Part shown: piece after piece, positions 1 to 64,000 of the stretch
Layout of the letters: each line of letters starts with the position of its first letter
Position numbering within the stretch: position 1 is the stretch's first letter
Source of the DNA: a virus
Virus record (IMG/VR): IMGVR_UViG_3300022744_000001
Location: 66,022-130,021 of that record
Reading direction: 5' to 3' (one strand)
Length of the DNA: 64,000 nt
The notes under the pieces: generated by a model
What the model saw: only the letters and a program-made list of their open reading frames with translations
Told to the model about the DNA's origin: nothing
Databases searched by the model: none
Program-made: the position numbers and the translations under genes

Positions 1-249
1 CTTGCATTTGCCTCCGGCTTCCAAGAAGCCCTGGATCAGGTCAATCACGCAAGCGTGAAAGCCCAGCTTCTCGTATGCCTGAAGGGACGTTCCTTCTTTT
101 GACCCTGACCACACTCCGCTCTCAGCAACGTACATCGTGAAGCCCTGCTTGGCCAGCTCGCGACCCTTGGCCGCCTGCTCGGTCTTGTACGTCGTGTGCT
201 GGGCGTCGAACGCGGTACGGAAATCTTCGGGGTTGATCTTGGTGGCCAT
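1..249 (-). CDS. hypothetical protein, 5' part only (MATKINPEDFRTAFDAQ...), runs off window start
   Basis: frame open to window edge; ATG at 249 lies just downstream of an M1 copy. Confidence 0.45.
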   Translation of the reverse strand, partial: MATKINPEDFRTAFDAQHTTYKTEQAAKGRELAKQGFTMYVAESGVWSGSKEGTSLQAYEKLGFHACVIDLIQGFLEAGGKCK

Positions 250-262
250 GGGTTGCTCCTCG

Positions 263-298
263 CTCAGAAGAACGCGTGAGGCCGCCCAACCCTATACT
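263..298 (-). promoter_or_regulatory. M1 start-proximal motif (TATAGGG-N13-GCGTTCTT...ATG, minus orientation)
   Basis: matches the reiterated M1 consensus; positioned ~30 nt upstream of ATG 249. Confidence 0.5.
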
Positions 299-600
299 GG
301 ATTCGACCAGGTAGCGATCACGGAGTGGGCCAGCGCCACCGCGGCCAGAGCCTCTCGAGCGGGCTCGTAGAGCGCAACCACATCGTGAACGTCCAACGTG
401 TTCGGTCCGATCCGGTCGAAGTCCGCTGAGACCCTGGGCACCCCATCCTCAAGAATGACTTTCACGCGAAGGTAGAACTCCCCGTGGCGGCGAATGATCG
501 AAAAGCGATCCAGTTCGCACCGGTTGATGTTTGATCCGGGAAGCGCGTCGGCGAGCTGCATCGCCAGCTCCCGCATACGGTCTTTGAGTGCCTCTTCCAT
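292..600 (-). CDS. hypothetical protein (102 aa)
   Basis: ORF track; ACGGAG RBS-like upstream of ATG 600. Confidence 0.5.
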   Translation of the reverse strand: MEEALKDRMRELAMQLADALPGSNINRCELDRFSIIRRHGEFYLRVKVILEDGVPRVSADFDRIGPNTLDVHDVVALYEPAREALAAVALAHSVIATWSNPV

Positions 601-881
601 CAGGGCTCCGTTTTGTAGACAGGAAACCCATTCGCATACACCAAGCGCCCCCTCTCAGTGACTTCGACCGCAAGGACATTCTCGTACGAGGCCGCGGCGG
701 TACGCATGCACGAGATCGCTGCTTGCCAGGATCTGTGCGATCTGAAGCAAGGGCAATATCGCTCACGATCCCACTCGTCAATTGTGACCCCTCGGTACAG
801 TTTCGTAGCCATTTTCAAGGCTACACCGTTGACCGCCCCAGCTCCCGCAGTGTATCTCACGGGGAACCGGAGGAACGGATG

Positions 882-1808
882 GGGCGATTTCTGGGTTTCA
901 AGCGCTGCAACACCTGCAACACGACACATGGGGTTCGGGAGTCTTGCCCCACGTGCGTCGGGGCCGCGAGGGACGAGCTGGCCCGGGCTTTCACTGTTCA
1001 TCTCGCCGCGTTGCGTTCGGCCTTCGACCCCAGCCAGGACCTTGAGCCCCGTCGTGATCGAATGATCGCGGAGGGGCTTCCTGCAATCCGGTCCCTTCTC
1101 CGGTCCCCTCCCGACTGCCCTCCTGTTGAGGACCAGAACCTGATCGCCAAGGGGTTCAGCTTCCTGGTGGACCTCCACGTGGCAGGACCTACGAAGGGCT
1201 TCCAACCGCCCCCTTGGTTCCGGAGGGAGCTGGAGTACCTGTTCCCGCAGGTGCTCCGGTTGACGCCCTCCACAACCGAGAAGACGTCCTGGTTCAAGGG
1301 TGCCCTCGCCGAGAAGGTTCCAGAAACCAAACCCGAGGAACCTCCCAAGGAGGTCGAAGCCCCCAAGAAATCGACCGGCCGCCCTCCTTTCGTCTGGCAA
1401 CGCGAAGTGGTTCTTGGGGAGTCCCTGCTCCTCTATCGGCCCGGAAGGGAACCCGAGCGAGTTGCAGTGGCCTCCCCGTTGGGAGACAGCAGCTATGCTC
1501 GGGTGCTCCGACTTAATGCCATCACGTCTATGCCGGTTAGGTTGGAAATTCTCGACCCAAGTTCGACACAGACCCTTACCGAAGGTCCATTTTTCACGTG
1601 GCGCGAAGCTCCGCCCTTGGGCAAATGGGTCAACTACTGGAACAAAACCAAAGGGGTTTTCCGTAAAAGAATCATGAGCTTTGACGGCAACACTGGGGTC
1701 GTAGTCCTGCAAGACTCCTACGGCGCCGAAATGAATGGATACCTGGTTCGTTGTGATCCGCAGAGCCTGAGCGACTCCAACGTCGCCAACACGCGAGGGA
1801 TGGCATGA
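882..1808 (+). CDS. hypothetical protein with N-terminal CxxC...CxxC zinc-ribbon ([14 protein letters not shown]...)
   Basis: internal ATG of ORF 588-1808 preceded by GGAGGAACGG; earlier start at 588 not excluded. Confidence 0.5.
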
Positions 1809-1975
1809 CAAAGCGAGTGAAGCGCGAGACTGTTGCAGCTGGGGGAGTGGTCCTGGCGGGGGCTAAGTTCACCTGTACCAAATGCCACGAGACCAAACCC
1901 GCATCCGAGTTCGGTCTTCGCACCATGCAAGACGGGACGGTACGCAACCAGCCCCAGTGCAAGGTCTGTCGCTAG
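1805..1975 (+). CDS. small zinc-ribbon protein (56 aa, CTKCH...CKVC)
   Basis: ATGA overlap with stop of upstream gene; below ORF-track size cutoff, read manually. Confidence 0.3.
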
Positions 1976-2391
1976 AACCACAGCTGGGAGAACGGGACGC
2001 TCTTCTCGCTCTCCCTCCCGTAGCGGTACCGAAAAGCAACGGTGGCGCGGCGGGGGCCAACCTTCGTGACCTTACCGGTGCGGAACCCAGTCGGGTCTGA
2101 GCCCGAGGGGAACATCACGAAGTCGCCCACCTTCGGGACCACCTTCAAACCGTTCGCGACTACGTACCCTTCCCAATGGGCCAGGATACGAGCGTCGTCC
2201 GAGCAGGAGGCATCGATCGAAGCGTCTCCGAACCGACCCCCGGTGAACACGATGCGGGAGCTTCTCTCGAGCACCCAGGTGGGCTTACCGTTCACCAGCT
2301 GGGCCCGACGCTCGAGCTTCCCTTCAACAACCTTGGCTGAGAGCTTGAGCCCGTTGCGGCTCACGCGAACCAGTTTGGATAGGTCTTGCAT
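1972..2391 (-). CDS. hypothetical protein (139 aa)
   Basis: ATG 2391 preceded by GAGGGGGAG; 1-nt gap to upstream stop. Confidence 0.5.
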
Positions 2392-2392
2392 G

Positions 2393-2623
2393 TTACTCCC
2401 CCTCATGCATCTTCTGGGCGGCTTCGGTCACGCCGGTGATGTAAGCGCGGACGCGATCACCGGTGATCTCCTCGTCCTGAGCCATGAAGAGCGCCAAGAT
2501 CCTGGCGGAGATGAGGCCCCACTGAACGTCTTTCGAGACGTGACTCCAACCGGCACCGAGCGTCTTCTTGGCTCCTTCGATGCAGTCCTTGGCCATTTGC
2601 TCGTTCTTGCTCATCTTCGCCAT
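2393..2623 (-). CDS. hypothetical protein (76 aa)
   Basis: ORF track; GAGGGTGAAAC RBS; variant M1 (TATAAATGG...GCGTTCTC) upstream. Confidence 0.5.
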   Translation of the reverse strand: MAKMSKNEQMAKDCIEGAKKTLGAGWSHVSKDVQWGLISARILALFMAQDEEITGDRVRAYITGVTEAAQKMHEGE

Positions 2624-2653
2624 GGTTTCACCCTCTGAGAAGAGAACGCGCAG

Positions 2654-3346
2654 CTACAGCCATTTATATGTCACCCTGTTCACGATTCTGCCGATTGCAG
2701 GTTGTTTGACTTTGTACCTGTCTGCAAGAGCTTGTTGGGTGTAGCTCCCGGATGCCCACAAGCTTCTAATCTCAACTACCTGTGTTTCATCGAGAGACCT
2801 ATGAATGCAGGACAAGGCCATTTTGTGTTTGGTTTTGGTTGACGGGGGTTTACGCCCCTCCTCGAGACCTTTGAGTTGAGCCTCAGTAGCTTTACGCCTT
2901 TTCGCAGCCGCTGAAAGCCTTGTGCGGGTTTCAGCCCTAACCTCCTTGCCTCTGTGGGCGGCCCCAATTTTGGCTTTGGTTTCGGCAGACCTCTTTCGCC
3001 CCTTGAGGGCTGCTCCACGACGTTGGGCAGCCTCTTTGGTCACGTGATAGCGCTCACCCCCTGTTGTGGAGTTATATCCGTGAGGGGCTAGGCTATGGAG
3101 AGACCTAATCCAGAATTGTTCCGCGGCATTCAACGCAATTTCGTTTGGGCAGGTTTCAAGAATCTCTACCCGGAACCCCTCAATGCCGTATTTCCTCAAA
3201 GCACGTGCAAATGGGTGTTTCCCGCGCCCGCGAAACGCATCTCGAAAATGTGTGTAAACGCGCGCACTAAGGCGTTGCACTGTCCTGCCGACGTACACTT
3301 TCCCACTTACTTTGTGGGTAAACGCATAAATGACCACAGAGTCAAT
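2654..3346 (-). CDS. GIY-YIG homing endonuclease with NUMOD3-like repeats and C-terminal HTH; free-standing, lower GC than neighbours
   Basis: VIYAF...GKVYVGRT GIY-YIG block, two ETKAKIGAAHRGK / ETRTRLSAAAKRRK NUMOD3-like repeats, C-terminal HTH; start uncertain (GTG ~3337 or ATT ~3346). Confidence 0.7.
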   Translation of the reverse strand: MDSVVIYAFTHKVSGKVYVGRTVQRLSARVYTHFRDAFRGRGKHPFARALRKYGIEGFRVEILETCPNEIALNAAEQFWIRSLHSLAPHGYNSTTGGERYHVTKEAAQRRGAALKGRKRSAETKAKIGAAHRGKEVRAETRTRLSAAAKRRKATEAQLKGLEEGRKPPSTKTKHKMALSCIHRSLDETQVVEIRSLWASGSYTQQALADRYKVKQPAIGRIVNRVTYKWL

Positions 3347-3354
3347 ACCCCAGA

Positions 3355-3768
3355 TTAATCCTCGTCCATCATCATGATCGTGATGACCGGCTCTCCGTTG
3401 TCGCCGGGGCCGCACACGGCCTTGAGGGTCGTCAGGGTGGCACGGATGCGCTTGCGCACCACGTAGACCTGGAACTCGATGATGCTGCCACGACCACCGC
3501 GAGCGATCGCCATCCGGAGCATGTGCAGGATGTCCCAGAGACGGCCGTTGAGGTTGTTGCAGGCGCGCTCGGCGGCCGGGGTCAGCTGGATGCACTCGTT
3601 GAAGACCGTGGCCGTGCAGGCGACGTGGAACTTGAAGCCCGCCTCGCGGACCAGGTTCCCCATCTCACCCTGCATCAGGTCCACGAGAACCCCGTCCTCG
3701 ATAGCCTGAGCGCGAGTGTAAGTGTGGATGACTTCGGCGCCTTCGAAGATGTTGGTATTGTTTTCCAT
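3355..3768 (-). CDS. hypothetical protein (137 aa)
   Basis: ATG at 3768 directly preceded by M1. Confidence 0.6.
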   Translation of the reverse strand: MENNTNIFEGAEVIHTYTRAQAIEDGVLVDLMQGEMGNLVREAGFKFHVACTATVFNECIQLTPAAERACNNLNGRLWDILHMLRMAIARGGRGSIIEFQVYVVRKRIRATLTTLKAVCGPGDNGEPVITIMMMDED

Positions 3769-3804
3769 GTCCTGGTAACGCAGAGGGTCGAGGGTTTCTA
3801 TACC
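3769..3804 (-). promoter_or_regulatory. M1 motif (TATAGAAA-N13-GCGTTACCAGGAC-ATG)
   Basis: consensus copy abutting ATG 3768. Confidence 0.55.
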
Positions 3805-3817
3805 AAGCCAGAAGAAA

Positions 3818-4021
3818 TCAACACGGACCGCAGAGGGACCAGTCCCCAACGGGGAGAACCTTGACGGCCGGGCTCTCCTTCGTGAGGTTGAGCTTACCCG
3901 CCTCTTCTTGAGCCTCCTGTTCGGAGTCACAAGCGAAGACGATGTGCCAGGAGAACACGGTCTCCCACACATTGCCGTTCATCCGAATCCCTTTGGACGA
4001 TTTCACCCAGATATTGAACAT
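3818..4021 (-). CDS. hypothetical protein (67 aa)
   Basis: ATG 4021 followed upstream by M1 (4022-4072) with AGGAGCGAG RBS. Confidence 0.5.
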   Translation of the reverse strand: MFNIWVKSSKGIRMNGNVWETVFSWHIVFACDSEQEAQEEAGKLNLTKESPAVKVLPVGDWSLCGPC

Positions 4022-4072
4022 GGCTCGCTCCTGTCAAAAGAACGCGCGAGCCCGCCCCGGTCTATACTCGGG
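4022..4072 (-). promoter_or_regulatory. M1 motif (TATAGACC...GCGTTCTT...ATG)
   Basis: consensus copy. Confidence 0.5.
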
Positions 4073-4457
4073 GGAGGTTGCTCAGTCCCGGGTCAGCAAC
4101 CTCGAGCTGCTCTGAGACCGAGGCCACTGTGATCAGACAGTGAGCCAGGTTCTGGCGGTCCTCTTTCCCCAAAGGCATGTCCCCAAGGAGCCGGTTCGAG
4201 ATGACGTGGATCGCCTGGAGCTGGCAGCCCTTGATGAGGTAGACCCGACGAGCCCCCGAGTCGTTATGGGAGTCCACGAAATCCAAGGGTTGCACTACGG
4301 GGGTTACTCCCAGGAGTTCAGCGGGGCTCGGGGTTTCCGGAGTGGGACGACTCTCCACAGACTTGCGCCAGCTTTCGGCCGCGATGGGGTCAGCGAAAAC
4401 CATCACGGGAAGCTGGGAGCCGTCTTGGGACGCCAACTTTGCAAGGTAAATGGTCAT
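4062..4457 (-). CDS. hypothetical protein (131 aa)
   Basis: ORF track; no M1/M2; followed upstream by 120 bp lower-GC spacer with two AATCC/GGATT hairpins. Confidence 0.4.
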   Translation of the reverse strand: MTIYLAKLASQDGSQLPVMVFADPIAAESWRKSVESRPTPETPSPAELLGVTPVVQPLDFVDSHNDSGARRVYLIKGCQLQAIHVISNRLLGDMPLGKEDRQNLAHCLITVASVSEQLEVADPGLSNLPRV

Positions 4458-4576
4458 AGGTACTCGCGTTTTTGTGTTAGGCGTCGAGGGGTCACCGCCG
4501 TCACAAGCCGCAGCGTAACAGAATCCCTGAATGGGATTGTTTCAAGAAAGTAAAATGTGCACGAATCCTCGGGGAT

Positions 4577-4933
4577 TTAGCTCAAATGTAACACTCGAGC
4601 CCTGATTTCCCGTGCAAGTATCCGCCATTGATCATGCTCGTGGGACTCCCAGCGCTCGAGCATCGACGCGACAAGTTCTCGTGAAGTTCTGCGTAGATGT
4701 TCAAAGGTATGAGGGTCGCTAAAGCGACGAGGGGAGCACAAAACCAAGGGGTCTGTAACTACCCCGATCTCATGGACTGTCATCGAGTGCAGGGATGCAA
4801 GCACTCGTCCCGACGGGAAGAATGCTTTCAGCAGAGAGGCCACATCTTCCTGGGTGTGGTTGCCAAGCTCCACAATGACCCAGTTTCCGTAGCCGCCCTC
4901 CTTGTACTTGTAGAGCAGGTGGCTCACGCTCAA
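4577..4933 (-). CDS. hypothetical protein, TTG/GTG start, weak
   Basis: ORF track only; no ATG start, no motif. Confidence 0.25.
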   Translation of the reverse strand: MSVSHLLYKYKEGGYGNWVIVELGNHTQEDVASLLKAFFPSGRVLASLHSMTVHEIGVVTDPLVLCSPRRFSDPHTFEHLRRTSRELVASMLERWESHEHDQWRILAREIRARVLHLS

Positions 4934-5013
4934 GGCGGCGGATAAGACGATCCAAAATTCAAGTACAGGTTGTGAGGCCCTCGAACGTTAATTAGGAAAA
5001 CGTAGGAGGTTCT

Positions 5014-5205
5014 ATGGGAGTTGACCCTAGCTATCTGGCTCGAGCCGTGTTGCGCTGTGTCGCAGTTGCCGTGACGATGGGCCTTGTAGTGGGCTTCAGT
5101 GGGTATCTTCATTCAAAGAGTGCGAGCGTAGGCATTTTGCTTGGGTTGTGGAGTGCCGGTCTTTTCCTCATGAATGGAGATGTAGTTCCGCTCCCGAAGG
5201 ACTGA
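5014..5205 (+). CDS. small membrane protein (2 predicted TM helices)
   Basis: strong GTAGGAGGT RBS 6 nt before ATG; hydrophobic segments. Confidence 0.5.
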   Translation: MGVDPSYLARAVLRCVAVAVTMGLVVGFSGYLHSKSASVGILLGLWSAGLFLMNGDVVPLPKD

Positions 5206-5245
5206 GAAAACTTTTGTGGGGTTGCTCCCGTAGCAGGGAGCGAAC

Positions 5246-7034
5246 CATGAAAGTCAGGAATCTCACGCCAGGTGCCATCTACCTGAAGGATCTCAAGATC
5301 GACCAGGTTTCGATCGGGAGCCTTCGCGGCGAGGACCGATACATTGGTCCTGGGGCAACGATTTACCTGGAGGACACCGACGTAGTCCTCCGTAGCGCGT
5401 CCAAGGGCGACATCTTTGCGCTCGCCCAGGCAGGCATACTCGAGGTCGTCGAGGAGCCCCTCAAGGTAAACGAGAACGGCGAACTCGACGTCCCAACCCT
5501 CAACGTTGGGGCCGACGCTGTCATTCACGGAAACCTTACTGTTGACGGTACCATCAACGGCAGTAGTGGCTCTGTAGACCTTACCGGTCTGCCTCGAGAC
5601 GCCGTCATCAGTCAAATCCCTGACCAGTACACGTCCTTCAACGACCCTTCAACGGTGCTTACCATCCATGCGAGCGACAACGCTCCAGCGGATGATATCC
5701 CGTCCTCTCAGCGAGCGGGCAAAGTCGTTGTCCGTGGCGGCCACGGCGCTTCGGCCATCTCAGGCGACAACTACGGCATGAGCGGAGGTGCCGTCGAAAT
5801 CTACGGGGGTGACGGCGGAACCCCCTCGGGGTTTGCAGTTAATGGAGCAGGCGGGCCCATCACAATCAAGTCGGGCAACGCTCTTGGAGTAGGGAACAAC
5901 GGGGCAGGCAGCATCACCCTTGTGACCGGGCACCAAGGCTCTCAGATGGTGAACGGCGAAGAGGCGAAGGTTACTATCGCCCCCGCTAACGCAAACGCCT
6001 CCCGTAGCGGTTCGATCGCACTGATTAGCGGTGTGAAGGTCACCGACTACAACACCGGCGCGATTGTAGGAGGTTGCGTTTACAACCAGTTTTATGGCGC
6101 AAACGATTTTGGCTACAGGGCAGGGAACAGCTACCTTTCGGCTGGCCTCGCGGCTGGCCCCGGAGCCGACGGTTACGGAGGTAACAACATCGTCAGAGGG
6201 GGTACTGCTGTCTCAGTTGACCCCAACGTCCCTGCTGGCGGTGACGTAATCATTGCTGCTGGTCGAGCCATTGCAATCGCCAACGATCTTTCAAGCGGCG
6301 CGACAGACGGCACGAAGAGCGGTGATGTTATCCTCACCCTCAGCTCAGAGTTCTCGACGAATAGCCAGGAGCTTTGGGGCAACTGCGGTGGTCTCACCAT
6401 CAGCGGTGCGGATGGCATCGCCTACTGGCAGTTGCACTCGGCGGGGACGTACTCGAGCACAGACCACGCGACGCCTACCACGAATTTGCAAGGCTCTCAG
6501 CGCTTGCACGTTCTGACCCTGGCCCAAGAAACTGCCATGGCCCCGTCGTTCGAGGCCGCTGTGCCCGACACAGGGTTCCTGCATTATGTCGATGAGAACC
6601 CGATCTTCCAGGACCCAAGTATTGCCAGCGGCGGGTACCAAACAGGGTTCCGAGGTCGTCGATCTGGGGTTTATGGCGGCCTACCCTCGGAGATTGGTGG
6701 CAGCGGGACGCCCGGGTCGGTCACTCGCTCCATGGCTCGCGTCTTCTCAGGCGGCTTCAATGACGGGGACCTAACCGGAGGCGAGATCACCGTCACGCAC
6801 AACCTGTTTACCTTCGGACCTCAAGTCATGCTCTGGTTGCCAAAGTTCGACTTGAGTAACAACGTGGTTGGGCTCCGAGCTGGGGTACTCGGCACAGACT
6901 ACAACCTAGAGATCCCGCTCGGGGATAACAACGCAACCATTGACCCCTTCAACACTATCAAAGTGGTGTTGCTCGCACCCATCGACCCCACCAACTCCGG
7001 TTACTCGGCGCTCATCACCATCGTCGGCTTCTGA
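5246..7034 (+). CDS. glycine-rich beta-helix / tail-fibre-like protein (595 aa)
   Basis: GGAGCGAACC RBS, hairpin before start; long Gly/Asn/Thr-rich repetitive sequence typical of phage fibre/tailspike or secreted beta-helix proteins; function inferred from composition only. Confidence 0.6.
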
Positions 7035-7046
7035 AGGAGAGGCTCC

Positions 7047-7475
7047 ATGGACTTCCAAAACATCACCTCAGCTCCGACTTTCACTCAGCTTGTGGCGGCC
7101 TTTACCGCGGCCCTTCGTGAGCCGAAGCCAACGATCGTCATACCTGCCGGAACTCCATTTGCTGGGGCGTCGCATACAGCGCCTGGCCCTGACCTGTCGA
7201 AGACCACGATGAAGGCCCTACTGACTCGCTCAGTTCTCACCGGCGGGCTACAGAAAGCCGTGGCCATCTATGCAGGCATGTCTGAGGGCGACCGCAAGAA
7301 GCTCCAGGCTCTCGCAAAGACCGAAACCGGCAAACCAATCCTCACTGCTTTCGCTGAGGCTGATGCGGACGACCTGTCCATTTTCTCGGCGGACGCAGAC
7401 AAGATCGACAACAACCTGACGTTGGCAAGAGGTTGGCTTGTCGATGTCGATGCGACGCCTTGGGTCGCTAACTGA
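7047..7475 (+). CDS. hypothetical protein (142 aa)
   Basis: GGAGAGG RBS; ORF track. Confidence 0.55.
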   Translation: MDFQNITSAPTFTQLVAAFTAALREPKPTIVIPAGTPFAGASHTAPGPDLSKTTMKALLTRSVLTGGLQKAVAIYAGMSEGDRKKLQALAKTETGKPILTAFAEADADDLSIFSADADKIDNNLTLARGWLVDVDATPWVAN

Positions 7476-7830
7476 ACTCCAGCGGTGTACGCCCTTCATG
7501 GGCATGTACTCGAACTACACCGCGAAAAATCAATGCTGGAACTGCCGTGGCGAGAAGCAGGTTACCCGGGAAGACATGAACGGGGACTCGCACTCGCACA
7601 CGTGCGGCTTCTGCGGCGGCACCGGTCTCCCCAACGACGAGCAGCGCCACAAAGCGCAGCTCGAGGCCGAGGGCCTTTGCATCGACTGCGAGTTCCCCGA
7701 AGCCGACCACCCGAACGGGCAAGGGTTCCCTTATGGGTGTCTTCGGCTTCTCACGAAGCAAGTGCATCGACTCCAAGGGCAAGTCGAGGAGCAACAGTTT
7801 CAGCTCAGGTCTCGATTTGGCCGCTGCTGA
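7438..7830 (+). CDS. Cys-rich zinc-finger protein with DnaJ/anti-TRAP-type CxxCxGxG motif (HTCGFCGGTG)
   Basis: ORF track; AAGAGGTTGG before ATG 7438; start ambiguous (7438/7497). Confidence 0.4.
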   Translation: MSMSMRRLGSLTELQRCTPFMGMYSNYTAKNQCWNCRGEKQVTREDMNGDSHSHTCGFCGGTGLPNDEQRHKAQLEAEGLCIDCEFPEADHPNGQGFPYGCLRLLTKQVHRLQGQVEEQQFQLRSRFGRC

Positions 7831-8330
7831 TTGACTGGGGTGTCACGACCGCGCTTGTCGTTGTGGTAGCCCCATTTGATCGTCTCGAGGAGAGCCTCAA
7901 GCTTCTCTTGGACTCCACGTTCAACCTCGACGCCCGTCGCATAACGAAAAGCGCCATACCCCCGGTGCGTCCCGCGAACGACAAACACCTCGTTGGTTTT
8001 GTCGTCGATGACGGTGAGTTCCCAGTTCCAGTCGAACGAGCCATCGCGGTCCCATCGAACCAAGGTCAACCCAACATTCGGGAGCTTCTTGGGCTTCAAA
8101 ACGTGGGCTTCTACTTCAGGCGCAGGGTTGGAAACCGCTACTGGGGCTTGCGTAGGCACCCGCTGAGTGGGCTCGCTCAGAAGAAACGATGCCGGTCTCG
8201 TTTCTGGCTTTGCGTGTAACTCTCCATCGTCGTCCTGACGCCTTCGGAGTACGAGCACGAAACCGAACACCAGCACAACAGCGGTTAGGATGTACGGCAG
8301 ATGAGCTACAGCCATATCGAGGATACTCAT
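7800..8330 (-). CDS. membrane protein (N-terminal TM helix)
   Basis: internal ATG with GAGG RBS; hydrophobic N-terminus. Confidence 0.5.
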   Translation of the reverse strand: MSILDMAVAHLPYILTAVVLVFGFVLVLRRRQDDDGELHAKPETRPASFLLSEPTQRVPTQAPVAVSNPAPEVEAHVLKPKKLPNVGLTLVRWDRDGSFDWNWELTVIDDKTNEVFVVRGTHRGYGAFRYATGVEVERGVQEKLEALLETIKWGYHNDKRGRDTPVNQQRPNRDLS

Positions 8331-8339
8331 AGAAACCTC

Positions 8340-8454
8340 AGTCAATGATGCCGAAGTACATAGCTCGAACGACACGAAACACAACGTATGTCGCGGCGGC
8401 CCAAAGCATCACGCTGATCGGCGCGAGAATGTAGCTGTAGAGTTCTTGACACAC
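8340..8454 (-). CDS. possible 38-aa single-TM peptide
   Basis: GTG start, tight spacing between flanking genes; below ORF-track cutoff. Confidence 0.25.
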
Positions 8455-8457
8455 GAG

Positions 8458-8940
8458 TCAACCCCACGAGAAGAAGAGGCGGATCACGGGGGTCGTAGGG
8501 GAGAGCCCCAATCCCTTCAACTTCGCGCGAAGCTCCTCGAGCTGAGGTCGGAAGTCTTTGTCTATGGGGATCTCGGCAGGGTAGACGTTGAAAGAATACG
8601 TGCCCTCAGACTCCTTGGCGTAGGGGTCGTTGACACAGAACATCATGCCTCCGCCCGGCTCGTTGTACCCGCCGATCCTCGCCACCTTCGCTCCAACCCT
8701 TTTGGCGACCAGCTCAGCCAGCTCATGGGCTCCATCATCGAACCGTTTCCCGTCGATGACATGCCAGGTCCGACGGTGACGATCGACGACTTTCACTGAC
8801 CCTTTCTTCGCGCCAGTCCTTTCATCGAAGCGGTCCTCCATGTGGGACTCTTCGGGAATCTCGTGTTTGAACGGAGCTTCGAACTGCGCCTCGGTAAAAA
8901 CGAAGCCAATTCCCAGTCCAGCTGTGTATGAGGTGCCCAT
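8458..8940 (-). CDS. hypothetical protein (160 aa)
   Basis: ATG 8940 preceded by M2 variant GGTGTAAC-N6-ATG. Confidence 0.55.
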   Translation of the reverse strand: MGTSYTAGLGIGFVFTEAQFEAPFKHEIPEESHMEDRFDERTGAKKGSVKVVDRHRRTWHVIDGKRFDDGAHELAELVAKRVGAKVARIGGYNEPGGGMMFCVNDPYAKESEGTYSFNVYPAEIPIDKDFRPQLEELRAKLKGLGLSPTTPVIRLFFSWG

Positions 8941-9114
8941 GCCCTTGTTACACCGCAGGGGAGGGCAATCGAAATTGCACCCCTCAAGTAAGCCAGTGTC
9001 GCGATGCCTAAGCTAAAGCATAAGGGAGACGCGGATGGTTCATACTGAGCTGCAATAGTTTCCGTTCCCCGAATTTTCTTGTGCTCGGGGTAAGTATCCG
9101 TATCGAGGTGCTCT

Positions 9115-10155
9115 ATGCCACAAGCTCCAACCCCACCGTGGGAAGCTGAGAGGCTCGTCGCGCTCGAGAAACTACGTGTTTTCGGGACTCCCGCAGAAGA
9201 GCGGTTTGATCGGCTCACTAGGCTAGCCTGCAAGACCTTCGGGTTGCCTATCGCGGTCCTCGACCTTCTTGGGGCGGATACCGCTTGGCTCAAGAGCACC
9301 CAGGGGTATCACAAGGTTCGAGCGCCCAGGGCGACGTCGTATTGCGGCTACACGATCTTGCAGGAGAACTCTCTGGTGGTGCCGGACGCGCAGCAGGACC
9401 CGCGCCTCTTCGACAACCCGTACGCCCAGAATTTCCGCTTTTACGCAGGGGTTCCCCTTCGCAGTGCGGGGATGCCAATTGGGGCCTTCTCGGTTTCCGG
9501 CTACACCCCAAGGCTCTGGACAGAGAATGACACCCAGGCCCTCTACGAGTTCGCTCGAGTTGCTGAGTTCGAACTTCGGATCACGAAACTCAGCGAAACC
9601 CAACTCTGTCTCGCAGCAGAGAACGAGGTCAGATACCGTCCCCTCGTTGACGACTTGACGAAGACCTGGAACAAGACCGCGATCATCGAAATTCTGGGGA
9701 GGGAGCTTCGCAAAGCCGCGGAGGCGGACGTCTCCACTGGCATCCTGATGCTCGACATCGACCACTTCAAGAAGGTCAACGAGGAGCGGGGCTACTCCGC
9801 CGGAGACACCCTTTTGCAGGGCCTGGCCGAGCGTCTTCGCGCCGTTCTGCGGCACTCGGACAGCCTGGGGCGGTATGGGGGCGAGGAGTTCGTTGTTGTG
9901 CTTCCTCGATGCACCAGGGAGGACGCTCTCGAGATTGCGGAACGAGTCCGAACCGCGGTGGAGAGCAAACCCTTTGGGGCTATCTCGGCCACGGTATCTG
10001 TGGGGGTCACCGTGGCCGCGGCCCCCTCCCAGAACCACGCCGTTCTACTCCAAGCCGCTGACTTGGCCCTCTATCGAGCCAAGCAGAGGGGTAGAAACCG
10101 GGTCGAGTCTCGTTGGACAACCCCCTCGTTCGCCGCGCTCCGGGCTACGAAGTAG
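9115..10155 (+). CDS. GAF-GGDEF diguanylate cyclase (GGEEF active-site variant, RxxD I-site present)
   Basis: RYGGEEFVVVLP motif, RHSD five residues upstream, N-terminal GAF-like region; GAGGTG RBS. Confidence 0.8.
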   Translation: MPQAPTPPWEAERLVALEKLRVFGTPAEERFDRLTRLACKTFGLPIAVLDLLGADTAWLKSTQGYHKVRAPRATSYCGYTILQENSLVVPDAQQDPRLFDNPYAQNFRFYAGVPLRSAGMPIGAFSVSGYTPRLWTENDTQALYEFARVAEFELRITKLSETQLCLAAENEVRYRPLVDDLTKTWNKTAIIEILGRELRKAAEADVSTGILMLDIDHFKKVNEERGYSAGDTLLQGLAERLRAVLRHSDSLGRYGGEEFVVVLPRCTREDALEIAERVRTAVESKPFGAISATVSVGVTVAAAPSQNHAVLLQAADLALYRAKQRGRNRVESRWTTPSFAALRATK

Positions 10156-10156
10156 G

Positions 10157-10618
10157 TCAGACCGAAGGCACCAGGGACTCAATCGCCCCGGCGGCATGGG
10201 CGGGCCCCAGGATGCGGCGACGGTCCGAGCTGTCGATGAGCACCACCAGGAAGCGGCTGGAGAGGCTCTTGATGATCTGGGTGCCCTCCATCGTGTCTCG
10301 CGTGATCCGGGCCGCTATGGCCGTCAGGCCAGTCTTCTCCTCGAGCTTTCGGAGAGACTCGGTCCGGTCGAAGACGACCCCAACCCGGTCAGGCCGGTGG
10401 ACACTGTCGATGGCGCCGAGCAGCCACAAGCACTTGTACTCCTGGCAGGCTGTGGGCCGAGTCGCATAGCAGTCGCACTTGTGGTTCATCACGTGCGAGC
10501 ACATCTGAAAGGTGCTCTTCTGAATCTCGGGCACCCCCAAGGCGGTGCAGCACTCGTTGCACTGACCGCAGGATCGTCCTTGGGGTTTGGGGGCTTGGGG
10601 GAGACGTCGTTTGCTCAT
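10157..10618 (-). CDS. CxxCxxCC (YkgJ-type) putative zinc/iron-chelating domain protein
   Basis: SCGQCNECC motif plus downstream Cys cluster; AGAGGAGAGC RBS. Confidence 0.55.
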   Translation of the reverse strand: MSKRRLPQAPKPQGRSCGQCNECCTALGVPEIQKSTFQMCSHVMNHKCDCYATRPTACQEYKCLWLLGAIDSVHRPDRVGVVFDRTESLRKLEEKTGLTAIAARITRDTMEGTQIIKSLSSRFLVVLIDSSDRRRILGPAHAAGAIESLVPSV

Positions 10619-10650
10619 GCTCTCCTCTGTGCGCGAGACCAGGCGGAATT

Positions 10651-11061
10651 TCAGCCCTTCGTCGCTTTCTTCTCGGCCCGACGAAGTTCTTTGCGGACGC
10701 GCTTGAGGCGGTCAGAAGCTTCCGGGTAGCCCGGCATGCTCCAAGAGTCCTTGCGAGCCTTCATCGCCCGACCCTTCAACGCCATCACGTGCTTGCGGGC
10801 GGAGGCGTAACGGGCGCGAAGCTCGTCGAGGGTCAGCTCCTTCTTGGCGGCCTTCGGCTGGTTCTGGCCCATGTAGACGCGGAAGCCGCGGGCTTCCAGC
10901 TCAAGGCGAAGGGCCACCTTCGCGGCGTTGACGGCGACTTCGTCGCTCTCGCTCGTGGTGAGCGTCGGGACGTACCCGTTTTTGAGGGAAGCTTCGAGCT
11001 GGCTCCAGCTCGAGAAGGCAGTGACCGTGGTCGTCAGGGTGTTGAGTGCTTGGCTTTCCAT
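10651..11061 (-). CDS. hypothetical protein, Lys-rich C-terminus (136 aa)
   Basis: ATG 11061 abuts M1. Confidence 0.6.
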   Translation of the reverse strand: MESQALNTLTTTVTAFSSWSQLEASLKNGYVPTLTTSESDEVAVNAAKVALRLELEARGFRVYMGQNQPKAAKKELTLDELRARYASARKHVMALKGRAMKARKDSWSMPGYPEASDRLKRVRKELRRAEKKATKG

Positions 11062-11097
11062 GTCCTGGTAACGCGCAGGGGGAGGGGTTTCTATACT
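11062..11097 (-). promoter_or_regulatory. M1 motif (TATAGAAA-N13-GCGTTACCAGGAC-ATG)
   Basis: consensus copy. Confidence 0.55.
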
Positions 11098-11360
11098 GCC
11101 TCGGTCGGGCCCTCATGTTTTTCCGTGCAGGGGCAGCGGTAGGTTGCAAGGTCCTCCTTGGACCGCCACTCCCCTTTGCCCTTGCAGTAGGGGCAGTTGG
11201 GGTCCGGAAATTGAAGGACAGATGGGGTAGCCTGAAGCTCCCGGCGAGCGGCGTCGATGTGTCCCCGGCACTCCCGAAGCGTGAGGTAACACCGGCGCTC
11301 GCTGTGGCCGGTCTCCTTGGAGAGCATCTTCGCCGCGTCTGTGACCAACATGGAACTCAT
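11091..11360 (-). CDS. Cys-rich zinc-finger protein (89 aa)
   Basis: ORF track; ATGA overlap with upstream gene. Confidence 0.45.
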   Translation of the reverse strand: MSSMLVTDAAKMLSKETGHSERRCYLTLRECRGHIDAARRELQATPSVLQFPDPNCPYCKGKGEWRSKEDLATYRCPCTEKHEGPTEAV

Positions 11361-11575
11361 GCTTCGTCCTCGTCGTCAAGGAGTTCGATCTCTTCTTCCA
11401 TGAGGGCCTGTTCCGCCCCCATGACCTCGTCCGCCCCACACTCGGAGCAGGGGTAGCCTTCCGCGTCGGGCTCGACGTCCCCATAGTTCCAGGCGTAGCA
11501 AGCCAAGCAGATGCCGTCGTCTCCAGCAACGTGTTCCTCGTACGCTTCCTGGGTCAGCTTCGGTTTATCAAGCAT
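11357..11575 (-). CDS. acidic zinc-ribbon protein (72 aa)
   Basis: internal ATG with GGAAGGTGG RBS. Confidence 0.45.
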   Translation of the reverse strand: MLDKPKLTQEAYEEHVAGDDGICLACYAWNYGDVEPDAEGYPCSECGADEVMGAEQALMEEEIELLDDEDEA

Positions 11576-11774
11576 TGGCGGCCACCTTCCCGGCTTCCGT
11601 GATCTCGAACACCCGGTAGGAGGCGTAGGTCTGGTCGTTCCAAAAGCTGGTTGCCAAACCCTTTTCGACCAGGGCTTCGAACAGCTTGATTTCACTCTCT
11701 TTGCCTGGGGATTGGCGGCCCTTCTCGGCCAGGAGTGTGAGACGGCGGGATTGCGCTTTGGTCAGTTCAGGCAC
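11568..11774 (-). CDS. small winged-helix-like protein (GTG start)
   Basis: GAGGAGGAAG RBS then GTG overlapping upstream stop. Confidence 0.35.
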   Translation of the reverse strand: MPELTKAQSRRLTLLAEKGRQSPGKESEIKLFEALVEKGLATSFWNDQTYASYRVFEITEAGKVAANA

Positions 11775-12183
11775 TGGCTTCCTCCTCGGACTCTTCCTTG
11801 GAGTTCCCGTCGGCCGCCTCGAGTTCGACAGATTCAACTTCGTCGGCCGTCTCGGTCAGCTCGCGCTTGAGCGCCTTCAGGTTGTCAAGGGCCTCGTCAA
11901 GAGCCTCGACCGCCGCCGTGTCCTTCTCCTTCTTGGCCGCCTTCTTGGCCGCCTTCAAGGCTTCCACGAGAGTGGGGAACTTGGCGGAAGCGTTCAAGAT
12001 GTTCGCCTTGAAGTCTGCGTCGGTCTCGCAGGAGACAGCGCACTCGAGGTCAGACTTCATCTCGCGGGCAAGGTCGCGACAGGTGTCGTCCATGAGGTCG
12101 GCGGTTTCGACAGCAGCGACGACTTCCGCCATCGCACTCTCAAGGTCCATCGCGCTCGACTGAAGCTCTTCAAACTTCTCCAT
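11767..12183 (-). CDS. acidic coiled-coil protein (138 aa)
   Basis: ATG 12183 with AAGGAGAAC RBS and M1. Confidence 0.6.
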   Translation of the reverse strand: MEKFEELQSSAMDLESAMAEVVAAVETADLMDDTCRDLAREMKSDLECAVSCETDADFKANILNASAKFPTLVEALKAAKKAAKKEKDTAAVEALDEALDNLKALKRELTETADEVESVELEAADGNSKEESEEEASA

Positions 12184-12232
12184 GGCCCGTTCTCCTTGTC
12201 TTGAGAACGCGCAAGCCCTCGAGCTTCTATAC
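12184..12232 (-). promoter_or_regulatory. M1 motif
   Basis: TATAGAAG-N13-GCGTTCTC...ATG. Confidence 0.5.
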
Positions 12233-12568
12233 TGGCCTTGTCGCTTTTCTGCGCGCCTTCGTCGGGTAGCTCTGGCGAGGGGCCGCCTTCCGGATACCTG
12301 GCCGGGACTCCGGAACGTCACTCAGATTGGCGGTAGCCCAGATAAATGCGAGCGAATCCCGGCTCTTGTTCGTGTTGGGTACGTGCTGAACTACGTCAGC
12401 GTGGGGGATTTCTGCGTTCAACCGGGTCTCGATGTTCACGCAAAAATAGCGCTTCTCCCCGTTGCTCTCCCGAACCTCGAACACGAGATACTCGTGCTCC
12501 GCAGTGTGGATCACGTCTCCCGCTGCGATCTCCTTTTGGGAGCTAACAAGATACAGTTGAGGGGGCAT
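12227..12568 (-). CDS. hypothetical protein (113 aa)
   Basis: ORF track; GGGGAGAAC RBS. Confidence 0.45.
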   Translation of the reverse strand: MPPQLYLVSSQKEIAAGDVIHTAEHEYLVFEVRESNGEKRYFCVNIETRLNAEIPHADVVQHVPNTNKSRDSLAFIWATANLSDVPESRPGIRKAAPRQSYPTKARRKATRPV

Positions 12569-12802
12569 GGCGTTCTCCCCGGTGAGAGCTTAGCGAAACC
12601 CTTAGCGTTTCCCTGAGCCCCAGCACCGACCACAGTAAGATTGTTGGTGACCGCACAAGCATTTTGTGCAACGTAGCACCAAAACCTTGCAGATCCAGCG
12701 GTAAGTAAGAGCGTGTGGTTGTTTATGCGCTACGGCTCGTGCCGAACACAAAAGCACATCACCCTTATCCGAGAGAAGCTGAGGCGGCTGCAAGAGCTAA
12801 AG

Positions 12803-13162
12803 TCAGCGACCGATATTTTCGTCGCCCAGTTTCGTAGACTCTGCCACAAGAGCCCCAAATTCAACAACTGCGCTTTCGTCTAGTTCCAGTCGCTTCAAGG
12901 CGTTTTCTGCCCAAATGAAGCTCGGGTTGATGAAATATAAATCACAACCATACAGGCTGTCCACGAGTTCTAGTGCACGCGCGAACATGAGAACATGGCC
13001 AACCTCGAGCCCCTCATAGCTTCCGGGCAATCCGGACCGCCAGCGTTCGGCGAGGGCGGCTTTACGGGGGCCCCTCAAATCCAGGACACGAGTACCCGTT
13101 GTGAGGAGGAAGCAGGCAACCAGCGCTTCGGCGGCGGCAATCGCCTCTCTGGGCACAGCTTT
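12803..13162 (-). CDS. hypothetical protein
   Basis: GTG start placed by M2 (GGTGTACC-N7-GTG); ORF track start at 13198 is TTG. Confidence 0.4.
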   Translation of the reverse strand, partial: KAVPREAIAAAEALVACFLLTTGTRVLDLRGPRKAALAERWRSGLPGSYEGLEVGHVLMFARALELVDSLYGCDLYFINPSFIWAENALKRLELDESAVVEFGALVAESTKLGDENIGR

Positions 13163-13422
13163 CACTATTGGAGGTACACCAGGGCGTACGTGAGTCAATG
13201 GTTAGCCGTGCCACCAGACGCCCAGAGCGAAGCCCAGGCAGAAGCAAATGACCCCCAAGAGGACGATGGCGAGGTAGTCCCACCGTGGGGGCAGGACCTC
13301 CTCTTGGGCTTCGGCGTAGATGGGCTTGACCACGAGGGTGGGCGCGTCGCAGTTGCGCCATTCCTCCAACGTGATTTGCCCGTCCACATAGGCTCGGTAC
13401 TGGTCGTAGGCGGGGAAGGTGG

Positions 13423-14301
13423 TTACGGACCCGATGACGCGGCGTCGTCGCACTCTTCGTCTACACCATCCTCGTCCTCCCCCTCGTCTTCGTCAGCGGG
13501 CTCTTCGCCCTCCTCCCACTCCCGCATTTCTTCCTCCCACTCCTTCGCTTGTACCTCGACAACCTCGAGTAGGTTCCGGAAATGCTCCCGGAACCTCGGC
13601 CACTCGGTTTCCTGGCCCGCGTAGTAGCTCGGGCGCCAGAACTGGCGGAAGGTGAGCATCTTGGCCGAGATGAACGCGAACTCGGCTGCCACATCAATCA
13701 TGTGCTCGGGGATGGGTCCCATGTCCTCCAGGATGTCCCAATGCTCGCTGAACCCCATCGTGAATCGGGAGTCGTCTCTCCCGAAGAACCAGGCCCCGGG
13801 GAACTGCTCGGGCGGGTGGCGGCGCTCTTGAGCAAGCTCAGACAGGAGAAGCCTGGTCGGGCTCGGGTCGTTTTCGATCGCGGCAACCAGTTTGTCCTGC
13901 TCTGCCTTCCGCCAAGCCAGATAGCCACGGATGCCCTTCCGGTAGTCTTCGATGGTGTCGCCCGTCGAGCGCCAACCCCTATCTACGGTGCCTTTGAGTA
14001 ACGCTTGCCAGACGTCCTCTCGAACCAACGCTTGCTCAACGAGCGCTCCCCGAGGCGGCGGGTCGGAGTAGCTGAGGCGGGCATTCTCTGTCCCTGGCTT
14101 GGGGGCGACAAGGATCTCCATCGGGTCTCGATAGCTGCCCGACCCGACCGTGATCATCGTGGCGTAATCGGAGAGAGCCTCCTGCGCCGCAGTGAGCTTC
14201 TCGAGACGGTTGACCCCCTCGAACTCGTTCCATCGCACTCGGAAAAGGTTGTGGCGAACCTCATCCACGACATACCCAGGCAGGGAGCCCCCAGGGGACA
14301 T
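13423..14301 (-). CDS. hypothetical protein with acidic (E/D-rich) C-terminal tail
   Basis: internal ATG with AAGGGG RBS after upstream stop. Confidence 0.5.
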   Translation of the reverse strand: MSPGGSLPGYVVDEVRHNLFRVRWNEFEGVNRLEKLTAAQEALSDYATMITVGSGSYRDPMEILVAPKPGTENARLSYSDPPPRGALVEQALVREDVWQALLKGTVDRGWRSTGDTIEDYRKGIRGYLAWRKAEQDKLVAAIENDPSPTRLLLSELAQERRHPPEQFPGAWFFGRDDSRFTMGFSEHWDILEDMGPIPEHMIDVAAEFAFISAKMLTFRQFWRPSYYAGQETEWPRFREHFRNLLEVVEVQAKEWEEEMREWEEGEEPADEDEGEDEDGVDEECDDAASSGP

Positions 14302-14383
14302 TTCGAACCCCTTGGCCACGAGCGCTTCCTGAAGGCGCCCCAATGTGGGGAGCCCTTTGGCGGGCTCCGGTGGAACCCAGACC

Positions 14384-14827
14384 TCAGCAGTGAGGGCTTT
14401 GCTCTCCCCTTTTTGCTCCACCCGCAATCTGGTCGATGCGTTCGAAGAGCCGTTCCATGTAGATGGAGCGGTAGTTCCGCTGCACCATCACTCGACGTTC
14501 ACGGATGGCGTGCAGAAGGTGGTCAAAGGTCATGTCCTTCGACGTCGGCAAATCGTGGTAGGAGTTGTCCCCTTGCCCGACTTCAACCAGGTCGCGCTTG
14601 AACGCGAGCATCCACGCATCTCGAGCTGGCCCCTCTTCCACTTTCTCAACCGTGCCGTAGTCGTTGTACGTGGCCTTCAATGGGAAGTTGCGCGGCCCCC
14701 AGACCTCATGGATGTAAACGGGTGCGCTTTTCTTGTCGGGCGCCTCAGTGAGCAGGAAATACCGGACTTTGGTTCCACCAGGAATCGGAAGACCGGAGAT
14801 TGCACAGGTTAGGTTGAATGATCCCAT
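14384..14827 (-). CDS. hypothetical protein (147 aa)
   Basis: ATG 14827 preceded by M2. Confidence 0.55.
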   Translation of the reverse strand: MGSFNLTCAISGLPIPGGTKVRYFLLTEAPDKKSAPVYIHEVWGPRNFPLKATYNDYGTVEKVEEGPARDAWMLAFKRDLVEVGQGDNSYHDLPTSKDMTFDHLLHAIRERRVMVQRNYRSIYMERLFERIDQIAGGAKRGEQSPHC

Positions 14828-14921
14828 GCTCGGGGTACACCGGTGGTGGTGATTTACTTGTCCTCGGACTTTTGTCGTGGAAGACCTCATTCTCCGAGTA
14901 GCCGCCCGGTACACGTATGCG
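14828..14921. promoter_or_regulatory. divergent intergenic region with M2 copies in both orientations
   Basis: GGTGTACC (minus) and GGTACAC-N7-ATG (plus). Confidence 0.45.
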
Positions 14922-16097
14922 ATGGCCATGGCAGACATTCCCGCTGTAGTGCAGAAGTGGGAATCGTTGATTCAAGCCTATCGAGACGAGGCGCCGAACA
15001 TCGAGAAAGTCGGGGAGTTGTACGAACTCCGCAACAAAGATTACGAGGCATGGCGTGCTCTTGGTCCCGACACGTGGGCCTTCTACGGGCGATGGGAAGG
15101 GAAAACCGTCATCTTCCCCAAAGTCTCGTACGAACTCCTTCGTCGCCTTGGGATCTCCAACGTCTTCCTCTCGCTGCTCCAGCACTACGAGTTGCCACCG
15201 GCCATCCACAAGAAAGTCGAAGCCGCGGCCCGCTTCTACGGTAAAAACGCGCAGAGAATGTCGCGGAAGATCGACGAGGCCGTTGCCCTGTACCGCAAGT
15301 TGTTGACCACGTACGACCAGCACCTTGAACTCGCGAAAGCTGCTCTTACCCAAGGTAAGCCCCGAGGCACGGAGGAGAACAGTACCCAGATCCTCAATGC
15401 GGGACCGTTCAAGGTCGTCAACACGGGGCAGTTCTCTGAGCAGATCATGCAGACTTGCGCAGACGTAGTGCGCAAGGCAGCAAGCAAGCTCCAGAGTAAA
15501 GGGCTCGGCCAGGTTTGCTATGGCCAAGTGCTAGTCTCCAAGCGCGTGGCCGCCAGCACAAGGAACCTCGCATTCTACCGTGTCGCGGACGACGAGCTAT
15601 TCGTCCGAGCTGACCTGAAGGGGGCGGCGTTCAACGAGATTCTCCTCACCGTGCTCCATGAGCTTGGTCACCGCTACTACTTCCGGTTCACCCTGAAGCA
15701 GGCTGAAATCAAGAAGCTCTACTACACACTCAAAGGTCGCAAGGAAGAGTCCGAGGCCCTGCTGGTCAAAGAGGTCCTTGAGGACCCGAACCGGCGGCCT
15801 CAACCTGGAGAAATCGTCGTCCTGAAGAGGGAGACGTACGTGGTGGATGACGTGAAATACGAGCGTGGGGGCTGGCAGGTCAGGATGCATGACCAAACGG
15901 ACCCTAAACTCAAAGCCCACGTCGGACTTGAGCATTGGATTCGCCACAAGGGGTACAAACTCAAAGAGACCCCCAGCGATTTCGTCACGTCATATGCGAA
16001 GACAGACCCCGCCGAGAACTTTGCCGAGATGTTCGCGTACTACTGCGACGACAAGCTCCCCGAGGACCAGGTGGAGATGCTTAAGGCCGTGCTCTGA
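14922..16097 (+). CDS. HExxH zinc-metallopeptidase-like protein (391 aa)
   Basis: LHELGHRYYF motif; start placed by M2-like box. Confidence 0.55.
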   Translation: MAMADIPAVVQKWESLIQAYRDEAPNIEKVGELYELRNKDYEAWRALGPDTWAFYGRWEGKTVIFPKVSYELLRRLGISNVFLSLLQHYELPPAIHKKVEAAARFYGKNAQRMSRKIDEAVALYRKLLTTYDQHLELAKAALTQGKPRGTEENSTQILNAGPFKVVNTGQFSEQIMQTCADVVRKAASKLQSKGLGQVCYGQVLVSKRVAASTRNLAFYRVADDELFVRADLKGAAFNEILLTVLHELGHRYYFRFTLKQAEIKKLYYTLKGRKEESEALLVKEVLEDPNRRPQPGEIVVLKRETYVVDDVKYERGGWQVRMHDQTDPKLKAHVGLEHWIRHKGYKLKETPSDFVTSYAKTDPAENFAEMFAYYCDDKLPEDQVEMLKAVL

Positions 16098-16124
16098 AGG
16101 TATCCCCGACGGTGTAGAGACGGT

Positions 16125-16496
16125 ATGGTTTGCAGACATTCTGACGGCGATCGAAGCTGTACCACGCGATACCCGCGCTACGACCCGCCCGACCCGCCGA
16201 AGACGCCTGACGCGAGCAACTACAGCATCGAGGATGTGATGCGGGTAGGGCGTCACCTTGTGATGAAGGTGAAATACCCCAACTGCTCGAGTTGCGCGTT
16301 CGAGGGCACCAAGATCCTAGTGTTCCTCAACATCTCGGAGCTTGAAGCGCTGAAATGGCGGAAGATCGACCCGCACTTCCGTGACCCCCGAAGGAAGTCC
16401 ACCACGGAGGCTCCGAGCCCTGCGGCCCGCTTCCCAGGGACTCCAGAGGGCTGGGCGGATGCGGTTGCTTACGCAAACTCCAAGGAGAGCAAGTGA
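16125..16496 (+). CDS. hypothetical protein (123 aa)
   Basis: M2 (GGTGTAGA-N6-ATG). Confidence 0.5.
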   Translation: MVCRHSDGDRSCTTRYPRYDPPDPPKTPDASNYSIEDVMRVGRHLVMKVKYPNCSSCAFEGTKILVFLNISELEALKWRKIDPHFRDPRRKSTTEAPSPAARFPGTPEGWADAVAYANSKESK

Positions 16497-16499
16497 CGG

Positions 16500-16787
16500 T
16501 TACGTCTTGGTCGTGAGCTTCGCTTCGACCTTGTCAGCGACCCCGTCTAGCTCCTTGACGAGTCTCTCTATCGTGTCCTTGTCCACTCCAATCCAATCGT
16601 GGTGGAGCTGGAAAAACGTGGTGAGGGCATCGCAGTGCGACAGCATCTCAAAGGCTTGGCCTCGAGTCACTGGGAGAACCAAAGGTGCGGCCGAGCCGCT
16701 CCCCGCCAACGCATTGCAGTCTTCACACCCACGGCTGAGGGCGTATCCCGCCCCGTGCCTTTCGCAAACACCCATTGCTTCACTCAT
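16500..16787 (-). CDS. Cys-containing hypothetical protein
   Basis: ATGA overlap with upstream gene. Confidence 0.45.
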   Translation of the reverse strand: MSEAMGVCERHGAGYALSRGCEDCNALAGSGSAAPLVLPVTRGQAFEMLSHCDALTTFFQLHHDWIGVDKDTIERLVKELDGVADKVEAKLTTKT

Positions 16788-17017
16788 GGTCCAAACCCGC
16801 CCGGCAAAACCCACCATCGAACCCAGAGGCTCTCCACGCGTGAAGGTTTCCGTGTCAGCACAAACCCCGTTGGCCCTTTGGCGAGGACAGAGACTCGCCG
16901 TTTAGACTTTCGGGGCTCGACCCACAGTAGGTAATCCGACGAGGGCAAGGGCTGGGCAAATCGCACTACGACTTGCAGCTGCTTGCGCCGGAACTTCACC
17001 CGCTGCCTCTTTTTCAT
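16784..17017 (-). CDS. basic hypothetical protein (77 aa)
   Basis: M2 (GGTGTAGT-N9-ATG). Confidence 0.5.
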   Translation of the reverse strand: MKKRQRVKFRRKQLQVVVRFAQPLPSSDYLLWVEPRKSKRRVSVLAKGPTGFVLTRKPSRVESLWVRWWVLPGGFGP

Positions 17018-17027
17018 GTAACCGTAA

Positions 17028-17642
17028 CTACACCTTCACGCCGACCTCGAAACGGTGCTTTATGTAGCGGTCGCGCGATTCCCCCTCGAGCGTACTGGGG
17101 AGGGCCCCCCAAGCCCCCTCAGCCTCATGCCCATAGTCATGGTCGAGGAAGACGGTACCGAGCATGTAGTGGTTGAGTTCGTGGATGACGGGGCCGCCGT
17201 TCACCACGGACTGCCGGAATATCGAAGCCCGACAACACAGGAGCGGGATGCGGGGGCCGCCGAAGTTCCGGCCCGTGGACAGGAGCAGCTCGTTGATGCG
17301 GTCCTCGAGCTTCAAGTCGCTCTGCGGGACGTCGTACATTCGGTCGTAGTTCGCATCCTCAGTCACGTGCACCACGATCCACTTCGGCCCTTCTGTCTTG
17401 GCGTACCCCTTCCAGGTTTGGGACAGTGACCAGGACGCCAGGGCCACCGCGTTGGCGATGACTCCCGGGTGGAAAGGGAACATCCCGTCACGATCGTAGA
17501 TCAGCGTGACCCGGTGGCCGAGGTAGTTGCCCTCCATGCGTTGGCCCTCGGGGAGGTTCCACCGGCGCCCCCAGGAAACAACGAAAGCGCCGAGGCCCAC
17601 AACCACAGCCGATGTAACCGCTAGGATGATCGCGCCTGTCAT
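17028..17642 (-). CDS. membrane-anchored HExxH metallopeptidase-like protein
   Basis: N-terminal TM helix; HELNH motif. Confidence 0.55.
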   Translation of the reverse strand: MTGAIILAVTSAVVVGLGAFVVSWGRRWNLPEGQRMEGNYLGHRVTLIYDRDGMFPFHPGVIANAVALASWSLSQTWKGYAKTEGPKWIVVHVTEDANYDRMYDVPQSDLKLEDRINELLLSTGRNFGGPRIPLLCCRASIFRQSVVNGGPVIHELNHYMLGTVFLDHDYGHEAEGAWGALPSTLEGESRDRYIKHRFEVGVKV

Positions 17643-17755
17643 GTCTGGGGCAGATCCACAAACAAATCAAACACCTACCCAATATAGCACTTTGCGACGG
17701 AAAAGACGGGCGGATTACAGATTCTCAAGTAAGTTCCGGACACGGAAAGGGCGCA

Positions 17756-17983
17756 GTGGTGGCACATCTCACCGTGATTCTTCGCTGGTACGACGAGGGC
17801 AAAATGTCGCCCCGGGACGCAGCCGTCATGATCCTCGCGACCCTCAAACCCGGGATCGCGGACGTGGTCCTCCGCGAGGTCGGCAACCGGGTCGAGGTCC
17901 TTCAGGAGCTTCTGCGCTGCCTACGGAGCTGGAAGCGGGCTCCGGACGGGTCCAGCGCTCGCATCATCTCAACCTGGAACTAG
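17756..17983 (+). CDS. hypothetical protein (GTG start)
   Basis: ORF track; follows 110 bp lower-GC spacer. Confidence 0.3.
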   Translation: MVAHLTVILRWYDEGKMSPRDAAVMILATLKPGIADVVLREVGNRVEVLQELLRCLRSWKRAPDGSSARIISTWN

Positions 17984-18772
17984 GCCCTCTTTCTCGGCCA
18001 GCCGGAGGGCTTGGCGCTGCTCTTTGGCAGAGAGGGAGCGGTTGAAAATCTCCTGAGCTTTCTTGCGGGCCGCAGGCGTCTTGGCCTTGCGGAGGGTGAT
18101 GAGGTAGCTCTCCACTCTGGGGGAGACGTCGTCGTCCGGCAACTCCCCGATCAGACCCTCACGTTCAGCTCGCTTGCGACCTTCCTCGATGACCTGGTCG
18201 AGTTCCTTCGCAAAAAGCTTCTCGAGGATGTTTTGGGTCGGCAGGTGCAGAGTGACCCGGCACTTGTAAACGAAGGAGAGCCCCGAGAAGTAGGCTTTCT
18301 TCGTGTCCGGAGTCAAGTCGAAATCCTGGTCTTTGACGCCCAACCTCCACTGAACGTTCGGGCCCACATGCCGGTCGTAGTTGGCCATCTCATCGGGGTT
18401 GTCTGGGTCGGCAGAGTCCCCCCACAACATGAACCGAATCCAGATTTCCTTCCCGTGCTCAGAGAAATCGACTGAGTCCTCATCGAACTGCGCGCTGACG
18501 TGCCCGCCTCCAAGGAGTGGCTCGAGCACCTCAACGATGAGCTTATCGGTCAGAATTGGGTACCACTCGAAATTCGCACTCGCGACGTCAAGGAGTTTGG
18601 CTTTGACCTTTTCGGCCGTCTGCTCGGTCTCCCAGAGCCCCTCGACATCGTAGCCCTCCAACGCCTTCAAAACCTCGTTTCGACGGGTTTTGAAGATCGC
18701 CTTCAGGACGCTCCGTTCAAAAGTGGAGAGGGTTTCAGCTACCTTGGAACGGAAGTCGTAGTCGTACGCCAT
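17969..18772 (-). CDS. hypothetical protein (267 aa), N-terminus MAYDYDFR
   Basis: AGAGGTAGG RBS; shares 5' coding sequence with gene 19664-19981. Confidence 0.55.
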   Translation of the reverse strand: MAYDYDFRSKVAETLSTFERSVLKAIFKTRRNEVLKALEGYDVEGLWETEQTAEKVKAKLLDVASANFEWYPILTDKLIVEVLEPLLGGGHVSAQFDEDSVDFSEHGKEIWIRFMLWGDSADPDNPDEMANYDRHVGPNVQWRLGVKDQDFDLTPDTKKAYFSGLSFVYKCRVTLHLPTQNILEKLFAKELDQVIEEGRKRAEREGLIGELPDDDVSPRVESYLITLRKAKTPAARKKAQEIFNRSLSAKEQRQALRLAEKEGLVPG

Positions 18773-18799
18773 GTCCTACCTCTGTGATAAAACCTTCAT

Positions 18800-19111
18800 T
18801 CACCGAGAAGCCTTGGACAGGTCCAGGTGGTAGGTGGCGTCCTTGTGCTTGGGCTGGTTGAGCTGCCAGAGGAAAAACAGGATGAAGGCTACCGCCGCCT
18901 TCTCGCTCAAGCCCGCCGCCTTGAGGCCCGCTTCCGTGGACCGGAGAGCGCCGCCCACGACTTCCATGTACCCCCGACGCACCAGCGGGCCGTACGTGCG
19001 CTTGTCGTCCGAGTAGATGCTCGGGACGTTGAACTGCGGGCTCCCGGTCGTGAAGCTCGGGATCGCGCCGCGGTGGATGAGCTTGGTCTGCTTGTCGGTG
19101 AGCTTTTCCAT
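18800..19111 (-). CDS. hypothetical protein (103 aa)
   Basis: M1 upstream. Confidence 0.6.
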   Translation of the reverse strand: MEKLTDKQTKLIHRGAIPSFTTGSPQFNVPSIYSDDKRTYGPLVRRGYMEVVGGALRSTEAGLKAAGLSEKAAVAFILFFLWQLNQPKHKDATYHLDLSKASR

Positions 19112-19146
19112 GACCTGGTAACGCGTAGGCGGTCGAGTCCCTATAC
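19112..19146 (-). promoter_or_regulatory. M1 motif
   Basis: TATAGGGA-N13-GCGTTACCAGGTC-ATG. Confidence 0.55.
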
Positions 19147-19162
19147 TGGGGCGAGTCGAAAT

Positions 19163-19441
19163 TCAGACGGTCGGGTACTCGATGCCCGCGACCTTGCGCC
19201 AAGAGTAGGAGTTCGCTTCGTAATCCGTTCCGAAGCACACCTTGTGCACCGTCGTGATCATCTCGTCCTGGCCCGAGATGATGATCCGCTTCTTCCCGAA
19301 CAGGTTGGCGCCGAAGAGGGCTCGCTGCTGGTCGGCGGTCATCCGGCCATCCCAGGTGCCGAAGCACGAGCCCGTCTTCTCCGTGAGGAAGACGGCAAGG
19401 TTAGCGATCGTGTCCCAGTTCTGGCTCTTCTGCTTTTCCAT
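19163..19441 (-). CDS. hypothetical protein (92 aa)
   Basis: M1 upstream (19442-19476). Confidence 0.6.
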   Translation of the reverse strand: MEKQKSQNWDTIANLAVFLTEKTGSCFGTWDGRMTADQQRALFGANLFGKKRIIISGQDEMITTVHKVCFGTDYEANSYSWRKVAGIEYPTV

Positions 19442-19497
19442 GCCCTACGAACGCGTGAGGGATCGACTTTCTATACCGCCCGGTGTAGAAAACGCCA
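19442..19497. promoter_or_regulatory. back-to-back M1 (minus) and M2 (plus) copies
   Basis: CTATACC-GCC-CGGTGTAGAA. Confidence 0.5.
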
Positions 19498-19689
19498 ATG
19501 TCTGACGTTGAGCTAGAAGAAGTCGTCAAGCTCCTGGGGGAGGATGAAGCTTGGAGACTCCTACTCTGGTGGGTCATGTCCGCCGCGCTACTGATCGGCT
19601 CGTCGCTCTACGTTGAGGTCCACAAAGACCCGAATTCCCTCGAGAACTCGAGAGACGTTCAGATCAGTCCTCTTTCCGCTTCACCGTGA
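19498..19689 (+). CDS. small membrane protein (63 aa)
   Basis: M2 (GGTGTAGA-N8-ATG). Confidence 0.45.
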   Translation: MSDVELEEVVKLLGEDEAWRLLLWWVMSAALLIGSSLYVEVHKDPNSLENSRDVQISPLSASP

Positions 19690-19981
19690 GGGCTCGGCGG
19701 AAGGGGTCGTTCAGCAGGACCAGCTTGAACATCCCGCCCTTGGCTCGCTCGACCTTGGCTTCCATGCCCTTGTCGCTGCGCATGATGTCGTACTTCTCTT
19801 TGAATCGGACCTTGCCCCCGACCTTTCCGGCCTCAGTGACCGTGAGGGGGACGCCGCGCTTGATCTCGCTCCACCAGTCGCCGTGCTTCATGTGGATGAG
19901 GAGTTCGTCACCCTCGTTGAGCACGTCGGGGTCAGCCTCTTTGGCGTTGGCGGTCCTGGCCCGGAAGTCGTAGTCGTACAT
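19664..19981 (-). CDS. hypothetical protein (105 aa), N-terminus MYDYDFR
   Basis: ORF track. Confidence 0.5.
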   Translation of the reverse strand: MYDYDFRARTANAKEADPDVLNEGDELLIHMKHGDWWSEIKRGVPLTVTEAGKVGGKVRFKEKYDIMRSDKGMEAKVERAKGGMFKLVLLNDPFRRALTVKRKED

Positions 19982-20004
19982 GACCTACGAATCCCACAAA
20001 GGGA

Positions 20005-20370
20005 TTACAGGCGGCCCTGTTCAATAGCGTCCGCAACCCGCGCCAGAACGTCCCGAGTCACCCGCCATTCGCTTGGGGGTGTAGTCTTCAAGATGAAGTT
20101 GCCGTCCCGGAGCTTTCGAATCAAGTCTCTGGCCGTGGAGTCGAGAGGCGGGAGGCTCTGTGCCTCGGTGACCGCAATTCGTCGCAAGGTCTCATAGCTC
20201 CTGCTGGTGCGCATCCTCCCCGATGGGGACACCAGCTCCTTCCCGGACACGGTCGCCTTGTAGAGCCCCTGCCGGATCGGCTCGACACGGAGGGTCCGCC
20301 CCTGGAACTGGGCTACGTGCCGTCCCTGGGCGTCAAGGTGCCAGCCGGTGAAGTCTTTGGGGGTCACCAC
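20005..20370 (-). CDS. hypothetical protein (GTG start overlapping upstream stop)
   Basis: GTGGTGA overlap. Confidence 0.4.
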   Translation of the reverse strand: MVTPKDFTGWHLDAQGRHVAQFQGRTLRVEPIRQGLYKATVSGKELVSPSGRMRTSRSYETLRRIAVTEAQSLPPLDSTARDLIRKLRDGNFILKTTPPSEWRVTRDVLARVADAIEQGRL

Positions 20371-20705
20371 TGCTTCGGGTCTCCAAAGCGCTCCTGGAGC
20401 GCTGCAAAGACCTCCGGGGTCTCTTCCTTCGTGAACGGGAACAGGTCCTGGTGCTTGGTCAGGAACTCCGCCGCTTCCATCACCTGGTGTGGTTGCGCTG
20501 CGTCCGTGTAGAACTTCAGCGACAACTCGAGCCGATACGCCCCGGTGAAAATGTCCCGATGGAAGACTGCCACGAGCCGAACCGGCTCTTCTGTGTATGT
20601 GGTGATGGTGCGCCCTCGGGCCCCGCACATACCGCCGTCCATGAGCTTGCCTCCAAGGGCCTCCATCGCTTTCACGACCGCCGCTACTTTCTCACTCACG
20701 CTCAC
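20364..20705 (-). CDS. hypothetical protein
   Basis: AAGGGGG RBS; GTG/TTG start ambiguous. Confidence 0.4.
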   Translation of the reverse strand: MSVSEKVAAVVKAMEALGGKLMDGGMCGARGRTITTYTEEPVRLVAVFHRDIFTGAYRLELSLKFYTDAAQPHQVMEAAEFLTKHQDLFPFTKEETPEVFAALQERFGDPKQW

Positions 20706-21165
20706 AGTCAACCCCCTTGGTAATCGCGTCCTCGAGCACCATCTTAGCTTCCTTCAGGAGGCAGCCCGTACGCATCCGGTAAGCCTTGATCGCGTTGATC
20801 CTGGAGAAGGGCTCGCTCCCCATCATGAGCGCAAGCTCGGAGTCGAGCGGAGGCGGGAGGGTTACCCGGTTGTCCGGTGACACTGAGACGTCGGACGCCT
20901 CAAACGCCTCGATGCCCACCACCTCGACCAGCCGGACAGGAAGCAGCTCCATGAGCGACTCGGTCACGAACTCCCACCCGGTCAGGAGCACGAGCGAGTT
21001 GGTAGGGTTCGAGAGCTGGTAGGTGTCCTGGACAACTCTCACCCAGGCGGGAACACCGTTCTCCCACATACCTTCATCTTCTAGGTGCCGCAAATCCTTG
21101 CGAATTTTAAGGAACCCGAAGGTCTTCAGTTTCTCGAACAGCTCTTTTTTGATGGGGTTGTCCAT
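20692..21165 (-). CDS. hypothetical protein with ribosomal L7/L12 C-terminal-domain-like segment
   Basis: RINAIKAYRMRTGCLLKEAKMVLEDA resembles L7/L12 CTD [24 protein letters not shown]. Confidence 0.45.
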   Translation of the reverse strand: MDNPIKKELFEKLKTFGFLKIRKDLRHLEDEGMWENGVPAWVRVVQDTYQLSNPTNSLVLLTGWEFVTESLMELLPVRLVEVVGIEAFEASDVSVSPDNRVTLPPPLDSELALMMGSEPFSRINAIKAYRMRTGCLLKEAKMVLEDAITKGVDCERE

Positions 21166-21169
21166 GGGT

Positions 21170-21655
21170 TCACTCGCTGGGGCGGGATTGATTTTGAAGC
21201 CAAGCCGCGACGCGGCGGAAGCTTTCTTTCTGATCGGGCGTGAGGCCCGACATGAGATTGGCTGCACGGGTCAGAAGCTCTGCGGACATGAGGAGGTCGG
21301 TGCTGGGCGGGGTGGGGCTGGACAGGCTCTTCAAGGAATCCGGGCCCGGGACGGGCTCATCCCGGCGCCACCACTGGCCATCGGGCAAGAGGCGCAACCC
21401 GGCCACAGCGACCTTCTCCGCCGCTTCCTGGGCCTGCCGGAAGGTGCCCGCGTTCGAGTCCCAGCGGGTGAACACGATGACCTTGAAGAGCTTGCCCTCA
21501 GCCCCCACGACCTCGAACGACCAACGGTCCGGGGTGCCCGCGAGAGAGACCAGGTGGATCACTACGAGGCCCATCGTGACCACGCCATCCGCCTCAAAGG
21601 GGATGCGGGTCGAGATGCTGTGCTGGCTCGAGCTACGGCGTGCGAACTTCATCAT
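21170..21655 (-). CDS. hypothetical protein (161 aa)
   Basis: degenerate M1 upstream. Confidence 0.5.
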   Translation of the reverse strand: MMKFARRSSSQHSISTRIPFEADGVVTMGLVVIHLVSLAGTPDRWSFEVVGAEGKLFKVIVFTRWDSNAGTFRQAQEAAEKVAVAGLRLLPDGQWWRRDEPVPGPDSLKSLSSPTPPSTDLLMSAELLTRAANLMSGLTPDQKESFRRVAAWLQNQSRPSE

Positions 21656-21978
21656 GTCTGGGTAACGCGCAAGCGGTTGGTTTTCTGAACCGACTTCCGA
21701 ACTTTTTTCGTGGGCTCGACCTGAATCGTCGCGTACTCATCGGGCGTCGGCGGCCGTGTCCCTTGCCTGTCCGGGGTGGCGATTCGTTCACGACGGCACC
21801 AGACCGCCTTGGTGGGCACGTCCTGCGGGTGGGCACGCTTCGCGCACCGGTCGCAACACGCAACCTGCTCCCCCGGCGTTCGGTTCGGGAGATCCGTCCA
21901 AATCGGGGTCGGGGTGCGACAGAAGCAGCACCGTTCGTACGGGGGTTCCGCGTGGGGCTCGAGCTGAACGGGAATCAT
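21652..21978 (-). CDS. Cys-rich zinc-ribbon protein
   Basis: GAGGTG RBS. Confidence 0.45.
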   Translation of the reverse strand: MIPVQLEPHAEPPYERCCFCRTPTPIWTDLPNRTPGEQVACCDRCAKRAHPQDVPTKAVWCRRERIATPDRQGTRPPTPDEYATIQVEPTKKVRKSVQKTNRLRVTQT

Positions 21979-21986
21979 AAGGCACC

Positions 21987-22373
21987 TCAGTAGTCGGAAG
22001 ACACACCCAGGATCTGGGCTGCAAACCTGGCCGCGTACCCGGCCTCGTTGGTCGAGAGGTTCGTGCGAGCGATGGCGAGCAGCATGGCCCCCTCCAGAGT
22101 CTTGGAGAACACGTGCTTGTCCTCGCCGTCCACGAACACGGAGTAACGCACACAGTCCCGGATCTTGAGGTAATGTTCGTGGCGCGGCTCCATGAAAAGC
22201 CGGACTTCCTTGACAGTCAACGCCTGACCAAAAGCCTCCTTGACGGCGAAGCGGTCCAGGACCTCCACCAGGGTGTACCGGCCGACATGGTGGTAGTCGA
22301 GTACCTGACCCACTCCAGTGAGCTGCACCTTCTTACGGTTTTCTTCGATGGTTTCAGGGGTGTGCATGTTCAT
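21987..22373 (-). CDS. hypothetical protein (128 aa)
   Basis: ATGA overlap. Confidence 0.5.
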   Translation of the reverse strand: MNMHTPETIEENRKKVQLTGVGQVLDYHHVGRYTLVEVLDRFAVKEAFGQALTVKEVRLFMEPRHEHYLKIRDCVRYSVFVDGEDKHVFSKTLEGAMLLAIARTNLSTNEAGYAARFAAQILGVSSDY

Positions 22374-22753
22374 TTCCTTTTGGTTCTGCGCTTCTGCGCG
22401 TTCTGGACCTTCTTGGTTTCCTTCTCATCGAGGATGACGCAAGGGATTGTCTCACGGCCTTCGTTCAAAGCTTTGGTAATTCGATGCCAGCCGTCGATGG
22501 GTAGGTGCGAGCCCTTGACAGTTACCAGGATGACCGGCACGTCGAGGTTGATGGTTGACCAGTCCTCGACGGGGTCGATTCCAATGAACCCGAGGAAAGT
22601 CGCAGCACTCTGTACGGGGAGGGGAAGCACCAGGGCGCTTTCACCCTTCTCGCGGAGGATGCGCTTGGCCGCGCCAACATCGAAGGAATGGGCCATGAAA
22701 GTGAAGGTTTCCTCTGAGTCATGCCACTCGGTTTTGCAGGGAACGCCGCTCAT
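22370..22753 (-). CDS. ParB-like nuclease domain protein
   Basis: LPIDGWHRITKAL matches ParB/Srx DGxHR motif. Confidence 0.55.
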   Translation of the reverse strand: MSGVPCKTEWHDSEETFTFMAHSFDVGAAKRILREKGESALVLPLPVQSAATFLGFIGIDPVEDWSTINLDVPVILVTVKGSHLPIDGWHRITKALNEGRETIPCVILDEKETKKVQNAQKRRTKRK

Positions 22754-22768
22754 GGGTCTCTCCAGCCC

Positions 22769-23146
22769 TCAGAAAGGGGCCACGTTGGTGTGCGCCTTGA
22801 CCTCAGCCCGGAGCGCCTCGACCATTTCGAGGTGGGCCTTGCCGCGCTTGGTGAGCGCGTCCAGCTTCTTGGAGAGCCCGATCCGCTTGCCGCCGCGGGC
22901 GGCCGTCACGAGCTTGTTGTAGTGCTGCCACTCGAGGCGGAGGTCCACGAGGTCGGCCTCCCAGCGGGCCAAGGTGCCCTTGAGATCCTCACCCGTGCCG
23001 AAGCACTGGGTGCAGGGGAGGGTACGACCCTTGACCGGGTTGGTCTCGCCACGACCCTCACAACGGGGGCACGCATGATGCTCAGCGCGAAGGTGGTTCT
23101 CGTAGTGGTTCGAGTTTTCAGCGGCGGCGGGCTTCTGGTTTTCCAT
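22769..23146 (-). CDS. DnaJ/anti-TRAP-type zinc-finger protein (2x CxxCxGxG)
   Basis: CPRCEGRG and CTQCFGTG; M1 upstream. Confidence 0.55.
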   Translation of the reverse strand: MENQKPAAAENSNHYENHLRAEHHACPRCEGRGETNPVKGRTLPCTQCFGTGEDLKGTLARWEADLVDLRLEWQHYNKLVTAARGGKRIGLSKKLDALTKRGKAHLEMVEALRAEVKAHTNVAPF

Positions 23147-23198
23147 CTTGTCTAGGAAACGCGCCAGCTACCGAGTTTCTATACTGGGAAAAGCTGAA

Positions 23199-23393
23199 TT
23201 ACGCGCGCTCCGGACGGCGAGTGTGCACAGAGTACGCCCACGAAGCCAGGGCAACGAACAAATAGACTGCCAGCCCCGTGAGGATTATCGCCAGGAGGAC
23301 GAGTCCCAGGACGACCCAAAGGGCAATCAGAACGAGGGTGGCGATTGCCCGTGTAAGGAATCCCACCTTGAACGGTACGGCTTGGTTCGGCAT
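23199..23393 (-). CDS. small two-TM membrane protein (holin-like topology)
   Basis: hydrophobicity only. Confidence 0.45.
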   Translation of the reverse strand: MPNQAVPFKVGFLTRAIATLVLIALWVVLGLVLLAIILTGLAVYLFVALASWAYSVHTRRPERA

Positions 23394-23432
23394 GGTGACC
23401 CCACACTGAAAGCGGGGGATAAGAGGAACTCC

Positions 23433-23807
23433 TCAGAAGGGGAGGTCGTCGGCGGTTCCCACGGCGGCGATGCGTTCCGCCTCGAGTTCCGCACACAGCT
23501 CGACGTTGTAGTCGTTGCGAAACTCGTCCACCAGATCCGGCTGGAAAGCAGGGGTGGATTTTTCCGCTTTGGGGGCCTTCTTGGCGGCCTTGGGGGCGTT
23601 GCCCATACGGCAGACGTAGATGCCGTTGCCCGACCACAGGATCTCGGTCACCTGCTTGCGGGTACCGAACTTGTCGCCCAGGCGCTTGGCCAGGACAATC
23701 TCACCGACCTGGACGGCGCCCTGACCTTCGATGCGGAGGCCCCACTTGTCTTCGGCCTTGAGGGTGGAGTTGGACTTCGTGAAGCTGGCGGTCTTGAGGT
23801 TTTCCAT
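23433..23807 (-). CDS. hypothetical protein (124 aa)
   Basis: M1 with AAGGAGAC RBS. Confidence 0.6.
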   Translation of the reverse strand: MENLKTASFTKSNSTLKAEDKWGLRIEGQGAVQVGEIVLAKRLGDKFGTRKQVTEILWSGNGIYVCRMGNAPKAAKKAPKAEKSTPAFQPDLVDEFRNDYNVELCAELEAERIAAVGTADDLPF

Positions 23808-23849
23808 GGCGCGTCTCCTTGCTTAGAGAACGCGCAAGGGGTCAACGTC

Positions 23850-24131
23850 CTATACCGGACTCGCCAAAATCCGAGCTATCCGAGACCCGACCTGAAACAC
23901 CTCTTCGGCGAGGTCGGGTTGTAAACGGAAGTCGCACCCGAGCACGGAACCTACAACACCAGAGGTGCAGCGGCTCCGGTCTACCCAGAGGCTGTGTTGC
24001 GCCAGGTCCCAGAATTCTGGGCTCACATACACGGTGGGTTTATCCCCGGGGTGGGTGAGGCCCAGAGATTCCACACGCATGGTCGTGAAGAGGCGCTGGA
24101 GGAGCAGGTCGCCATCTTTACTTTTCAGCAT
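23850..24131 (-). CDS. hypothetical protein, weak
   Basis: internal ATG only. Confidence 0.25.
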   Translation of the reverse strand: MLKSKDGDLLLQRLFTTMRVESLGLTHPGDKPTVYVSPEFWDLAQHSLWVDRSRCTSGVVGSVLGCDFRLQPDLAEEVFQVGSRIARILASPV

Positions 24132-24249
24132 GATGCTCACGCCAATCTGACACCGATTAGCTAGAGCGCACGTAAAAAACTGTACGTCAGGGCGGGTTTT
24201 GTGAGAAATCTCTCCGTATCCCTCCCTAGTTTGGGGGTGTAAGCAAACG

Positions 24250-24435
24250 TCAACCCGCGAAGAACTCTTTGAACGTGGCCAGGTCCACCCGAGACACCTG
24301 GCCATCTCGCTCGAGCAGAATGCGAGTCTCTCCGAGAACCCGCTCCGTGCCTTTGTAGGTGAAGTGTTCGCCGGTCAGAGCGTTTTGGACTTCGTCCCCG
24401 GGGTAAACAGTGGTTCGTTGAATGGCGTGGGCCAT
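24250..24435 (-). CDS. hypothetical protein (61 aa)
   Basis: M1 upstream. Confidence 0.45.
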   Translation of the reverse strand: MAHAIQRTTVYPGDEVQNALTGEHFTYKGTERVLGETRILLERDGQVSRVDLATFKEFFAG

Positions 24436-24508
24436 GCAAGAAGAACGCACGAGAACCCGGCGGCCTATACTGGGCCTCTGGTGAAAGTATCTATCCCTGG
24501 GGGTGAGT

Positions 24509-24697
24509 ATGAAGACGCTATCTCTTGCCGGAGTTAAGGGCCTCGACAGCGACACCTACCAGGCGTTCAAGAGCTTGGGCAAAGAGGTTGATCCGACCGC
24601 TGAGCTTTTCACCTACGACGACGGCGTGTTGGCCTTCAACGACCCAGAAGGGCCCAAGCTGGTTTACGGGGAGAGCGGCTGGATCACGGCTACTTGA
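24509..24697 (+). CDS. hypothetical protein (62 aa)
   Basis: GGGGGTGAGT RBS. Confidence 0.45.
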   Translation: MKTLSLAGVKGLDSDTYQAFKSLGKEVDPTAELFTYDDGVLAFNDPEGPKLVYGESGWITAT

Positions 24698-24962
24698 GCA
24701 GGGACAGGTTTTTCCTGGTCAAGGCGTAGGACGTCCAATCGTTTTTCAAGGGGCGACGACCTGACCCGCTCTCCGTGACCACCCCGACCTCGAAACGGTG
24801 CTTGGAAGCCAGGATCACGAAAATCCAACCCGTCTGAGTGGCCTTCTCATACTCAACCGGCCCGGTTTGGATGTACCCCAGATCCTTCAAACGGTCGTGG
24901 AGCGCCTTCGGGAGGGGGACAGCGGGGGCCTTTTTGGTCGGCTGCTCGGACACAGTGATCAT
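24690..24962 (-). CDS. hypothetical protein (90 aa)
   Basis: ATGA overlap, GGAGGAGG RBS. Confidence 0.5.
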   Translation of the reverse strand: MITVSEQPTKKAPAVPLPKALHDRLKDLGYIQTGPVEYEKATQTGWIFVILASKHRFEVGVVTESGSGRRPLKNDWTSYALTRKNLSLLK

Positions 24963-25420
24963 CGCCTCCTCCGGAAAGACCGAGCTACGACCTGCCAGTC
25001 GTCCGCCTGAAGGTCTTCATCGCTCGGGTCGTAGTTCCCCATCTGTTCGTCTGCGGCCAGGAATAACACCGCCGAGACCGAGCCGCCAACCACCTCGAAC
25101 TTGCGCACCAGGATGACCTGCTCGTCACCCCAGGCACGGCGTGCGATCACGCCATTGAACCCGGCCTCGGTCGCCGCCTTCTGGAAATTCAAGAGTTGCA
25201 TAGCATCCACCGCCTCATCTACTGCCTGGGTGCTGATTTTCACCCAAACCTTCCGCCGTTTCACTCGGAAAAGCACAACGCAGTAAGGCGTTGGCTGCAC
25301 CCCGACCGTCCCCCGCACCTCTCCCACAGTCCCCGCAGGGATCTCAATAGGGTCCCCGGCTTTTTGGTTGACATCTCGAAAGCCGTAGACGGGGAAAGGG
25401 AATCGAACGGTTCGTTTCAC
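24959..25420 (-). CDS. hypothetical protein; C-terminal half paralogous to gene 33579-33863
   Basis: shared GVIARxAW...YxPxDEDLxAxDWxVV blocks. Confidence 0.5.
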   Translation of the reverse strand: MKRTVRFPFPVYGFRDVNQKAGDPIEIPAGTVGEVRGTVGVQPTPYCVVLFRVKRRKVWVKISTQAVDEAVDAMQLLNFQKAATEAGFNGVIARRAWGDEQVILVRKFEVVGGSVSAVLFLAADEQMGNYDPSDEDLQADDWQVVARSFRRRR

Positions 25421-25426
25421 GTTGGT

Positions 25427-25852
25427 TTAGAACACCTTTTCGCCGATCCGGCGGATTGCCGACGCGCGGTAGCTCTCGATGACCTCTTCGCTCCACGGCA
25501 CCCGGCCGTCCACGACGATGTCGGCCACTCGAACGATGCACCCGCAAACCCCAGCCCCGCCGACGTGGGTGGCGTCCTCGCGCGAACAGTGGATGATCTT
25601 CGTCCCCTCGAGTCGAAACCATCCATCCACGCGGAAGCCATGGTGGCCAAAGGTATCGTCTTTGCGGATGAAATGGAAAAGGTCTCCGATATCCGGGGCG
25701 AGCTGACGTGGCTGCTCGCGCACCCAGTGGTCACGGCCTTCCTCGTCGAGGATTTCGTCGATGATCCGCTGGGCCAACTCCTCGGAGGTTTCCTCGGGGT
25801 GTTCATCGCGAAGCCGGGTCGCGATCTCGAGCATCCGCTTTTTGTCTTCCAT
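25427..25852 (-). CDS. hypothetical protein (141 aa)
   Basis: M1 upstream. Confidence 0.6.
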   Translation of the reverse strand: MEDKKRMLEIATRLRDEHPEETSEELAQRIIDEILDEEGRDHWVREQPRQLAPDIGDLFHFIRKDDTFGHHGFRVDGWFRLEGTKIIHCSREDATHVGGAGVCGCIVRVADIVVDGRVPWSEEVIESYRASAIRRIGEKVF

Positions 25853-25903
25853 GTCCTGGTAACGCGCAAGCCCCGGGGTTTCTATACTTGGTGTATGGCT
25901 TAC
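25853..25903. promoter_or_regulatory. divergent M1 (minus) + M2 (plus)
   Basis: TTCTATAC-TTGGTGTATG. Confidence 0.5.
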
Positions 25904-26263
25904 ATGATCAATGGTTACGACACTTCCTTGCCCGGCATCCCCTCGCAGGTGGACTTTGAAACCATAGTGAAAGTCACCCGGGGAGCTTGGCCCTACGGCG
26001 TCATTGAGTGGGATGATGGGAAGGTCGAAACGCTCAAAACCACCGTCTATCGCCAGTGGTATGAAACCATCTTCCTGTACGACACTTGGGATGCCTACCG
26101 TTCATGGACCGACCACGGGCTCACGGTCGCTAATCAAGACAGCATGATCATGGTCATTCCTGACTGTGACGCCCTGCACTTCACCTCGAGCGCCGTGGAC
26201 TCGCGCACGGGCAAGCTCGTCGAGAAGATCAAGAACGCCATCTTCAAAGCGCGCTACGACTAG
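25904..26263 (+). CDS. hypothetical protein (119 aa)
   Basis: M2-placed start. Confidence 0.5.
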   Translation: MINGYDTSLPGIPSQVDFETIVKVTRGAWPYGVIEWDDGKVETLKTTVYRQWYETIFLYDTWDAYRSWTDHGLTVANQDSMIMVIPDCDALHFTSSAVDSRTGKLVEKIKNAIFKARYD

Positions 26264-26265
26264 GT

Positions 26266-26308
26266 ATAGGCCCGGGGCAGCTCGCGCGTTCTTAGGGGGA
26301 GGTCGAAC
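26266..26308 (+). promoter_or_regulatory. M1 motif (plus orientation)
   Basis: TATAGGCC-N13-GCGTTCTT...ATG. Confidence 0.5.
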
Positions 26309-26566
26309 ATGGAAGAGTTCAAGGTCACGAGCAACGGCGAAGTTTTCATGGTTGACGTGAACGGCGCCCAAGTGGACGTCTACCGCACCATCCTTGGCGG
26401 CCTTCTGAGCAGCTCGTACACGGGCGAGGCCAAGATCAAGCGAGGCAAGCTCGTTGACCGCGACTCGAGCACCATGACCGAGCAGAACTGGGCGGACGTC
26501 GAAGCCGTCGTGTGCCCCAAGCGCGAGAAGGCGCCGAAGAGCAAGCAGGAAGAGTTGAAGTTCTAA
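26309..26566 (+). CDS. hypothetical protein (85 aa)
   Basis: M1 upstream. Confidence 0.55.
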   Translation: MEEFKVTSNGEVFMVDVNGAQVDVYRTILGGLLSSSYTGEAKIKRGKLVDRDSSTMTEQNWADVEAVVCPKREKAPKSKQEELKF

Positions 26567-26581
26567 TGGGGTAGTCCAAGC

Positions 26582-26875
26582 ATGGAGGAGGCTCGCGCGT
26601 TTTTGGCCCACCTTCTGATCTTGGAACAACAGGGCCTGGAACTCATGGCAACCATCGTGGATGCGAACCACGGTTGCCTGAGCTATGTCGATTTCTTCCA
26701 CCTGCTCCCGCTGAAGCTCCGCCAACAGTGCTCGGTTCGAGCAGGCGTGGCCGCCCTTGAAGCCCTGGACCGTCACAGCCCGGCCGGGCTCGCCCGCCTC
26801 GTGCTCTCCGCCCGCTGGGGCCAAACCAGAGCCTTCAACGCCACCGTGCGAGCCGCGGTCGAGTCACTCGCGTAG
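26582..26875 (+). CDS. hypothetical protein (97 aa)
   Basis: ORF track. Confidence 0.4.
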   Translation: MEEARAFLAHLLILEQQGLELMATIVDANHGCLSYVDFFHLLPLKLRQQCSVRAGVAALEALDRHSPAGLARLVLSARWGQTRAFNATVRAAVESLA

Positions 26876-27148
26876 GAACCGCTTGAACAGCTTCTTCAAG
26901 CTCTCAAAGCCGTCCCTGACCGTCTTGATCTCGGAGAGGTCCTTTTCAGCTCGAACAAAGAAGTCGTCCATGCGCTTGAAAGCGCGGTCGAATTCCTCGT
27001 CCAACCCCAAGCTCCTCCCCACGATGCCGTAGAGCACCGAGCATTGCGCGCATTGAATTCCGCTGAAAGTCGAGGTAGATCCTTCCGGTGTAACCTGGGC
27101 CATCTCGAATTTGCGGGACCCGCAAGCCATGCATTTCGGTTGTTTCAT
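26864..27148 (-). CDS. zinc-ribbon protein (CMACGS...CAQCS)
   Basis: GAGGGA RBS. Confidence 0.5.
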   Translation of the reverse strand: MKQPKCMACGSRKFEMAQVTPEGSTSTFSGIQCAQCSVLYGIVGRSLGLDEEFDRAFKRMDDFFVRAEKDLSEIKTVRDGFESLKKLFKRFLRE

Positions 27149-27170
27149 TCATCCCTCATGAGGTTAGCTA

Positions 27171-27677
27171 ATGCTTAGCCAGTTGCAGCGAGCCCTTGTC
27201 GCGCTGCCTTCATTGATCGACAACCCAAGTACACCGTGGCAGTCGCTGGCGGTCCGCTACGAGACGCCGCACGTGGACCGGGTATGGTTGCAGTGGGAGC
27301 CTGATACCCGGCTTTTCATCCACCAGATCTTCCCTTGCGACAAGCCCTTGTTTCATCCGCACCCGTGGCCGAGCGCTGTGGCCATCCTGGACAACTTCTA
27401 CACGATGGAACTGGGGCACGGCGACCCGGGCGGCCCGCCGCCGGAAGTGACTTCCACGGTTGTCCTGGGGCCAGGGTCGATCTACGAGATGGCTCACCCG
27501 TGGGGCTGGCACTCAGTGGGGCCAACGTTCACCTCGGTGTTCAGCGTGATGGTCACAGGGCGACCCTGGCCGAGCACCGGCGTGAAACACCCGGGTGCTG
27601 GCATGAAACACGACCCTTTGTCGCCAGAAGACGTGACCCGCATTCTGGAGCGGGCCCGCAAACTGCTCAGGAAATAG
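27171..27677 (+). CDS. hypothetical protein (168 aa), His-rich (possible cupin-like)
   Basis: GAGGTTAG RBS. Confidence 0.5.
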   Translation: MLSQLQRALVALPSLIDNPSTPWQSLAVRYETPHVDRVWLQWEPDTRLFIHQIFPCDKPLFHPHPWPSAVAILDNFYTMELGHGDPGGPPPEVTSTVVLGPGSIYEMAHPWGWHSVGPTFTSVFSVMVTGRPWPSTGVKHPGAGMKHDPLSPEDVTRILERARKLLRK

Positions 27678-27679
27678 GG

Positions 27680-28162
27680 TCACCGGATCGCGACCGGGCG
27701 GCCGTTCTGGATCAACCCCGCTTTGACCGCGAAGTCCACGCGCTCCCGAAGCACTTTCCTCAAGACCCTTGGAGGTAGGAGCCCGAGTTCTGTGTATTCA
27801 ATTTCGTTGTCGGCAATCCCGTAGTGCCGGTTGGAGTACACCCACGCTTTCAACGAAATCCCCACCCGACGAGCCACCTCCCGCTCCCACCCAAAGAAGT
27901 CGTATTCCTCGCTCGAGTCTGGCGGCTCCTTGCTGGCGAAGACATGACCCATCTCGTGAATGATGTCCGAAGGGGATATGGGGTAGATAAAGGTGGAGTA
28001 CAGGATGACCTTCTCTTCCCAAATGATCCCCAGGTCTCCCGCACTAAACGGGGCCCCCGCGATGTCGTCGCGCTGATCAAACTCCTCCTCGGTCAGCTCG
28101 ATAAGCTTCCCGCCCCAACCCGTACAGAGTCGAGCCAAACGTCGGATAATGATTTGGCTCAT
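27680..28162 (-). CDS. ImmA/IrrE-like (M78-type) HExxH metallopeptidase
   Basis: IIHEMGHVF plus N-terminal region typical of ImmA/IrrE family. Confidence 0.55.
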   Translation of the reverse strand: MSQIIIRRLARLCTGWGGKLIELTEEEFDQRDDIAGAPFSAGDLGIIWEEKVILYSTFIYPISPSDIIHEMGHVFASKEPPDSSEEYDFFGWEREVARRVGISLKAWVYSNRHYGIADNEIEYTELGLLPPRVLRKVLRERVDFAVKAGLIQNGRPVAIR

Positions 28163-28623
28163 TCCTCCCCCGTCCAGCCGCTCTCAAGAAGCCCTTTCGG
28201 GTCCTGCGTCCACTTGAGCTGGCGCGCAATGTGCTCGAGTCCGGGCCCATCCTTGAGTTCGCTCTCCCTGTAGATCATCGACTCCCACATGCGAGTGATG
28301 AGCAGCCCGTGACCCTCAACCTCGACCAGAGCGAACCGTACGACCTGCCAGCCCCCGTCCTCGTCCCGGCAAACGTGGCGGTAGCCGTAATCGTCCCGAC
28401 GCGCATGGAAGCTCATGGCCGCGTCCTCGGGGCTCGAGCCGACCATCTCATACCACTCGTGGGCAGGTTTGGGGTTCGGCTTGGGCTTCGCGAACCGCAC
28501 GCGGAAGAACGTCTCCGTACCCCGGCCGCCGCAAGCGATGCACGTTTGCTGGGACTTGGGTTGACTGTACTCCCCGTGGAAGCCGTGTCCCCCGCACTTC
28601 TGGCACGCTCGTGTGGCCATCAT
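28159..28623 (-). CDS. DnaJ/anti-TRAP-type zinc-finger protein (CQKCGGHG, CIACGGRG)
   Basis: M1 upstream. Confidence 0.55.
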   Translation of the reverse strand: MMATRACQKCGGHGFHGEYSQPKSQQTCIACGGRGTETFFRVRFAKPKPNPKPAHEWYEMVGSSPEDAAMSFHARRDDYGYRHVCRDEDGGWQVVRFALVEVEGHGLLITRMWESMIYRESELKDGPGLEHIARQLKWTQDPKGLLESGWTGEE

Positions 28624-28735
28624 GAACCTCTACCCAGGTAACGCGGAGAGGGCCGAAACTCTATACCGGAAATTCATTGAATCTCGAGCAAGCGCCCCTC
28701 TAAAATCAGTGTACCAAACAAGGGGGACGAGAACG

Positions 28736-29074
28736 ATGAGTGGTAACCCACCGATTTTTGACGTGTCGCGCGAGTCGATTCAGAAGATGCTCAATGAAAT
28801 CGAGGCTTATGTCGCCAAGGATGATCGGCTTACGGCTGACGTGCTCGAGCGCATCCTGTTCGTCCAGGTGCTCGATGCGGTCCGAACGGGGCACCCGGAA
28901 GCCAAGGAGCTGGCCAACCTCGCGCTCGACAGTATCGGGTCTCGCCTCCCGCACATTTTCGAGCTGTTGGCCAACCTGACCGACGCACAGCGGGAAGCCA
29001 TTGAGCGCACCCTGATGGCCCCCAAGCCTGAACGGGACGCCGCTCTCGAGCGTCTGGCCCCTACATCGGCTTGA
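28736..29074 (+). CDS. hypothetical protein (112 aa)
   Basis: AAGGGGGA RBS. Confidence 0.5.
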   Translation: MSGNPPIFDVSRESIQKMLNEIEAYVAKDDRLTADVLERILFVQVLDAVRTGHPEAKELANLALDSIGSRLPHIFELLANLTDAQREAIERTLMAPKPERDAALERLAPTSA

Positions 29075-37598: not shown

Positions 37599-38201
37599 AT
37601 GGACAGAAAATCGAAACGGAACCTGACCCTGTTCTTCACGTTCACCGCGGTGGTCGTCGGGCTCATCGCCTACGGCGTCATCACCCATACCGAGCCGGGT
37701 TTGCAGCAGGCTTGCGCTACGGGCCCGTCCAAGATCGCCAACTACGAGGGCACGTGCTTCGACGTGAAGTGGCCCAAGCTGCCCTTGACCGTGAACTCGT
37801 CCTACGGCTCCAAGACCGACGTCGAGGTTCTGGAGGGCACGGTCAAGCTCGTGAACCAGCGCCTGGGCATGAAGGCCCTCGAGATGACCACGGATGCGAC
37901 TCCCGACGTCCTCGTGATGTTCGGCCAGGCCCCGGACCCCAACGGCGTCATCAAGCACGAGGGCGGCACCACGACGCACTACTTCGGAGCCCTCAACCAA
38001 GCCAGGCACGCGGACGTTCGGGTCTACAACATGACGCTCGTCCAAGAGCTTGCCCCGGCGCTTTACCACGAGCTGGGTCACGTCCTGGGCCTTGCCCACG
38101 ACGACTACGGGGACAGCATCATGATGATCGGCTCAGGGGAGGGCGCGACCATCAGCGACTCGGACCGCAAGCTCCTGCGAAGCATTTACGCCGGGGACTG
38201 A
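37599..38201 (+). CDS. membrane-anchored metzincin-type zinc metallopeptidase (HExxHxxGxxH plus Met-turn)
   Basis: YHELGHVLGLAHDDYGDSIMM; N-terminal signal-anchor; alternative start 37554. Confidence 0.65.
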   Translation: MDRKSKRNLTLFFTFTAVVVGLIAYGVITHTEPGLQQACATGPSKIANYEGTCFDVKWPKLPLTVNSSYGSKTDVEVLEGTVKLVNQRLGMKALEMTTDATPDVLVMFGQAPDPNGVIKHEGGTTTHYFGALNQARHADVRVYNMTLVQELAPALYHELGHVLGLAHDDYGDSIMMIGSGEGATISDSDRKLLRSIYAGD

Positions 38202-38218
38202 CGGTGTATGCTCGGGGC

Positions 38219-38494
38219 ATGTACGACGTCTGCGCCCCGTTCGACATGGACTACGAAGTCAAAGACCTGACCGACAAGAAGCTCGAGGTGCAGCTTGCCC
38301 GGGTTCTCCTGGACAACAACCTGTTCGAGCGTGAGGGGCTCGAGCCCGTCAAAGATGGCCACCCCCAGGCCACCTTCGTCTGGTGCTTCGGCGCCGGGCC
38401 CTTCCTCCGTGCGAAGGTGTTTGCCTACGGGCACACCGTACGGGAAGCCCACGACAACTGGCGCCGCAAGGTGAGGGCCCAGGGAGGAGGGTGA
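38219..38494 (+). CDS. hypothetical protein (91 aa)
   Basis: M2 (GGTGTATG-N8-ATG). Confidence 0.5.
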   Translation: MYDVCAPFDMDYEVKDLTDKKLEVQLARVLLDNNLFEREGLEPVKDGHPQATFVWCFGAGPFLRAKVFAYGHTVREAHDNWRRKVRAQGGG

Positions 38495-38498
38495 CCCC

Positions 38499-38834
38499 TC
38501 ACTCCTCGTCCTTCCAAAGGACGGTACGCCGGATCAGCTCGACGATCTGCGAGGGGCGGATTTTGTCGAACCCCTCCGCCATGAAGTTCCGACGGTAGCC
38601 GTTGGGGCCATCGATCTCGATGATGAACTTGACCGCGAACTGGTTCATCAGCTCGACCTTGACCGACCCGTAGAGGTCATCGCACCCGCCCCGGCCCGTG
38701 AAGTCGAGGTAGAAGAACGAGATCGCCTTGACGACACGAACCTTGAAGGGGTCGGACTCCTTGACCAGGCCGACGACTTCCTTGAAGAATTCCTCGTACA
38801 GTGACTGCAACCGCTCCTCGAATGACCGTTCCAT
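38499..38834 (-). CDS. hypothetical protein (111 aa)
   Basis: M1 + AGGAGA RBS. Confidence 0.55.
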   Translation of the reverse strand: MERSFEERLQSLYEEFFKEVVGLVKESDPFKVRVVKAISFFYLDFTGRGGCDDLYGSVKVELMNQFAVKFIIEIDGPNGYRRNFMAEGFDKIRPSQIVELIRRTVLWKDEE

Positions 38835-38876
38835 GGCACGTTCTCCTAGCCCATGAACGCGCCAGGGGCCCGGAGT

Positions 38877-39092
38877 CTATACCGCCCCCTTCTTAACCAG
38901 GTCGTCGGTGACCTCATCGAGCATGGAAGCCAGGTCGCCGCGCCCCAGCCGTTCCAGCGTCGTGGCCAGGTCGTCCAGGACGCCCACGGCGCCCTTGTCC
39001 TGGAGGTCCCGGGCCCGCCGCTCCGGGGCCCGCTTCCGAGCTTTCTCGGCCGCGTGGCGGGCCCGCTTGGTATTCCTGGGGCTCTTGGGCAC
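38877..39092 (-). CDS. basic hypothetical protein (GTG start, TAGGAGGAAC RBS)
   Basis: strong RBS. Confidence 0.45.
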   Translation of the reverse strand: MPKSPRNTKRARHAAEKARKRAPERRARDLQDKGAVGVLDDLATTLERLGRGDLASMLDEVTDDLVKKGAV

Positions 39093-39099
39093 GTTCCTC

Positions 39100-39315
39100 C
39101 TAAAGCTTCACGAGGGAGCCGTCGCAAAGCTGGTGCATGTACGGCGTCCCGTCAATCCCGCTGAGGAAGTCCATGTTGAACGGGTGGCGGTAGTAGGATT
39201 TCCCGCACCGGTCGCAGAGGCAATCCCCGCTCGCGCGTCTCCATCGGTTTTGGACGTGCCCGTCATAGAACGGGTGCGGGGAGCCCTCAGCCAGGAAGTC
39301 GGGATCAGGCTCCAC
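39100..39315 (-). CDS. Cys/His-rich hypothetical protein
   Basis: GTG overlapping upstream stop. Confidence 0.35.
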   Translation of the reverse strand: MEPDPDFLAEGSPHPFYDGHVQNRWRRASGDCLCDRCGKSYYRHPFNMDFLSGIDGTPYMHQLCDGSLVKL

Positions 39316-39592
39316 GGTGGATACGAAGGACCATGAAGTCCCCCACCAGGGTGAAAGGCTCTTCGTCCTTGTCCTGGTAGGAGTAGACGACCCTGACCGA
39401 ACCCTCCTCACCCTTTTCGATGACGCGGCCGATGGACATGCACGCCTCCTCGGCTTCGGTGATCTCGACGAACTCGTCCCCGATGTTGAGGTTGCGGCTC
39501 AGCGCCCATTGGGCGGTCGTCTTGAACTCGCGGTCGCGGATTTGCCGGTTGTGCTTATCACAGAGGCTCTGCTGGATTTCTGTCTCGCTCAT
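39305..39592 (-). CDS. hypothetical protein (95 aa)
   Basis: M2. Confidence 0.5.
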   Translation of the reverse strand: MSETEIQQSLCDKHNRQIRDREFKTTAQWALSRNLNIGDEFVEITEAEEACMSIGRVIEKGEEGSVRVVYSYQDKDEEPFTLVGDFMVLRIHRGA

Positions 39593-39611
39593 GGGGAGAG
39601 CTACACCGGAA

Positions 39612-40127
39612 TCAGAGCTTGATCAGCTTGGCCGGGTCGGGCTGCCAATCCTCTGCCAAATCCGCATTCCCTTCGTCGGAGGCGGTGAGGTAGAGGTGCC
39701 CCTTCGGGATTTTCCTGGACGTGCGGATCTGGGCGTTCCAAATGGATCCTTGAATGCCCTGTTTCCACAGAGTGGCTTGAGACTCGACATCGAGCACGTC
39801 GCGGCCGAACTTGCGAACGTCCGCGTACTCGTAGGCGTTCATCCAGATGCGGATCACGCTGACATCACGCGCCTCAACGTCTGCGAAGAGGTCAGCCACG
39901 ATATCGGGGGTCAGGATGGTGCGGCCAATCTTGATCGCTGCTTCGCCGTGGGTTTGTGCTTCGCGGATGCACTCGAGAAACCGAGATAGGGCAGGGCCGC
40001 GGGGGAGTAGCTCCCGAATCCTGGAAGCGTATTCGTGGGTCAAGTCCTGGAAGGTGTGGAGTACCTTCTGCTGCTCCTCGGTGAGGGGTTCGGTTCGTCC
40101 GATGCCTTTGAGATCTGGTGCTGCCAT
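39612..40127 (-). CDS. hypothetical protein (171 aa)
   Basis: M2. Confidence 0.55.
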   Translation of the reverse strand: MAAPDLKGIGRTEPLTEEQQKVLHTFQDLTHEYASRIRELLPRGPALSRFLECIREAQTHGEAAIKIGRTILTPDIVADLFADVEARDVSVIRIWMNAYEYADVRKFGRDVLDVESQATLWKQGIQGSIWNAQIRTSRKIPKGHLYLTASDEGNADLAEDWQPDPAKLIKL

Positions 40128-40135
40128 TCCTGGCA

Positions 40136-40486
40136 CTACACCGGGACAACCGCAGGGGGCAGGTCGAAGACCACGCCGGGGCGCCGGTCTGCCTGGTTCG
40201 GCCACGCCTTGGGCTCGAGCATCTGGAACGTCCCTCGAGCAACGAGCGGGGAGACCTTCACGGAGCGGGTGCGTTTCCCAGTCTTGTCTGTGAAGAGCGA
40301 CGGCAAGGCGTAGGAAGGGACGACCCGGTTGCCTTTGGCGTCCTTCGTTTCGCCGTCGAACTCCTCGATGTAGTTCCGCATGAACTGCCGGAAATACGCC
40401 ATCTGCTCGGGGCGAATCCATAGAACCCGATCGGCAGAGACGTCGGGCGGAAAGAGCATGGAGAAAAGGCCCTCGATGATGTCCAT
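40136..40486 (-). CDS. hypothetical protein (116 aa)
   Basis: M2. Confidence 0.55.
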   Translation of the reverse strand: MDIIEGLFSMLFPPDVSADRVLWIRPEQMAYFRQFMRNYIEEFDGETKDAKGNRVVPSYALPSLFTDKTGKRTRSVKVSPLVARGTFQMLEPKAWPNQADRRPGVVFDLPPAVVPV

Positions 40487-40504
40487 GCCTTGGGGCTACA
40501 CCAG

Positions 40505-40867
40505 CTAGACCTTCTTGATTGCCGCCACCATGTCCGCCGTATCGATCTCGCCCTTCCAGTAGGCGAGGAGCGTGTCGTAATTCTTGGTCACGAACTTGAC
40601 CACCTCACGCTGGACGTTGGCTGGGAGCTTTCCCAGAACAACCGGGGGCTTTGCGATCCGCACCGTGACCGCGTCACCCAGCCCGTCGAGGTTGACCTTC
40701 TCCCCCAGGACGACTTTGACTCGAGGGCCGTGGGCCATTTCTGCCCCCGCGAACTCCCCCGCGGAAACCCAAATGACCGCCCCCTCCACACCGGTGGACT
40801 TGGTGCGAAGGTTCGACATGGCTTCCAGGGAAAAGCCCCGGGCCACACGTTCGATCATCGAGGCCAT
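40505..40867 (-). CDS. hypothetical protein (120 aa)
   Basis: ORF track; 5-bp inverted repeat upstream. Confidence 0.5.
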   Translation of the reverse strand: MASMIERVARGFSLEAMSNLRTKSTGVEGAVIWVSAGEFAGAEMAHGPRVKVVLGEKVNLDGLGDAVTVRIAKPPVVLGKLPANVQREVVKFVTKNYDTLLAYWKGEIDTADMVAAIKKV

Positions 40868-40889
40868 GACCCAAGCCTAGCACAGAAGG

Positions 40890-41108
40890 CTAGATGACTT
40901 CCACAGCACGTGTTTCGCGGTAGACCGGGATGAAGTAGGCCACGTGCTGCTCCGGCGTGCTCACCGTATGCGTCATCCGGGACCCGGCCTCCAGGTAGGT
41001 CTTGCCCTGGCACGTGATGACCTTGGGCATCGTGAGCCGTGGCCGGAGCACGACCCGGAAACGCTTGCCCTTGCGAGGCTGCAACTCGACCTCAATGCCC
41101 TTCGACAT
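40890..41108 (-). CDS. hypothetical protein (72 aa)
   Basis: internal ATG. Confidence 0.4.
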   Translation of the reverse strand: MSKGIEVELQPRKGKRFRVVLRPRLTMPKVITCQGKTYLEAGSRMTHTVSTPEQHVAYFIPVYRETRAVEVI

Positions 41109-41407
41109 CACTTCACCGTGGAGATCAGGTGGCGCCACTCCGCAACTACGCTGGTGAGGTCCAGCGGTGGGAGCGGCTCGTTTGCGATCGCCTTGTCCTG
41201 ATACACGAAGTGCTGCCCACAAGAGATGCAGCGATCCAGCCGTTGCAGCTCGAGCGTGTCCCGATGGCGCGTGACCCCCAGTGTCCCGGGGCGGCAACAC
41301 GGGCAGTCGGACCGGAACGGGCTGTCGCTCGAGCGCACCAGGTTCTCATGCCAGACCGGAATGGGCTCTTTACGGAAATTCGGGAGCAATTCGTCGAGGG
41401 TTGGCAT
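41108..41407 (-). CDS. Cys-rich hypothetical protein
   Basis: M2 within 11-bp perfect palindrome CATTTACACCG...CGGTGTAAATG. Confidence 0.5.
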   Translation of the reverse strand: MPTLDELLPNFRKEPIPVWHENLVRSSDSPFRSDCPCCRPGTLGVTRHRDTLELQRLDRCISCGQHFVYQDKAIANEPLPPLDLTSVVAEWRHLISTVK

Positions 41408-41439
41408 CCACGGCCATTTACACCGAACCCTCCCCGGTG

Positions 41440-41768
41440 TAAATGCCTCCTGTCGCAAGGTCCCGCCCCAAAGCCCTCCGAAGGCCCAAGGCCATGCCAA
41501 GCGGCTGCCAAACGGCCCTAACCCCTCGCCCGGGGTGGGGCCGTTTCTTTTCGTGCCCAATTAGAAACGAGGGCCCCGCAGTGGACCCTCGTTGTCCTGG
41601 TCATTCGGGGGGCGATACACCAAGGACGGGAGCAGTCCTAACCCGGAGTCGTTACAAAATCAATGGGAACGGCGCGAAGCGCCGGTTAACGCGACCCAAA
41701 AATCGTATTTTTCAGCTAGGCTGTATGCCTACATTTTCTCACGGACTCACACGGAATCGTAGAGAAAC
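41440..41768 (+). other. 330-bp non-coding region with plus-oriented M2 copy, GC hairpin + T-run terminator (~41500-41560) and lower-GC tail; candidate small RNA or origin-like region
   Basis: no credible ORF; structure seen in sequence. Confidence 0.35.
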
Positions 41769-42314
41769 TCAGAGTCCCGCCAACCTGCGCATCTGGTTGA
41801 GCTTGTCTTTCGTCATGCCCCGAGGAAGGAGATGCGTGAGACTGCGGTAGAATCGTTCCCATTCGTCGGCCAAACCCACTCGAGCCTCGGCCTCTTCTTT
41901 GGACGCCCAGAACTCGCCCGGGCTGCTGTACTCGCCGCCGTCCGCATGGAACGAGTCCACGGCGACCCGCTTCGCACGGTTGCCCATGTCCACCAGCTCG
42001 GCCCACTTGCGGCCGACCTTGCCGATAATCACGTAGCGGCCCTTGCGCTCCGTTCCGATATCGCTCGGGATAAACCAGAGCTTCATCCCCGACTCGTACT
42101 TGATGGGCATGCGGCCCTCGATGAGATACCAACCCTTGTCCCGGTAGGAGATGGCTCGCTCAACCGCCTCAGCATGTGTCATGCGGCACTCGCCCTTGCC
42201 GTCCTCCGACCAGTGCTCCATCACGATGCAGTCGTGACCCTGATAGAACCGAACCCCAGAGGCACCCTCCGTGGTGGTGTGATGAGTGCTGAGAATCACT
42301 GGCTCTTGAAACAT
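41769..42314 (-). CDS. hypothetical protein (181 aa)
   Basis: M1 + AGGGAG RBS. Confidence 0.55.
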   Translation of the reverse strand: MFQEPVILSTHHTTTEGASGVRFYQGHDCIVMEHWSEDGKGECRMTHAEAVERAISYRDKGWYLIEGRMPIKYESGMKLWFIPSDIGTERKGRYVIIGKVGRKWAELVDMGNRAKRVAVDSFHADGGEYSSPGEFWASKEEAEARVGLADEWERFYRSLTHLLPRGMTKDKLNQMRRLAGL

Positions 42315-42380
42315 GGCTTGCTCCCTTTGGAAAGAGTAACGCGCGAGGGACCGAGAATCTATACCGGTGTAGCTAGGGGC

Positions 42381-42683
42381 ATGAGCAATTACCATAGACT
42401 TCGCTGCTTTACCTGCGGCACAGAACACGACCAGTCGGGCAACTGGGCCATCAAACCGCTGCGAGCGGTCGTCGCCGCCGCACCGGTCATCCTCGATGCC
42501 CATGACAAACTGCTGAGAGTCAGTGAGGAAACGGGAGCTGACCTCGAGCTATCGGTTCGAACTTCTTGGAGTATTGAAGTCGTCCCCTTCCTGGTCAAAC
42601 ACCGAGACCATGACATTGGGGTTACGTGCGAACACGCCTGGTTCGACAATGCTGAAAATCCCCGGTGCAAATGCGAGCGATGA
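42381..42683 (+). CDS. hypothetical Cys-containing protein (100 aa)
   Basis: M2 (GGTGTAGC-N7-ATG). Confidence 0.5.
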   Translation: MSNYHRLRCFTCGTEHDQSGNWAIKPLRAVVAAAPVILDAHDKLLRVSEETGADLELSVRTSWSIEVVPFLVKHRDHDIGVTCEHAWFDNAENPRCKCER

Positions 42684-42701
42684 TGAGGTACGCTTTCGGG
42701 C

Positions 42702-42980
42702 ATGGCACAAGTGGTTGGATTTTTCGATAACAACGTGGAATACAAAGAGGGCCCCTTCGTGGTTTGCCTCAGCGCGATGGGGTCTTACCCTCGGGTCGAG
42801 GCGGAGAAGAAGGGGAGCCACTGCCCGGTCATCCCGGACCTGTCCGTGCTCGAGTACGCGGATGGGTTGCGGAAGCAGCCGGAGTTCAAGTCCTGCGAGG
42901 CTCGAGTGGACCACCTGAACCAGCTCGTGCGCGAGGGCAAGATTGTGCTTCGGGGCGACGTCTGGGTGCTGGCTCCATGA
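42702..42980 (+). CDS. hypothetical protein
   Basis: ORF track. Confidence 0.45.
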   Translation: MAQVVGFFDNNVEYKEGPFVVCLSAMGSYPRVEAEKKGSHCPVIPDLSVLEYADGLRKQPEFKSCEARVDHLNQLVREGKIVLRGDVWVLAP

Positions 42981-43252
42981 AGCTCATCAGCCTGCACAAG
43001 ATTGTCGGCTACGACTGGACCCTCGTGGTTGAAAACGCTGGAGCCCACTACGTGCTCACGTACCTCTTCGGGCAGGGCTGGACGGTACAAGCCTTCTCCA
43101 TCCCCGGCGCCACCTTGTGGCTGAGCCCCTCTCACCTCACGGCCTATTTTCGCCTGTGCTTGGCGATGGAGGTTGCCCGAGAGAAAGGGGTCAACGACTT
43201 CATCGCCCAGAACCAGGAGAGCGCCCACCTGACCATCCCATTTTGGACATGA
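42977..43252 (+). CDS. hypothetical protein
   Basis: ATGA overlap. Confidence 0.45.
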   Translation: MKLISLHKIVGYDWTLVVENAGAHYVLTYLFGQGWTVQAFSIPGATLWLSPSHLTAYFRLCLAMEVAREKGVNDFIAQNQESAHLTIPFWT

Positions 43253-43560
43253 CCATGAGCGAAGAACCCGACGTCAAGTTGATCAAGCACACGGGGGAGT
43301 GCGACCGCCCCGACGACCCGAGCTACCCTTGGAAGCTCGAGGCCAGCATGAGCCCGCCCCAGTTCATGACCGTGGCCTTCATTGGCATCCACGGGGGCTC
43401 CGAAGACATCGTAGCCCGAGGCAAGACCAAGGAAGCGCTCGAGGCGTGGTACAAGGAAAAGCTGGGCGACCACCCAAGGATGCGACGTGCGACCCTGACC
43501 GGCCCCGACGGGGTGACCATCGACCTCCGCGCCAAACCTACGAGTTCACCAGGTCAGTGA
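43249..43560 (+). CDS. hypothetical protein
   Basis: ATGA overlap. Confidence 0.45.
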   Translation: MTMSEEPDVKLIKHTGECDRPDDPSYPWKLEASMSPPQFMTVAFIGIHGGSEDIVARGKTKEALEAWYKEKLGDHPRMRRATLTGPDGVTIDLRAKPTSSPGQ

Positions 43561-43879
43561 GACTGGGACGCTCGAACGCCCGGTCCAAATCGTCCAGCCA
43601 CTTCATGAGCCAGCCCGCCGCACAGTGGAGAGGGCTCGTCCCCTGATAGAGCGTCCTGGGAGCCACCCAGCGCCCATCCTCGCCCCGAACCGGTGCTTCC
43701 CCCAGGAGAAGGCTGATCGCGTTCACCGCGTCCGCCTCGCTGAACGCAGGGCCCGGGGGAAGGGTCTTGAGCATCCCCACCGTCGTGTTGCAACGAGGGC
43801 AGATGACAGCTGTCCCGCGAAGCTGGAGGTCTTCATCGCACTGGGGGCACTGCCCCGCATCAATGAACGTTTGGTGCAT
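43538..43879 (-). CDS. zinc-ribbon protein (CPQCDEDL...CPRCNT)
   Basis: M2. Confidence 0.55.
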   Translation of the reverse strand: MHQTFIDAGQCPQCDEDLQLRGTAVICPRCNTTVGMLKTLPPGPAFSEADAVNAISLLLGEAPVRGEDGRWVAPRTLYQGTSPLHCAAGWLMKWLDDLDRAFERPSLTDLVNS

Positions 43880-43888
43880 GGCGGGAAG

Positions 43889-44236
43889 CTACACCGGGAA
43901 GGGCTTCGGGACCACCGGCTCGATGTGAACGCCGTCATACTCACGAACGTAACGGAACCGGTGCTTGTGCTCGTGGATGAACCTCCGCATGTAGACCCAG
44001 CAATCGTGCCACTCGTACTCCGCCGTCTTGGGGTTGTCGCGGTCGCGGTATTCGCGGAAGAGAAACGATAGGGTTTGGAATGCCCCGAGCGCTTCCCTCT
44101 GCTTCTCGAACTCGAAACACAGGGCGTCTTTCCAAAGGTCCCCTGGAGTGACGATAGGGCTACCCACGAAGATGCCGAGGCGAAACCGGGTCGCGTAGTT
44201 CGTTGGGACCATGTAGAGCGTCGCAGGGGTAGCCAT
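43889..44236 (-). CDS. hypothetical protein (115 aa)
   Basis: M2. Confidence 0.55.
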   Translation of the reverse strand: MATPATLYMVPTNYATRFRLGIFVGSPIVTPGDLWKDALCFEFEKQREALGAFQTLSFLFREYRDRDNPKTAEYEWHDCWVYMRRFIHEHKHRFRYVREYDGVHIEPVVPKPFPV

Positions 44237-44475
44237 GCCCCGAGTACACCGGTGCTATTCGGACACCGGGAGGGTTCGCCGACTCGCTCGAGCCCGGAGC
44301 CGCTTCCACTTCCTGCGGCCACGAGCCACATGCGTTGCGTTGCACCCAGCACCTGGGTTTGCACTCTCGTACCGAGGCCCATGCTCGGTACGCTTGGTGC
44401 CAGACCGTCGTGGGTTCGTCTTGTTACTCAAGGGCAGCTCCCTCCCAGCTCTGACACCACCGGTGTAGTCCCCAG

Positions 44476-44953
44476 CATGATTCGTAGAGTCACGGTTCGC
44501 AAAAAGCCCCACGAGGCATCCTCGCTCGCCAAGCTCCTTCTGCTCGACGTGACCGATGCCGCGCCCCTCTACGACATCACGCCGTTCGGAGCCTTCCGCA
44601 CCGACGACAAGGGCCGCCCCGAGTTCATGAAGGGCCGCCGATGCTACGTGGGCCTGAGCCCGATTCGAAGCGCCAAAGCCCTCGACACCATGCTGTCCCA
44701 GCTGATCTACCAAGCCGCAAGGTGGGTCCGCCGCTACACCAAAGCGAGTGACCCGGACGCGAACTTCAACACCTTTGCCGAGGTGAGCGCCAAATCGGGC
44801 CGGTACGAGGAGTACGAAATCTTCACGGAAGCCTTCCCCGAAGAGATCGGCAGGCTTGTGCACAGACCAGGATCGTGGCTCTATGGCGCGGTCATCTACG
44901 ACCCGTGGAGACTTTCCGTGGTGGAACACGGGAAGAGGGGAAAGAAATCATGA
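44476..44953 (+). CDS. hypothetical protein (159 aa)
   Basis: M2. Confidence 0.5.
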
Positions 44954-45513
44954 CCACACGAAGAGAGTTCCTCACCGCCCTGGCCGCTACGGCCGCCCTC
45001 CCGCTCCTGCCCGCCGCCGGAGAAGCCCAGCCTGCTACCCGTGTCCTCACACGGGTGGTTGCGTTCGGGGAAATCACGACGTGGGAACAGGGAACGCCTT
45101 GGCTTTTCATTGGCTCCGAGGGGGAGAACATCTGCGCGGCCACGGGGCCAACGCCCCTGTTCATCCCCGTGTTCAACATCGTGAGCGTGTCGAACAACAT
45201 CCCTCTCTCGCAAGAGAAGGTCTTGGCCGCCGCGGCTGACCGAGCCAGGGTCCTGGTCGAGCGCGGAAAAGAAGCCTTCCCCGGGAAAGACCTCACGCTC
45301 CGGGCCGTGGTCACCGACGTGCTTCGGCTCCAGAAAACCGCCATCTTGTTCTGGCCGGATCGCGAAGAGCGCATCGAGTCCCCACTCGACACAGTCGCGG
45401 TCAAGCTCGGCCTCGCCGTCGCCCCCTCAGCGAACAACGACTGGACGCAGAACGAGCCCGTCCGCTTCGCAGAGAACCCGGTGGTTCAGGCGATTCGAGC
45501 GGCCCTGGCCTGA
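44950..45513 (+). CDS. secreted protein with twin-arginine (Tat) signal peptide (TRREFLTALAATAALPLLPAAGEA)
   Basis: RREFL motif + hydrophobic core + AxA-like site; ATGA overlap. Confidence 0.55.
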   Translation: MTTRREFLTALAATAALPLLPAAGEAQPATRVLTRVVAFGEITTWEQGTPWLFIGSEGENICAATGPTPLFIPVFNIVSVSNNIPLSQEKVLAAAADRARVLVERGKEAFPGKDLTLRAVVTDVLRLQKTAILFWPDREERIESPLDTVAVKLGLAVAPSANNDWTQNEPVRFAENPVVQAIRAALA

Positions 45514-45538
45514 AACCACTTATGGTGTCAGAGGTGGC

Positions 45539-45829
45539 ATGGAAACGAAGATCGCTGACTGTACCGTGGTCGGATTCCGTGAAAGCCGAGACCTGCACTG
45601 GGAGTACGACGAGACACGTACCTACGTGAAACGTATTACGCCCGTCCCAGGGAGCGACAAAGCGTTCCTCTCCCTCATGCTCGGAGACCGTGTCGTCGAA
45701 GTCCAACTCAAGACCGAAGACATCGACCCCGTCCTCGACTGGCTCAACCAACAGCGGATGGCGAAGATGCCCCAAACACCGTCGCTCGGAAGCGAAGAGG
45801 CCGACCTCCTCGCCGCCCTCAAGGCGTGA
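45539..45829 (+). CDS. hypothetical protein (96 aa)
   Basis: AGAGGTGGC RBS. Confidence 0.5.
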   Translation: METKIADCTVVGFRESRDLHWEYDETRTYVKRITPVPGSDKAFLSLMLGDRVVEVQLKTEDIDPVLDWLNQQRMAKMPQTPSLGSEEADLLAALKA

Positions 45830-46334
45830 CCCCAAACCCCTGCTCGTAGACGAGCTGAAACCCGGTTGGGAACGCCGCCACCGAGACGGGACTCCAAAGG
45901 TAATGACGGCCGTCCACGTAGAGAAGCCGGTCCGCCTGGGGCATCTTCTCAAACCCCGCCTCGAGCATCGCCGCGTACTCGGGCGCATGCTGGACCTCGA
46001 TGATGTTCCCCTCCTTGACCAGGAAGGTCCCAAAAGGCTTCCCGTGGACACGGACAGGGTAACGACGCGTCCCCAGGTCCACCGCCCCTTCCAGAGTCGG
46101 CTGAGCCCGTTCGCCAGGGATAGAGACGCCACGGAACTCGTCGAGGCTGACCGCCACGGTGGGGTCCTGGGGCTCTCGGAAGACCAGCTCGATGTACGTC
46201 CCCGGCGAGACAAGCCCGCCCAGCTCGAATAGCTCCTGAGCCGCTACGGCTCGAGACGCCTCAGCGACTCGGAGCTGGTGCTTGACCCGAGCCACGAACT
46301 GGGCATTGCTCTCCATCATCCACGGCATGAACAT
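45819..46334 (-). CDS. hypothetical protein (171 aa)
   Basis: M2. Confidence 0.55.
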   Translation of the reverse strand: MFMPWMMESNAQFVARVKHQLRVAEASRAVAAQELFELGGLVSPGTYIELVFREPQDPTVAVSLDEFRGVSIPGERAQPTLEGAVDLGTRRYPVRVHGKPFGTFLVKEGNIIEVQHAPEYAAMLEAGFEKMPQADRLLYVDGRHYLWSPVSVAAFPTGFQLVYEQGFGVTP

Positions 46335-46342
46335 GAGCAGAG

Positions 46343-46696
46343 CTACACCGGGGAGACGCCGTCGAAGATCACCACGAGCTTGTAGTCCTGGTTCGAAGCA
46401 CGCCGTTCCACTTCGATGCTGGCCGCTCCAATCACCATCTTCCGCCGTCGCACCTCAGCGAGGAGCCGGTCCACGAGGAGCTTGACCTTGGACTCGACCT
46501 GCGCCTTGAACGCATCCCCGTAAGCCGCGGGCATCCGACCCGTCTCCATCTGCCGAACCTCCCGCCCGTTGAACCACGCCCAGTCGAGCACGGTGGCATT
46601 CCAAGGCCCAAGGACATGAGCGATACGGAACTCGGGGACGTCGAGCATAAGCCGAGCCAGGACCGTCCAAGCTTCAGTCTTGAGGTCGAACATCAT
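46343..46696 (-). CDS. hypothetical protein (117 aa)
   Basis: M2 located inside 3' end of upstream CDS. Confidence 0.55.
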   Translation of the reverse strand: MMFDLKTEAWTVLARLMLDVPEFRIAHVLGPWNATVLDWAWFNGREVRQMETGRMPAAYGDAFKAQVESKVKLLVDRLLAEVRRRKMVIGAASIEVERRASNQDYKLVVIFDGVSPV

Positions 46697-46890
46697 GCCC
46701 CCGAGCTACACCGGCGTACGAGGACAGCCCCACCACCGATGCCCAGGTGCACAGCCTGACCCTCCTCGAGCCCCTGTAGCTCGAGAACCTCACCCGGGTC
46801 GAGGTCCGGATTCTCCGCCAAGAAGTCCTCGAGCAGGACAGGGGTAGGGGAGCCGGTGAGGTCGGAGAGGTCGAGAAGGACCTGTGTCAC
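46693..46890 (-). CDS. small acidic protein (GTG start)
   Basis: GTGA stop-start overlap. Confidence 0.3.
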   Translation of the reverse strand: MTQVLLDLSDLTGSPTPVLLEDFLAENPDLDPGEVLELQGLEEGQAVHLGIGGGAVLVRRCSSGA

Positions 46891-47243
46891 GGCTTCCACC
46901 CCTTGGGAGCCTTCCACCCCGCGGCCAGGGCCGTCTTGGCCCACTCGGGCATCGGCCGGTCATGCTTCAACGCCGCACGGGCAAGGGTGAGAGCGGCTCG
47001 AACCTCCTTGTTCGTCTCCCAGTAGAAGCCGAACGAGTCCCGCTGGACACCGGGGAAATCCTTCACGGCTCGAGACGCCGCCCAGTGCTCCCACTCGTCA
47101 CGGTCCCACTTGGGGTTCGCTTCCCCCACGCCGTCGGTCACGTCCTGGCCCAAGTACCCGCCCAGGTCGTCATCCATCTGCCACTGGATGCGAAACTTGT
47201 ACCCGTCATCGTCAATGACCAATGTCGCTTTTTCCGTACTCAC
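46887..47243 (-). CDS. hypothetical protein (GTG start, GAGTGAGGAGAAG RBS)
   Basis: RBS + overlap. Confidence 0.5.
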   Translation of the reverse strand: MSTEKATLVIDDDGYKFRIQWQMDDDLGGYLGQDVTDGVGEANPKWDRDEWEHWAASRAVKDFPGVQRDSFGFYWETNKEVRAALTLARAALKHDRPMPEWAKTALAAGWKAPKGWKP

Positions 47244-47482
47244 GACTTCTCCTCACTCTCCGCGCCCAGAATCTCGTTCATCTCCCGGAGCAAGTTCACC
47301 TCCGCCGAGAGCACATCGATGTGGGCCGCGTTCGCCAACATCCGCGTGTCCAGGCTCCCACCCTCCTTCAGGTTCTCCTGAGCCCGTCGGACATTGGTCG
47401 CCAATGTCTCGAGCGCATCCGCCAGGGCCGTCGTCTTGCTCGTGAGCCGAGTCTTTGTCATCCGCCTCGCAAACGCCGTCAT
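47240..47482 (-). CDS. hypothetical protein, first gene of a five-gene minus-strand operon
   Basis: M1 + GAGGAGAAG RBS. Confidence 0.55.
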   Translation of the reverse strand: MTAFARRMTKTRLTSKTTALADALETLATNVRRAQENLKEGGSLDTRMLANAAHIDVLSAEVNLLREMNEILGAESEEKS

Positions 47483-47570
47483 GACATCTTCTCCTCATCC
47501 CCGTAACGCGCCAGAGCCCAAGACCCTATACAATCTTGATTTTCTCCGCACCTCGCCTACGCTGGCAAGC

Positions 47571-47837
47571 ATGAGTGCTGAGAAAACCCTAATCATGTTC
47601 GAGTTCATCCCGGAAGAGGTCTTTTTCTTCGAGCTTCCCGGCGACCTGTCGCGGTTCCACGACGTGTACGTCAACAAGGTCATCCCCAAAGGCAGCGGGC
47701 CAGAGGTCAAGAAGCTCCAGAACGAGCTGAACGATTTCATGTTCGACGACTCGGGCATCTTCCGCTTCGAAGAGAAGAAGATCCAGGTGCCGACCAAAGA
47801 CTGGACCCACTTCGTCCGGTGCGGGTTCCTTCTCTAG
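47571..47837 (+). CDS. hypothetical protein, possibly leaderless
   Basis: TTGATT-N16-TACGCT sigma70-like pair ending 7 nt before ATG. Confidence 0.4.
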   Translation: MSAEKTLIMFEFIPEEVFFFELPGDLSRFHDVYVNKVIPKGSGPEVKKLQNELNDFMFDDSGIFRFEEKKIQVPTKDWTHFVRCGFLL

Positions 47838-47950
47838 GAGTACGTTTTACGTACTCTACCTGACATTTTGCTCACTCCCCCTTCGCCTCTGGCCAGAAAG
47901 TCTGGTATTTACGCTGCACTCTGTTGTAGTGCAGCGTACGGAGGTGGGAA
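47838..47950. promoter_or_regulatory. two palindromes (7-bp GAGTACG stem; 12-bp perfect TACGCTGCACT/AGTGCAGCGTA) before lower-GC two-gene cassette
   Basis: seen directly. Confidence 0.45.
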
Positions 47951-48742
47951 ATGAAGGCGGTTGAGGTTGGAGACTATGGGTATGTTGTTGGTCTAAAAGG
48001 GAAATTCAAGGACAAGGTCGTTTATTACGACGATGACGATGATAACGAGACGAAGATCATCGTGTACCCCGGCTCGATAGTGGAAGGGTACTCCATCGTG
48101 CCTCGAGCGTCCTTCAGGCCCGCCTCGATTGGCGAGGTCCTGCTTCATGAGCAGGAGGCGGGGCTTTACACGGGGTCCCCTTTGTTTCCTCGTCGCCCTC
48201 AAGCGGACGCTTCGACCGTCGCCACACATCTGACCCTTCGTCTGCTCCTCAAAGCCAGCGGACGTGACAGCTACGAGAACAACGACCCCCTGGAAACGTT
48301 TCCCCCGGACAGTGCCGAGGGTTTGCTTGTCGAGGGAATCTCCAAGCTCTTTCTCACCGTCCTACGGCCTACCATCAAAACCATCTGTTCCGGGTGCCTC
48401 TCCAGCATCCATACCGAAATCCTTTCCTCCCTCAAGACCGTAGGGCTCGCCAACACCTCATCGGAGGAAGCCCTCAGTCAGCCCGAGGTCTTTACCCAGC
48501 TCTGGCAAACCGCTTGGGACGACGCCATTCGTGAGTGGGCGAGCAACATCCACCCGTTGTTCGAGCCCGGGGAAAAAGCCGTGAAGGACGGGCTCAATAC
48601 CTCCTGGCTCAAAATCACGGACGTCGATACAACCAGGGCTCTTTACACCTTCGAAGATGGTGCAATCGTTTCCTGGGACCTAGTCGAGGTTGCCACCATC
48701 CACCAACGCAAGCTGGATAAACAACTCGAGGCAATGTCATGA
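47951..48742 (+). CDS. hypothetical protein (263 aa), lower GC
   Basis: GGAGGTG RBS. Confidence 0.55.
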   Translation: MKAVEVGDYGYVVGLKGKFKDKVVYYDDDDDNETKIIVYPGSIVEGYSIVPRASFRPASIGEVLLHEQEAGLYTGSPLFPRRPQADASTVATHLTLRLLLKASGRDSYENNDPLETFPPDSAEGLLVEGISKLFLTVLRPTIKTICSGCLSSIHTEILSSLKTVGLANTSSEEALSQPEVFTQLWQTAWDDAIREWASNIHPLFEPGEKAVKDGLNTSWLKITDVDTTRALYTFEDGAIVSWDLVEVATIHQRKLDKQLEAMS

Positions 48743-48993
48743 GCTGGGCGATTTCCGAGACCCCACCACCCACCGAGTCGAACTCTTCATTCACGAACCA
48801 TCACGGGGAGCAGTGGTGGTGTCGTGTCCACGAGGGCAGCTTTTATGTGTGGGGTACGGACGTCAGGCCGCAGGTGGCAAGCACGAAAACGGCGAGGCCA
48901 GAAAAGCTTCCCTGGGTGATGACCGAAAGCGAGTCTCTCTGGGTTCAAGCCAATCTGCTTGTCTTCGAGCAACACCTGAAAGCGCTGGTCTAG
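48739..48993 (+). CDS. hypothetical protein
   Basis: ATGA overlap. Confidence 0.45.
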   Translation: MSWAISETPPPTESNSSFTNHHGEQWWCRVHEGSFYVWGTDVRPQVASTKTARPEKLPWVMTESESLWVQANLLVFEQHLKALV

Positions 48994-49244
48994 TCCACGA
49001 ACTCCACGTCACCCAAGTACGGCGCCCCCGCGACCTTCGCCAGCTTCAAGCGGGGACCCCAAGAGTCGTCGAAGGTCACCGACGCCACCGTGTAGACCTG
49101 CCCCGCCTCGAGCCCGATCTCCACGTACTCCCTCGACCTGAGCCGGACCCGCTTCCCGGTCACCGCTCGGGTCGTCTCCGCTCGCAAGTCCTCGAGCTTC
49201 TTCTGGGTCGCAAGGATGAGGTCCACCAGCGGGTGCTCAGACAT
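48990..49244 (-). CDS. hypothetical protein
   Basis: internal ATG. Confidence 0.4.
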   Translation of the reverse strand: MSEHPLVDLILATQKKLEDLRAETTRAVTGKRVRLRSREYVEIGLEAGQVYTVASVTFDDSWGPRLKLAKVAGAPYLGDVEFVD

Positions 49245-49602
49245 GGCCAGTGACCCGGGTAGGGAACGATAGGCCAAGGGTGCGAAGTGCCCACGACAAG
49301 GGACGACGAGAGTCGTGAGCCAACCCCACCGTGACGTACTCCGCACCAGGGTCCCGGACCGGCACGAAGAGAAATCCGCCCGTCAGCCCCAGCTTCCCCA
49401 ACCGCACCCCCAGCCACTGCTCCAGCCGGTCCGCCTTCACCCGCTGCAACGGCACCAGGGCGTTCTCCCCGTACCGCCCCCGCCCACCCGTCTGCCGAAC
49501 CCACCGACCCCGCTTCGGCACCCAGATGTGCACGTACGGGCTCTTCAGCATGTGGTAGGCCGGGACAATCCCTCCCGTGATGTCGTCGTAATCGACCCTC
49601 AT
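49237..49602 (-). CDS. hypothetical protein
   Basis: internal ATG. Confidence 0.4.
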   Translation of the reverse strand: MRVDYDDITGGIVPAYHMLKSPYVHIWVPKRGRWVRQTGGRGRYGENALVPLQRVKADRLEQWLGVRLGKLGLTGGFLFVPVRDPGAEYVTVGLAHDSRRPLSWALRTLGLSFPTRVTGHV

Positions 49603-49607
49603 GGGAG

Positions 49608-49949
49608 CTAGATCCGCTCCAGGGTGCAGAACTTGAACTCGCGCCGCTGAATCTCCGGAGCCGCGTTGAACCAAACGCAGCTGGCCTCAGTCCCTTCCAC
49701 ACGCTCCACGACCATCTCGACACTCGACGCCTTCAGCTTGACCCGGTTCCCCGGCTCGAACACCCCCAGGTGCCCCGCCTTCTGCACCAGATTCACAGCC
49801 ACCGGAGCCACCACACTCCACGTGTGCTCCCCGTGCTTCTCCCACACCACGAACAAGTCCCCCGTCTCCGCACTGTTGATGCTCTCCACCACCATGCTGG
49901 GACTGCCCGACTTCAACTGCACCACGTCCCCAGGCCCGATTTCGCTCAT
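49608..49949 (-). CDS. tandem DUF2158/YodC-like small domains
   Basis: GDVVQLKSGSPSMVV and GNRVKLKASSVEMVV repeats. Confidence 0.55.
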   Translation of the reverse strand: MSEIGPGDVVQLKSGSPSMVVESINSAETGDLFVVWEKHGEHTWSVVAPVAVNLVQKAGHLGVFEPGNRVKLKASSVEMVVERVEGTEASCVWFNAAPEIQRREFKFCTLERI

Positions 49950-49994
49950 GCAAAGTCCTCCAGGGCGGGAAGTACACCGGGCCGGAAGTGAAAT

Positions 49995-50205
49995 CGGGAC
50001 TGCTACCTGACGGGACTGCTACCCGACCCACTCCCCGGCCCCGCAGGGGCCCCCGGAAAAGGTGCGGTGGGGTTTGCAGGGACCAACGGGCCAGAATTTT
50101 CGAACCGGGGGCCCCTCGGAAAAGCCGGGTCCCGTTTTGGGGGACCACCGGGCCAGAATTAAAAAGACCCCCACCCCCTCCGGCCTGAAAAAGGCGTGAG
50201 GGGGT
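49995..50205. repeat. non-coding repeat cluster: 13-bp direct repeat CGGGACTGCTACC x2; ~60-bp imperfect tandem repeat x2 (core GGGACCAMCGGGCCAGAATT); 7-bp GC hairpin; followed by AT-richer 100 bp
   Basis: seen directly. Confidence 0.6.
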
Positions 50206-50329
50206 AACGCCACCGCAACATATTCGTACGCCAACTGAATGAGGGGTTTTTCGAGTCAAGACCCGTGCCAACACAATAATCAAGCGGTTTTTCTTGCGCC
50301 CTTTTAATTTCGTCGGAGGTACCCACACT

Positions 50330-50560
50330 CTACCTACCCACGACAACCTCACGCTCACCCACGACACAGACCCGGTGTTTGACTACACGCTCGCCACCGT
50401 TGGCATAGTGGGTACCGAGCGCTTCCCACAGTGCGACCTCGGGGGAGATGGCACGGACCTTGTGGCCGGTACCTGTGAGGGTATGGTCTCGCCCGCTCAA
50501 GAGGGTGACATGGTAGGTGAGGGTCATGGGGGAGTAGGGTTGAGTGACTGGCACTGGGGT
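50330..50560 (-). CDS. hypothetical protein (76 aa)
   Basis: GC3-rich frame. Confidence 0.35.
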   Translation of the reverse strand, partial: TPVPVTQPYSPMTLTYHVTLLSGRDHTLTGTGHKVRAISPEVALWEALGTHYANGGERVVKHRVCVVGEREVVVGR

Positions 50561-50576
50561 AGTAGACATACACCCA

Positions 50577-50795
50577 CTAGCCCTTGAAGTTCTGGAGTCG
50601 GCGGATGAGCATGTCCGCGATCGCTTGGGCGGGGGTAGGGCCGTACCCGTGGTGAGGGATGCCCGCCCAGTCTGTGGCCTCAGCGCGAAAGGCCCCCTCG
50701 GACGGGGCGACCGTGGGCGTCCCCCGGAAGAGCTGACAGGCAAGGCCGTTCATCAGGGCCATGTCCTCGCGGGTGCTGCGTTTGGGCGTGCTCAC
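50577..50795 (-). CDS. hypothetical protein (GTG start overlapping upstream stop)
   Basis: GTGA overlap. Confidence 0.4.
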   Translation of the reverse strand: MSTPKRSTREDMALMNGLACQLFRGTPTVAPSEGAFRAEATDWAGIPHHGYGPTPAQAIADMLIRRLQNFKG

Positions 50796-51073
50796 CGGGT
50801 CAGCCTCTCGTACGCGCCACCGGGGGCGAAGAACTCCCCATCATCGAAGTGCTCGCCGCACTTGGCACAACAGTAGGCGAGGTGGATGCCCACACCCCCG
50901 TTGTCCTCGTGGGGTCCCTCGTGCCCGCACTCGGGGCAGGGGAAGCGATTGTGGGCGATGTCCGAGGCTTCCTTGGCCGCGGCGGTGAGGCGGGCTTGCT
51001 TGACGTCCTCGGGGGCGTCCGAGAGCAGGATCTCGACAGCAAGCTCGTCAGCGGTTGGGCGTTTGGCGGTCAT
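50792..51073 (-). CDS. zinc-ribbon protein (CPECG...CAKCG)
   Basis: M1 upstream. Confidence 0.55.
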   Translation of the reverse strand: MTAKRPTADELAVEILLSDAPEDVKQARLTAAAKEASDIAHNRFPCPECGHEGPHEDNGGVGIHLAYCCAKCGEHFDDGEFFAPGGAYERLTR

Positions 51074-51117
51074 GGGTCCTTGTCCTGGTAACGCGCCAGG
51101 GGGCGGGGTTCTATACC

Positions 51118-51954
51118 TCAGAGGCCCGCGGGCCAGGGGTACTTGGTCATGTTGTGGAACTCGGGGTAGTGCATCTTGCCGCGGATGCTCTGGGCCTCGG
51201 GGGTCACTTCGCCGTCCACGATGAGGCCGAAGGCCGCCCACACGTGGTCACGCTCGAGGAGGGCGAGGGCCTGGGCCGTGTTCAGCTCAGAGCGGCTCTT
51301 GCCGGTCAGCTCGCGGAGCTTGCTGGGGGCGTCCTCGAAGATGGTCGCGAGCGTAGACGTGGTGTGGTTCTTGAGGGCCGAGTCAATCCGCTTCTGGTAG
51401 GAGGCGATCTTCTCCGCGAGCTTCTGGGCTCGCTTGTCCTGGACGCGCTTCTGAGCCGTGGCTTTGGTCTCCTCGACCTTGCGGGCAGCTTCCTCGACCG
51501 TCTGGAGGGGCTCGAGCTTCCAAGCCGCGATGCGAGCCTCGCAACGAGCGATGTCTTCCTGGAACCAGCGGATGCTCTGCTTGGTCGCGTGGGTCGTGTT
51601 GCTCAGGAGCAACTCCCAGCCTTCCTCACCCTTGGAGACTTCCACGAACTCGACCGTGCGAGTGACGCGGACCTTGACCTCTTTGAGGAGCTTCGTGACC
51701 TCACCGGCGACCAGCTTGGCCAGGTAGGTCTCAGCGTTCGCGAGCTTGGCCTTGAGGCCGCCCGTGTACTGCTTGAGGACCTCACAGCTCTGCTCGTACG
51801 CGGGCTCGCCCACCGCCATGCAGTCACCGACGATGAAGCCGTGGCCCGGGCGCTTGAACCCGTGGTGCACCATCGTGTGGCCAGCCTTGGGGTTCAGCTT
51901 GAACTGGGCTTCGCAGATTTGGCAGTGTCCGATGTAGCGGGTCTTCGTTTCCAT
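51118..51954 (-). CDS. hypothetical protein with N-terminal Cys/His cluster and coiled coil (278 aa)
   Basis: M1. Confidence 0.6.
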   Translation of the reverse strand: METKTRYIGHCQICEAQFKLNPKAGHTMVHHGFKRPGHGFIVGDCMAVGEPAYEQSCEVLKQYTGGLKAKLANAETYLAKLVAGEVTKLLKEVKVRVTRTVEFVEVSKGEEGWELLLSNTTHATKQSIRWFQEDIARCEARIAAWKLEPLQTVEEAARKVEETKATAQKRVQDKRAQKLAEKIASYQKRIDSALKNHTTSTLATIFEDAPSKLRELTGKSRSELNTAQALALLERDHVWAAFGLIVDGEVTPEAQSIRGKMHYPEFHNMTKYPWPAGL

Positions 51955-51994
51955 GTCCTATGAACGCGCAGGGGGTTGCGGTTCTATACCGAAA

Positions 51995-52258
51995 TCAGAG
52001 CGAGCCTTGACGTGAGCCCAAGAAAATAGCGGCCGTCTGACGAAGGGTAGACGGGGAGATACCTGTGTGCTCCGCGTAGGTGAGGATGGACTCGGCCAGG
52101 GCGAGCCCGTCCACCTTCGCTTGGGTGGGGTTGGTGTCAGCGGCCCGGGTCAGGAAGCGGTAGGCGTTGGCTCGACGGTCACCCTCCCAGCCCGGGTGTT
52201 CCCCGCGGAGGATCTGGGCAAGCTCGTTCAGGACGGTCATGAAGCTGCTCGAGGGCAT
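51995..52258 (-). CDS. hypothetical protein (87 aa)
   Basis: M1 + AAGGAGAC. Confidence 0.55.
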   Translation of the reverse strand: MPSSSFMTVLNELAQILRGEHPGWEGDRRANAYRFLTRAADTNPTQAKVDGLALAESILTYAEHTGISPSTLRQTAAIFLGSRQGSL

Positions 52259-52339
52259 GAGGGTCTCCTTGGCCTATGAACGCACGAGGGTAGGGCCAGG
52301 CTATACCGCGTCGAGTCGAATTTTCCCTGTGAGCGAGCG

Positions 52340-52520
52340 TACGTCCCCGTATAGGGGCGTGACCGCCGAAACGTTACCAAGGGTGTGGTGGGTGGGCGCG
52401 CGTGGGCTAGGCGGGGCCGAAACCTGTCCAGTGGAGGCAGAATCCGCGGGGGACGGGCTCAGCGGGTAAAGGAAAATGCTTGACAAATGAAAACGGCCAA
52501 AACCTCGCCTTTCCGCGGGG
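52340..52520 (+). ncRNA. candidate non-coding transcript: orphan plus-oriented M1 copy followed by CAAGGGTGTGGTGGGTGGG, element X (AACCTGTCCAGTGGAGGCAGAATCCGC) and a 10-bp hairpin
   Basis: no ATG after the M1 downstream half; conserved elements repeated at 53685 and 56440/56900. Confidence 0.3.
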
Positions 52521-52556
52521 TTTTGGCCTAGCCCGTTTAGGGTGACCGCGAGGGGG

Positions 52557-52858
52557 TCAGTATCCGCCGTGCTTGAAGAGGATTTCCCCGGCCGCGGAGG
52601 CAGGCTCTTCGGGGAGGAACTTGAACCGGAGCTTCTTGCCCTCGTGGTCGAGCATCTCGACGGTCATGAAGCGGAAGCCGCGACCGGAGGCGTCCCAGCC
52701 GATGGAGACCCGGGGGTCGGCGTTGAGGGTCGTACGCAGGTCCGGCAAGAGTTTCCGGATCTCCGCGTAGGTGTCGATGGCGAACTGGGTGTAGACCGCT
52801 TCGATGCGCTTGGAGAGAGTGCCGCCACTGGCGGTCCTGTAGTCGTAGTTGTGCATGT
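52557..52858 (-). CDS. hypothetical protein (100 aa)
   Basis: ATG preceded by palindrome TTGTGCGTTGCACAA. Confidence 0.45.
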
Positions 52859-52896
52859 ATGGGCTCCCTATCTTCCTTGTGCGTTGCACAAAGGCT

Positions 52897-53076
52897 TTAC
52901 CACTGGACGGTGAGTTCGATTCGCTTGGTCTCGAGGGCCTCGAGCAGGGCGTCCACCTCGTCGTGGGTTAGGCCAGTGCCTTCCCGCAGGACCTCGTCGA
53001 TGGCCTGGGGCCGGGCCAGCCCTTGGGCTTCCTTGGCTTGTACGCGCTCGAGAACCGCTTGGGTCTTGGTGTTCAT
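52897..53076 (-). CDS. hypothetical protein (59 aa)
   Basis: GAGAGG RBS. Confidence 0.4.
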   Translation of the reverse strand: MNTKTQAVLERVQAKEAQGLARPQAIDEVLREGTGLTHDEVDALLEALETKRIELTVQW

Positions 53077-53090
53077 GTCCTTGCCTCTCA

Positions 53091-53288
53091 TCAGTCCGGG
53101 GTGTGCCGTTGGTACTCCGACGTCATGGCTTCCAGGACCTCTTGCAGGTCCTCGCCGGTGAAGAAGCGTTCTGCCTTGCGGTATGCCTTCTCCAGCTCCT
53201 GGTCGGTCTTGCACGTACGCGCCAGGGCGATCAGCTGGTCGTAGGTCTCGCTGACATCGTAGCCAGTAGGCTTCTTCTTGCGTGCCAT
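53091..53288 (-). CDS. hypothetical basic protein (65 aa)
   Basis: M1. Confidence 0.5.
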   Translation of the reverse strand: MARKKKPTGYDVSETYDQLIALARTCKTDQELEKAYRKAERFFTGEDLQEVLEAMTSEYQRHTPD

Positions 53289-53327
53289 GTCCTATGAACG
53301 CGCGAGGGGGCTCGAGCCTATACCGGC

Positions 53328-53603
53328 TCAGCGGCCCTGGTCGATGCGGTAGGCCAGCTCGGATTTGGCGCGCACCAGGGCGTCGGCCAGGTAGAGGGTC
53401 TTCTCGGATACGTCCCCGACAGGGCGATGGGTGATGCGGCGGGTCAGGTAGAGCGTCACCTGCTCCCAGGCTCGAGCCATCGCGGAGGCACGCTTCCGGG
53501 CCTCCTCCGTGGTCGCGTGGTTCCAAGCCAGGTCCTGCCACATCCCGATCAGGGCGGCGGACTGGGTACGGGCAGAGTGAAGGGCGATGATTCGTGCGTA
53601 CAT
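53328..53603 (-). CDS. hypothetical protein (91 aa)
   Basis: M1. Confidence 0.55.
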   Translation of the reverse strand: MYARIIALHSARTQSAALIGMWQDLAWNHATTEEARKRASAMARAWEQVTLYLTRRITHRPVGDVSEKTLYLADALVRAKSELAYRIDQGR

Positions 53604-53684
53604 GCCCTAGAAACGCGCGAGCCAGCTCGAGCCTATACCGAAAACGACCACGAACTTTCCTTGTGGGCGAGCACACGTCCAGGT

Positions 53685-53860
53685 TTAGACCGAGCCGTCC
53701 CGGTGCGTTACCAAGGGTGTGGTGGGTGGGAGCCCCCCGGGCGGGCGTCCGGGACCTCGAGCCAAGAAAAACGACATGGCACGAAGATTGTCCGGGGGAT
53801 CTTTCGAACTCGAGCATATAGAAGGCCCCCAGAGGGCCGGGCACATAGAACCCGCAACCC
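53685..53860 (+). ncRNA. second candidate non-coding transcript: orphan plus M1-like copy + CAAGGGTGTGGTGGGTGGG
   Basis: homologous to 52300-52390 element; only ORF after it is A/R/P/G-rich and antisense to a supported gene. Confidence 0.25.
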
Positions 53861-53866
53861 GGGCGG

Positions 53867-54085
53867 CTAGGGCTCGTCCACCTGGGCCACCTTGTGCACC
53901 CGGGGCTCGAGCGAGCTGAGCCGCACCCGCTTCTCCACCAGCTCCCAAACCCCCCGCCGACAAACCGCCACCCGGATCGTCGCCCTCACCCGCGACACCC
54001 GAACCACCACGGCCGCCACCGAGAACGTGAAGCCGTACCCGCCCCGGGACTCATGCCGCCACGTAACACGGTCACCAGCCTTCAC
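53867..54085 (-). CDS. hypothetical protein (GTG start, AAGAGGTAG RBS)
   Basis: RBS. Confidence 0.45.
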   Translation of the reverse strand: MKAGDRVTWRHESRGGYGFTFSVAAVVVRVSRVRATIRVAVCRRGVWELVEKRVRLSSLEPRVHKVAQVDEP

Positions 54086-54189
54086 GGGCTACCTCTTACG
54101 CTGGAGCTGGAAAAGTTCACAAGTGGGCCTCGAGCGGAGAGCGGAATTTGCTTGCTCAAGAAAAGTGCCCTCAACTACCCCTTTTGTCG

Positions 54190-54223
54190 GCCGGTATAGA
54201 ACTGGCCTACCTGGGGCGTTATC
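54190..54223 (+). promoter_or_regulatory. M1 motif (plus)
   Basis: TATAGAAC-N13-GCGTTATC-ATG. Confidence 0.5.
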
Positions 54224-54457
54224 ATGGTCATGAGGATGGCGGTTCAATCTGAGCGTGCGCAACGAGTCGTGAGGCTGGCAGCTGAGGAGGCTGCGAAGCC
54301 CACGACGTCCTTCCTGTTCGCCACGGATGGTCTCGGGGCGTTTGCGGCCCGGGCCGAGGCGATCCTGGCCGACACGGCGGATGCGGCCAAGTCGGTTGGG
54401 ATGAGCGAAGCCGAGCACGAGGCGTATGTAGCCCGCTTCCTCTGCTACGAGGTGTGA
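54224..54457 (+). CDS. hypothetical protein (77 aa)
   Basis: M1. Confidence 0.5.
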   Translation: MVMRMAVQSERAQRVVRLAAEEAAKPTTSFLFATDGLGAFAARAEAILADTADAAKSVGMSEAEHEAYVARFLCYEV

Positions 54458-54460
54458 GCC

Positions 54461-54808
54461 ATGGAGACGATCGTCGAGCTGTGTCCGAAGTGCCAGGGGA
54501 CGGGAAACCTCCCCCAGTACGCCCACGTGCAGAACGGCGTGTGCTTCCGCTGCTCCGGCACGGGTCGCGACCTCCGAGCCGAGCTTGCCACGGCCGTCCA
54601 GAAGCTCGCTCGAGCACGTCGGGAGTGGCAGAGCCTCAACCGGACCAGCAAGCGCGCCAGGGGCGTCCACAAACGCCACATGAAGGAAGAACTCGACCTC
54701 CTCACCCGCGAGGGTAAACAGCTCCGGAAGCACGTGGACACCCTCCAAGCCGCTATCGCCGGTCGTATCCAACTACCCTCTCCCCGTACAAACTCAAATC
54801 ACGTGTAG
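54461..54808 (+). CDS. DnaJ/anti-TRAP-type zinc-finger protein (CPKCQGTG, CFRCSGTG) with helical C-terminus
   Basis: GAGGTGTGAG RBS. Confidence 0.55.
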   Translation: METIVELCPKCQGTGNLPQYAHVQNGVCFRCSGTGRDLRAELATAVQKLARARREWQSLNRTSKRARGVHKRHMKEELDLLTREGKQLRKHVDTLQAAIAGRIQLPSPRTNSNHV

Positions 54809-54928
54809 TTACGGGGTTCTACCCACCCCGTCCAAACGGGCACCTTGCCCATGTGAGCTACCCTGCTATCCCACGCCTGCCTGTTAAAGGGCATCGCCCA
54901 CCGGGGTTGGGGTGGGCGAAGTGGGGTG

Positions 54929-54977
54929 CCGAGGGGAGCTGTTGGTTCAGGGGGAAGGGGACACCAGCTCCCCTCGG
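54929..54977. terminator. 13-bp perfect inverted repeat hairpin between convergent genes (bidirectional terminator candidate)
   Basis: CCGAGGGGAGCTG...CAGCTCCCCTCGG. Confidence 0.55.
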
Positions 54978-54993
54978 CGCGGCCCGGGGTTGA

Positions 54994-55653
54994 TCAAGCG
55001 ACGCGGATGGCGTTCTCGACCTTGGTGCAGATGGCTTCCACGGCCGAGCGAGCACGGTCGGTGCCCACCTTCGCGACGATGGCCGAGAGCTTGGAGAGGA
55101 CCAGGGGGTCCATGGTCTCGAGGACCTTCTCGCCACCCTCGAACTCCGCATCGGCCGCCACAGGGGCCTTGCGGACCTTGCGCTGAGGAGCCACGGCAAC
55201 CGGGGCAGCCTTGCGGCGGCTGGGGATGCCCAGCTCCTTCCGATGGTTGTTCACGACCTTGTAGCAGTAGCCGTACGTGACCGTCTGGTTGTGCTTGTCC
55301 GCCAAGAACTTGATGATGTTCTTGGGCTCCTTGATGCCAGCGTCGTACGCCTGGATGATCAGGGCCGTCTTGTTCACGTGGTCCACTTCCATGCCCTCGC
55401 TCTTCTTCACGGGCTTGGTCGCCACCACAGGGGCAGCCTTGCGGGTCACGACACGCTTCTGGCCCTTGGCCGTCTTCGCGCGCTTGGCCATGTACTTCTG
55501 CTTCACCGTGTAGATGAGCGATGCGTCCAGGTCCATCTGGTGCTTCTCACGCACGTAGACCTTGATGTCCGCAGGCTTGTCGTGGCCCGCATCCATCGCT
55601 TCACGAATCGCAGCCGACTTCGAAAGGGTCGTACCAGCTTCGGGCGTCTCCAT
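54994..55653 (-). CDS. DNA-binding-like protein with two tandem helix-turn-helix-like repeats separated by Lys/Ala/Pro-rich basic linkers
   Basis: internal repeat; GAGGAGAGAAG RBS. Confidence 0.5.
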   Translation of the reverse strand: METPEAGTTLSKSAAIREAMDAGHDKPADIKVYVREKHQMDLDASLIYTVKQKYMAKRAKTAKGQKRVVTRKAAPVVATKPVKKSEGMEVDHVNKTALIIQAYDAGIKEPKNIIKFLADKHNQTVTYGYCYKVVNNHRKELGIPSRRKAAPVAVAPQRKVRKAPVAADAEFEGGEKVLETMDPLVLSKLSAIVAKVGTDRARSAVEAICTKVENAIRVA

Positions 55654-55699
55654 AGCTTCTCTCCTCATCGGGGGCGACCCCACGACTGGCCAAGCCATG

Positions 55700-55896
55700 G
55701 GACCTCCTCTCTCGTTAGTTCCGAGCCTCCAGACTGCCTGGAAGGTCGATATGCAGGAGTGTGCAAGGAAAACAGTGCTGGTACAACAACAAAAACCACA
55801 GGAAAACCACAGCTTCCCGCAAACCCGCGTGGGTATTCGCGAAAAACCGTGGTTAGATTGTGGGTAGAGAGTGGGTTTTACCCTCCCAGGGAGGGG
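55700..55896. promoter_or_regulatory. lower-GC intergenic region with AACCACAG / CTGTGGTT boxes and a 7-bp hairpin
   Basis: seen directly. Confidence 0.4.
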
Positions 55897-56223
55897 TCAG
55901 ACCACTGGGGCAGCCGTGGGAGCGGCTTTCTTGGATGCCTTCTTGGCCTTGGGGGCAGGGGTTTCACCACTGCTCGCCGCTGCGGGCTTCTCAGCGGCCT
56001 TCTTGACCCTCGGGCCACGCTCGGGGAAGAGGCAAAGGGTGCCCTTGCGGTCGATGATGCGGGCCATCTTGCCCCCGAAGCTGTGCGGGCCCTTCCCCTC
56101 CTTCTCGAGGATCTGGCGCAGGATGTCTCGACCCTCCGCTTGAAGGGTCTTCACCTGGGCCTGAGTGGTCTCGGTCTCGGCCTTGTTGGCCACGTACTTG
56201 TCAAAGAGTGATGTCTTGCTCAT
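55897..56223 (-). CDS. small protein with histone H1-like Lys/Ala/Pro-rich C-terminal tail
   Basis: M2; tail AKKASKKAAPTAAPVV. Confidence 0.5.
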   Translation of the reverse strand: MSKTSLFDKYVANKAETETTQAQVKTLQAEGRDILRQILEKEGKGPHSFGGKMARIIDRKGTLCLFPERGPRVKKAAEKPAAASSGETPAPKAKKASKKAAPTAAPVV

Positions 56224-56564
56224 GGTCCAGCTCACTACACCGGCCGTAGGCAAGCCCTGGAAAGAAAACCGGCCCCACCGCAGGACGCTCCAGCAAGGCT
56301 GTGTGGGTTCACAGGGACGCCTATCCCTCCCCCACGCGCTTCTTGGTAGCCCGCCATCGTCCCAGCGCGGTAGAACCGGTAGCCGCACCCTCTACCCTCC
56401 CCCTCGAACCACGTCAAGCCACCCCACGTAGGTCAGAGGTACTCGAAACTTGTCCAGTGGGAGACGAATCCGCCCAAACACCCTCTCAGCTCGAGCGGCA
56501 AAACCCTACGTGGCAAAACTTGACCAAACTACCCCCTTTCCCAGGGTAGCTCAGAAGTGGTTTG

Positions 56565-56810
56565 TTAGACCCCGACCTTGTCCAGGATGTCGCGCGCCCT
56601 CTTGGGAGGAAGGGTTGGTTCGGGTAAGGGTGGCCGCCCTTTCTTGGTAGGTTCGCTCGAGAGGGTCTGCCCAGCCTCAGCAGCCAGGATACCCAGGGTA
56701 ATGACTCGCACCAGGGTCGCGTGGAAAGACACCCCCTCCGGGGTGAGGGCCTTGATGCGCTCCTTGAACTCGGTCGGGAGACGAACCGGAATTGGGTTTT
56801 CTCTTGCCAT
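56565..56810 (-). CDS. ribbon-helix-helix (Arc/MetJ/CopG-type) DNA-binding protein
   Basis: PIPVRLPTEFKERIKALT beta-strand/helix signature at N-terminus. Confidence 0.55.
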   Translation of the reverse strand: MARENPIPVRLPTEFKERIKALTPEGVSFHATLVRVITLGILAAEAGQTLSSEPTKKGRPPLPEPTLPPKRARDILDKVGV

Positions 56811-56814
56811 TTTG

Positions 56815-56990
56815 GGTGACTACCTTTCCTGTATACCGTGGTGCACCATTTCCGTATACCGGTTTATACCATTCCTGTATACCGCGCGCAACCCCTCCCC
56901 GGCTGGCGCGTTCACGTGCCCACCCACCACACCCTTGTGAACGCGCCAGCCCCCTCGTTCCTATACCTGGACGTGGCCCAGCCCACGAAC
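56815..56990. promoter_or_regulatory. operator/promoter hub: four GTATACC boxes, perfect 15-bp inverted repeat GGCTGGCGCGTTCAC/GTGAACGCGCCAGCC around GGGTGTGGTGGGTGGG, and minus-oriented M1
   Basis: seen directly. Confidence 0.55.
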
Positions 56991-57035
56991 AATCGCACCC
57001 GTATAGAACCAGCCATCCTCGTGCGTTAGAGGGAC
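56990..57035 (+). promoter_or_regulatory. M1 motif (plus)
   Basis: TATAGAAC-N13-GCGTTAGAGGGAC-ATG. Confidence 0.55.
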
Positions 57036-57383
57036 ATGGCACGCTACCAACACATCGCAATCGGGGCCCTCGAGAGGGGCGTTCGCACCCTTGCCAAGAG
57101 CCTCGAGAAGCTCGGGCTCACCACCCAGGTCCACGTGTTCAAGAGCGGCCCCGGCGGCGCCACGTACTTCGGAGCGTCCTACGTCGAACTCGAGGTGAGC
57201 GTCACCTTCAATACCCCCGAGGGCGAGCAGGATGCCTCCCACACGGTCAAGTTCCTGGCCAACGGGTACACGAGCAACGACGCCGACGAAATCGGCGGTA
57301 CCCAGGGCTGGCGCCCCATGGGCGAGGAAGCTCGTACCCGCATCCTCACCAAGCTCCAGGAGCAGGGCTGGAAGCTCCCCTGA
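57036..57383 (+). CDS. hypothetical protein (115 aa)
   Basis: M1. Confidence 0.55.
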   Translation: MARYQHIAIGALERGVRTLAKSLEKLGLTTQVHVFKSGPGGATYFGASYVELEVSVTFNTPEGEQDASHTVKFLANGYTSNDADEIGGTQGWRPMGEEARTRILTKLQEQGWKLP

Positions 57384-57437
57384 GCCAGTATAGAACCACC
57401 CACCCTCGCGCGTTCATAGAGCACAAGGAGCAAGTCA

Positions 57438-57524
57438 TGGCCAAGCGCAAGACCCCCACGTTCATCATCGAGGAGAATGTCGGCAACGGCCACCACGACC
57501 CCTCGCGCGTTCATAGGGCATGAG
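57438..57524 (+). CDS. 28-aa ORF between a full M1 copy (with added AAGGAG RBS) and a second GCGCGTTCAT half-motif
   Basis: seen directly; coding status uncertain. Confidence 0.3.
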
Positions 57525-57804
57525 CAAGAAAGCCCCAGTCCAGTTCGGCCGCGGTACCAACAAGGTGATTGGCAAGACCCGCACCATCATCTCGGACGAC
57601 AAGGAGTACATCTCCAAGTGCGGCGAGTACAAGATTGAGGGTCGCCACTTCGTCCTCCCCTACTCCTCCTACGCCTACACCCTCTACAAGATGGTGGGCG
57701 GGCAATGGGTCCGCCTCGGCTCCGGAGGCGAACACGACAAGCTCGCGGACGCCAAGTTCGCCGCTTGTGCCGACCGTGACCCCAACTACGAACCCACCGT
57801 CTGA
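57520..57804 (+). CDS. hypothetical protein (94 aa)
   Basis: half-M1 (GCGCGTTCATAGGGC-ATG). Confidence 0.55.
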   Translation: MSKKAPVQFGRGTNKVIGKTRTIISDDKEYISKCGEYKIEGRHFVLPYSSYAYTLYKMVGGQWVRLGSGGEHDKLADAKFAACADRDPNYEPTV

Positions 57805-58335
57805 AGGGCCAACACTTCGACTCTGACCAAAAGGTTCGACCAACCCCTACCCGAATACCGCACAACCTCAAAAGTCAAACGAAAAGCGTGGGTACCTGAC
57901 CAGCACCAACCATGTCCGCAGGTAAATCCCGCACGCGGTAGTCAAGCACAATCCACAACCATTACGCTTTGTGGTCTCGGTACCTGACCATAGCTCGGTA
58001 CCTTGTCATCCGTGTGTTGTGGCCGGTGTACATACCTCCAAAGCTATACAAACCTCTAGGCACGGAAGTTGCAGAGAGGTTTTGGAACGGGTGGGGGTTT
58101 GGCAACGACCACAACGACACGACTTTAAAAGGACTTTGGCCCTTCGGGCCGGGTCGGTTTCGAGTCTTGTCCAGGTTGTGCAAACGGCCCTCCCCTGGGA
58201 CCTCTTTTGTCTGGAGTTGGTCCCCCGTCTCCACGGCACCACCTGGGCCTCTGGCGGGCCTTGGTTGTGCTCTTGGGGGTTTCTCCCCTGGGGGTTTCTC
58301 CCTTTGCTCCTATGGGGCTCTTCTGGGCGTGTCCT
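57805..58335. other. 530-bp apparently non-coding boundary region with GGTACCTGACCA x2 and TGGGGGTTTCTCCC x2 direct repeats and a GGCCC-TTC-GGGCC hairpin
   Basis: no convincing ORF; composition switches here. Confidence 0.4.
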
Positions 58336-59193
58336 TTACTTGGCTCGCTCCTGTTCTTCCTGGTCTCTCCGCAGGGCTTCTTGGACGTCTTCCCACCACT
58401 GTGTGGCTTGGTTGATGAAGGCGTCTTCGGCACCTTCTACCTGGTCGAATCCCGGGTACGTATTGACCTCTAGGAGTGTGGGGGGACCTTCCTTTGGGAC
58501 TTGGTAGTCGATGCCCACGACATCTAGGTTGAGCTTGTGGGCTGTGAGGGAGGCGTGGCTGAGGAGGGTGTGTCCTTTGGGGGTGGTGGGTTCGAGGGGG
58601 AGGGTTTCGATCGCGGCTTCGACATTCTTGCGCCAGTCGTGGCTGTGGTAGCGGAGGTGCCACGTGTGGGGGCCGATGATGAGGATGCGGTCGGAGGTTC
58701 CTGGGATGTAGGGTTCGACGAGGGTGTCGTCTGGGGCGGTGAAGGGGCCTTGGGAGAGGGCTTTATCTTCGCCGCAGTGGGAGTTGCTCCATTTGAAGAC
58801 GTGGGGGGCGGGGGTGGGCAGTTCGAGTCTGTGTCCTTGGGGGAGGAAGCCTCTGGGGACATGGGAGTTGGGGTTGGCCAGGAGGAGGGAGAGGACCCTA
58901 TCGTCGTGGGGCAGTGTGGGGCGGATGTTTGGGAACGTGGGGGTGTTGGCGAGGGCGAGTGCTCTTCTTGTCTGTTGGGCGTGGGGGAAGTAGCCGTAGT
59001 AGATGACCCCGTTTGGTTCGAGCCATCTTCCTGGGACGCGTTGGGACTCGATACGGACTTGGCCATCGAGGCTGTAGGCGGGGGGTGGGGCTGCGTAGTG
59101 GACGACTCGGGTGTTTTTGAGGCGGGTGCGGAGTTGGGCGTCGGTGGTGGGGTCGATGCCTATGCTGATGAGGAGGGGGTCGTTCGGGGTCAT
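58336..59193 (-). CDS. ATP-grasp family ligase-like protein
   Basis: C-terminal LLEVNTYPGF block typical of ATP-grasp; C-rich codons on strongly strand-skewed segment. Confidence 0.55.
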   Translation of the reverse strand: MTPNDPLLISIGIDPTTDAQLRTRLKNTRVVHYAAPPPAYSLDGQVRIESQRVPGRWLEPNGVIYYGYFPHAQQTRRALALANTPTFPNIRPTLPHDDRVLSLLLANPNSHVPRGFLPQGHRLELPTPAPHVFKWSNSHCGEDKALSQGPFTAPDDTLVEPYIPGTSDRILIIGPHTWHLRYHSHDWRKNVEAAIETLPLEPTTPKGHTLLSHASLTAHKLNLDVVGIDYQVPKEGPPTLLEVNTYPGFDQVEGAEDAFINQATQWWEDVQEALRRDQEEQERAK

Positions 59194-59229
59194 GGGGGAC
59201 GGTTTAGCACGGGCGGTGTAGCTAGGAGG

Positions 59230-59805
59230 ATGCGGATTTTCCTCAACGACGTGCGAATCGATGCCACAGGGGCCTACTATGAGAGTGGTTTTGTGTACTT
59301 CCGCGTCCCTGAAGGGCTTTATGAGCCTATGGTTTCGGTCCTTGTCGAGTTGGGCATGTGGCGACAGGGGCCGAAGTTCTGGGGGAGGCTAGCGGGGCCG
59401 CGGCTTGTGGTGGGCGGGATGGCTCGATGGGTTCTTCCGTATGCGTCGATGGGTTATCGGGACGACTGTCAGGTGGCGGATGGGGAGCGGGTGTGGCGGT
59501 TGCGGATGAACCGTGCTGGGAGTCTGGAGTGGGGCTGCACTTCGGACGACGTGGTTGTGCGTGAGGCGACTTGTGACGAGTGGGCGGTATTGCACCGGGG
59601 GAAGGTGGTGGGGATTGTGGACGACATGGGCAAGACGTTGGGGGATGTTTTGCGTGAGGCTCGGGGGCTGGTTCCTTGTCTGCCGGTGAAGCTCGAGTTC
59701 GTCTCTCCCCCCGTGGTCACGGCGGCGGATGGTCAGGTGTTTGTGATGGAGCGGGTGGGTGAGCCGGAGCCCCGGGTTTTGTCTCGGTTCGACTTGATCG
59801 GGTGA
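59230..59805 (+). CDS. hypothetical protein ending SRFDLIG
   Basis: M2 (GGTGTAGC-N7-ATG). Confidence 0.5.
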   Translation: MRIFLNDVRIDATGAYYESGFVYFRVPEGLYEPMVSVLVELGMWRQGPKFWGRLAGPRLVVGGMARWVLPYASMGYRDDCQVADGERVWRLRMNRAGSLEWGCTSDDVVVREATCDEWAVLHRGKVVGIVDDMGKTLGDVLREARGLVPCLPVKLEFVSPPVVTAADGQVFVMERVGEPEPRVLSRFDLIG

Positions 59806-59808
59806 GCG

Positions 59809-60354
59809 ATGCTGTACCAGGTCTACGACTTGAGGATGGGTCCGGTGGCGGGGTTTTACCTGCCTCCGGTGATGGGGCCGACGGGTCATGTTCGGGTGGT
59901 GAACAGTGCGGGGCTCTTTGAGCGGGGGTCGGCCTCTTACATCTTCGTCCGGGTGGACGGGGTGCAGTTCCGTGTGGACGGGACGTGGGGCATCTATCCT
60001 GGTGGGATGGGGGCGCCTGAGTTGGCCTTCACGGGGACGTACTCGGTTCCGGATCGTGTGGAGGCGGGGCTCACGTGGACGTTCACGGACTTCGGGTGGG
60101 AGACCACGTTCATGGGGCATGAGCTTGTGGTGGCGTTGAGCCCGGACTTGGAGGACTCCTACATCTGGGTTGTCTGGTTTGCGGACACTCAGGTCGGTGG
60201 GCCGTATGGGTTGGGGCGGTCGGGGCTTTTCGAGCAAGCGAAGAAGGACGCCTATGCGTGGGCACGGCGTCTTGTTCTTGCGTTTGTGGAGGAGGCGGAC
60301 CCGTTTGAGGAGGTGCGGTCGGGTCTCGTCTCGAGGTTCGATTTGATCGGGTAG
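59809..60354 (+). CDS. hypothetical protein ending SRFDLIG
   Basis: GGGTGAGCG RBS; shares C-terminal SRFDLIG with preceding gene. Confidence 0.5.
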   Translation: MLYQVYDLRMGPVAGFYLPPVMGPTGHVRVVNSAGLFERGSASYIFVRVDGVQFRVDGTWGIYPGGMGAPELAFTGTYSVPDRVEAGLTWTFTDFGWETTFMGHELVVALSPDLEDSYIWVVWFADTQVGGPYGLGRSGLFEQAKKDAYAWARRLVLAFVEEADPFEEVRSGLVSRFDLIG

Positions 60355-60356
60355 GT

Positions 60357-60830
60357 TCAGCCTTGGCTGAGCGCGTGTTTGGCCCAGAAGTCTCTCGAGG
60401 CGACGAGTTCTTCCCAGGTTGCGATGGAGGGGTCACCGGGCTCCCTCGGTGCTGCGGGGCCGGGGTACACCGTATAGAGGACATGGGGTTGGCCATCGTG
60501 TGGGCCGATGACCATGGTCACCAGGTGTGTGGTCGTCGGTCCCAGCGTGGTCATGCGTGAGGCGTAGGGGCGACCTCCGCGGACGAAGTAGAAGGCGTTC
60601 TCGTTGGGGACCGCTTGGTCTCCCACGGTGGGGCCGCGGAGCTGGCAGGCGTACGCTTTGGGGCTCGTGAAGGTGAGGATGAGGGGCGGGAACGGTGTGA
60701 ACGTTCTTGGGGTCCTCTGCCAAGCCTCGAAATGCTCTTGGGCGAGTTCGAGGATGCGTGGGCGCTCCTCCGCGGCAAAGTGGTCGAGGTGCGTGTCCGT
60801 GTGGATGGTCAGCGTCTTGTTCATGCTCAT
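60357..60830 (-). CDS. hypothetical protein
   Basis: ORF track; start ambiguous (60830/60893). Confidence 0.35.
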   Translation of the reverse strand: MSMNKTLTIHTDTHLDHFAAEERPRILELAQEHFEAWQRTPRTFTPFPPLILTFTSPKAYACQLRGPTVGDQAVPNENAFYFVRGGRPYASRMTTLGPTTTHLVTMVIGPHDGQPHVLYTVYPGPAAPREPGDPSIATWEELVASRDFWAKHALSQG

Positions 60831-60915
60831 GTGACGTGCGGGGGCGGTGGCTTCTGACAGCTCTCGGTGTATTTGATCCGGCAATCTCTTCATGGGATAG
60901 TGGGGCCCTGGTATT

Positions 60916-61395
60916 ATGCAGGCAATTATACAGGCAGTTTTCGCACGTGCGGCGGATTTGGTTCAGGAGCGATGGGTTCCGGTTCGTGACCGGAAGGACC
61001 AGTTTGTGGGCGAGGTTGGCCAATGCCCGCTCGTGACGGTGCTCGGTGAGGTTGGTTGTCGGCCCCCTCGTGTGCCTGGTCTTGAGTCTCGAGGGCCTTA
61101 CGCGGCGTTCCAGCTGTGGGCGCAGCTGGCTCGCGGGTATCTCATGGGTGACGACGAGTTTCGGGCCGCGCTCTATCGATCCGCGTTGGCCTATGCTCCG
61201 GTGGCTATTGACCATGCGGTCTCGGTGGGCCACGTCGGTGCGGTTCGTGCGCTTCGGGCCCGGTTTGAGGCGTTGGATTCTCCTTTTCAGATCAAGCAGC
61301 AAGTACGAGCGGTTATGGCCTTCCCGCTCTACTGCGACCTTCACGTTTTCCGGTCCCCCGGTGAGGCGGCTGCTTACTTGCGGAGGGCGTTCTAG
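60916..61395 (+). CDS. hypothetical protein; 5' end lies in a 12-nt tandem repeat ATTATGCAGGCA/ATTATACAGGCA
   Basis: ORF track. Confidence 0.4.
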   Translation: MQAIIQAVFARAADLVQERWVPVRDRKDQFVGEVGQCPLVTVLGEVGCRPPRVPGLESRGPYAAFQLWAQLARGYLMGDDEFRAALYRSALAYAPVAIDHAVSVGHVGAVRALRARFEALDSPFQIKQQVRAVMAFPLYCDLHVFRSPGEAAAYLRRAF

Positions 61396-61802
61396 TGGCG
61401 GCTCGAAAGAAGGCGCCGGGTCCGGCTCTGGACGATGCTGCGGCGTGGCGGAAAGAGGCGTTGAAGCAGAAGAAGGGGCTTCGGAAGCTCACGGACACGG
61501 TTCAGGGGTTTCTTGCCCGGTTCGATCTGCTCATGAAGGAGCCGTCCACGGTGGAGCGGGGCAAGAAGCTGGCTTTGCTCGCCAATCAGCTCGAGCTGGC
61601 GAACGATTCGGCTCGGCACTTCACCTTGGATCTTCCGTTGAAGCCGAAGGCTCCCAGGGAGTCGCGCATTGTGGAGGGGCCGCCCATGGACGACGACCCT
61701 CTTTGCCAGCACTGTGGGCATGGGCAGTCGAATCACGCCTATGGTCACGACGACTGCTTCCGCTGCGACCGTGAGTGCCAGGAGTTCAAGGGGACCGGTT
61801 GA
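61395..61802 (+). CDS. hypothetical protein with C-terminal Cys/His zinc-binding cluster
   Basis: TAGTG stop-start overlap. Confidence 0.45.
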   Translation: MAARKKAPGPALDDAAAWRKEALKQKKGLRKLTDTVQGFLARFDLLMKEPSTVERGKKLALLANQLELANDSARHFTLDLPLKPKAPRESRIVEGPPMDDDPLCQHCGHGQSNHAYGHDDCFRCDRECQEFKGTG

Positions 61803-61861
61803 GTTCTACGACCTTGTGGGCCTCATAGGTCGCGTGGTCTCGAGAACGGGCCGGACAAAGA

Positions 61862-62014
61862 TCATGCCGGGTCGTTTTTGTCCTTCTCGGGGCCGAGGAG
61901 TTCGCGGCGGCGTTCCACGGCTCGCTTGAGGGCGTCGTTCGGGGCGGGTGGGTTCAGGAGGGCCTCGGCAAGCCGTGCTTGGTCCTCGGGGCTGAGCTTG
62001 ATTTCGTCTTCCAT
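61862..62014 (-). CDS. possible 50-aa DUF1778/TacA-like antitoxin-type ORF, no adjacent toxin
   Basis: MEDEIKLSPEDQARLAEALLNPPAPNDALKRAVERRREL; below ORF-track cutoff. Confidence 0.25.
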   Translation of the reverse strand: MEDEIKLSPEDQARLAEALLNPPAPNDALKRAVERRRELLGPEKDKNDPA

Positions 62015-62035
62015 GGCGCAATCCTAGCAGAAAGG

Positions 62036-62065
62036 CCAGGGTCCCGGGGCTCATCGGGACCCTGG
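62036..62065. terminator. 10-bp GC hairpin CCAGGGTCCC/GGGACCCTGG
   Basis: seen directly. Confidence 0.45.
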
Positions 62066-62089
62066 CGTGCACATTCCCATCTACTAGCA

Positions 62090-62172
62090 CTACGGCCCCA
62101 GGGTTCCAAATTGTGACAGGGGCGGTTTAGAATTGTTGAAGCTCGTGCGTTCTTGGGGCAAAGGGGGCGTTC
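62090..62172 (+). promoter_or_regulatory. M1 variant (TTAGAATT...GCGTTCTT...ATG)
   Basis: consensus-like. Confidence 0.45.
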
Positions 62173-62448
62173 ATGTCCAAGGAAAGCATCGTGATTGAGG
62201 CTCGGGACCCGCAGGGCGAGCGTGTTGCCCGTGCGGTGGCCGAGATGTGTTGGCAGCTCGGCCTTGGGGTCCTTCGTGTCCATGGGGACAAGGTGGGGAT
62301 GGCCACGGCCTACTTCGAGACTGCGGACGAGTGCGGCTTTGCCAAGGAGAGCGTGGAAGCGCTCTTTGGCGATATGTTTCAGGTACTTGAGCACCCGCAC
62401 GTCTCCAAGTGCGGGCTCACGGTGCGAATTCGTCCCGAGTCGGTTTAG
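62173..62448 (+). CDS. hypothetical protein (91 aa)
   Basis: M1. Confidence 0.55.
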   Translation: MSKESIVIEARDPQGERVARAVAEMCWQLGLGVLRVHGDKVGMATAYFETADECGFAKESVEALFGDMFQVLEHPHVSKCGLTVRIRPESV

Positions 62449-62493
62449 AAACTCGAGGGGTTGCGCGTTCTCAGGACAACAGGGAGAACGGCC

Positions 62494-62778
62494 ATGAAGA
62501 TGTTTGGCGGCAACGGCGGTCACGCGAACTACAAGAAGAACCTTGAGCGTACGATGTACGCGGACCCCACCCAGTGCTGTGTCTACTGCGGCAAGAGTGT
62601 GGGCAAGGGTCGCTTGAGCGTCTTCCTCAACTGCCACAATCAGGCGGTGGCTGCGGACGAGACCTTGCCGGACTTCCTCGGCTACTACCCGATCGGTTCC
62701 GATTGCGCGAAGAAGGCCAAGAAGGAAGGCATCCCGGTCTACTTGGCCGATGACGCGGGCAAGTTCACGGCCGCGTGA
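62494..62778 (+). CDS. hypothetical protein with CCVYCG...C zinc-binding motif
   Basis: M1 + AGGGAGAACGG RBS. Confidence 0.5.
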   Translation: MKMFGGNGGHANYKKNLERTMYADPTQCCVYCGKSVGKGRLSVFLNCHNQAVAADETLPDFLGYYPIGSDCAKKAKKEGIPVYLADDAGKFTAA

Positions 62779-62828
62779 TTTCGTCTCGAGTCAGTATAGA
62801 TTCGCAGACCCTGACACGTTCATAGGAC

Positions 62829-63062
62829 ATGAAGCTCAGCGATGCACAAGTGAATGGGCTCCGGAAGTTCTCTCAGGCGGGTGGGCATGGGTACGGGGAG
62901 TACGCCTACCTGTCTCGGGCCACGGCGAAGAGTCTGGCCAAGAAGGGGCTCGTGACGCTCTCCTACCGTGGGAAGTACCCTTGGGGCGAGGCTACGGAGC
63001 TGGGCCGCAAGGTTTTGAAGGACCGGGACGATAGTTTCCTCTCCTGCTTGAAAGAGGTTTGA
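62829..63062 (+). CDS. hypothetical protein (77 aa)
   Basis: M1. Confidence 0.55.
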   Translation: MKLSDAQVNGLRKFSQAGGHGYGEYAYLSRATAKSLAKKGLVTLSYRGKYPWGEATELGRKVLKDRDDSFLSCLKEV

Positions 63063-63064
63063 TC

Positions 63065-63313
63065 ATGGAACGCCGCTACGAAGTTGTGGAATCGAAGACC
63101 TGGAAGGCCACGGATGGCCGGACCGCGAGCATCTTCGGGTCTCTCCCTTGGACCACGGAGGCTGACCGCGCCAACTGGTCCATCGTGGTGGACGGGTACA
63201 CGGTGCGTGACCACCTTCGCAACACGGTGGGGCTCGGCCGTCGTCCCTTCGAGACCCAGGCGGAGGCTCAGGTGGTGGCGGACAAGCTGGAGTCGCTCCG
63301 GGTGCGTTCGTGA
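63065..63313 (+). CDS. hypothetical protein
   Basis: stop-start proximity. Confidence 0.45.
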   Translation: MERRYEVVESKTWKATDGRTASIFGSLPWTTEADRANWSIVVDGYTVRDHLRNTVGLGRRPFETQAEAQVVADKLESLRVRS

Positions 63314-63528
63314 CCCCTCAAGTCAAGTTCCTCGACGCGGAGAAGCCGGAGGGTCAAGCCTTCAAGGCACGGCTCGAGAGTGGGGACATCCCGCTCGTGG
63401 TCAACTTCAACCCTCTCCACGTGGTCTACGGGCTCGACACGGAGGGGAACCTTTGCGCGTGGGACGACTCGGAAGCCTACGCGATTTGGGTCGAGCAGGA
63501 GCGGTTTTGGGACTACGGGGAGCTTTGA
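63310..63528 (+). CDS. hypothetical protein (GTG start)
   Basis: GTGA overlap. Confidence 0.45.
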   Translation: MTPQVKFLDAEKPEGQAFKARLESGDIPLVVNFNPLHVVYGLDTEGNLCAWDDSEAYAIWVEQERFWDYGEL

Positions 63529-63628
63529 CCCGTTGATTCCTTTGTAGGTTTTGGTGAGAAGAGATCCTGGACGGGCCTCTGAGTATAGGCGGCGGCCCCC
63601 TCGCGCGTTACTGGAGCAGGAGCAAGAA

Positions 63629-64000
63629 ATGTCGAAAGAGCTGCAAGCCAAGACCACTGACCTCGTCGCCAAGACCGCGGGCGGGAAGACCTTTCACGAC
63701 TTCTTGAAGAAGGCCCAGGCCGACTTCATGGGCGAGGTGGCGAAGATCGTCAACGCCAAGCAGAAGTACGTCAAGGCCAAGCTTGCTGGCGGCGTGAGCA
63801 CTTCGTTCGTGTCCTTCGAGGGTGTGGACACGAGCGACATCGAGCTGGAGGGGTTCCTCTGGCTCATCATGCTCGACGAGCACACGGTCAAGTACGGTGT
63901 GCAGATCGACAAGAGCCAGCGTGGTCGTCACGAGGAGGAGCGCACCCTCAAAACGGGCGAGGTGGACGCGGAGATGATTGCGCGCCTCCTCTATCCCTTC
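63629..64000 (+). CDS. hypothetical protein, 5' part only (MSKELQAKTTDLVAKTAGGK...), runs off window end
   Basis: M1 upstream; open to window edge. Confidence 0.5.
   Translation, partial: MSKELQAKTTDLVAKTAGGKTFHDFLKKAQADFMGEVAKIVNAKQKYVKAKLAGGVSTSFVSFEGVDTSDIELEGFLWLIMLDEHTVKYGVQIDKSQRGRHEEERTLKTGEVDAEMIARLLYPF

What the first reader, a model, noticed from the sequence alone, without database searches (positions are those of the whole stretch)
52340..53860. Orphan promoter-motif copies feeding conserved G-rich non-coding elements (small-RNA candidates)
Two plus-oriented M1 copies (52340 and 53685), and one minus-oriented copy at 56930, are not followed by an ATG. Each is followed instead by the identical 19-mer CAAGGGTGTGGTGGGTGGG; the runs of G make it G-quadruplex-capable. 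The 52340 copy continues into a conserved element X (AACYTGTCCAGTGGRAGRCRGAATCCGC, also at 56446) and a 10-bp hairpin at 52485-52518. The 90 bp upstream of each G-rich block are also homologous between loci. This pattern fits a family of promoter-driven non-coding RNAs or regulatory leaders.
Basis: seen in the sequence. Interest (0 to 1): 0.7.

Follow-up and report, generated by a model that had tools for sequence, protein, structure and literature searches.

The report
G-box subclass of phage promoters
Three copies of a huge phage-like element's own promoter carry an extra upstream box and an identical 19-base G-rich block right at the transcription start; they look like a separately controlled promoter class (one drives a small regulator gene, two fire short gene-less transcripts) rather than a family of conserved small-RNA genes.

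Summary
The sequence facts hold. CAAGGGTGTGGTGGGTGGG occurs exactly three times (52378+, 53712+, 56919-), each just after a copy of the window's 32-copy two-block motif M1 (GTATAG-N14-GCGCGTT). M1 usually sits 8 nt before an ATG, so it is very probably a promoter for leaderless mRNAs.

New points:
- The three copies form a subclass. All three, and no other M1, have ACGTCC 2 nt upstream of the -35 hexamer.
- Each lies back-to-back (34-44 bp) with an ordinary M1 promoter.
- The 19-mer spans about -6 to +13, and similarity stops right after it.
- Copy 3 is not an orphan. It is the strongest match and leads, through a 108-nt leader with three 23-bp-spaced repeats, into an RHH-like gene and two further genes that have no M1 of their own.
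- Copies 1 and 2 point against neighbouring operons and reach their terminator hairpins after about 95-100 nt.

I found no conserved RNA body, no significant folding, no Rfam hit, no coding signal and no relatives carrying the motif. G-quadruplex potential is unremarkable.

Best reading (confidence about 0.4): a co-regulated promoter/operator cassette in the control region at the GC-skew minimum of a 448-kb circular element. The sRNA, antitermination, R-loop-priming and micro-ORF readings are not excluded.

The parts
52341..52375 (+). G-box promoter 1 (weakest): ACGTCC box 52341-46, -35 GTATAG 52349-54, -10 block AAACGTT 52369-75
   Evidence: (7.4 bits vs background -39+-11)
52378..52396 (+). 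G-box copy 1 (CAAGGGTGTGGTGGGTGGG); predicted start site about 52383-52385
   Evidence: start position inferred from the fixed CGTT-to-ATG distance of 8 nt
52418..52447 (+). Element X1
   Evidence: (D14)
52495..52528 (.). 14-bp hairpin; intrinsic terminator of minus-strand gene 52557..52856 and probable 3' end of the copy-1 transcript (about 146 nt)
52270..52306 (-). Ordinary M1 promoter back-to-back with copy 1 (42 bp between the -35 hexamers); drives gene 51995..52258(-)
53675..53709 (+). G-box promoter 2: ACGTCC 53675-80, -35 GTTTAG 53683-88, -10 block GTGCGTT 53703-09
   Evidence: (14.6 bits)
53712..53730 (+). G-box copy 2; predicted start site about 53717-53719
53783..53800 (+). Weak X-like stretch (GAAGATTGTCCGGGGGAT)
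   Evidence: direct reading; not significant on its own
53824..53838 (.). Hairpin GGCCCCCAGAGGGCC; terminator-like on the minus strand after gene 53867..54085(-)
53601..53638 (-). Ordinary M1 promoter back-to-back with copy 2 (44 bp); drives gene 53328..53603(-)
56940..56974 (-). G-box promoter 3 (strong): ACGTCC 56974-69, -35 GTATAG 56966-61, -10 block GCGCGTT 56946-40
   Evidence: (26.2 bits)
56919..56937 (-). G-box copy 3; predicted start site about 56932-56930; flanked by a perfect 15-bp inverted repeat (56951-56937 / 56915-56901)
56821..56884 (-). Three 18-bp repeats CGGTATAC(A/G)G(G/A)AA(T/A)GGT(A/G) at 23-bp spacing inside the 108-nt leader (operator-like)
   Evidence: (D11)
56565..56810 (-). 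81-aa gene, ribbon-helix-helix-like (extended residues 1-12, helices 13-22 and 29-45); first gene transcribed from copy 3
   Evidence: no homologues; the RHH assignment is an inference
55897..56223 (-). 108-aa protein with a Lys/Ala/Pro-rich tail; no M1 of its own; preceded by a terminator-like hairpin at 56286-56272
54994..55653 (-). 219-aa two-repeat protein; no M1 of its own; preceded by a terminator-like hairpin at 55822-55796
56444..56473 (+). Element X2; lies antisense within the intergenic RNA of the copy-3 operon
57001..57038 (+). Ordinary M1 promoter back-to-back with copy 3 (34 bp); drives gene 57036..57383(+)

Best explanation
The three sites are a distinct, separately controlled subclass ('G-box promoters') of the element's own two-block promoter M1.

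The cassette. Each site has the layout ACGTCC box - 2 nt - -35 GT(A/T)TAG - N14 - -10 (G)CGTT - G-box, and each is placed back-to-back with an ordinary M1 promoter. The ACGTCC box and the 19-bp G-box (about -6 to +13) are recognition sites for a class-specific regulator acting on DNA at or around the promoter. That places three transcription units under one control which the other 29 promoters do not share.

What each copy does. The strongest copy (3) expresses a small RHH-type regulator and two DNA-binding-looking proteins. The RHH protein is the obvious candidate for the factor that binds the G-box and/or the three leader repeats, which would give autoregulation. The two weaker, gene-less copies (1, 2) fire against the flow of the leftward operons. 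They give roughly 120-150-nt non-coding transcripts that end at, or run antisense beyond, the neighbours' terminators. Their likely role is local: antisense, promoter or terminator interference, or modulation of the adjacent ordinary promoter. A structured trans-acting RNA is unlikely.

Shown versus inferred. Shown: the anatomy, the exclusivity of the boxes, the abrupt end of similarity, and the absence of coding and structural signal. Inferred: the start sites, the identity of the regulator, and the fate and role of the short RNAs.
For: M1 is a promoter for leaderless or short-leader mRNAs:
- There are 32 copies with consensus cCgGTATAGAa..cCT.GCGCGTT..aGGaCAtGG.
- 11 or more have ATG exactly 8 nt after CGTT with no Shine-Dalgarno sequence. 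About 15 have 16-24-nt leaders containing GGAG.
- A distant relative (L009) has a sigma-70-like -35/-10 pair at the same distances from a leaderless ATG.

The three are M1 variants:
- PWM scores are 26.2, 14.6 and 7.4 bits against a background of -39 +- 11.

Class-specific DNA features:
- ACGTCC lies exactly 2 nt upstream of the -35 in 3 of 3 special copies and 0 of 29 others.
- The identical 19-mer is in 3 of 3 and nowhere else in about 83 kb.
- These are the only tight divergent promoter pairs in the window, with 34-44 bp between hexamers.

Pattern of conservation:
- 25/25 identity between copies 1 and 2 and 20/20 between copies 1 and 3, inside flanks that are about 60-70% identical, and ending abruptly after GGGTGGG(C). 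This is the pattern of a short recognition site, not of an RNA gene.

Copy 3 heads an operon:
- A 108-nt leader with 3 x 18-bp repeats leads into the RHH-like gene (helix pattern).
- Two further genes follow that lack M1 and are separated by terminator-like hairpins.

Signals that are absent:
- No coding signal in ORFs starting at the GTG (GC3 0.59-0.72 and GC2 0.57-0.66, versus 0.8-0.9 and 0.4-0.5 in real genes).
- No folding signal.
- No Rfam family.

Location:
- The sites lie in the trough of the cumulative GC skew, where gene orientation switches. That is a typical control region.
Against: - No experiment and no comparative data exist. The nearest relatives (54% identity for one protein) lack M1, the G-box and the neighbouring genes, so nothing shows that any protein binds the boxes.
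- The G-box is not palindromic, unlike most phage operators. Asymmetric and direct-repeat sites are known for monomeric repressors and RHH proteins (general knowledge).
- A regulated promoter with nothing to express (copies 1, 2) needs the extra assumption that the transcript or the RNAP occupancy is itself the product.
- 13-14 nt of the G-box would be transcribed, so an RNA-level role for it is equally compatible with the sequence.
- Element X downstream of copy 1, shared with 56444-56473, is not explained by a pure operator model.
Confidence: 0.4

Rival explanations
1. The sites make a family of small regulatory RNAs or leaders whose common G/U-only 5' end (GUGUGGUGGGUGGG) is the functional part. 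It would act as a seed that pairs with C-rich targets, or as a 5' G-quadruplex or stability tag. The copy-1 RNA would additionally pair through X1 with the RHH-operon mRNA at X2.
For: - Two copies have no gene downstream and reach hairpins after about 95-100 nt.
- 13-14 nt of the conserved block are predicted to be transcribed.
- Sibling sRNAs that share only a 5' seed are known (general knowledge).
- X1 is complementary to the minus-strand transcript at 56444-56473 (duplex -54 kcal/mol, about 3 sd below local windows).
- Copy 1 meets the canonical G4 motif.
Against: - Folding z-scores are -1.1, +0.07 and -1.9, and there is no Rfam hit.
- There is no outstanding complementary target for the G-box in the window apart from its own antisense.
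- Duplex energies like X1:X2 occur elsewhere.
- G4 potential is modest and not shared by all copies.
- The hairpins have U-tails only on the opposite strand.
- The ACGTCC box is untranscribed and so is unexplained.
- Conservation cannot be tested.
Confidence: 0.2
2. Processive-antitermination cassette of the lambda PR'-qut-6S RNA-tR' type. A DNA site next to the promoter (the ACGTCC box) and a conserved initial transcribed sequence (the G-box) load a Q- or put-like factor onto RNA polymerase. The polymerase then reads through the hairpins that otherwise give short RNAs.
For: - The layout matches: promoter, then adjacent DNA box, then conserved initial transcribed region, then a terminator about 100 nt downstream with no gene between.
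- The copy-3 operon has terminator-like hairpins between its genes, at 56286-56272 and 55822-55796.
Against: - Read-through from copies 1 and 2 would produce more than 1 kb of antisense RNA to leftward genes, not a late operon.
- No Q, N or other antiterminator homologue was seen among the window proteins scanned or in the precomputed Pfam calls.
- No -10-like pause element is evident in the G-box.
Confidence: 0.1
3. Transcription-primed (R-loop) replication start sites. A promoter fires into a G-cluster at +1, the G-rich RNA stays hybridised to the C-rich template, and it primes DNA synthesis. Known parallels are ColE1 RNA II, T4 oriF/oriG and mitochondrial LSP-CSBII.
For: - The three sites cluster within 4.6 kb in the trough of a V-shaped cumulative GC skew. 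Its twin minima lie at about 50 and 58 kb, and the skew stays negative even across a plus-strand gene in the left arm.
- The G-strands point inward from both sides.
- The first 100 nt of the predicted transcripts are G-skewed: 0.40, 0.19 and 0.37, which is the top 1%, 11% and 2% of windows.
- Two copies are gene-less promoters.
Against: - A more classical origin-like stretch sits at the sharpest skew switch, 2 kb away: ORF-free 49950-50330 with direct repeats and an AT-richer segment.
- The ACGTCC box is unexplained.
- Copy 3 plainly serves a gene.
- Skew and gene orientation are confounded.
- No replication proteins were recognised nearby.
Confidence: 0.1
4. Leaderless GUG-initiated micro-ORFs. 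At the position where ordinary M1 copies have ATG, the three have GTG TGG TGG GTG GG. This would give peptides beginning (M)WWVG of 28, 34 and 6 residues. The last would be an upstream ORF before the RHH gene, possibly sensing tryptophan or ribosome status.
For: - The GTG lies 7 nt after CGTT, against 8 nt for the ATG of ordinary copies.
- The copy-1 and copy-2 ORFs both contain E(T/D)CP in frame, and X2 translates to ETCPV in one frame, with 2 of the 5 X1/X2 differences synonymous.
- Leaderless GUG starts are used in mycobacteria (general knowledge).
Against: - Composition is non-coding-like: GC2 0.57-0.66 and GC3 0.69-0.72 for the two longer ORFs.
- All 11 or more clearly leaderless M1 genes use ATG.
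- 19/19 nucleotide identity, including synonymous positions, with complete divergence right afterwards, is not how peptides are conserved.
- The ORFs are very short.
Confidence: 0.05
5. Non-regulatory repeats. The 26/29-bp inverted repeats at 53702-53730 and 56919-56947 would be the ends of a mobile or invertible 3.2-kb segment. Alternatively, the sites are recent neutral duplications of one promoter region.
For: - Inverted arms are 90% complementary (I7).
- The neighbouring genes are not conserved in relatives.
- A 467-bp indel nearby shows recombination between promoter copies.
Against: - No transposase or recombinase was recognised inside or beside the segment.
- Homology extends outward through the promoter rather than stopping at an 'end'.
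- Perfect identity is confined to 19-25 bp within flanks that are about 65% identical, which argues for selection and not recent duplication.
- Three independent assemblies show one orientation only.
Confidence: 0.05

Closest known systems
Phage lambda late promoter unit PR'-qut-6S RNA-tR' (Q antitermination)
   Same: A promoter not followed by a gene. A factor-recognition DNA element lies at the promoter, together with a conserved initial transcribed region. A terminator a short distance downstream gives a short RNA by default.
   Different: There are three copies, not one. Two face convergent genes, so read-through has no obvious cargo. No Q-like protein or sigma-dependent pause element was identified. 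The promoter type is unrelated.
Phage P22 immI region (Pant-arc-ant, divergent Pmnt, antisense sar RNA)
   Same: A back-to-back promoter pair. The first gene behind the regulated promoter is a small ribbon-helix-helix repressor expected to autoregulate. Short antisense transcripts occur in the same control region.
   Different: There is no sequence or protein homology. The operator here would be an asymmetric G-rich 19-mer at the start site, not a 21-bp palindrome between -35 and -10. Binding is untested.
Mycobacteriophage L5 gp71 asymmetric operator/'stoperator' sites (GGTGGMTGTCAAG)
   Same: Short, asymmetric, G-rich, orientation-specific repeats. They lie in short intergenic regions of a leaderless-type phage genome and overlap a promoter in one case.
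   Different: L5 has about 30 dispersed sites, whereas here there are only three, clustered, and always fused to a promoter copy. The sequences are not alignable. This resemblance is recalled from the literature and was not tested here.
Phage lambda OOP RNA and similar convergent antisense sRNAs
   Same: A small gene-less transcript initiated downstream of, and convergent with, a neighbouring gene, ending at a hairpin.
   Different: Overlap with the target coding region is not established. The copy-1 and copy-2 transcripts may stop at the shared terminator before reaching the gene.
R-loop origins (ColE1 RNA II, T4 oriF/oriG, mitochondrial LSP-CSBII)
   Same: A promoter without a gene, a G-rich non-template strand close to the start, and a location at the skew-inferred origin region.
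   Different: There is no evidence of a persistent hybrid, no adjacent unwinding element common to all three, and one copy clearly expresses genes. A more classical repeat-plus-AT-rich origin candidate lies 2 kb away.

Membership tests
Two-block (sigma-type) phage promoter M1 of this element | GT(A/T)TAG and (G)CGTT blocks with a 14-nt gap to GCGCGTT | tested here: met
   All three have the exact spacing. Leave-one-out PWM scores are 26.2, 14.6 and 7.4 bits against a genome background of -39 +- 11.
Two-block (sigma-type) phage promoter M1 of this element | Start codon 8 nt after CGTT, or a short Shine-Dalgarno leader of 24 nt or less | tested here: not met
   There is no ATG. A GTG lies at 7 and at 9 nt, but the ORFs lack coding composition. 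For copy 3 the gene starts 127 nt after CGTT.
Two-block (sigma-type) phage promoter M1 of this element | Actual transcription initiation | not testable with these tools
   No transcriptome data are available. The start site is inferred from the fixed CGTT-to-ATG distance and from the sigma-70-like leaderless promoters of relative L009.
Known RNA families (Rfam 15) | Covariance-model match at or near the gathering score | tested here: not met
   0 hits at gathering score in the whole window. Only two sub-threshold chance hits (E 0.6-0.8) lie in 49.5-58.5 kb, and neither is at the elements.
Structured small RNA gene | Folding energy better than shuffled sequence; conserved structure with covariation | tested here: inconclusive
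   The energy test is not met: z = -1.1, +0.07 and -1.9. Covariation is untestable because no homologous loci exist.
Canonical G-quadruplex motif (G3+N1-7)x3G3+ | Four G3 runs with loops of 7 nt or less in every copy | tested here: not met
   Only copy 1 (52381-52406) matches. The fourth run of copy 2 needs an 8-nt loop and that of copy 3 an 18-nt loop. 44 other sites in the window have higher G4Hunter scores.
Lambda-type Q/qut antitermination unit | Promoter-proximal DNA site, a conserved initial transcribed region and a downstream terminator | tested here: met
   The ACGTCC box, the G-box and hairpins 95-100 nt downstream are all present. This is anatomical resemblance only.
Lambda-type Q/qut antitermination unit | A Q-family antiterminator gene and a late operon downstream of the terminator | tested here: not met
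   No Q, N or antiterminator domain appears in Pfam or PHROG scans or in the precomputed calls for about 83 kb. Downstream of copies 1 and 2 lie convergent genes.
Ribbon-helix-helix repressor with autoregulated promoter (Arc/CopG/omega type) | RHH fold of the first gene product | tested here: inconclusive
   The AF2 single-sequence model (pLDDT 77) shows an extended N-terminus followed by helices 13-22 and 29-45. There is no Pfam, PDB-sequence or Foldseek support.
Ribbon-helix-helix repressor with autoregulated promoter (Arc/CopG/omega type) | Protein binds repeated subsites in its own promoter | not testable with these tools
   The candidate sites are GGTG x3 within the G-box and 3 x 18-bp repeats at 23-bp spacing in the leader.
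R-loop-primed replication origin | Location at the replication origin | tested here: inconclusive
   The sites lie in the trough of the cumulative GC skew over the 73 kb available. The other roughly 375 kb of the circle were not seen, and a separate origin-like repeat region lies at 49950-50330.
R-loop-primed replication origin | Persistent RNA-DNA hybrid that primes DNA synthesis | not testable with these tools
   The only indirect evidence is G-skew of the first 100 nt: 0.40, 0.19 and 0.37.

The most novel reading that the evidence does not exclude
The G-box promoters are transcription-primed replication starts of a 448-kb huge phage. A dedicated promoter class fires directly into a G/T-only block. 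The block anchors the nascent RNA as an R-loop on both sides of the skew-defined origin region, and the RHH operon couples origin firing to regulator dosage.
Probability: 0.1. Interest if true: 0.75.

Novelty: new variant of a known kind. Interest (0 to 1): 0.4.

Why it matters
The window belongs to an uncharacterised 448-kb circular, phage-like element. Almost none of its proteins have recognisable relatives. Its transcription is organised by one extremely regular promoter that produces mostly leaderless mRNAs.

A three-member promoter subclass with its own flanking boxes, clustered at the skew minimum and the gene-orientation switch, is the first handle on how such a genome is regulated. It marks the probable control region and a candidate master regulator (the 81-aa RHH protein). 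It also gives short, testable cis-elements. If the two gene-less copies do make functional RNAs, or prime replication, that would be a new mechanism in huge phages.

As it stands this is a well-defined but ordinary-looking regulatory cassette, and its function rests on inference.

Tried and rejected
- Relatives by DNA. Exact scans for the 19-mer found 1 hit in IMG/VR, 5 in GTDB genomes and 16 in JGI metagenomes. All lie in unrelated contexts without M1, in numbers compatible with chance. Megablast of 51-58 kb against phage genomes found nothing.
- Relatives by protein. The 278-aa neighbour has homologues at 54% identity or less. Their loci (L009-L014) share no other gene of the region, lack both M1 and the G-box, and use a different promoter. 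The RHH protein has no homologue. Covariation analysis was therefore impossible.
- Population variation. Independent assemblies are 100% identical across the region, so there is no SNP information.
- Rfam. Nothing at gathering or E-value thresholds.
- Folding. No significant stability.
- Target search for the G-rich 5' end. Only its own antisense stands out.
- G4. Not distinctive.
- Fourth degenerate G-box at 56293. It matches 12/19, and about 100 such matches are expected by chance, so I rejected it.
- Genome-end or packaging-site idea. The ENA contig junction maps to 57352-57492. It is a 141-nt assembler overlap next to a 467-bp strain indel, not at the G-box, so I rejected it.
- Archaeal TATA/BRE reading of M1. 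I considered this. It is disfavoured by the bacterial-type gene content (GGDEF, ProQ-like, PHROG hits, toxin-antitoxin genes) and by protein composition.
- Foldseek with the RHH monomer model was uninformative.
- Pfam and PHROG scans of all neighbouring proteins were essentially empty.
Full report
**What the window is**

The window has 60.8% G+C. It is part of a 448,224-bp metagenomic contig (ENA ERZ27252002 k141_47206). The two ends of that contig overlap by exactly 141 nt at window 57352-57492, so the assembly is circular.

Independent Logan and JGI contigs are 100% identical to the window over the region of interest. Almost no protein has a Pfam or PHROG match (and the precomputed calls in 18, 45, 71). 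The few hits point to a huge bacteriophage or phage-like element:
- Phage_ProQ_C_like
- T4_Y16D
- a RecA_N fragment
- PHROG families matching the 278-aa protein
- a major-vault-protein-like 878-aa protein

Megablast against phage genomes finds nothing.

**The motif 'M1'**

I found 32 copies of GT(A/T)TAG-N14-(GCG)CGTT on both strands, with consensus cCgGTATAGAa..cCT.GCGCGTT..aGGaCAtGG.
- In at least 11 copies an ATG lies exactly 8 nt after CGTT with no Shine-Dalgarno sequence.
- About 15 others have a 16-24-nt leader containing GGAG.
- GTATAG is therefore at -35..-30 and GCGTT around -13..-9 relative to the A of the ATG.

A distant relative (L009) has a different but equally regular motif. There a sigma-70-like TTGCAC / TAGAGT pair sits at the same distances from a leaderless ATG. 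From this I infer that M1 is a two-block promoter, read by an unidentified and probably element-specific sigma or activator, and that it starts transcription at or next to the ATG. That is inference; no transcript data exist.

**Checking the observation**

CAAGGGTGTGGTGGGTGGG occurs exactly three times, at 52378+, 53712+ and 56919-. No further site appears at up to 3 mismatches. The chance expectation is 0.03, and 0 of 100 shuffles reach three.

Each copy sits 2 nt after the CGTT of an M1 copy. These are the only three M1 copies without a plausible gene start within 24 nt. The one other exception, M1@57388, has its gene truncated by the 467-bp deletion variant.

Element X is real: 52418-52447 and 56444-56473 match 25/30, and the 16/17 core has E=0.01 among the intergenic regions.

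Two points needed correction:
- The hairpin is at 52495-52528 with a 14-bp stem, 10 nt to the right of the stated coordinates. Its U-tail is on the minus strand, so it is the terminator of gene 52557..52856(-).
- The G-quadruplex claim is weak. Only copy 1 completes a canonical motif, and 44 other places in the window score higher on G4Hunter.

**New anatomy**

Aligning the three loci and scoring them gives five results.

1. They are true M1 variants of unequal strength: 26.2 bits for copy 3, 14.6 for copy 2 and 7.4 for copy 1, against a background of -39 +- 11.
2. All three, and none of the other 29, carry ACGTCC exactly 2 nt upstream of the -35 hexamer.
3. Each lies back-to-back with an ordinary, gene-serving M1 promoter on the other strand, with 42, 44 and 34 bp between the hexamers. 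These are the only tight divergent pairs in the window.
4. Identity is perfect for 25 nt between copies 1 and 2 and for 20 nt between copies 1 and 3, while the flanks are only about 60-70% identical. Similarity stops right after GGGTGGG(C). That pattern implies selection on a short site.
5. With the M1 geometry, the 19-mer spans about -6 to +13. Its first six bases resemble the ordinary M1 discriminator (ACCA-GG), so the class-specific part is GTGTGGTGGGTGGG, the first roughly 14 transcribed bases.

**What lies downstream**

Copy 3 is not an orphan. After the G-box come, in order:
- a perfect 15-bp inverted-repeat arm;
- three 18-bp repeats at 23-bp spacing (56884-56821);
- a Shine-Dalgarno-like AGGAAAGG;
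- an 81-aa gene (56810..56565).

The AF2 model of that protein (pLDDT 77) has an extended N-terminus followed by two helices, the ribbon-helix-helix pattern. It has no homologues, and the monomer model gives no Foldseek hit, so the RHH assignment is an inference.

Two more minus-strand genes follow: one of 108 aa with a Lys/Ala/Pro-rich tail, and one of 219 aa with two internal repeats. They have no M1 of their own and are separated by terminator-like hairpins.

Copies 1 and 2 point rightwards inside a leftward gene array. After 98 and 93 nt they meet the terminator hairpins of the convergent genes (52495-52528 and 53824-53838). Beyond those they would be antisense to the genes.

ORFs that start at the GTG in the ATG-equivalent position would give peptides beginning (M)WWVG of 28, 34 and 6 residues. 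Their composition is non-coding-like: GC2 is 0.57-0.66 and GC3 is 0.69-0.72 for the two longer ones, against about 0.45 and 0.8-0.9 in neighbouring genes.

**RNA-level tests**

- Predicted transcripts fold no better than shuffles (z = -1.1, +0.07, -1.9).
- Rfam finds nothing.
- The G-rich 5' end has no outstanding complementary partner in the window except its own antisense.
- X1 could pair with the RHH-operon RNA at X2 (-54 kcal/mol), but comparable energies occur elsewhere.

**Comparative tests**

- Exact scans for the 19-mer in IMG/VR, GTDB genomes and JGI metagenomes gave only unrelated hits, in numbers compatible with chance.
- The closest relatives of a neighbouring protein are 54% identical. 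They share neither the neighbouring genes, nor M1, nor the G-box.
- In the 83 kb of this genome that I could read (window plus 10 kb to the left and 9 kb to the right), there are no further copies.

Covariation and conservation therefore cannot be assessed.

**Context**

Cumulative GC skew falls from 0 to about 50 kb, shows twin minima at about 50 and 58 kb, and rises afterwards. The skew is negative even over a plus-strand gene in the left arm. Gene orientation switches in the same interval. The three elements therefore sit in the putative origin and control region, with their G-strands pointing inward.

The sharpest skew switch is at 49.9-50.3 kb. That stretch is ORF-free and carries direct repeats and an AT-richer segment. 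It looks like a more classical origin.

**Interpretation**

The untranscribed ACGTCC box, the exclusivity of both boxes, the divergent-pair architecture, the abrupt end of similarity and the absence of any RNA or coding signal are best covered by a DNA-level reading. On this reading the three sites are a separately regulated promoter subclass, a promoter/operator cassette. Its strongest member expresses a small RHH-type regulator operon, probably autoregulated. Its two weaker members produce short gene-less transcripts that act locally, by antisense or interference with the convergent terminators or the adjacent ordinary promoter, or are by-products of regulator and RNAP occupancy. I put this at about 0.4.

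As a family of conserved RNA genes it is unsupported (0.2).

The other rivals are:
- a lambda PR'/qut-like antitermination cassette (0.1);
- R-loop priming at the origin (0.1);
- leaderless GUG micro-ORFs (0.05);
- mobile, invertible or neutral repeats (0.05).

**Novelty and interest**

The cassette has no homologue and belongs to no described family, but the kind (a promoter subclass with its own operator-like boxes in a phage control region) is familiar. It is a useful entry point into the regulation of an otherwise opaque 448-kb element. Without transcript or binding data it stays a moderate-interest finding.

Noticed in passing
window 49950-50330: An ORF-free stretch of about 380 nt lies exactly at the sharpest GC-skew switch (1-kb skew -0.23 to +0.04). 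It has a 16-bp tandem repeat x2 (49995-50027), a 53-nt direct repeat x2 (50046-50098 / 50108-50160), and then an AT-richer segment (50216-50315, 45% GC). It looks like a classical replication-origin or iteron region.
   Followed up: partly
window-wide (32 sites; e.g. 51989-, 53323-, 57001+): A very regular promoter-like motif, GTATAG-N14-GCGCGTT, occurs with ATG exactly 8 nt after CGTT in at least 11 cases. This implies mostly leaderless mRNAs and an unidentified, probably element-encoded, sigma or activator. Relative L009 uses a different motif (palindrome TGATTTAGTG-TTG-CACTAAATCA plus GCTAGAGTCTAGAC-ATG) with the same leaderless geometry.
   Followed up: partly
window 57492/57493 vs L031 142-607: A strain-level 467-bp indel. 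The ENA 448-kb contig carries an extra segment (a 106-aa RecA_N-like gene plus one M1 promoter) that the window and the JGI contig L008 lack. In the window the preceding gene is truncated to 28 codons. The ENA contig ends overlap by 141 nt here, which indicates a circular assembly.
   Followed up: yes
window 30822-33458 (+): An 878-aa protein has a major-vault-protein shoulder domain (Pfam E=2e-20) and vault repeats. This is unusual for a phage-like bacterial element.
   Followed up: no
window 56821-56884 (-): The three leader repeats contain GGTATAC, one base away from the M1 -35 GGTATAG. A protein that binds them might also recognise ordinary M1 promoters, making it a possible global regulator.
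   Followed up: no
window 58000-61000: A segment has extreme GC skew (+0.26 to +0.36) and AT skew (-0.3). It includes a G/T-rich plus-strand gene at 59230..59805 whose codon usage is unlike the rest. This may be a foreign insertion or a strand-biased region next to the skew minimum.
   Followed up: no
window 52418-52447 and 56444-56473: Element X of the copy-1 transcript is complementary to the minus-strand RHH-operon RNA between the RHH gene and the next terminator (duplex about -54 kcal/mol). This is a possible RNA-RNA control point, but similar energies occur elsewhere.
   Followed up: partly
window 34565-34655 (+): tRNA-Ala(CGC) is predicted at an unusual length of 91 nt, which suggests a possible intron or a false extension.
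   Followed up: no
window 54461-54808 (+): A 115-aa protein has an N-terminal CxxCxGxG zinc ribbon. It gives weak Pfam hits to Anti-TRAP (E=0.003) and to the DnaJ central domain, both below their cut-offs.
   Followed up: no

What the first reader, a model, noticed from the sequence alone, without database searches (positions are those of the whole stretch)
56815..56990. Operator-like hub upstream of the RHH regulator gene
There are four GTATACC boxes within 60 bp; this box is the core of the M1 upstream half. There is also a perfect 15-bp inverted repeat whose arms are the M1 downstream half (GCGCGTTCAC), flanking the G-rich 19-mer. Together these suggest that a dedicated DNA-binding protein recognises M1 sub-elements, possibly the adjacent ribbon-helix-helix protein (56565-56810). 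That would give global control over the M1 regulon.
Basis: inference. Interest (0 to 1): 0.65.

Follow-up and report, generated by a model that had tools for sequence, protein, structure and literature searches.

The report
Repeat array before a small repressor gene
In a 448-kb uncultured huge phage, the gene for a small ribbon-helix-helix-like protein has a 121-base leader holding three evenly spaced look-alikes of the phage's own promoter box plus a perfect inverted repeat over its promoter; this is most likely an ordinary self-regulating operator, not shown to be a genome-wide control hub.

Summary
The sequence features are real and far from chance, but they were described slightly wrongly.

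- **Boxes:** there are three exact GTATACC boxes, not four, at 56831, 56854 and 56877. They are the only three in the window. The fourth box is TTATACC. They are the cores of three tandem 23-bp units (56821-56889).
- **Inverted repeat:** the perfect 15-bp repeat (56901-15 / 56937-51) is unique in the window.
- **Right arm:** it is the downstream half of a bona fide minus-strand M1 copy (GTATAG 56966-61). M1 is GTATAG-N14-GCGCGTT, with 33 copies in the window, and behaves as a phage promoter.
- **Layout:** this copy points at the RHH gene, so the boxes sit at about +43 to +111 of a 121-nt leader.
- **Box versus M1:** read on the gene strand, the boxes (CGGTATACR) differ from the M1 upstream half (cCRGTATAGR) only at position 6. 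That base is G in 33/33 M1 copies and C in 3/3 strong boxes, which makes the box core palindromic.

The best reading is local autoregulation by cooperative binding, acting as a roadblock. Global control of M1 promoters is not excluded but has no support. No box array occurs elsewhere in about 80 kb. No relatives were found for comparison.

The parts
56565..56810 (-). 81-aa ORF, an RHH-like putative repressor. Predicted layout: extended N-terminus, helix 13-22, G26-V27-S28 turn, helix 29-45, disordered Pro-rich linker, C-terminal helix 69-79.
56821..56889 (-). Three tandem 23-bp units. Each holds a strong palindromic GTATAC core (GTATACC on the + strand at 56831-37, 56854-60 and 56877-83) and a weaker heptad 10 bp away. 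This is the candidate operator array. It lies at about +43 to +111 relative to the predicted start of the RHH transcript.
   Evidence: (D1). Unique in the window and in 0 of 200 simulations. The core is conserved while the 5-nt spacer is not.
56818..56893 (-). Full run of seven direct heptads. On the minus strand they read GGTTGCG, GGTATAC, GGTATAA, GGTATAC, GGTGCAC, GGTATAC and GGTAGTC, spaced alternately 10 and 13 bp.
   Evidence: Read directly from the sequence. Only the three GGTATAC boxes and GGTATAA are statistically secure.
56901..56915 (.). Left arm of the perfect 15-bp inverted repeat. It is an orphan inverted copy of the M1 downstream half, at about +17 to +31 of the RHH transcript. 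On the + strand it has no GTATAG at the M1 distance; the nearest GTATAC is 9 bp too far away.
   Evidence: (I4).
56918..56936 (-). G-rich 19-mer AAGGGTGTGGTGGGTGGGC. It spans the predicted start site (about -5 to +14). The same sequence follows two other M1 copies, at 52379 and at 53713 (one mismatch).
56937..56951 (.). Right arm of the inverted repeat. It is the downstream (-10-like) half of the minus-strand M1 promoter, at about -6 to -20.
56938..56966 (-). M1-type promoter P_C for the RHH gene: GTATAG at 56966-56961, 14-nt spacer, GCGCGTT at 56946-56940. The predicted start site is near 56931, giving a 121-nt leader to the ATG at 56810.
   Evidence: PWM score of 32 bits leave-one-out, in the middle of the M1 range. 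The start site is inferred from 12 M1 copies whose ATG sits at exactly offset 35.
56967..56990 (-). Upstream block GTGGGCTGGGCCACGTCCAG. It is shared with the two other G-rich-leader M1 copies and lies immediately upstream of the GTATAG box.
   Evidence: Alignment of the three copies and (I1, I6).
57001..57038 (+). Divergent standard M1 promoter, 35 bp from P_C. Its leaderless ATG at 57036 opens the 115-aa gene 57036-57383.
   Evidence: 26.8 bits.

Best explanation
The region is the control region of one small gene, not a hub.

Promoter. A normal copy of the phage's own promoter motif lies on the minus strand at 56966-56938 and points at the RHH-like gene. The motif, M1, is GTATAG-N14-GCGCGTT. 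The transcript should start near 56931 and carry a 121-nt leader.

Operator. Inside the leader lie three 23-bp tandem units. Each has a palindromic GTATAC core and a weaker heptad one helical turn away. I infer that dimers of the 81-aa RHH-like protein bind these units cooperatively. That would block RNA polymerase coming from P_C, acting as a roadblock or by occluding the ribosome-binding region at the DNA level. The gene would then limit its own expression.

Relation to M1. The box is a one-base variant of the M1 upstream half (GTATAG to GTATAC). The change makes the box two-fold symmetric, as a dimer would require, and at the same time unlike every real M1 site.

Inverted repeat. It consists of the promoter's own downstream half plus one extra inverted copy 21 bp further on. 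It brackets the start site and the G-rich 19-mer. I take it to be a second control element acting on DNA at this promoter; its binder is unknown.

Shown: the anatomy, its statistical significance, M1 membership of the minus-strand copy, and the fold-level RHH resemblance. Inferred: the transcription start, who binds the boxes, and the sign of regulation.
For: M1 behaves as a promoter.
- 33 sites score at least 15 bits; the next best site scores -1.9.
- All sites face a downstream ORF. Twelve have the ATG at exactly offset 35, and about 15 have a GGAG-type Shine-Dalgarno with an ATG at offset 43-51.
- The minus-strand copy at 56966 scores 32 bits leave-one-out. The first good ORF after it is the RHH gene, at offset 156.

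The box array is non-random.
- It is unique in the window and arose in 0 of 200 simulations.
- The 18-nt cores are conserved while the 5-nt spacers are not.
- The pentamer GTATA occurs 39 times: 29 in M1 sites, 7 in this array and only 3 elsewhere, against 12.4 expected. The array is thus the only cluster of M1-like upstream boxes without a downstream partner.

The protein is RHH-compatible.
- RHH repressors are known to bind arrays of short repeats next to their own genes. The omega protein binds 6-10 heptads (PMC4627068). ArtA binds ACATGACATG (PMC2777438).

The RNA alternative is weak.
- The units fold weakly as RNA, with z between -0.1 and +1.1. That favours action on DNA.

The array is local.
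- No other box array occurs in about 80 kb. That fits local autoregulation.
Against: - No binding data exist, and no relatives exist for a conservation test. The protein is an ORFan in 5.8 billion and 1.84 billion protein sets. The M1 pattern with its downstream start-codon block (GTATAG-N14-GCGCGTT-N4-GGNCATG) was absent from viral contigs and gave only one chance hit in metagenome contigs.
- Classical RHH autorepressors place their operators over the -35/-10 region. These boxes lie 43-111 nt downstream of the predicted start site.
- The start site is inferred, not mapped.
- Another DNA-binding protein is encoded in the same leftward gene cluster: the 219-aa protein with two HTH-like domains. 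It could equally fit the bipartite direct-repeat units.
- The role of the inverted repeat is unexplained.
Confidence: 0.42

Rival explanations
1. The RHH protein recognises M1 sub-elements in general: the GTATA box and/or GCGCGTT. It would thereby tune all M1 promoters, and the hub would be its highest-affinity site.
For: On the minus strand the boxes are one base away from the M1 upstream half. GTATA is otherwise nearly confined to M1 sites. RHH global regulators exist, such as omega and ArtA.
Against: The differing base is G in 33/33 M1 sites and C in 3/3 strong boxes. That looks like insulation between two recognition systems rather than sharing. Single M1 sites lack the tandem arrangement that RHH proteins need for cooperative binding. 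The GCGCGTT arm is explained by an ordinary M1 copy. There is no direct evidence.
Confidence: 0.12
2. The 23-bp units are bound by a different phage protein. The most obvious candidate is the 219-aa protein encoded about 1.2 kb downstream in the same leftward cluster. Its two HTH-like domains could each read one of the two direct heptads, 10 bp apart, in a unit.
Against: Fold matches are weak and generic. The strong cores are perfect palindromes, which suits a symmetric dimer better than a tandem-domain monomer. The gene directly next to the array is the RHH gene.
Confidence: 0.15
3. The boxes are decoy upstream (-35-like) elements. They would bind the factor that reads M1 (a phage sigma-like protein or polymerase), titrating it or parking it in the RHH leader.
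For: The boxes are near-identical to the M1 upstream half, flanks included. Box spacing of 23 bp equals one hexamer plus the 17-bp promoter spacer. GTATA is depleted elsewhere.
Against: Every strong box carries the one base never seen in an M1 site (C at position 6). No box site scores above 0 with the M1 matrix.
Confidence: 0.07
4. The repeats act in the RNA leader. Three GGA-containing motifs (ACAGGAAUGG, ACGGAAAUGG, ACAGGAAAGG) lie 23 nt apart, the last next to the weak ribosome-binding site. A CsrA-like or other RNA-binding protein would bind them to control translation.
For: The motifs lie in the predicted 5' UTR. The sequence resembles GGA-in-loop sites (from my own knowledge of CsrA sites; not tested here). 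The RHH gene has a poor Shine-Dalgarno, GGAAAGG 12 nt upstream of the ATG.
Against: The unit hairpins are weak. The array folds no better than shuffles, with z between -0.1 and +1.1. The whole leader gives z = -1.6. The GTGCAC variant keeps the DNA palindrome but breaks RNA pairing with GUAUAC.
Confidence: 0.07
5. The array is a set of iterons or a centromere-like site for replication or partition. The RHH protein would be the centromere-binding protein, as ParG, ParR and omega are.
For: Three direct repeats of 23 bp lie next to an RHH-like gene. Known RHH centromere binders use such arrays (PMC3130281 and PMC9499535, found).
Against: No ParA, ParM or Rep family was detected among 119 window ORFs or in the gene tables of the flanks. 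No AT-rich unwinding element was noticed nearby when reading the sequence (local base composition was not computed). GC skew gives no clean origin signal here.
Confidence: 0.05
6. The array is a non-functional tandem duplication of a 23-bp segment that happened to contain an M1-like upstream box.
For: Tandem duplications arise easily. Only three copies are present, and no comparative data exist.
Against: Divergence is strongly non-uniform: cores are 14-17 of 18 identical and spacers 0-1 of 5. The location is precise, between promoter and start codon. The G-to-C change is identical in all three copies.
Confidence: 0.07

Closest known systems
Omega (ω2) repressor of plasmid pSM19035 and its heptad operators
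   Same: A small RHH protein. Arrays of short 7-bp repeats, direct or inverted, lie next to its own gene. Binding is cooperative and needs at least two adjacent repeats. The protein represses its own promoter (PMC4627068).
   Different: Omega heptads are unspaced, number 6-10, and overlap the -35/-10 of sigma-A promoters at several loci. Here the strong boxes are 23 bp apart, with weak ones between them. They lie 43-111 nt downstream of the predicted start site and occur at a single locus. There is no sequence homology.
Arc/Mnt (phage P22 immI) and CopG (pMV158) autorepressors
   Same: A phage or plasmid RHH protein encoded as the first gene behind the promoter it controls. The operator is built from subsites about one helical turn apart and bound by a dimer of dimers. 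The control region is divergent. (Established knowledge of these systems; not re-read here.)
   Different: Their operators lie between or over the -35 and -10 elements and are single 21-bp or 13-bp sites. Here three units lie in the transcribed leader, and a separate 15-bp inverted repeat covers the -10 region and start site.
ArtA of pSK41
   Different: ArtA sites (ACATGACATG) occur at many promoters of the plasmid. Here no second site was found in about 80 kb.
Mycobacteriophage L5 gp71 'stoperators'
   Same: Repressor sites lie inside transcribed DNA and block elongation. The site sequence overlaps a promoter -35-like word. (Established knowledge: Brown et al. 1997; not re-read here.)
   Different: L5 sites are single asymmetric 13-mers dispersed about 30 times over the genome and bound by an HTH repressor. 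Here there is one tandem cluster and a presumed RHH protein.
ParR/parC and ParG/parH centromeres
   Same: An RHH protein plus tandem direct repeats (about 11-20 bp units, or 4-bp boxes) upstream of the operon. These serve as both operator and centromere (PMC3130281).
   Different: No partner ParA or ParM NTPase gene is nearby. The RHH gene appears to be monocistronic, followed by a hairpin and a 341-nt gap.

Membership tests
Ribbon-helix-helix (MetJ/Arc/CopG) DNA-binding proteins | N-terminal strand followed by two helices (beta-alpha-alpha) of about 45 residues | tested here: met
Ribbon-helix-helix (MetJ/Arc/CopG) DNA-binding proteins | G-x-S/T/N turn at the start of helix 2 | tested here: met
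   G26-V27-S28 immediately precedes helix 29-45 (sequence, helices).
Ribbon-helix-helix (MetJ/Arc/CopG) DNA-binding proteins | Significant match to an RHH sequence profile (Pfam or PHROG) or to a solved RHH protein | tested here: not met
   No Pfam hit up to E = 10, for the full protein or the N-terminal 42-48 aa. No PHROG hit below E = 0.27. No PDB sequence hit to an RHH protein. No homologue at all in two very large protein sets.
Ribbon-helix-helix (MetJ/Arc/CopG) DNA-binding proteins | Homodimer whose paired beta-strands enter the major groove; sequence-specific DNA binding | not testable with these tools
   Only single chains could be modelled, and there are no binding data.
Autoregulatory RHH operator (Arc, CopG, omega type) | Two or more repeated subsites about one helical turn apart, next to the regulator gene | tested here: met
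   Seven direct heptads at alternating 10/13-bp spacing, three of them with palindromic GTATAC cores, lie 8-83 bp upstream of the ATG.
Autoregulatory RHH operator (Arc, CopG, omega type) | Operator overlaps the -35/-10 region of the regulated promoter | tested here: not met
   Relative to the only M1-type promoter (56966-56938), the units lie at about +43 to +111. No sigma-70-type promoter was found in the array by the consensus scan. A weak TTGCGC-17-TGgTATAAA candidate lacks the final T.
M1 promoter motif of this phage (GTATAG-N14-GCGCGTT) | Both halves present at fixed spacing and facing a gene (tested for the minus-strand site at 56966) | tested here: met
   32.1 bits leave-one-out, in the middle of the range of 28 exact-core copies. 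The site faces the RHH ORF.
M1 promoter motif of this phage (GTATAG-N14-GCGCGTT) | The same test applied to the GTATACC boxes and to the orphan left arm of the inverted repeat | tested here: not met
   No site built on a box scores above 0. The boxes carry C where all 33 M1 sites have G. On the + strand, the GTATAC-to-GTT offset is 33 instead of 24.
Iteron origin or RHH-type partition centromere | Adjacent Rep or ParA/ParM gene | tested here: not met
   No such Pfam family was found among 119 window ORFs or in the gene tables of the fetched flanks.
L5-type stoperator system | Many dispersed copies of the site in transcribed regions | tested here: not met
   The box occurs only in this one cluster within about 80 kb. 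The remaining ~370 kb of the genome was not examined.

The most novel reading that the evidence does not exclude
The array and the mirrored downstream half form a switch that couples an ORFan RHH protein to the transcription machinery of a 448-kb phage. The GTATAC boxes are one base away from the upstream box of every M1 promoter. They would let the RHH protein compete with the still unidentified M1-reading factor, or act as decoys for it. One small protein would then set the timing of more than 30 promoters per 64 kb.
Probability: 0.1. Interest if true: 0.7.

Novelty: new member of a known kind. Interest (0 to 1): 0.35.

Why it matters
Taken alone, this is a standard design: a small repressor gene preceded by tandem operator-like repeats. 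It would be one more example of RHH-type autoregulation. Its value lies in the context.

- **The genome.** It is a 448-kb, apparently circular, 61% GC huge-phage genome, and almost every protein tested has no detectable relative.
- **Its promoters.** It uses a very uniform promoter motif of its own, often with leaderless genes.
- **This locus.** In about 80 kb it is the only place where the promoter's upstream word appears in a deliberately altered, palindromic and clustered form.

That makes the locus the best entry point for experiments on transcription control in this phage. It also provides a clean pair of sites (GTATAG and GTATAC) for testing how a promoter reader and a repressor are kept apart.

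Tried and rejected
**Comparative analysis failed.**
- The RHH protein and the 219-aa neighbour have no homologue other than themselves.
- The region has no blastn match in phage or plasmid collections.
- Public contigs carrying the gene are 100% identical to the window.
- The vault-like protein has huge-phage homologues, but LR756500 is 24% GC with no synteny and no M1 motif.

**My own error.** The collection scans used a 15-N spacer; the true spacer is 14 N.
- The single genome-contig scan was thereby wasted, so the absence of M1 from reference genomes is NOT established.
- Correct-spacing scans gave 0 hits in viral contigs and one chance hit in metagenome contigs.

**Other negative results.**
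- Rfam gave nothing at gathering threshold for the window. A relaxed search of 52300-57100 gave one chance-level match (E = 0.6), outside the finding.
- Foldseek on the RHH model gave nothing.
- The sigma-70 promoter and terminator scan of the region gave nothing useful.
- RNA folding of the leader and of the units showed no significant structure.
- An origin reading from GC skew had no clean signal.
- Walking further along the 448-kb contig was blocked. Only window-encoded proteins can be looked up, and one guessed start codon was not on record.

**Reading rejected.** Read on the + strand, the boxes appear to differ from M1 at two invariant positions. Read on the gene strand, they differ at one.

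Full report
**1. What the window is**

The window is 60.8% GC. It belongs to a metagenomic element.

- The RHH ORF occurs, 100% identical, on four contigs read from JGI, Logan and ENA assemblies; the 8.5-kb JGI and 47.7-kb Logan contigs were aligned to the window.
- The longest contig is ENA ERZ27252002 k141_47206, 448,224 bp.
- Window position 1 corresponds to contig position 390,733. Window 57352-57492 equals both the last and the first 141 bp of the contig. The genome is therefore most likely circular or circularly permuted, and the window runs across the arbitrary contig break.
- Several hits point to a huge phage. An 878-aa major-vault-protein-like ORF is 37% identical over its full length to proteins of uncultured huge phages of 462-735 kb. 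There are also Tad2-like and phage ProQ-C-like hits and a T4_Y16D hit in the flank.
- Almost all other proteins tested have no family assignment.

**2. What M1 is**

The spacing is essentially invariant: GTT lies at offset 24 in 31 of 32 copies.

- A matrix built from 28 exact-core copies separates the window cleanly. Thirty-three sites score at least 15 bits, and the next best scores -1.9.
- Every copy faces an ORF. Twelve have the ATG at exactly offset 35. About fifteen have a GGAG-type Shine-Dalgarno with an ATG at offset 43-51.
- Read as hexamers, the motif is GTATAG, a 17-bp spacer, then CGTT(A/C)(C/A), with the start codon 7 nt after the second hexamer. This is the geometry of a bacterial sigma-type promoter that makes leaderless or very short-leader mRNAs. 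That reading is an inference; no start site has been mapped.
- The word GTATA occurs 39 times: 29 in M1 sites, 7 in the array discussed below, and only 3 elsewhere, against 12.4 expected.

**3. The observation**

There are three, not four, exact GTATACC boxes, at 56831, 56854 and 56877. These are the only three in the window. The fourth box is TTATACC at 56864.

- The exact boxes are 23 bp apart and form the cores of three tandem 23-bp units (56821-56889).
- Such a triple occurs nowhere else in the window and in none of 200 simulated sequences.
- The 18-nt cores are 14-17/18 identical, while the 5-nt spacers share 0-1/5. That argues for selection on the core rather than a recent neutral duplication.
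- Weaker heptads alternate with the strong ones at 10/13-bp spacing.
- The perfect 15-bp inverted repeat (56901-15 / 56937-51, 21-nt spacer) is confirmed and unique, with 0.02 expected.

**4.

- The right arm of the inverted repeat is the downstream half of a complete M1 copy on the minus strand (GTATAG 56966-56961). It scores 32 bits leave-one-out, and its first downstream ORF is the RHH gene.
- With the start site placed as in the leaderless copies (near 56931), the RHH mRNA has a 121-nt leader. The left arm of the repeat then lies at +17 to +31, the three units at +43 to +111, and the ATG at +122.
- A second, standard M1 copy diverges 35 bp away (57001, +) and drives a leaderless 115-aa gene.
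- Within 56700-57100, only these two sites score above 0 as M1.
- On the + strand, the left arm has no partner box at the M1 distance. The nearest GTATAC is 9 bp too far away.

**5. How the boxes relate to M1**

Read on the gene strand, the boxes are (C)CGGTATAC(R). The M1 consensus is cC(A/G)GTATAG(A/G).

- They differ at a single position. It is G in all 33 M1 sites and C in all three strong boxes.
- The change makes the core a perfect palindrome (GTATAC). One weak box is also a palindrome (GTGCAC).
But the two site classes are strictly separated. I read this as insulation between two recognition systems, not sharing.

**6. A special promoter class**

The promoter of the RHH gene is one of three M1 copies that share two extra blocks. 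The others are at 52349 (+) and 53683 (+).

- One block is an upstream sequence (GTGGGC..G..CACGTCCAG). The other is the identical G-rich 19-mer across the start site.
- All three sit back to back with a standard M1 copy.
- The other two are followed by stretches of about 130-150 nt with no convincing ORF, ending in hairpins and converging on genes of the other strand. They look like small RNA genes.
- Only the RHH copy carries the extra inverted arm and the box array.

**7. The protein**

- The 81-aa ORF has no homologue in either large protein collection, no Pfam or PHROG match, and no PDB sequence match to an RHH protein.
- Its single-sequence AlphaFold model is confident over residues 11-40 (pLDDT 87-90). 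It shows an extended N-terminus, helices at 13-22 and 29-45, a disordered proline-rich stretch and a C-terminal helix.
- A G-V-S turn precedes helix 2, as in RHH proteins.
- I therefore accept 'RHH-like' at the fold level only.

**8. Mechanism**

The best-supported reading is local autoregulation. Dimers of the RHH-like protein would bind the three units cooperatively and obstruct transcription coming from P_C.

- This matches the general logic of omega, Arc, CopG and ArtA.
- It differs in where the operator lies: in the leader, not over the promoter.
- The inverted repeat is a separate element acting on DNA that covers the -10 region and the start site. Its right arm lies upstream of the predicted start, so it cannot form an RNA hairpin in this transcript. 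I could not assign a binder to it.
- RNA-level models have no support: the units and the leader fold no better than shuffled sequences.
- The 219-aa protein of the same gene cluster is a serious alternative binder. It has two confident HTH-like domains joined by basic linkers.
- Partition and origin readings lack the partner genes.

**9. The global-control claim**

Nothing excludes weak binding of the box binder to M1 sites, but nothing supports it either. No further box or GTATAC occurs in the window or in 16 kb of fetched flanks. About 370 kb of the genome remains unexamined.

**10. Limits**

- No relatives exist for covariation or conservation tests.
- One of my capped scans, the only genome-contig scan, used a wrong spacer length. 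Absence of M1 from reference genomes is therefore not established.
- All statements about transcription starts and binding are inferences.

**Verdict**

The features are real. The design is probably ordinary: an RHH-type autoregulatory operator behind a phage-specific promoter, in an unusual genome. The 'hub' interpretation is only partly supported.

Noticed in passing
window, 33 sites (e.g. 3803-, 11096-, 25887-, 51989-, 53323-, 57001+, 62794+): M1 (GTATAG-N14-GCGCGTT) behaves as a phage-specific promoter. Scores are cleanly bimodal (33 sites at 15 bits or more, the next at -1.9). Twelve copies have a leaderless ATG at exactly offset 35, and about 15 have a GGAG plus an ATG at offset 43-51. 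The downstream half contains CGTT, as ECF-type -10 elements do (from memory). No sigma or polymerase gene was found in the window.
   Followed up: partly
window 52349-52535 (+) and 53683-~53860 (+): Two M1 copies share the G-rich 19-mer and the upstream block with the RHH promoter. Each is followed by about 130-150 nt with no convincing ORF, ending in a hairpin (52495-52528; GGCCCCCAGAGGGCC near 53824). Both converge on minus-strand genes. They are candidate small RNAs with no Rfam match.
   Followed up: partly
window 56430-56565 (+), in the 341-nt gap between the RHH stop and the next gene: This is a paralogue of the body of candidate RNA A. It shares the 30-mer CGAAACYTGTCCAGTGG.AG.C.GAATCCGC and a terminal hairpin, but has a decayed promoter (GGTAGAACC in place of GGTATAGAACC). 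RNA A is therefore strongly complementary to any leftward transcript crossing this gap (duplex z about -6). That suggests an antisense link between RNA A and the RHH gene cluster.
   Followed up: partly
window 57492; L007 142-607: The 448-kb ENA contig carries 466 bp that the window and the JGI contig lack. The extra DNA completes a small ORF (about 57 aa), adds a 106-aa RecA_N-like ORF and holds a full M1 copy. In the window, the deletion leaves an orphan M1 downstream half (57505-57514) and a truncated 27-aa ORF ahead of the 94-aa gene. The phage population is thus polymorphic here, and the Logan contigs also break at this point.
   Followed up: partly
window 30822-33458 (+): An 878-aa major-vault-protein-like ORF (Pfam MVP_shoulder 2e-20, Vault_3, Vault). 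It is 37% identical over its full length to ORFs in uncultured huge phages LR756500 (462 kb) and LR756501/LR756503 (735 kb). Those genomes are otherwise unrelated; LR756500 is 24% GC.
   Followed up: partly
window 54994-55653 (-) and 55897-56223 (-): Two genes lie downstream of the RHH gene. One is a 219-aa protein with two internally repeated HTH-like three-helix domains and lysine-rich disordered linkers. The other is a 108-aa protein with a histone-H1-like KKAA/PAAK tail. Both are ORFans and look like DNA-binding or nucleoid-type proteins.
   Followed up: partly
whole window: Outside M1 sites and the box array, GTATA is under-represented: 3 observed against about 12 expected. This is consistent with selection against stray promoter-like boxes.
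   Followed up: partly
window 9115-10155 (+); one or more unlocated ORFs: A GAF-GGDEF diguanylate cyclase gene. Single ORFs also hit Tad2-like (Thoeris anti-defence), Phage_ProQ_C_like, Multi_ubiq, Peptidase_M10 and DUF6573. The batch search did not report which ORF carries each hit, apart from DUF6573 at 3355-3768.
   Followed up: no
window 58001-62000: GC skew jumps to +0.2 to +0.3, and AT skew falls to -0.25 to -0.33, after being mildly negative over the previous 50 kb. The cause was not examined.
   Followed up: no
window 61862-62014 (-): A 50-aa ORF has a weak precomputed TacA1 (RHH antitoxin) hit. It may be a second small RHH-like protein. Its upstream region shows no GTATAC boxes, but it does have a 12-bp perfect hairpin (62035-62066) and a GTTTAG-type M1 variant at 62125 (+).
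   Followed up: partly
window 54928-54978, 33482-33515, 52495-52528, 62035-62066: GC-rich perfect or near-perfect hairpins without T-runs sit at gene ends or between convergent genes. They are probably this phage's terminators. The 15-bp inverted repeat in the finding differs from them in having a 21-nt loop.
   Followed up: no
window 34565-34655 (+): ARAGORN reports a 91-nt tRNA-Ala (CGC) that overlaps a predicted minus-strand ORF. It is unusually long and may be a false positive.
   Followed up: no

What the first reader, a model, noticed from the sequence alone, without database searches (positions are those of the whole stretch)
58336..60360. Compositionally distinct, strongly strand-skewed segment carrying an ATP-grasp ligase and two paralogs ending SRFDLIG
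Across this segment the plus strand is markedly G/T-rich, so minus-strand genes use C-ending codons. This is unlike the rest of the window. The segment is bounded by a 530-bp repeat-containing non-coding stretch (57805-58335). The ATP-grasp enzyme is paired divergently with two unknown proteins sharing an identical C-terminal heptapeptide. Together this suggests a horizontally acquired peptide or metabolite ligation cassette.
Basis: seen in the sequence. Interest (0 to 1): 0.55.

Follow-up and report, generated by a model that had tools for sequence, protein, structure and literature searches.

The report
Strand-skewed island beside a non-coding spacer
A 3.5-kb stretch of a very large phage-like genome has one DNA strand heavily enriched in G and T whichever way its genes point, which looks like a mutational scar from that strand being repeatedly single-stranded rather than the mark of an imported gene cassette.

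Summary
From 58,101 to 61,600 the plus strand is extremely G/T-rich: (G+T-A-C)/N is 0.28 over 3.5 kb, against -0.016 +/- 0.042 elsewhere. The island is wider than reported.

The bias is strongest at fourfold-degenerate sites. It has the same absolute polarity in plus- and minus-strand genes and decays rightward to about 63.5 kb. It is therefore strand-specific and mutational, not codon- or donor-derived.

The minus-strand gene at 58336-59193 is a real ATP-grasp protein. Its AlphaFold model has pLDDT 93.8, and the fold matches synapsin and RimK. It belongs to an uncharacterised, mostly Myxococcales family. Those homologues show no skew and share no conserved neighbours.

The two "paralogs" are unrelated ORFans. 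They share only the C-terminal SRFDLIG, encoded with different synonymous codons. A third unrelated protein 29 kb away ends in SRFDMIE. The tail resembles the sliding-clamp-binding C-termini of T4 and RB69 proteins.

A horizontally acquired ligation cassette is not supported. My best reading is a footprint of single-strand exposure anchored at the 530-bp spacer, from origin-proximal replication or an R-/D-loop. Outward read-through transcription is the main rival. A weaker island of opposite polarity lies at 43.5-50 kb.

The parts
58101..61600 (.). Island R: a continuous run in which the plus strand is extremely G/T-rich
   Evidence: Keto skew exceeds 0.15 without a break, peaks at 0.41 and averages 0.284, against -0.016 +/- 0.042 elsewhere. 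The strand-specific component at fourfold sites is S_GC +0.58 and S_AT -0.72.
57805..58335 (.). A 530-bp non-coding spacer between two convergent genes. The base composition flips from C/A-rich to G/T-rich at about 58,000.
   Evidence: It holds no coding-like ORF and no called gene. In 100-nt windows the keto skew runs -0.32, -0.18, then +0.14, +0.02, +0.26. Repeats are GGTACCTGACCA x2, CTCGGTACCT x2 and TGGGGGTTTCTCCCC x1.9. There is no Rfam match, no sigma-70-like promoter and no DnaA box. The RNA fold z-scores are -2.8 and -2.2, which the two halves' complementary composition may explain.
58336..59193 (-). ATP-grasp protein of 285 aa, intact, with a strongly C/A-biased coding strand
   Evidence: It has 40 homologues, with E-values down to 4e-82. 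It keeps all 34 invariant residues of the family. The family profile matches RimK in the PDB at 1.4e-7, and 24 of 28 members match PF08443. The AlphaFold model has pLDDT 93.8. Foldseek gives synapsin at TM 0.73 and RimK at TM 0.65. Third-position GC skew is -0.70 and AT skew +0.71.
59230..59805 (+). ORFan of 191 aa ending ...EPEPRVLSRFDLIG; start codon uncertain
   Evidence: This is the best coding frame of the six, with GC1/2/3 of 0.68/0.45/0.73. An exhaustive HMMER search found only the protein itself plus one marginal hit. The ENA and Logan gene callers did not call it.
59809..60354 (+). ORFan of 181 aa ending ...RSGLVSRFDLIG
   Evidence: It was called by outside gene callers. GC1/2/3 is 0.63/0.46/0.80. 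It has no homologue among 5.8 billion clusters. The single-sequence AlphaFold model is unusable, at pLDDT 39.
59782..59805 (+). Tail 1: SRFDLIG plus stop (TCT CGG TTC GAC TTG ATC GGG TGA)
60331..60354 (+). Tail 2: SRFDLIG plus stop (TCG AGG TTC GAT TTG ATC GGG TAG). The peptide is the same as tail 1, but three codons differ synonymously.
   Evidence: (repeat family D14).
60357..60893 (-). Minus-strand ORF of 178 aa (157 aa from the start used by outside callers). Its skew has the same absolute polarity as its plus-strand neighbours.
   Evidence: Plus-strand bases at fourfold sites are G 51, C 23, A 3, T 12. It has only a weak match to phrog_23674, E = 0.003.
60916..61395 (+). ORF of 159 aa inside the island; the coding signal is weaker than for its neighbours
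61395..61802 (+). ORF of 135 aa in the decaying tail of the island
   Evidence: S = +0.56.
61862..62014 (-). ORF of 50 aa with a weak TacA1 match. It is on the minus strand but shows the same absolute skew.
   Evidence: S = +0.52.
29390..30031 (-). Third, unrelated ORFan of 213 aa ending ...PEPTPEPVRSRFDMIE
   Evidence: Its tail codons are TCC CGA TTC GAC ATG ATA GAG. It has no homologue and no Pfam match.
43500..50000 (.). Island L: a weaker island of opposite polarity, in which the minus strand is G/T-rich in genes of both orientations
   Evidence: All twelve genes have negative S, from -0.02 to -0.74. For the bin, S_GC is -0.23 and S_AT +0.22.
49950..50576 (.). A second long non-coding spacer, on the inner edge of island L
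   Evidence: It holds no coding-like ORF and carries short direct repeats. It is not homologous to the 58-kb spacer.

Best explanation
The window comes from a very large (at least 448 kb) phage-like or other extrachromosomal genome. I read the 58.1-61.6 kb segment as native DNA carrying a strand-specific mutational footprint.

Proposed mechanism: the plus strand to the right of the 530-bp spacer is repeatedly left single-stranded. It loses C (deamination to U, read as T) and A (deamination to hypoxanthine, read as G), so it drifts towards G and T. The exposure is anchored at the spacer. I think it most likely reflects origin-proximal replication. Either forks leave this region with one fixed polarity, or a persistent R-loop or D-loop displaces the plus strand. 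The effect would fade where forks of either direction replicate the DNA. The weaker island of opposite polarity at 43.5-50 kb would be the other arm.

The ATP-grasp gene is a stand-alone gene of bacterial (Myxococcales-type) ancestry. It has stayed here long enough for the bias to saturate its synonymous sites and to shift its protein towards Pro, His, Thr and Gln, while every family-invariant residue survived.

The two neighbouring ORFs are unrelated lineage-specific genes. Their shared tail, S-R-F-D-[L/M]-I-[G/E]-COOH, also sits on a third protein elsewhere. It is best read as a short docking peptide, most plausibly for a sliding clamp, and not as a substrate tag for the ligase.

Shown: the skew, its independence from gene orientation, its concentration at synonymous sites, its gradient, the ATP-grasp fold, and conservation of the tail at the peptide level.

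Inferred: single-strand exposure as the cause, its link to replication, and the function of the tail.
For: 1. Same absolute polarity in both gene orientations. At fourfold sites the plus-strand G/C/A/T counts are 114/13/3/24 for the ATP-grasp gene (-), 60/17/6/27 for the 191-aa ORF (+), 67/14/1/21 for the 181-aa ORF (+) and 51/23/3/12 for the 157-aa ORF (-). Splitting the bias into a strand part and a codon part gives S_GC +0.58 and S_AT -0.72, with a codon part near zero (-0.07 and 0.00). In the 0-43 kb region S is near zero and only the codon part is seen.

2. The bias is strongest at third positions and present at all three. For the ATP-grasp gene, coding-strand GC skew at positions 1/2/3 is -0.07/-0.28/-0.70. 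Its homologues give +0.21/-0.04/-0.11 and +0.32/0.00/-0.01.

3. The protein composition has shifted in the predicted direction: P z = +4.3, H +3.8, T +3.5, Q +3.1, V -2.7, G -2.2, relative to 28 homologues. All invariant residues are kept.

4. There is a gradient. Per-gene S runs 0.76, 0.62, 0.74, 0.38, 0.48, 0.56, 0.52, then 0.22, 0.01, 0.35, 0.37, 0.27, 0.02 (reference sd 0.15). Spearman rho against position is -0.60 to -0.66, p = 0.0005 to 0.002.

5. The left edge is sharp and lies inside non-coding DNA, where codon usage cannot be the cause.

6. An island of opposite polarity lies at 43.5-50 kb. All twelve genes there, of both orientations, are negative. It too abuts a long non-coding spacer.

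7. Loss of C and A from one strand is the known signature of single-stranded DNA, as on the mitochondrial H strand. The rate of C to U deamination is more than 100-fold higher in single-stranded DNA (PMC3269012, read).

8. G+C in the island (0.59-0.65) equals that of the flanks.
Against: - No replication protein, DnaA box or clear AT-rich unwinding element lies at the spacer. G+C dips only to 0.55.
- The cumulative GC-skew minimum of the window is tied between about 50.4 kb and about 58 kb.
- The two genes just left of the spacer are C3-rich. Other genes of the same codon class on the opposite strand are too, so they do not prove a mirror image.
- The central block at 50.6-57.8 kb shows no consistent strand component.
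- Replication skew in bacteria is normally constant along a replichore. It does not normally decay over a few kb, so a local explanation is needed on top.
- Among single-step amino-acid replacements in the ATP-grasp protein, G>A on its coding strand dominates (16 of 35) but T>C was not seen. A control homologue also shows frequent G>A. The transition-only spectrum is therefore not demonstrated.
- No related genome was found for comparison.
- Phage identity is itself only probable, because many of the PHROG hits come from a single ORF.
Confidence: 0.42

Rival explanations
1. Transcription-associated asymmetry. Strong promoters in or near the two spacers fire outward. Long, abundant transcripts, possibly forming R-loops, keep the non-template strand single-stranded: the plus strand on the right and the minus strand on the left. 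The ATP-grasp gene and the 157-aa gene lie antisense within that read-through.
For: - Most genes in each island point outward: 10 of 13 on the right and 8 of 12 on the left.
- The bias is highest next to the spacer and decays over a few kb, as promoter-proximal GC skew and R-loops do in other systems (PMC3787257, listed).
- G-runs on the plus strand are about twice as frequent in the island.
- The polarity on both sides fits outward transcription as well as it fits replication.
Against: - The codon, or gene-orientation, component in the island is near zero. The dominant transcript would therefore have to run antisense through the ATP-grasp gene, which directly abuts the spacer.
- No sigma-70-like promoter was found between 56.5 and 61.6 kb, and the genome's own 17-nt upstream motif is absent from the spacer.
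- To my knowledge, a fourfold-site S_GC of 0.58 is far above the transcription-linked skews reported for bacteria.
Confidence: 0.25
2. One reading: the segment is a recently acquired foreign block, a ligation cassette, and its composition reflects a donor genome with strong strand bias.
For: - The ATP-grasp family is otherwise found in bacterial contigs, mostly Myxococcales, and was not found in IMG/VR. That gene was therefore probably captured.
- The left boundary of the island is sharp.
- The neighbouring genes have no relatives in this collection or elsewhere.
Against: - Homologues of the only traceable gene are unskewed.
- G+C and the codon-position pattern match the host genome.
- The right edge is a gradient through several more genes.
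- An opposite-polarity counterpart exists 8 kb to the left.
- No integrase, transposase, tRNA or flanking repeat was found.
- There is no conserved gene neighbourhood.
Confidence: 0.08
3. Functional pairing. The ATP-grasp enzyme acts on the shared C-terminal tail of its neighbours, in the way RimK, tubulin-tyrosine ligase or LysX act on C-terminal carboxylates, adding an amino acid or other amine. This concerns function only and would not explain the skew.
For: - The gene is divergent from, and 36 nt away from, two tail-bearing ORFs.
- The closest sequence and fold matches include RimK and ArgX, enzymes that modify protein C-termini.
- The tail is under peptide-level selection: the residues are the same but the codons differ.
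Against: - The bacterial homologues have no tail-bearing or conserved neighbours.
- A third tail protein lies 29 kb away.
- The tails end in Gly or Glu after a hydrophobic core, unlike the acidic tails used by RimK, TTL or LysX (my own knowledge of those systems).
- The family falls far below the curated RimK cut-offs.
Confidence: 0.07

Closest known systems
Strand compositional asymmetry from single-strand exposure (mitochondrial H strand, bacterial leading strand)
   Same: One strand is depleted in C and A and enriched in G and T. The bias is strongest at fourfold sites, independent of gene orientation, and graded with position (mechanism as reviewed in PMC3269012 and PMC4182315).
   Different: Here the bias is confined to a few kb on either side of a central block in a genome of at least 448 kb, not spread across a genome or replichore. 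The amplitude (fourfold S_GC 0.58, S_AT -0.72) is closer to mitochondrial than to bacterial values. No replication mode is known for this element.
RimK-type ATP-grasp ligases (ribosomal protein S6:glutamate ligase; PF08443)
   Same: The ATP-grasp fold covers the whole protein, and the E-x-N metal and ATP motif region aligns (LLEVNTYPG against MEVNASPG). The family profile matches RimK structures at 1.4e-7.
   Different: Identity is only about 20%, and the sequence match covers the C-terminal half only. Scores are far below the curated family cut-offs, at 33 bits against 143. Synapsin C domains are slightly better structural matches. The family has its own invariant motifs (HCG, DWRKN) and an unknown substrate.
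Sliding-clamp-binding C-terminal motifs (T4 gp43 ...SLDFLFG, T4 gp55 ...SLDFLYEAND, RB69 polymerase ...SLFDMFDF; bacterial QL[S/D]LF)
   Same: A short hydrophobic and acidic peptide sits at the extreme C-terminus of otherwise unrelated proteins of one phage-like genome. In two of the three it follows a Pro/Glu-rich linker. S-R-F-D-M-I matches RB69 S-L-F-D-M-F at 4 of 6 positions. SRFDLIG and SLDFLFG both begin with S and end with a C-terminal G (concept from PMC2988020 and PMC9690074).
   Different: The resemblance rests on 6-7 residues and was not tested statistically or structurally. No clamp or polymerase gene is visible in the 69 kb available. Arg replaces the Leu or Gln position. The carrier proteins have unknown function.
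Graspetide (microviridin-type) RiPP clusters
   Same: An ATP-grasp gene lies next to small ORFs that share a short peptide. Graspetide cyclases (PsnB, MdnC) appear among the fold matches.
   Different: The neighbours are 181-191 aa long, not short leader-core precursors. The shared peptide has no Thr/Ser-Asp/Glu cross-link pattern. The fold matches are weaker (TM 0.53-0.56). There is no conserved neighbourhood.

Membership tests
ATP-grasp superfamily | Three-domain ATP-grasp fold | tested here: met
   The AlphaFold2 model has pLDDT 93.8 and pTM 0.90. Foldseek against the PDB gives 388 hits at E <= 0.001. The top 50 listed are all ATP-grasp proteins: synapsin (TM 0.73), RimK (TM 0.65), Ddl, ArgX, PsnB and MdnC.
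ATP-grasp superfamily | Conserved nucleotide- and metal-binding residues (a Lys in the central domain; D...E-x-N in the C-terminal domain) | tested here: met
   K134, E160, D229, E242 and N244 are invariant in 28 family members and present in the window protein. The E-x-N region aligns with RimK. Assigning roles to the residues is by analogy only.
RimK family (PF08443 / TIGR00768) | Score above the curated family threshold | tested here: not met
   The window protein has no Pfam hit at E <= 0.01, and its best ATP-grasp hit is 14.7 bits against a cut-off of 31.4. In NCBIfam the window protein has no hit. Its homologues reach at most 33 bits against a cut-off of 143.4. In Pfam, 24 of 28 homologues do match PF08443 at E <= 0.01.
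RimK family (PF08443 / TIGR00768) | Ligates glutamate to the C-terminus of ribosomal protein S6 | not testable with these tools
   This needs biochemistry.
Graspetide RiPP cluster | An adjacent short precursor peptide with a leader and a Thr/Ser-Asp/Glu core, in a conserved cluster | tested here: not met
   The neighbours are ORFans of 181-191 aa. No neighbour is conserved across four homologous loci.
Horizontally acquired genomic island | Atypical G+C or codon-position pattern relative to the host genome | tested here: not met
   G+C is 0.59-0.65 inside the island and 0.55-0.66 in the adjacent 57-64 kb. The GC1/2/3 values of the island's genes are typical of the window. Only the strand skew differs.
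Horizontally acquired genomic island | Discrete boundaries, with mobility genes, a tRNA or flanking repeats | tested here: not met
   The left edge is sharp but the right edge is a gradient. No integrase or transposase family was found. The only tRNA is at 34.6 kb. There are no flanking direct repeats.
Horizontally acquired genomic island | Absent from close relatives | tested here: inconclusive
   No related genome was found in the phage records, IMG/VR or by pattern scans.
Replication origin | Switch in the sign of strand-specific composition | tested here: met
   S_GC / S_AT change from -0.10 / +0.11 (50.4-58 kb) and -0.23 / +0.22 (43-50.4 kb) to +0.58 / -0.72 (58-61.6 kb). The flip lies within non-coding DNA at about 58,000. 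Caveat: the cumulative-skew minimum is tied with about 50.4 kb.
Replication origin | Initiator-binding repeats, DnaA boxes or an AT-rich unwinding element | tested here: inconclusive
   There are no DnaA boxes near the locus. Only two- to three-copy short repeats are present. G+C dips to 0.55. Iteron-like repeats (3 x 18 nt) lie 1 kb to the left, at 56,821-56,884.
Replication origin | Demonstrated initiation of DNA synthesis | not testable with these tools
   This needs marker-frequency or nascent-strand data.
Sliding-clamp-binding motif | A short hydrophobic and acidic peptide at the extreme C-terminus, shared by unrelated proteins | tested here: met
   Three unrelated proteins end in SRFDLIG, SRFDLIG and SRFDMIE, with different codons. 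Compare T4 SLDFLFG and SLDFLY..., and RB69 SLFDMFDF.
Sliding-clamp-binding motif | Binds the hydrophobic cleft of a clamp encoded by the phage or its host | not testable with these tools
   No clamp gene lies in the accessible 69 kb. This needs co-folding or binding assays.

The most novel reading that the evidence does not exclude
The spacer at about 58 kb would be the start site of an asymmetric, strand-displacing (R-loop or D-loop primed) replication mode in a phage-like genome of about 450 kb. This would leave a mitochondrion-like deamination gradient over several kb, strong enough to remodel the amino-acid composition of a conserved enzyme. In addition, the origin-proximal ORFans, plus one distant protein, would carry a lineage-specific C-terminal peptide, S-R-F-D-[L/M]-I-[G/E], that tethers them to the replisome's sliding clamp.
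Probability: 0.15. Interest if true: 0.7.

Novelty: new variant of a known kind. Interest (0 to 1): 0.42.

Why it matters
If the reading is right, local fourfold-site strand bias could mark where and how giant uncultivated phage-like genomes start replication. That would give a sequence-only handle on a process that cannot yet be studied in culture.

It also shows that a local mutational bias can push a conserved enzyme's composition far enough to drop it below every standard family threshold. This is a practical warning for annotation and for composition-based calls of horizontal transfer.

The shared C-terminal peptide is a testable candidate for a new docking motif.

None of this is established. 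On present evidence it is a clear, unusual compositional feature with an inferred cause.

Tried and rejected
- DNA search of 56-63 kb against 50,697 phage records: no match.
- Relatives of the ATP-grasp protein, the 181-aa ORF and three flanking proteins in IMG/VR: none. A comparison with genomes lacking the segment was therefore impossible.
- Homology searches for the 181-aa, 191-aa and 213-aa proteins: only the proteins themselves.
- Back-translated tail pattern (TCN CGN TTY GAY HTN ATH GGN TRR): 2 hits in viral contigs and 78 in metagenome contigs. All were at the number expected by chance and nearly all sat on ORFs too short to be genes. The window's own contig is evidently not in that collection.
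- Single-sequence AlphaFold of the 181-aa protein: pLDDT 39, unusable.
- Rfam search, sigma-70 promoter and terminator scans, and a DnaA-box scan of the spacer and island: nothing above chance.
- RNA folding of the spacer: z = -2.8 and -2.2. I do not treat this as evidence of an RNA gene, because the C/A-rich left half and the G/T-rich right half pair by composition alone.
- G-quadruplex motif count: enriched only as the composition predicts.
- Amino-acid replacement spectrum, to test for a transition-only bias: G>A is in excess but T>C is absent, and the control homologue is similar, so the result is inconclusive.
- The idea that the C3-rich genes at 57,036-57,804 mirror the island: rejected as safe evidence, because genes of the same codon class on the other strand are also C3-rich.
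- The idea that the two long spacers are copies of one element: rejected, with no similarity beyond 13 nt.
- PADLOC search of the six proteins tested (ATP-grasp, 191-aa, 181-aa, 178-aa, 159-aa and 213-aa) plus two ATP-grasp homologues: no defence-system family.


Full report
**What is at the coordinates**

ORF listing and sequence reading give this layout:

| Coordinates | Strand | Feature |
|---|---|---|
| 57,520-57,804 | + | 94-aa gene |
| 57,805-58,335 | . | 530-bp gap |
| 58,336-59,193 | - | 285-aa ORF |
| 59,230-59,805 | + | 191-aa ORF, 36 nt beyond the previous ORF and divergent from it |
| 59,809-60,354 | + | 181-aa ORF |
| 60,357-60,893 | - | convergent 178-aa ORF |
| 60,916-61,395 | + | 159-aa ORF |
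| 61,395-61,802 | + | 135-aa ORF |

- The exact 285-aa protein is on record on a 448,224-bp ENA contig and on a 10-kb Logan contig.
- Both contigs are 100% identical to the window over 57,492-64,000, so the sequence is not an assembly artefact.
- The window consists mostly of small ORFs without known domains.
- It holds a few phage-associated families (Tad2-like, phage ProQ-C-like) and one tRNA.
- I call it a huge-phage-like element. Seven of the 24 PHROG family hits come from a single ORF, so phage identity is probable but not proven.

**The skew is real and extreme**

- In 300-nt windows from 58,350 to 61,200, plus-strand GC skew is +0.18 to +0.51 and AT skew is -0.17 to -0.43. AT skew reaches -0.59 at 58,200-58,499.
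- The combined index (G+T-A-C)/N stays above 0.15 in one unbroken run from 58,101 to 61,600.
- It averages 0.284 over those 3.5 kb, against -0.016 +/- 0.042 (maximum 0.107) for all 3.5-kb windows left of 57 kb.
The right-hand change point is near 61,290, and a tail extends beyond it.

**The skew is strand-specific, not gene-specific**

I called genes with a self-trained codon model and with outside gene calls. I then counted bases at fourfold-degenerate sites in plus-strand coordinates:

| Gene | Strand | G | C | A | T |
|---|---|---|---|---|---|
| ATP-grasp | - | 114 | 13 | 3 | 24 |
| 191-aa ORF | + | 60 | 17 | 6 | 27 |
| 181-aa ORF | + | 67 | 14 | 1 | 21 |
| 157-aa ORF | - | 51 | 23 | 3 | 12 |

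Averaging plus- and minus-strand genes separates a strand component S from a codon component:

| Region | S_GC | S_AT |
|---|---|---|
| 0-43 kb | -0.03 to +0.04 | -0.01 to +0.07 |
| 43-50.4 kb | -0.23 | +0.22 |
| 50.4-58 kb | -0.10 | +0.11 |
| 58-61.6 kb | +0.58 | -0.72 |
| 61.6-64.1 kb | +0.27 | -0.72 |
| 64.1-69.2 kb (from locus L004) | +0.14 | -0.18 |

- In the 0-43 kb region only ordinary codon bias is seen (C3 > G3, T3 > A3).
- In the island the codon component is near zero (-0.07 and 0.00).
- Per gene (reference sd 0.15), seven consecutive genes of both orientations between 58.3 and 62.0 kb have S from +0.38 to +0.76. S then declines.
- Spearman rho against position is -0.60 to -0.66, p = 0.0005 to 0.002.
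- The left edge lies inside the non-coding gap. In 100-nt windows the index goes from -0.32 and -0.18 (57,800-57,999) to +0.14, +0.02 and +0.26 (58,000-58,299).

**A weaker counterpart of opposite polarity**

- Between 43.5 and 50.0 kb all twelve genes, four on the plus strand and eight on the minus strand, have negative S (-0.02 to -0.74). The strongest sits next to another long non-coding gap at 49,950-50,576.
- The layout is: island L (minus strand G/T-rich), spacer, a 7-kb central block, spacer, island R (plus strand G/T-rich). Both islands fade outward.
- The two spacers are not homologous.
- Caution 1: the window's cumulative-skew minimum is tied between about 50.4 kb and about 58 kb.
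- Caution 2: the C3-rich genes at 57,036-57,804 follow a codon class also seen on the other strand. They are not safe evidence of a mirror image.

**The ATP-grasp gene**

- Alone, the window protein gives only sub-threshold Pfam hits.
- It has 40 homologues, with E-values down to 4e-82 and up to 55% identity.
- It keeps all 34 invariant residues of a 28-member alignment, including K134, HCG139-141, DWRKN186-190, D229 and E242-V-N244.
- 24 of 28 members match PF08443, and the family profile finds RimK structures at 1.4e-7.
- The AlphaFold model is confident (pLDDT 93.8, pTM 0.90).
- It superposes on synapsin C domains (TM 0.73), RimK (TM 0.65), ArgX, Ddl and graspetide cyclases.
- Scores are far below the curated RimK cut-offs, and no defence family matches.
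- It is therefore a bona fide ATP-grasp protein of an uncharacterised subfamily.
- Named homologues are in Myxococcales or "delta proteobacterium" genome bins, plus one weak partial match in an Alphaproteobacteria bin. None is in IMG/VR.
- Four bacterial loci share no neighbouring gene.

**The skew arose here and was not imported**

- The homologues' genes are unskewed. Their third-position GC skews are -0.11 and -0.01 and AT skews -0.15 and -0.27. The window copy has -0.70 and +0.71.
- All three codon positions of the window copy are shifted the same way.
- Its protein is enriched in Pro, His, Thr and Gln (z = 3.1 to 4.3) and depleted in Val and Gly. This is what a C/A-rich coding strand predicts.
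- G+C and the GC1/2/3 pattern match the rest of the window.
- No mobility gene or insertion signature was found.
- Together with the gradient and the counterpart island, this argues against a recently imported block.

**The two "paralogs"**

- BLASTP finds nothing in common except the last nine residues.
- Neither has a homologue. The 181-aa protein was searched against 5.8 billion clusters. The 191-aa protein was searched exhaustively against 1.8 billion representatives and found only itself and one marginal hit.
- Both occupy the best coding frame of the six, with normal GC1/2/3, and they are tightly packed. I accept them as genes.
- The 191-aa ORF was skipped by two gene callers, and its start is uncertain because the AGGAGG directly abuts the ATG.
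- The shared heptapeptide is encoded as TCT CGG TTC GAC TTG ATC GGG in one and TCG AGG TTC GAT TTG ATC GGG in the other.
- A third unrelated ORFan at 29,390-30,031 (-) ends in ...PEPTPEPVRSRFDMIE, using TCC CGA TTC GAC ATG ATA GAG.
- The same peptide with different codons on three unrelated proteins shows that selection acts on the peptide.
- No other protein of the window carries it.
- Pattern scans of viral and metagenome collections returned only chance-level hits.

**What the tail resembles**

- T4 DNA polymerase ends in ...KASLDFLFG and T4 gp55 in ...SPSLDFLYEAND. I translated both from the T4 record.
- RB69 polymerase ends in ...KKASLFDMF, followed by DF (the final DF is from my own knowledge of the protein, as the printed alignment stops at residue 901).
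- These "hydrophobic and acidic" C-termini bind the gp45 sliding clamp, sit on flexible linkers and are interchangeable between proteins (PMC2988020).
- Bacterial clamp partners use QL[S/D]LF, often at the C-terminus (PMC9690074).
- S-R-F-D-[L/M]-I fits this pattern. Two of the three tails follow a Pro/Glu-rich stretch.
- This is a lead from resemblance only. No clamp gene lies in the accessible 69 kb.

**How it most likely works**

- Loss of C and A from one strand, strongest at synonymous sites and graded with position, is the known footprint of time spent single-stranded. C deaminates to U more than 100 times faster in single-stranded DNA, and A deaminates to hypoxanthine (PMC3269012).
- I therefore propose that the plus strand right of the 58-kb spacer, and the minus strand left of the 50-kb spacer, is preferentially exposed.
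- The exposure could arise because forks leave a nearby origin with fixed polarity, before replication by forks of either direction dilutes the effect. It could also arise because an R-loop or D-loop persists there.
- The main rival is outward read-through transcription from the spacers. It predicts the same polarity and a promoter-proximal decay. However, it requires the dominant transcript to run antisense through the ATP-grasp gene, and no promoter was found.
- There are no DnaA boxes and no initiator gene, so the origin reading is inferred, not shown.

**Verdict**

- The cassette and horizontal-transfer interpretation is not supported, apart from probable old capture of the ATP-grasp gene.
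- The feature is a new variant of a known kind: strand asymmetry tied to replication or transcription. It is unusual for its local confinement and its amplitude.
- It comes with a candidate docking peptide as a side finding.

Noticed in passing
window 19445-19461(-), 38851-38867(-), 51958-51974(-), 52274-52290(-), 53292-53308(-), 57403-57419(+), 57500-57516(+): A 17-nt motif, CCCTCGCGCGTTCATAG, occurs seven times at up to 2 mismatches, against 0 expected by chance. It always lies in the orientation of the gene downstream and ends 3 nt or about 15-18 nt before the start codon. The genes it precedes have the highest codon scores and strongly C-ending codons. It is probably a promoter or translation-start element of one expression class.
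   Followed up: partly
window 57492; L004 11703-12168: The 448-kb ENA contig carries 466 extra bases at this point, flanked by the motif above. They complete a small gene that is truncated in the window and add a 106-aa gene resembling a RecA fragment (Pfam RecA_N in the contig's gene table). Both outside contigs end within 150 nt of this site. It is likely a strain polymorphism or a collapsed repeat that breaks assemblies.
   Followed up: partly
window 56821-56884 and 56901-56951: Three 18-nt direct repeats at 23-nt spacing (TACCWTTCCTGTATACCG) sit beside a perfect 15-nt inverted repeat (GGCTGGCGCGTTCAC / GTGAACGCGCCAGCC). They lie in the gap where gene orientation diverges, beside an 81-aa ORF (56565-56810, -) whose N-terminus looks like a ribbon-helix-helix regulator by eye. 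This is an operator-like or iteron-like region.
   Followed up: no
window 49950-50576: A second long non-coding spacer carries short direct repeats (GGGACTGCTACCYGAC x2; GGGCCAGAATT x2). It lies on the inner edge of the opposite-polarity skew island and is not homologous to the 58-kb spacer.
   Followed up: partly
window 30232-30468 (-): A 79-aa ORF matches Pfam Multi_ubiq (PF14452) at E = 3.6e-6, above the gathering score. It lies two genes upstream of the third tail-bearing protein (29390-30031).
   Followed up: no
window, about 30822-33458 (+): One ORF in the window matches major vault protein domains: MVP shoulder at 2e-20, plus Vault repeats. The 878-aa ORF is the only one long enough, but I did not verify the assignment directly. 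It has no PHROG match.
   Followed up: no
window 23433-23807 (-): A 124-aa ORF ends in ...GTADDLPF. This resembles the acidic C-terminal tail of bacterial single-strand-binding proteins (DDDIPF, from my own knowledge). It has no PHROG family match.
   Followed up: no
window 60107-60124: Inside the 181-aa ORF there is an 18-nt stretch that matches 17 of 18 bases of the motif and start region of gene 57520 (CGTTCATRGGGCATGAGC). This may be a remnant of duplicated upstream sequence in an ORFan gene.
   Followed up: no
proteins P0004, P0005, P0007, P0008, P0010 (homologues elsewhere): Some homologues of the ATP-grasp protein are 388-441 aa long. P0004, P0005 and P0008 carry a conserved C-terminal extension of about 125 aa with no Pfam match. 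This fusion might hint at the family's function.
   Followed up: partly
window 9115-10152 (+): A 346-aa ORF gives seven strong PHROG matches (best 1.7e-67). It is probably the GAF-GGDEF diguanylate cyclase reported by the Pfam scan. A cyclic-di-GMP enzyme is an unusual cargo for a phage-like element.
   Followed up: no
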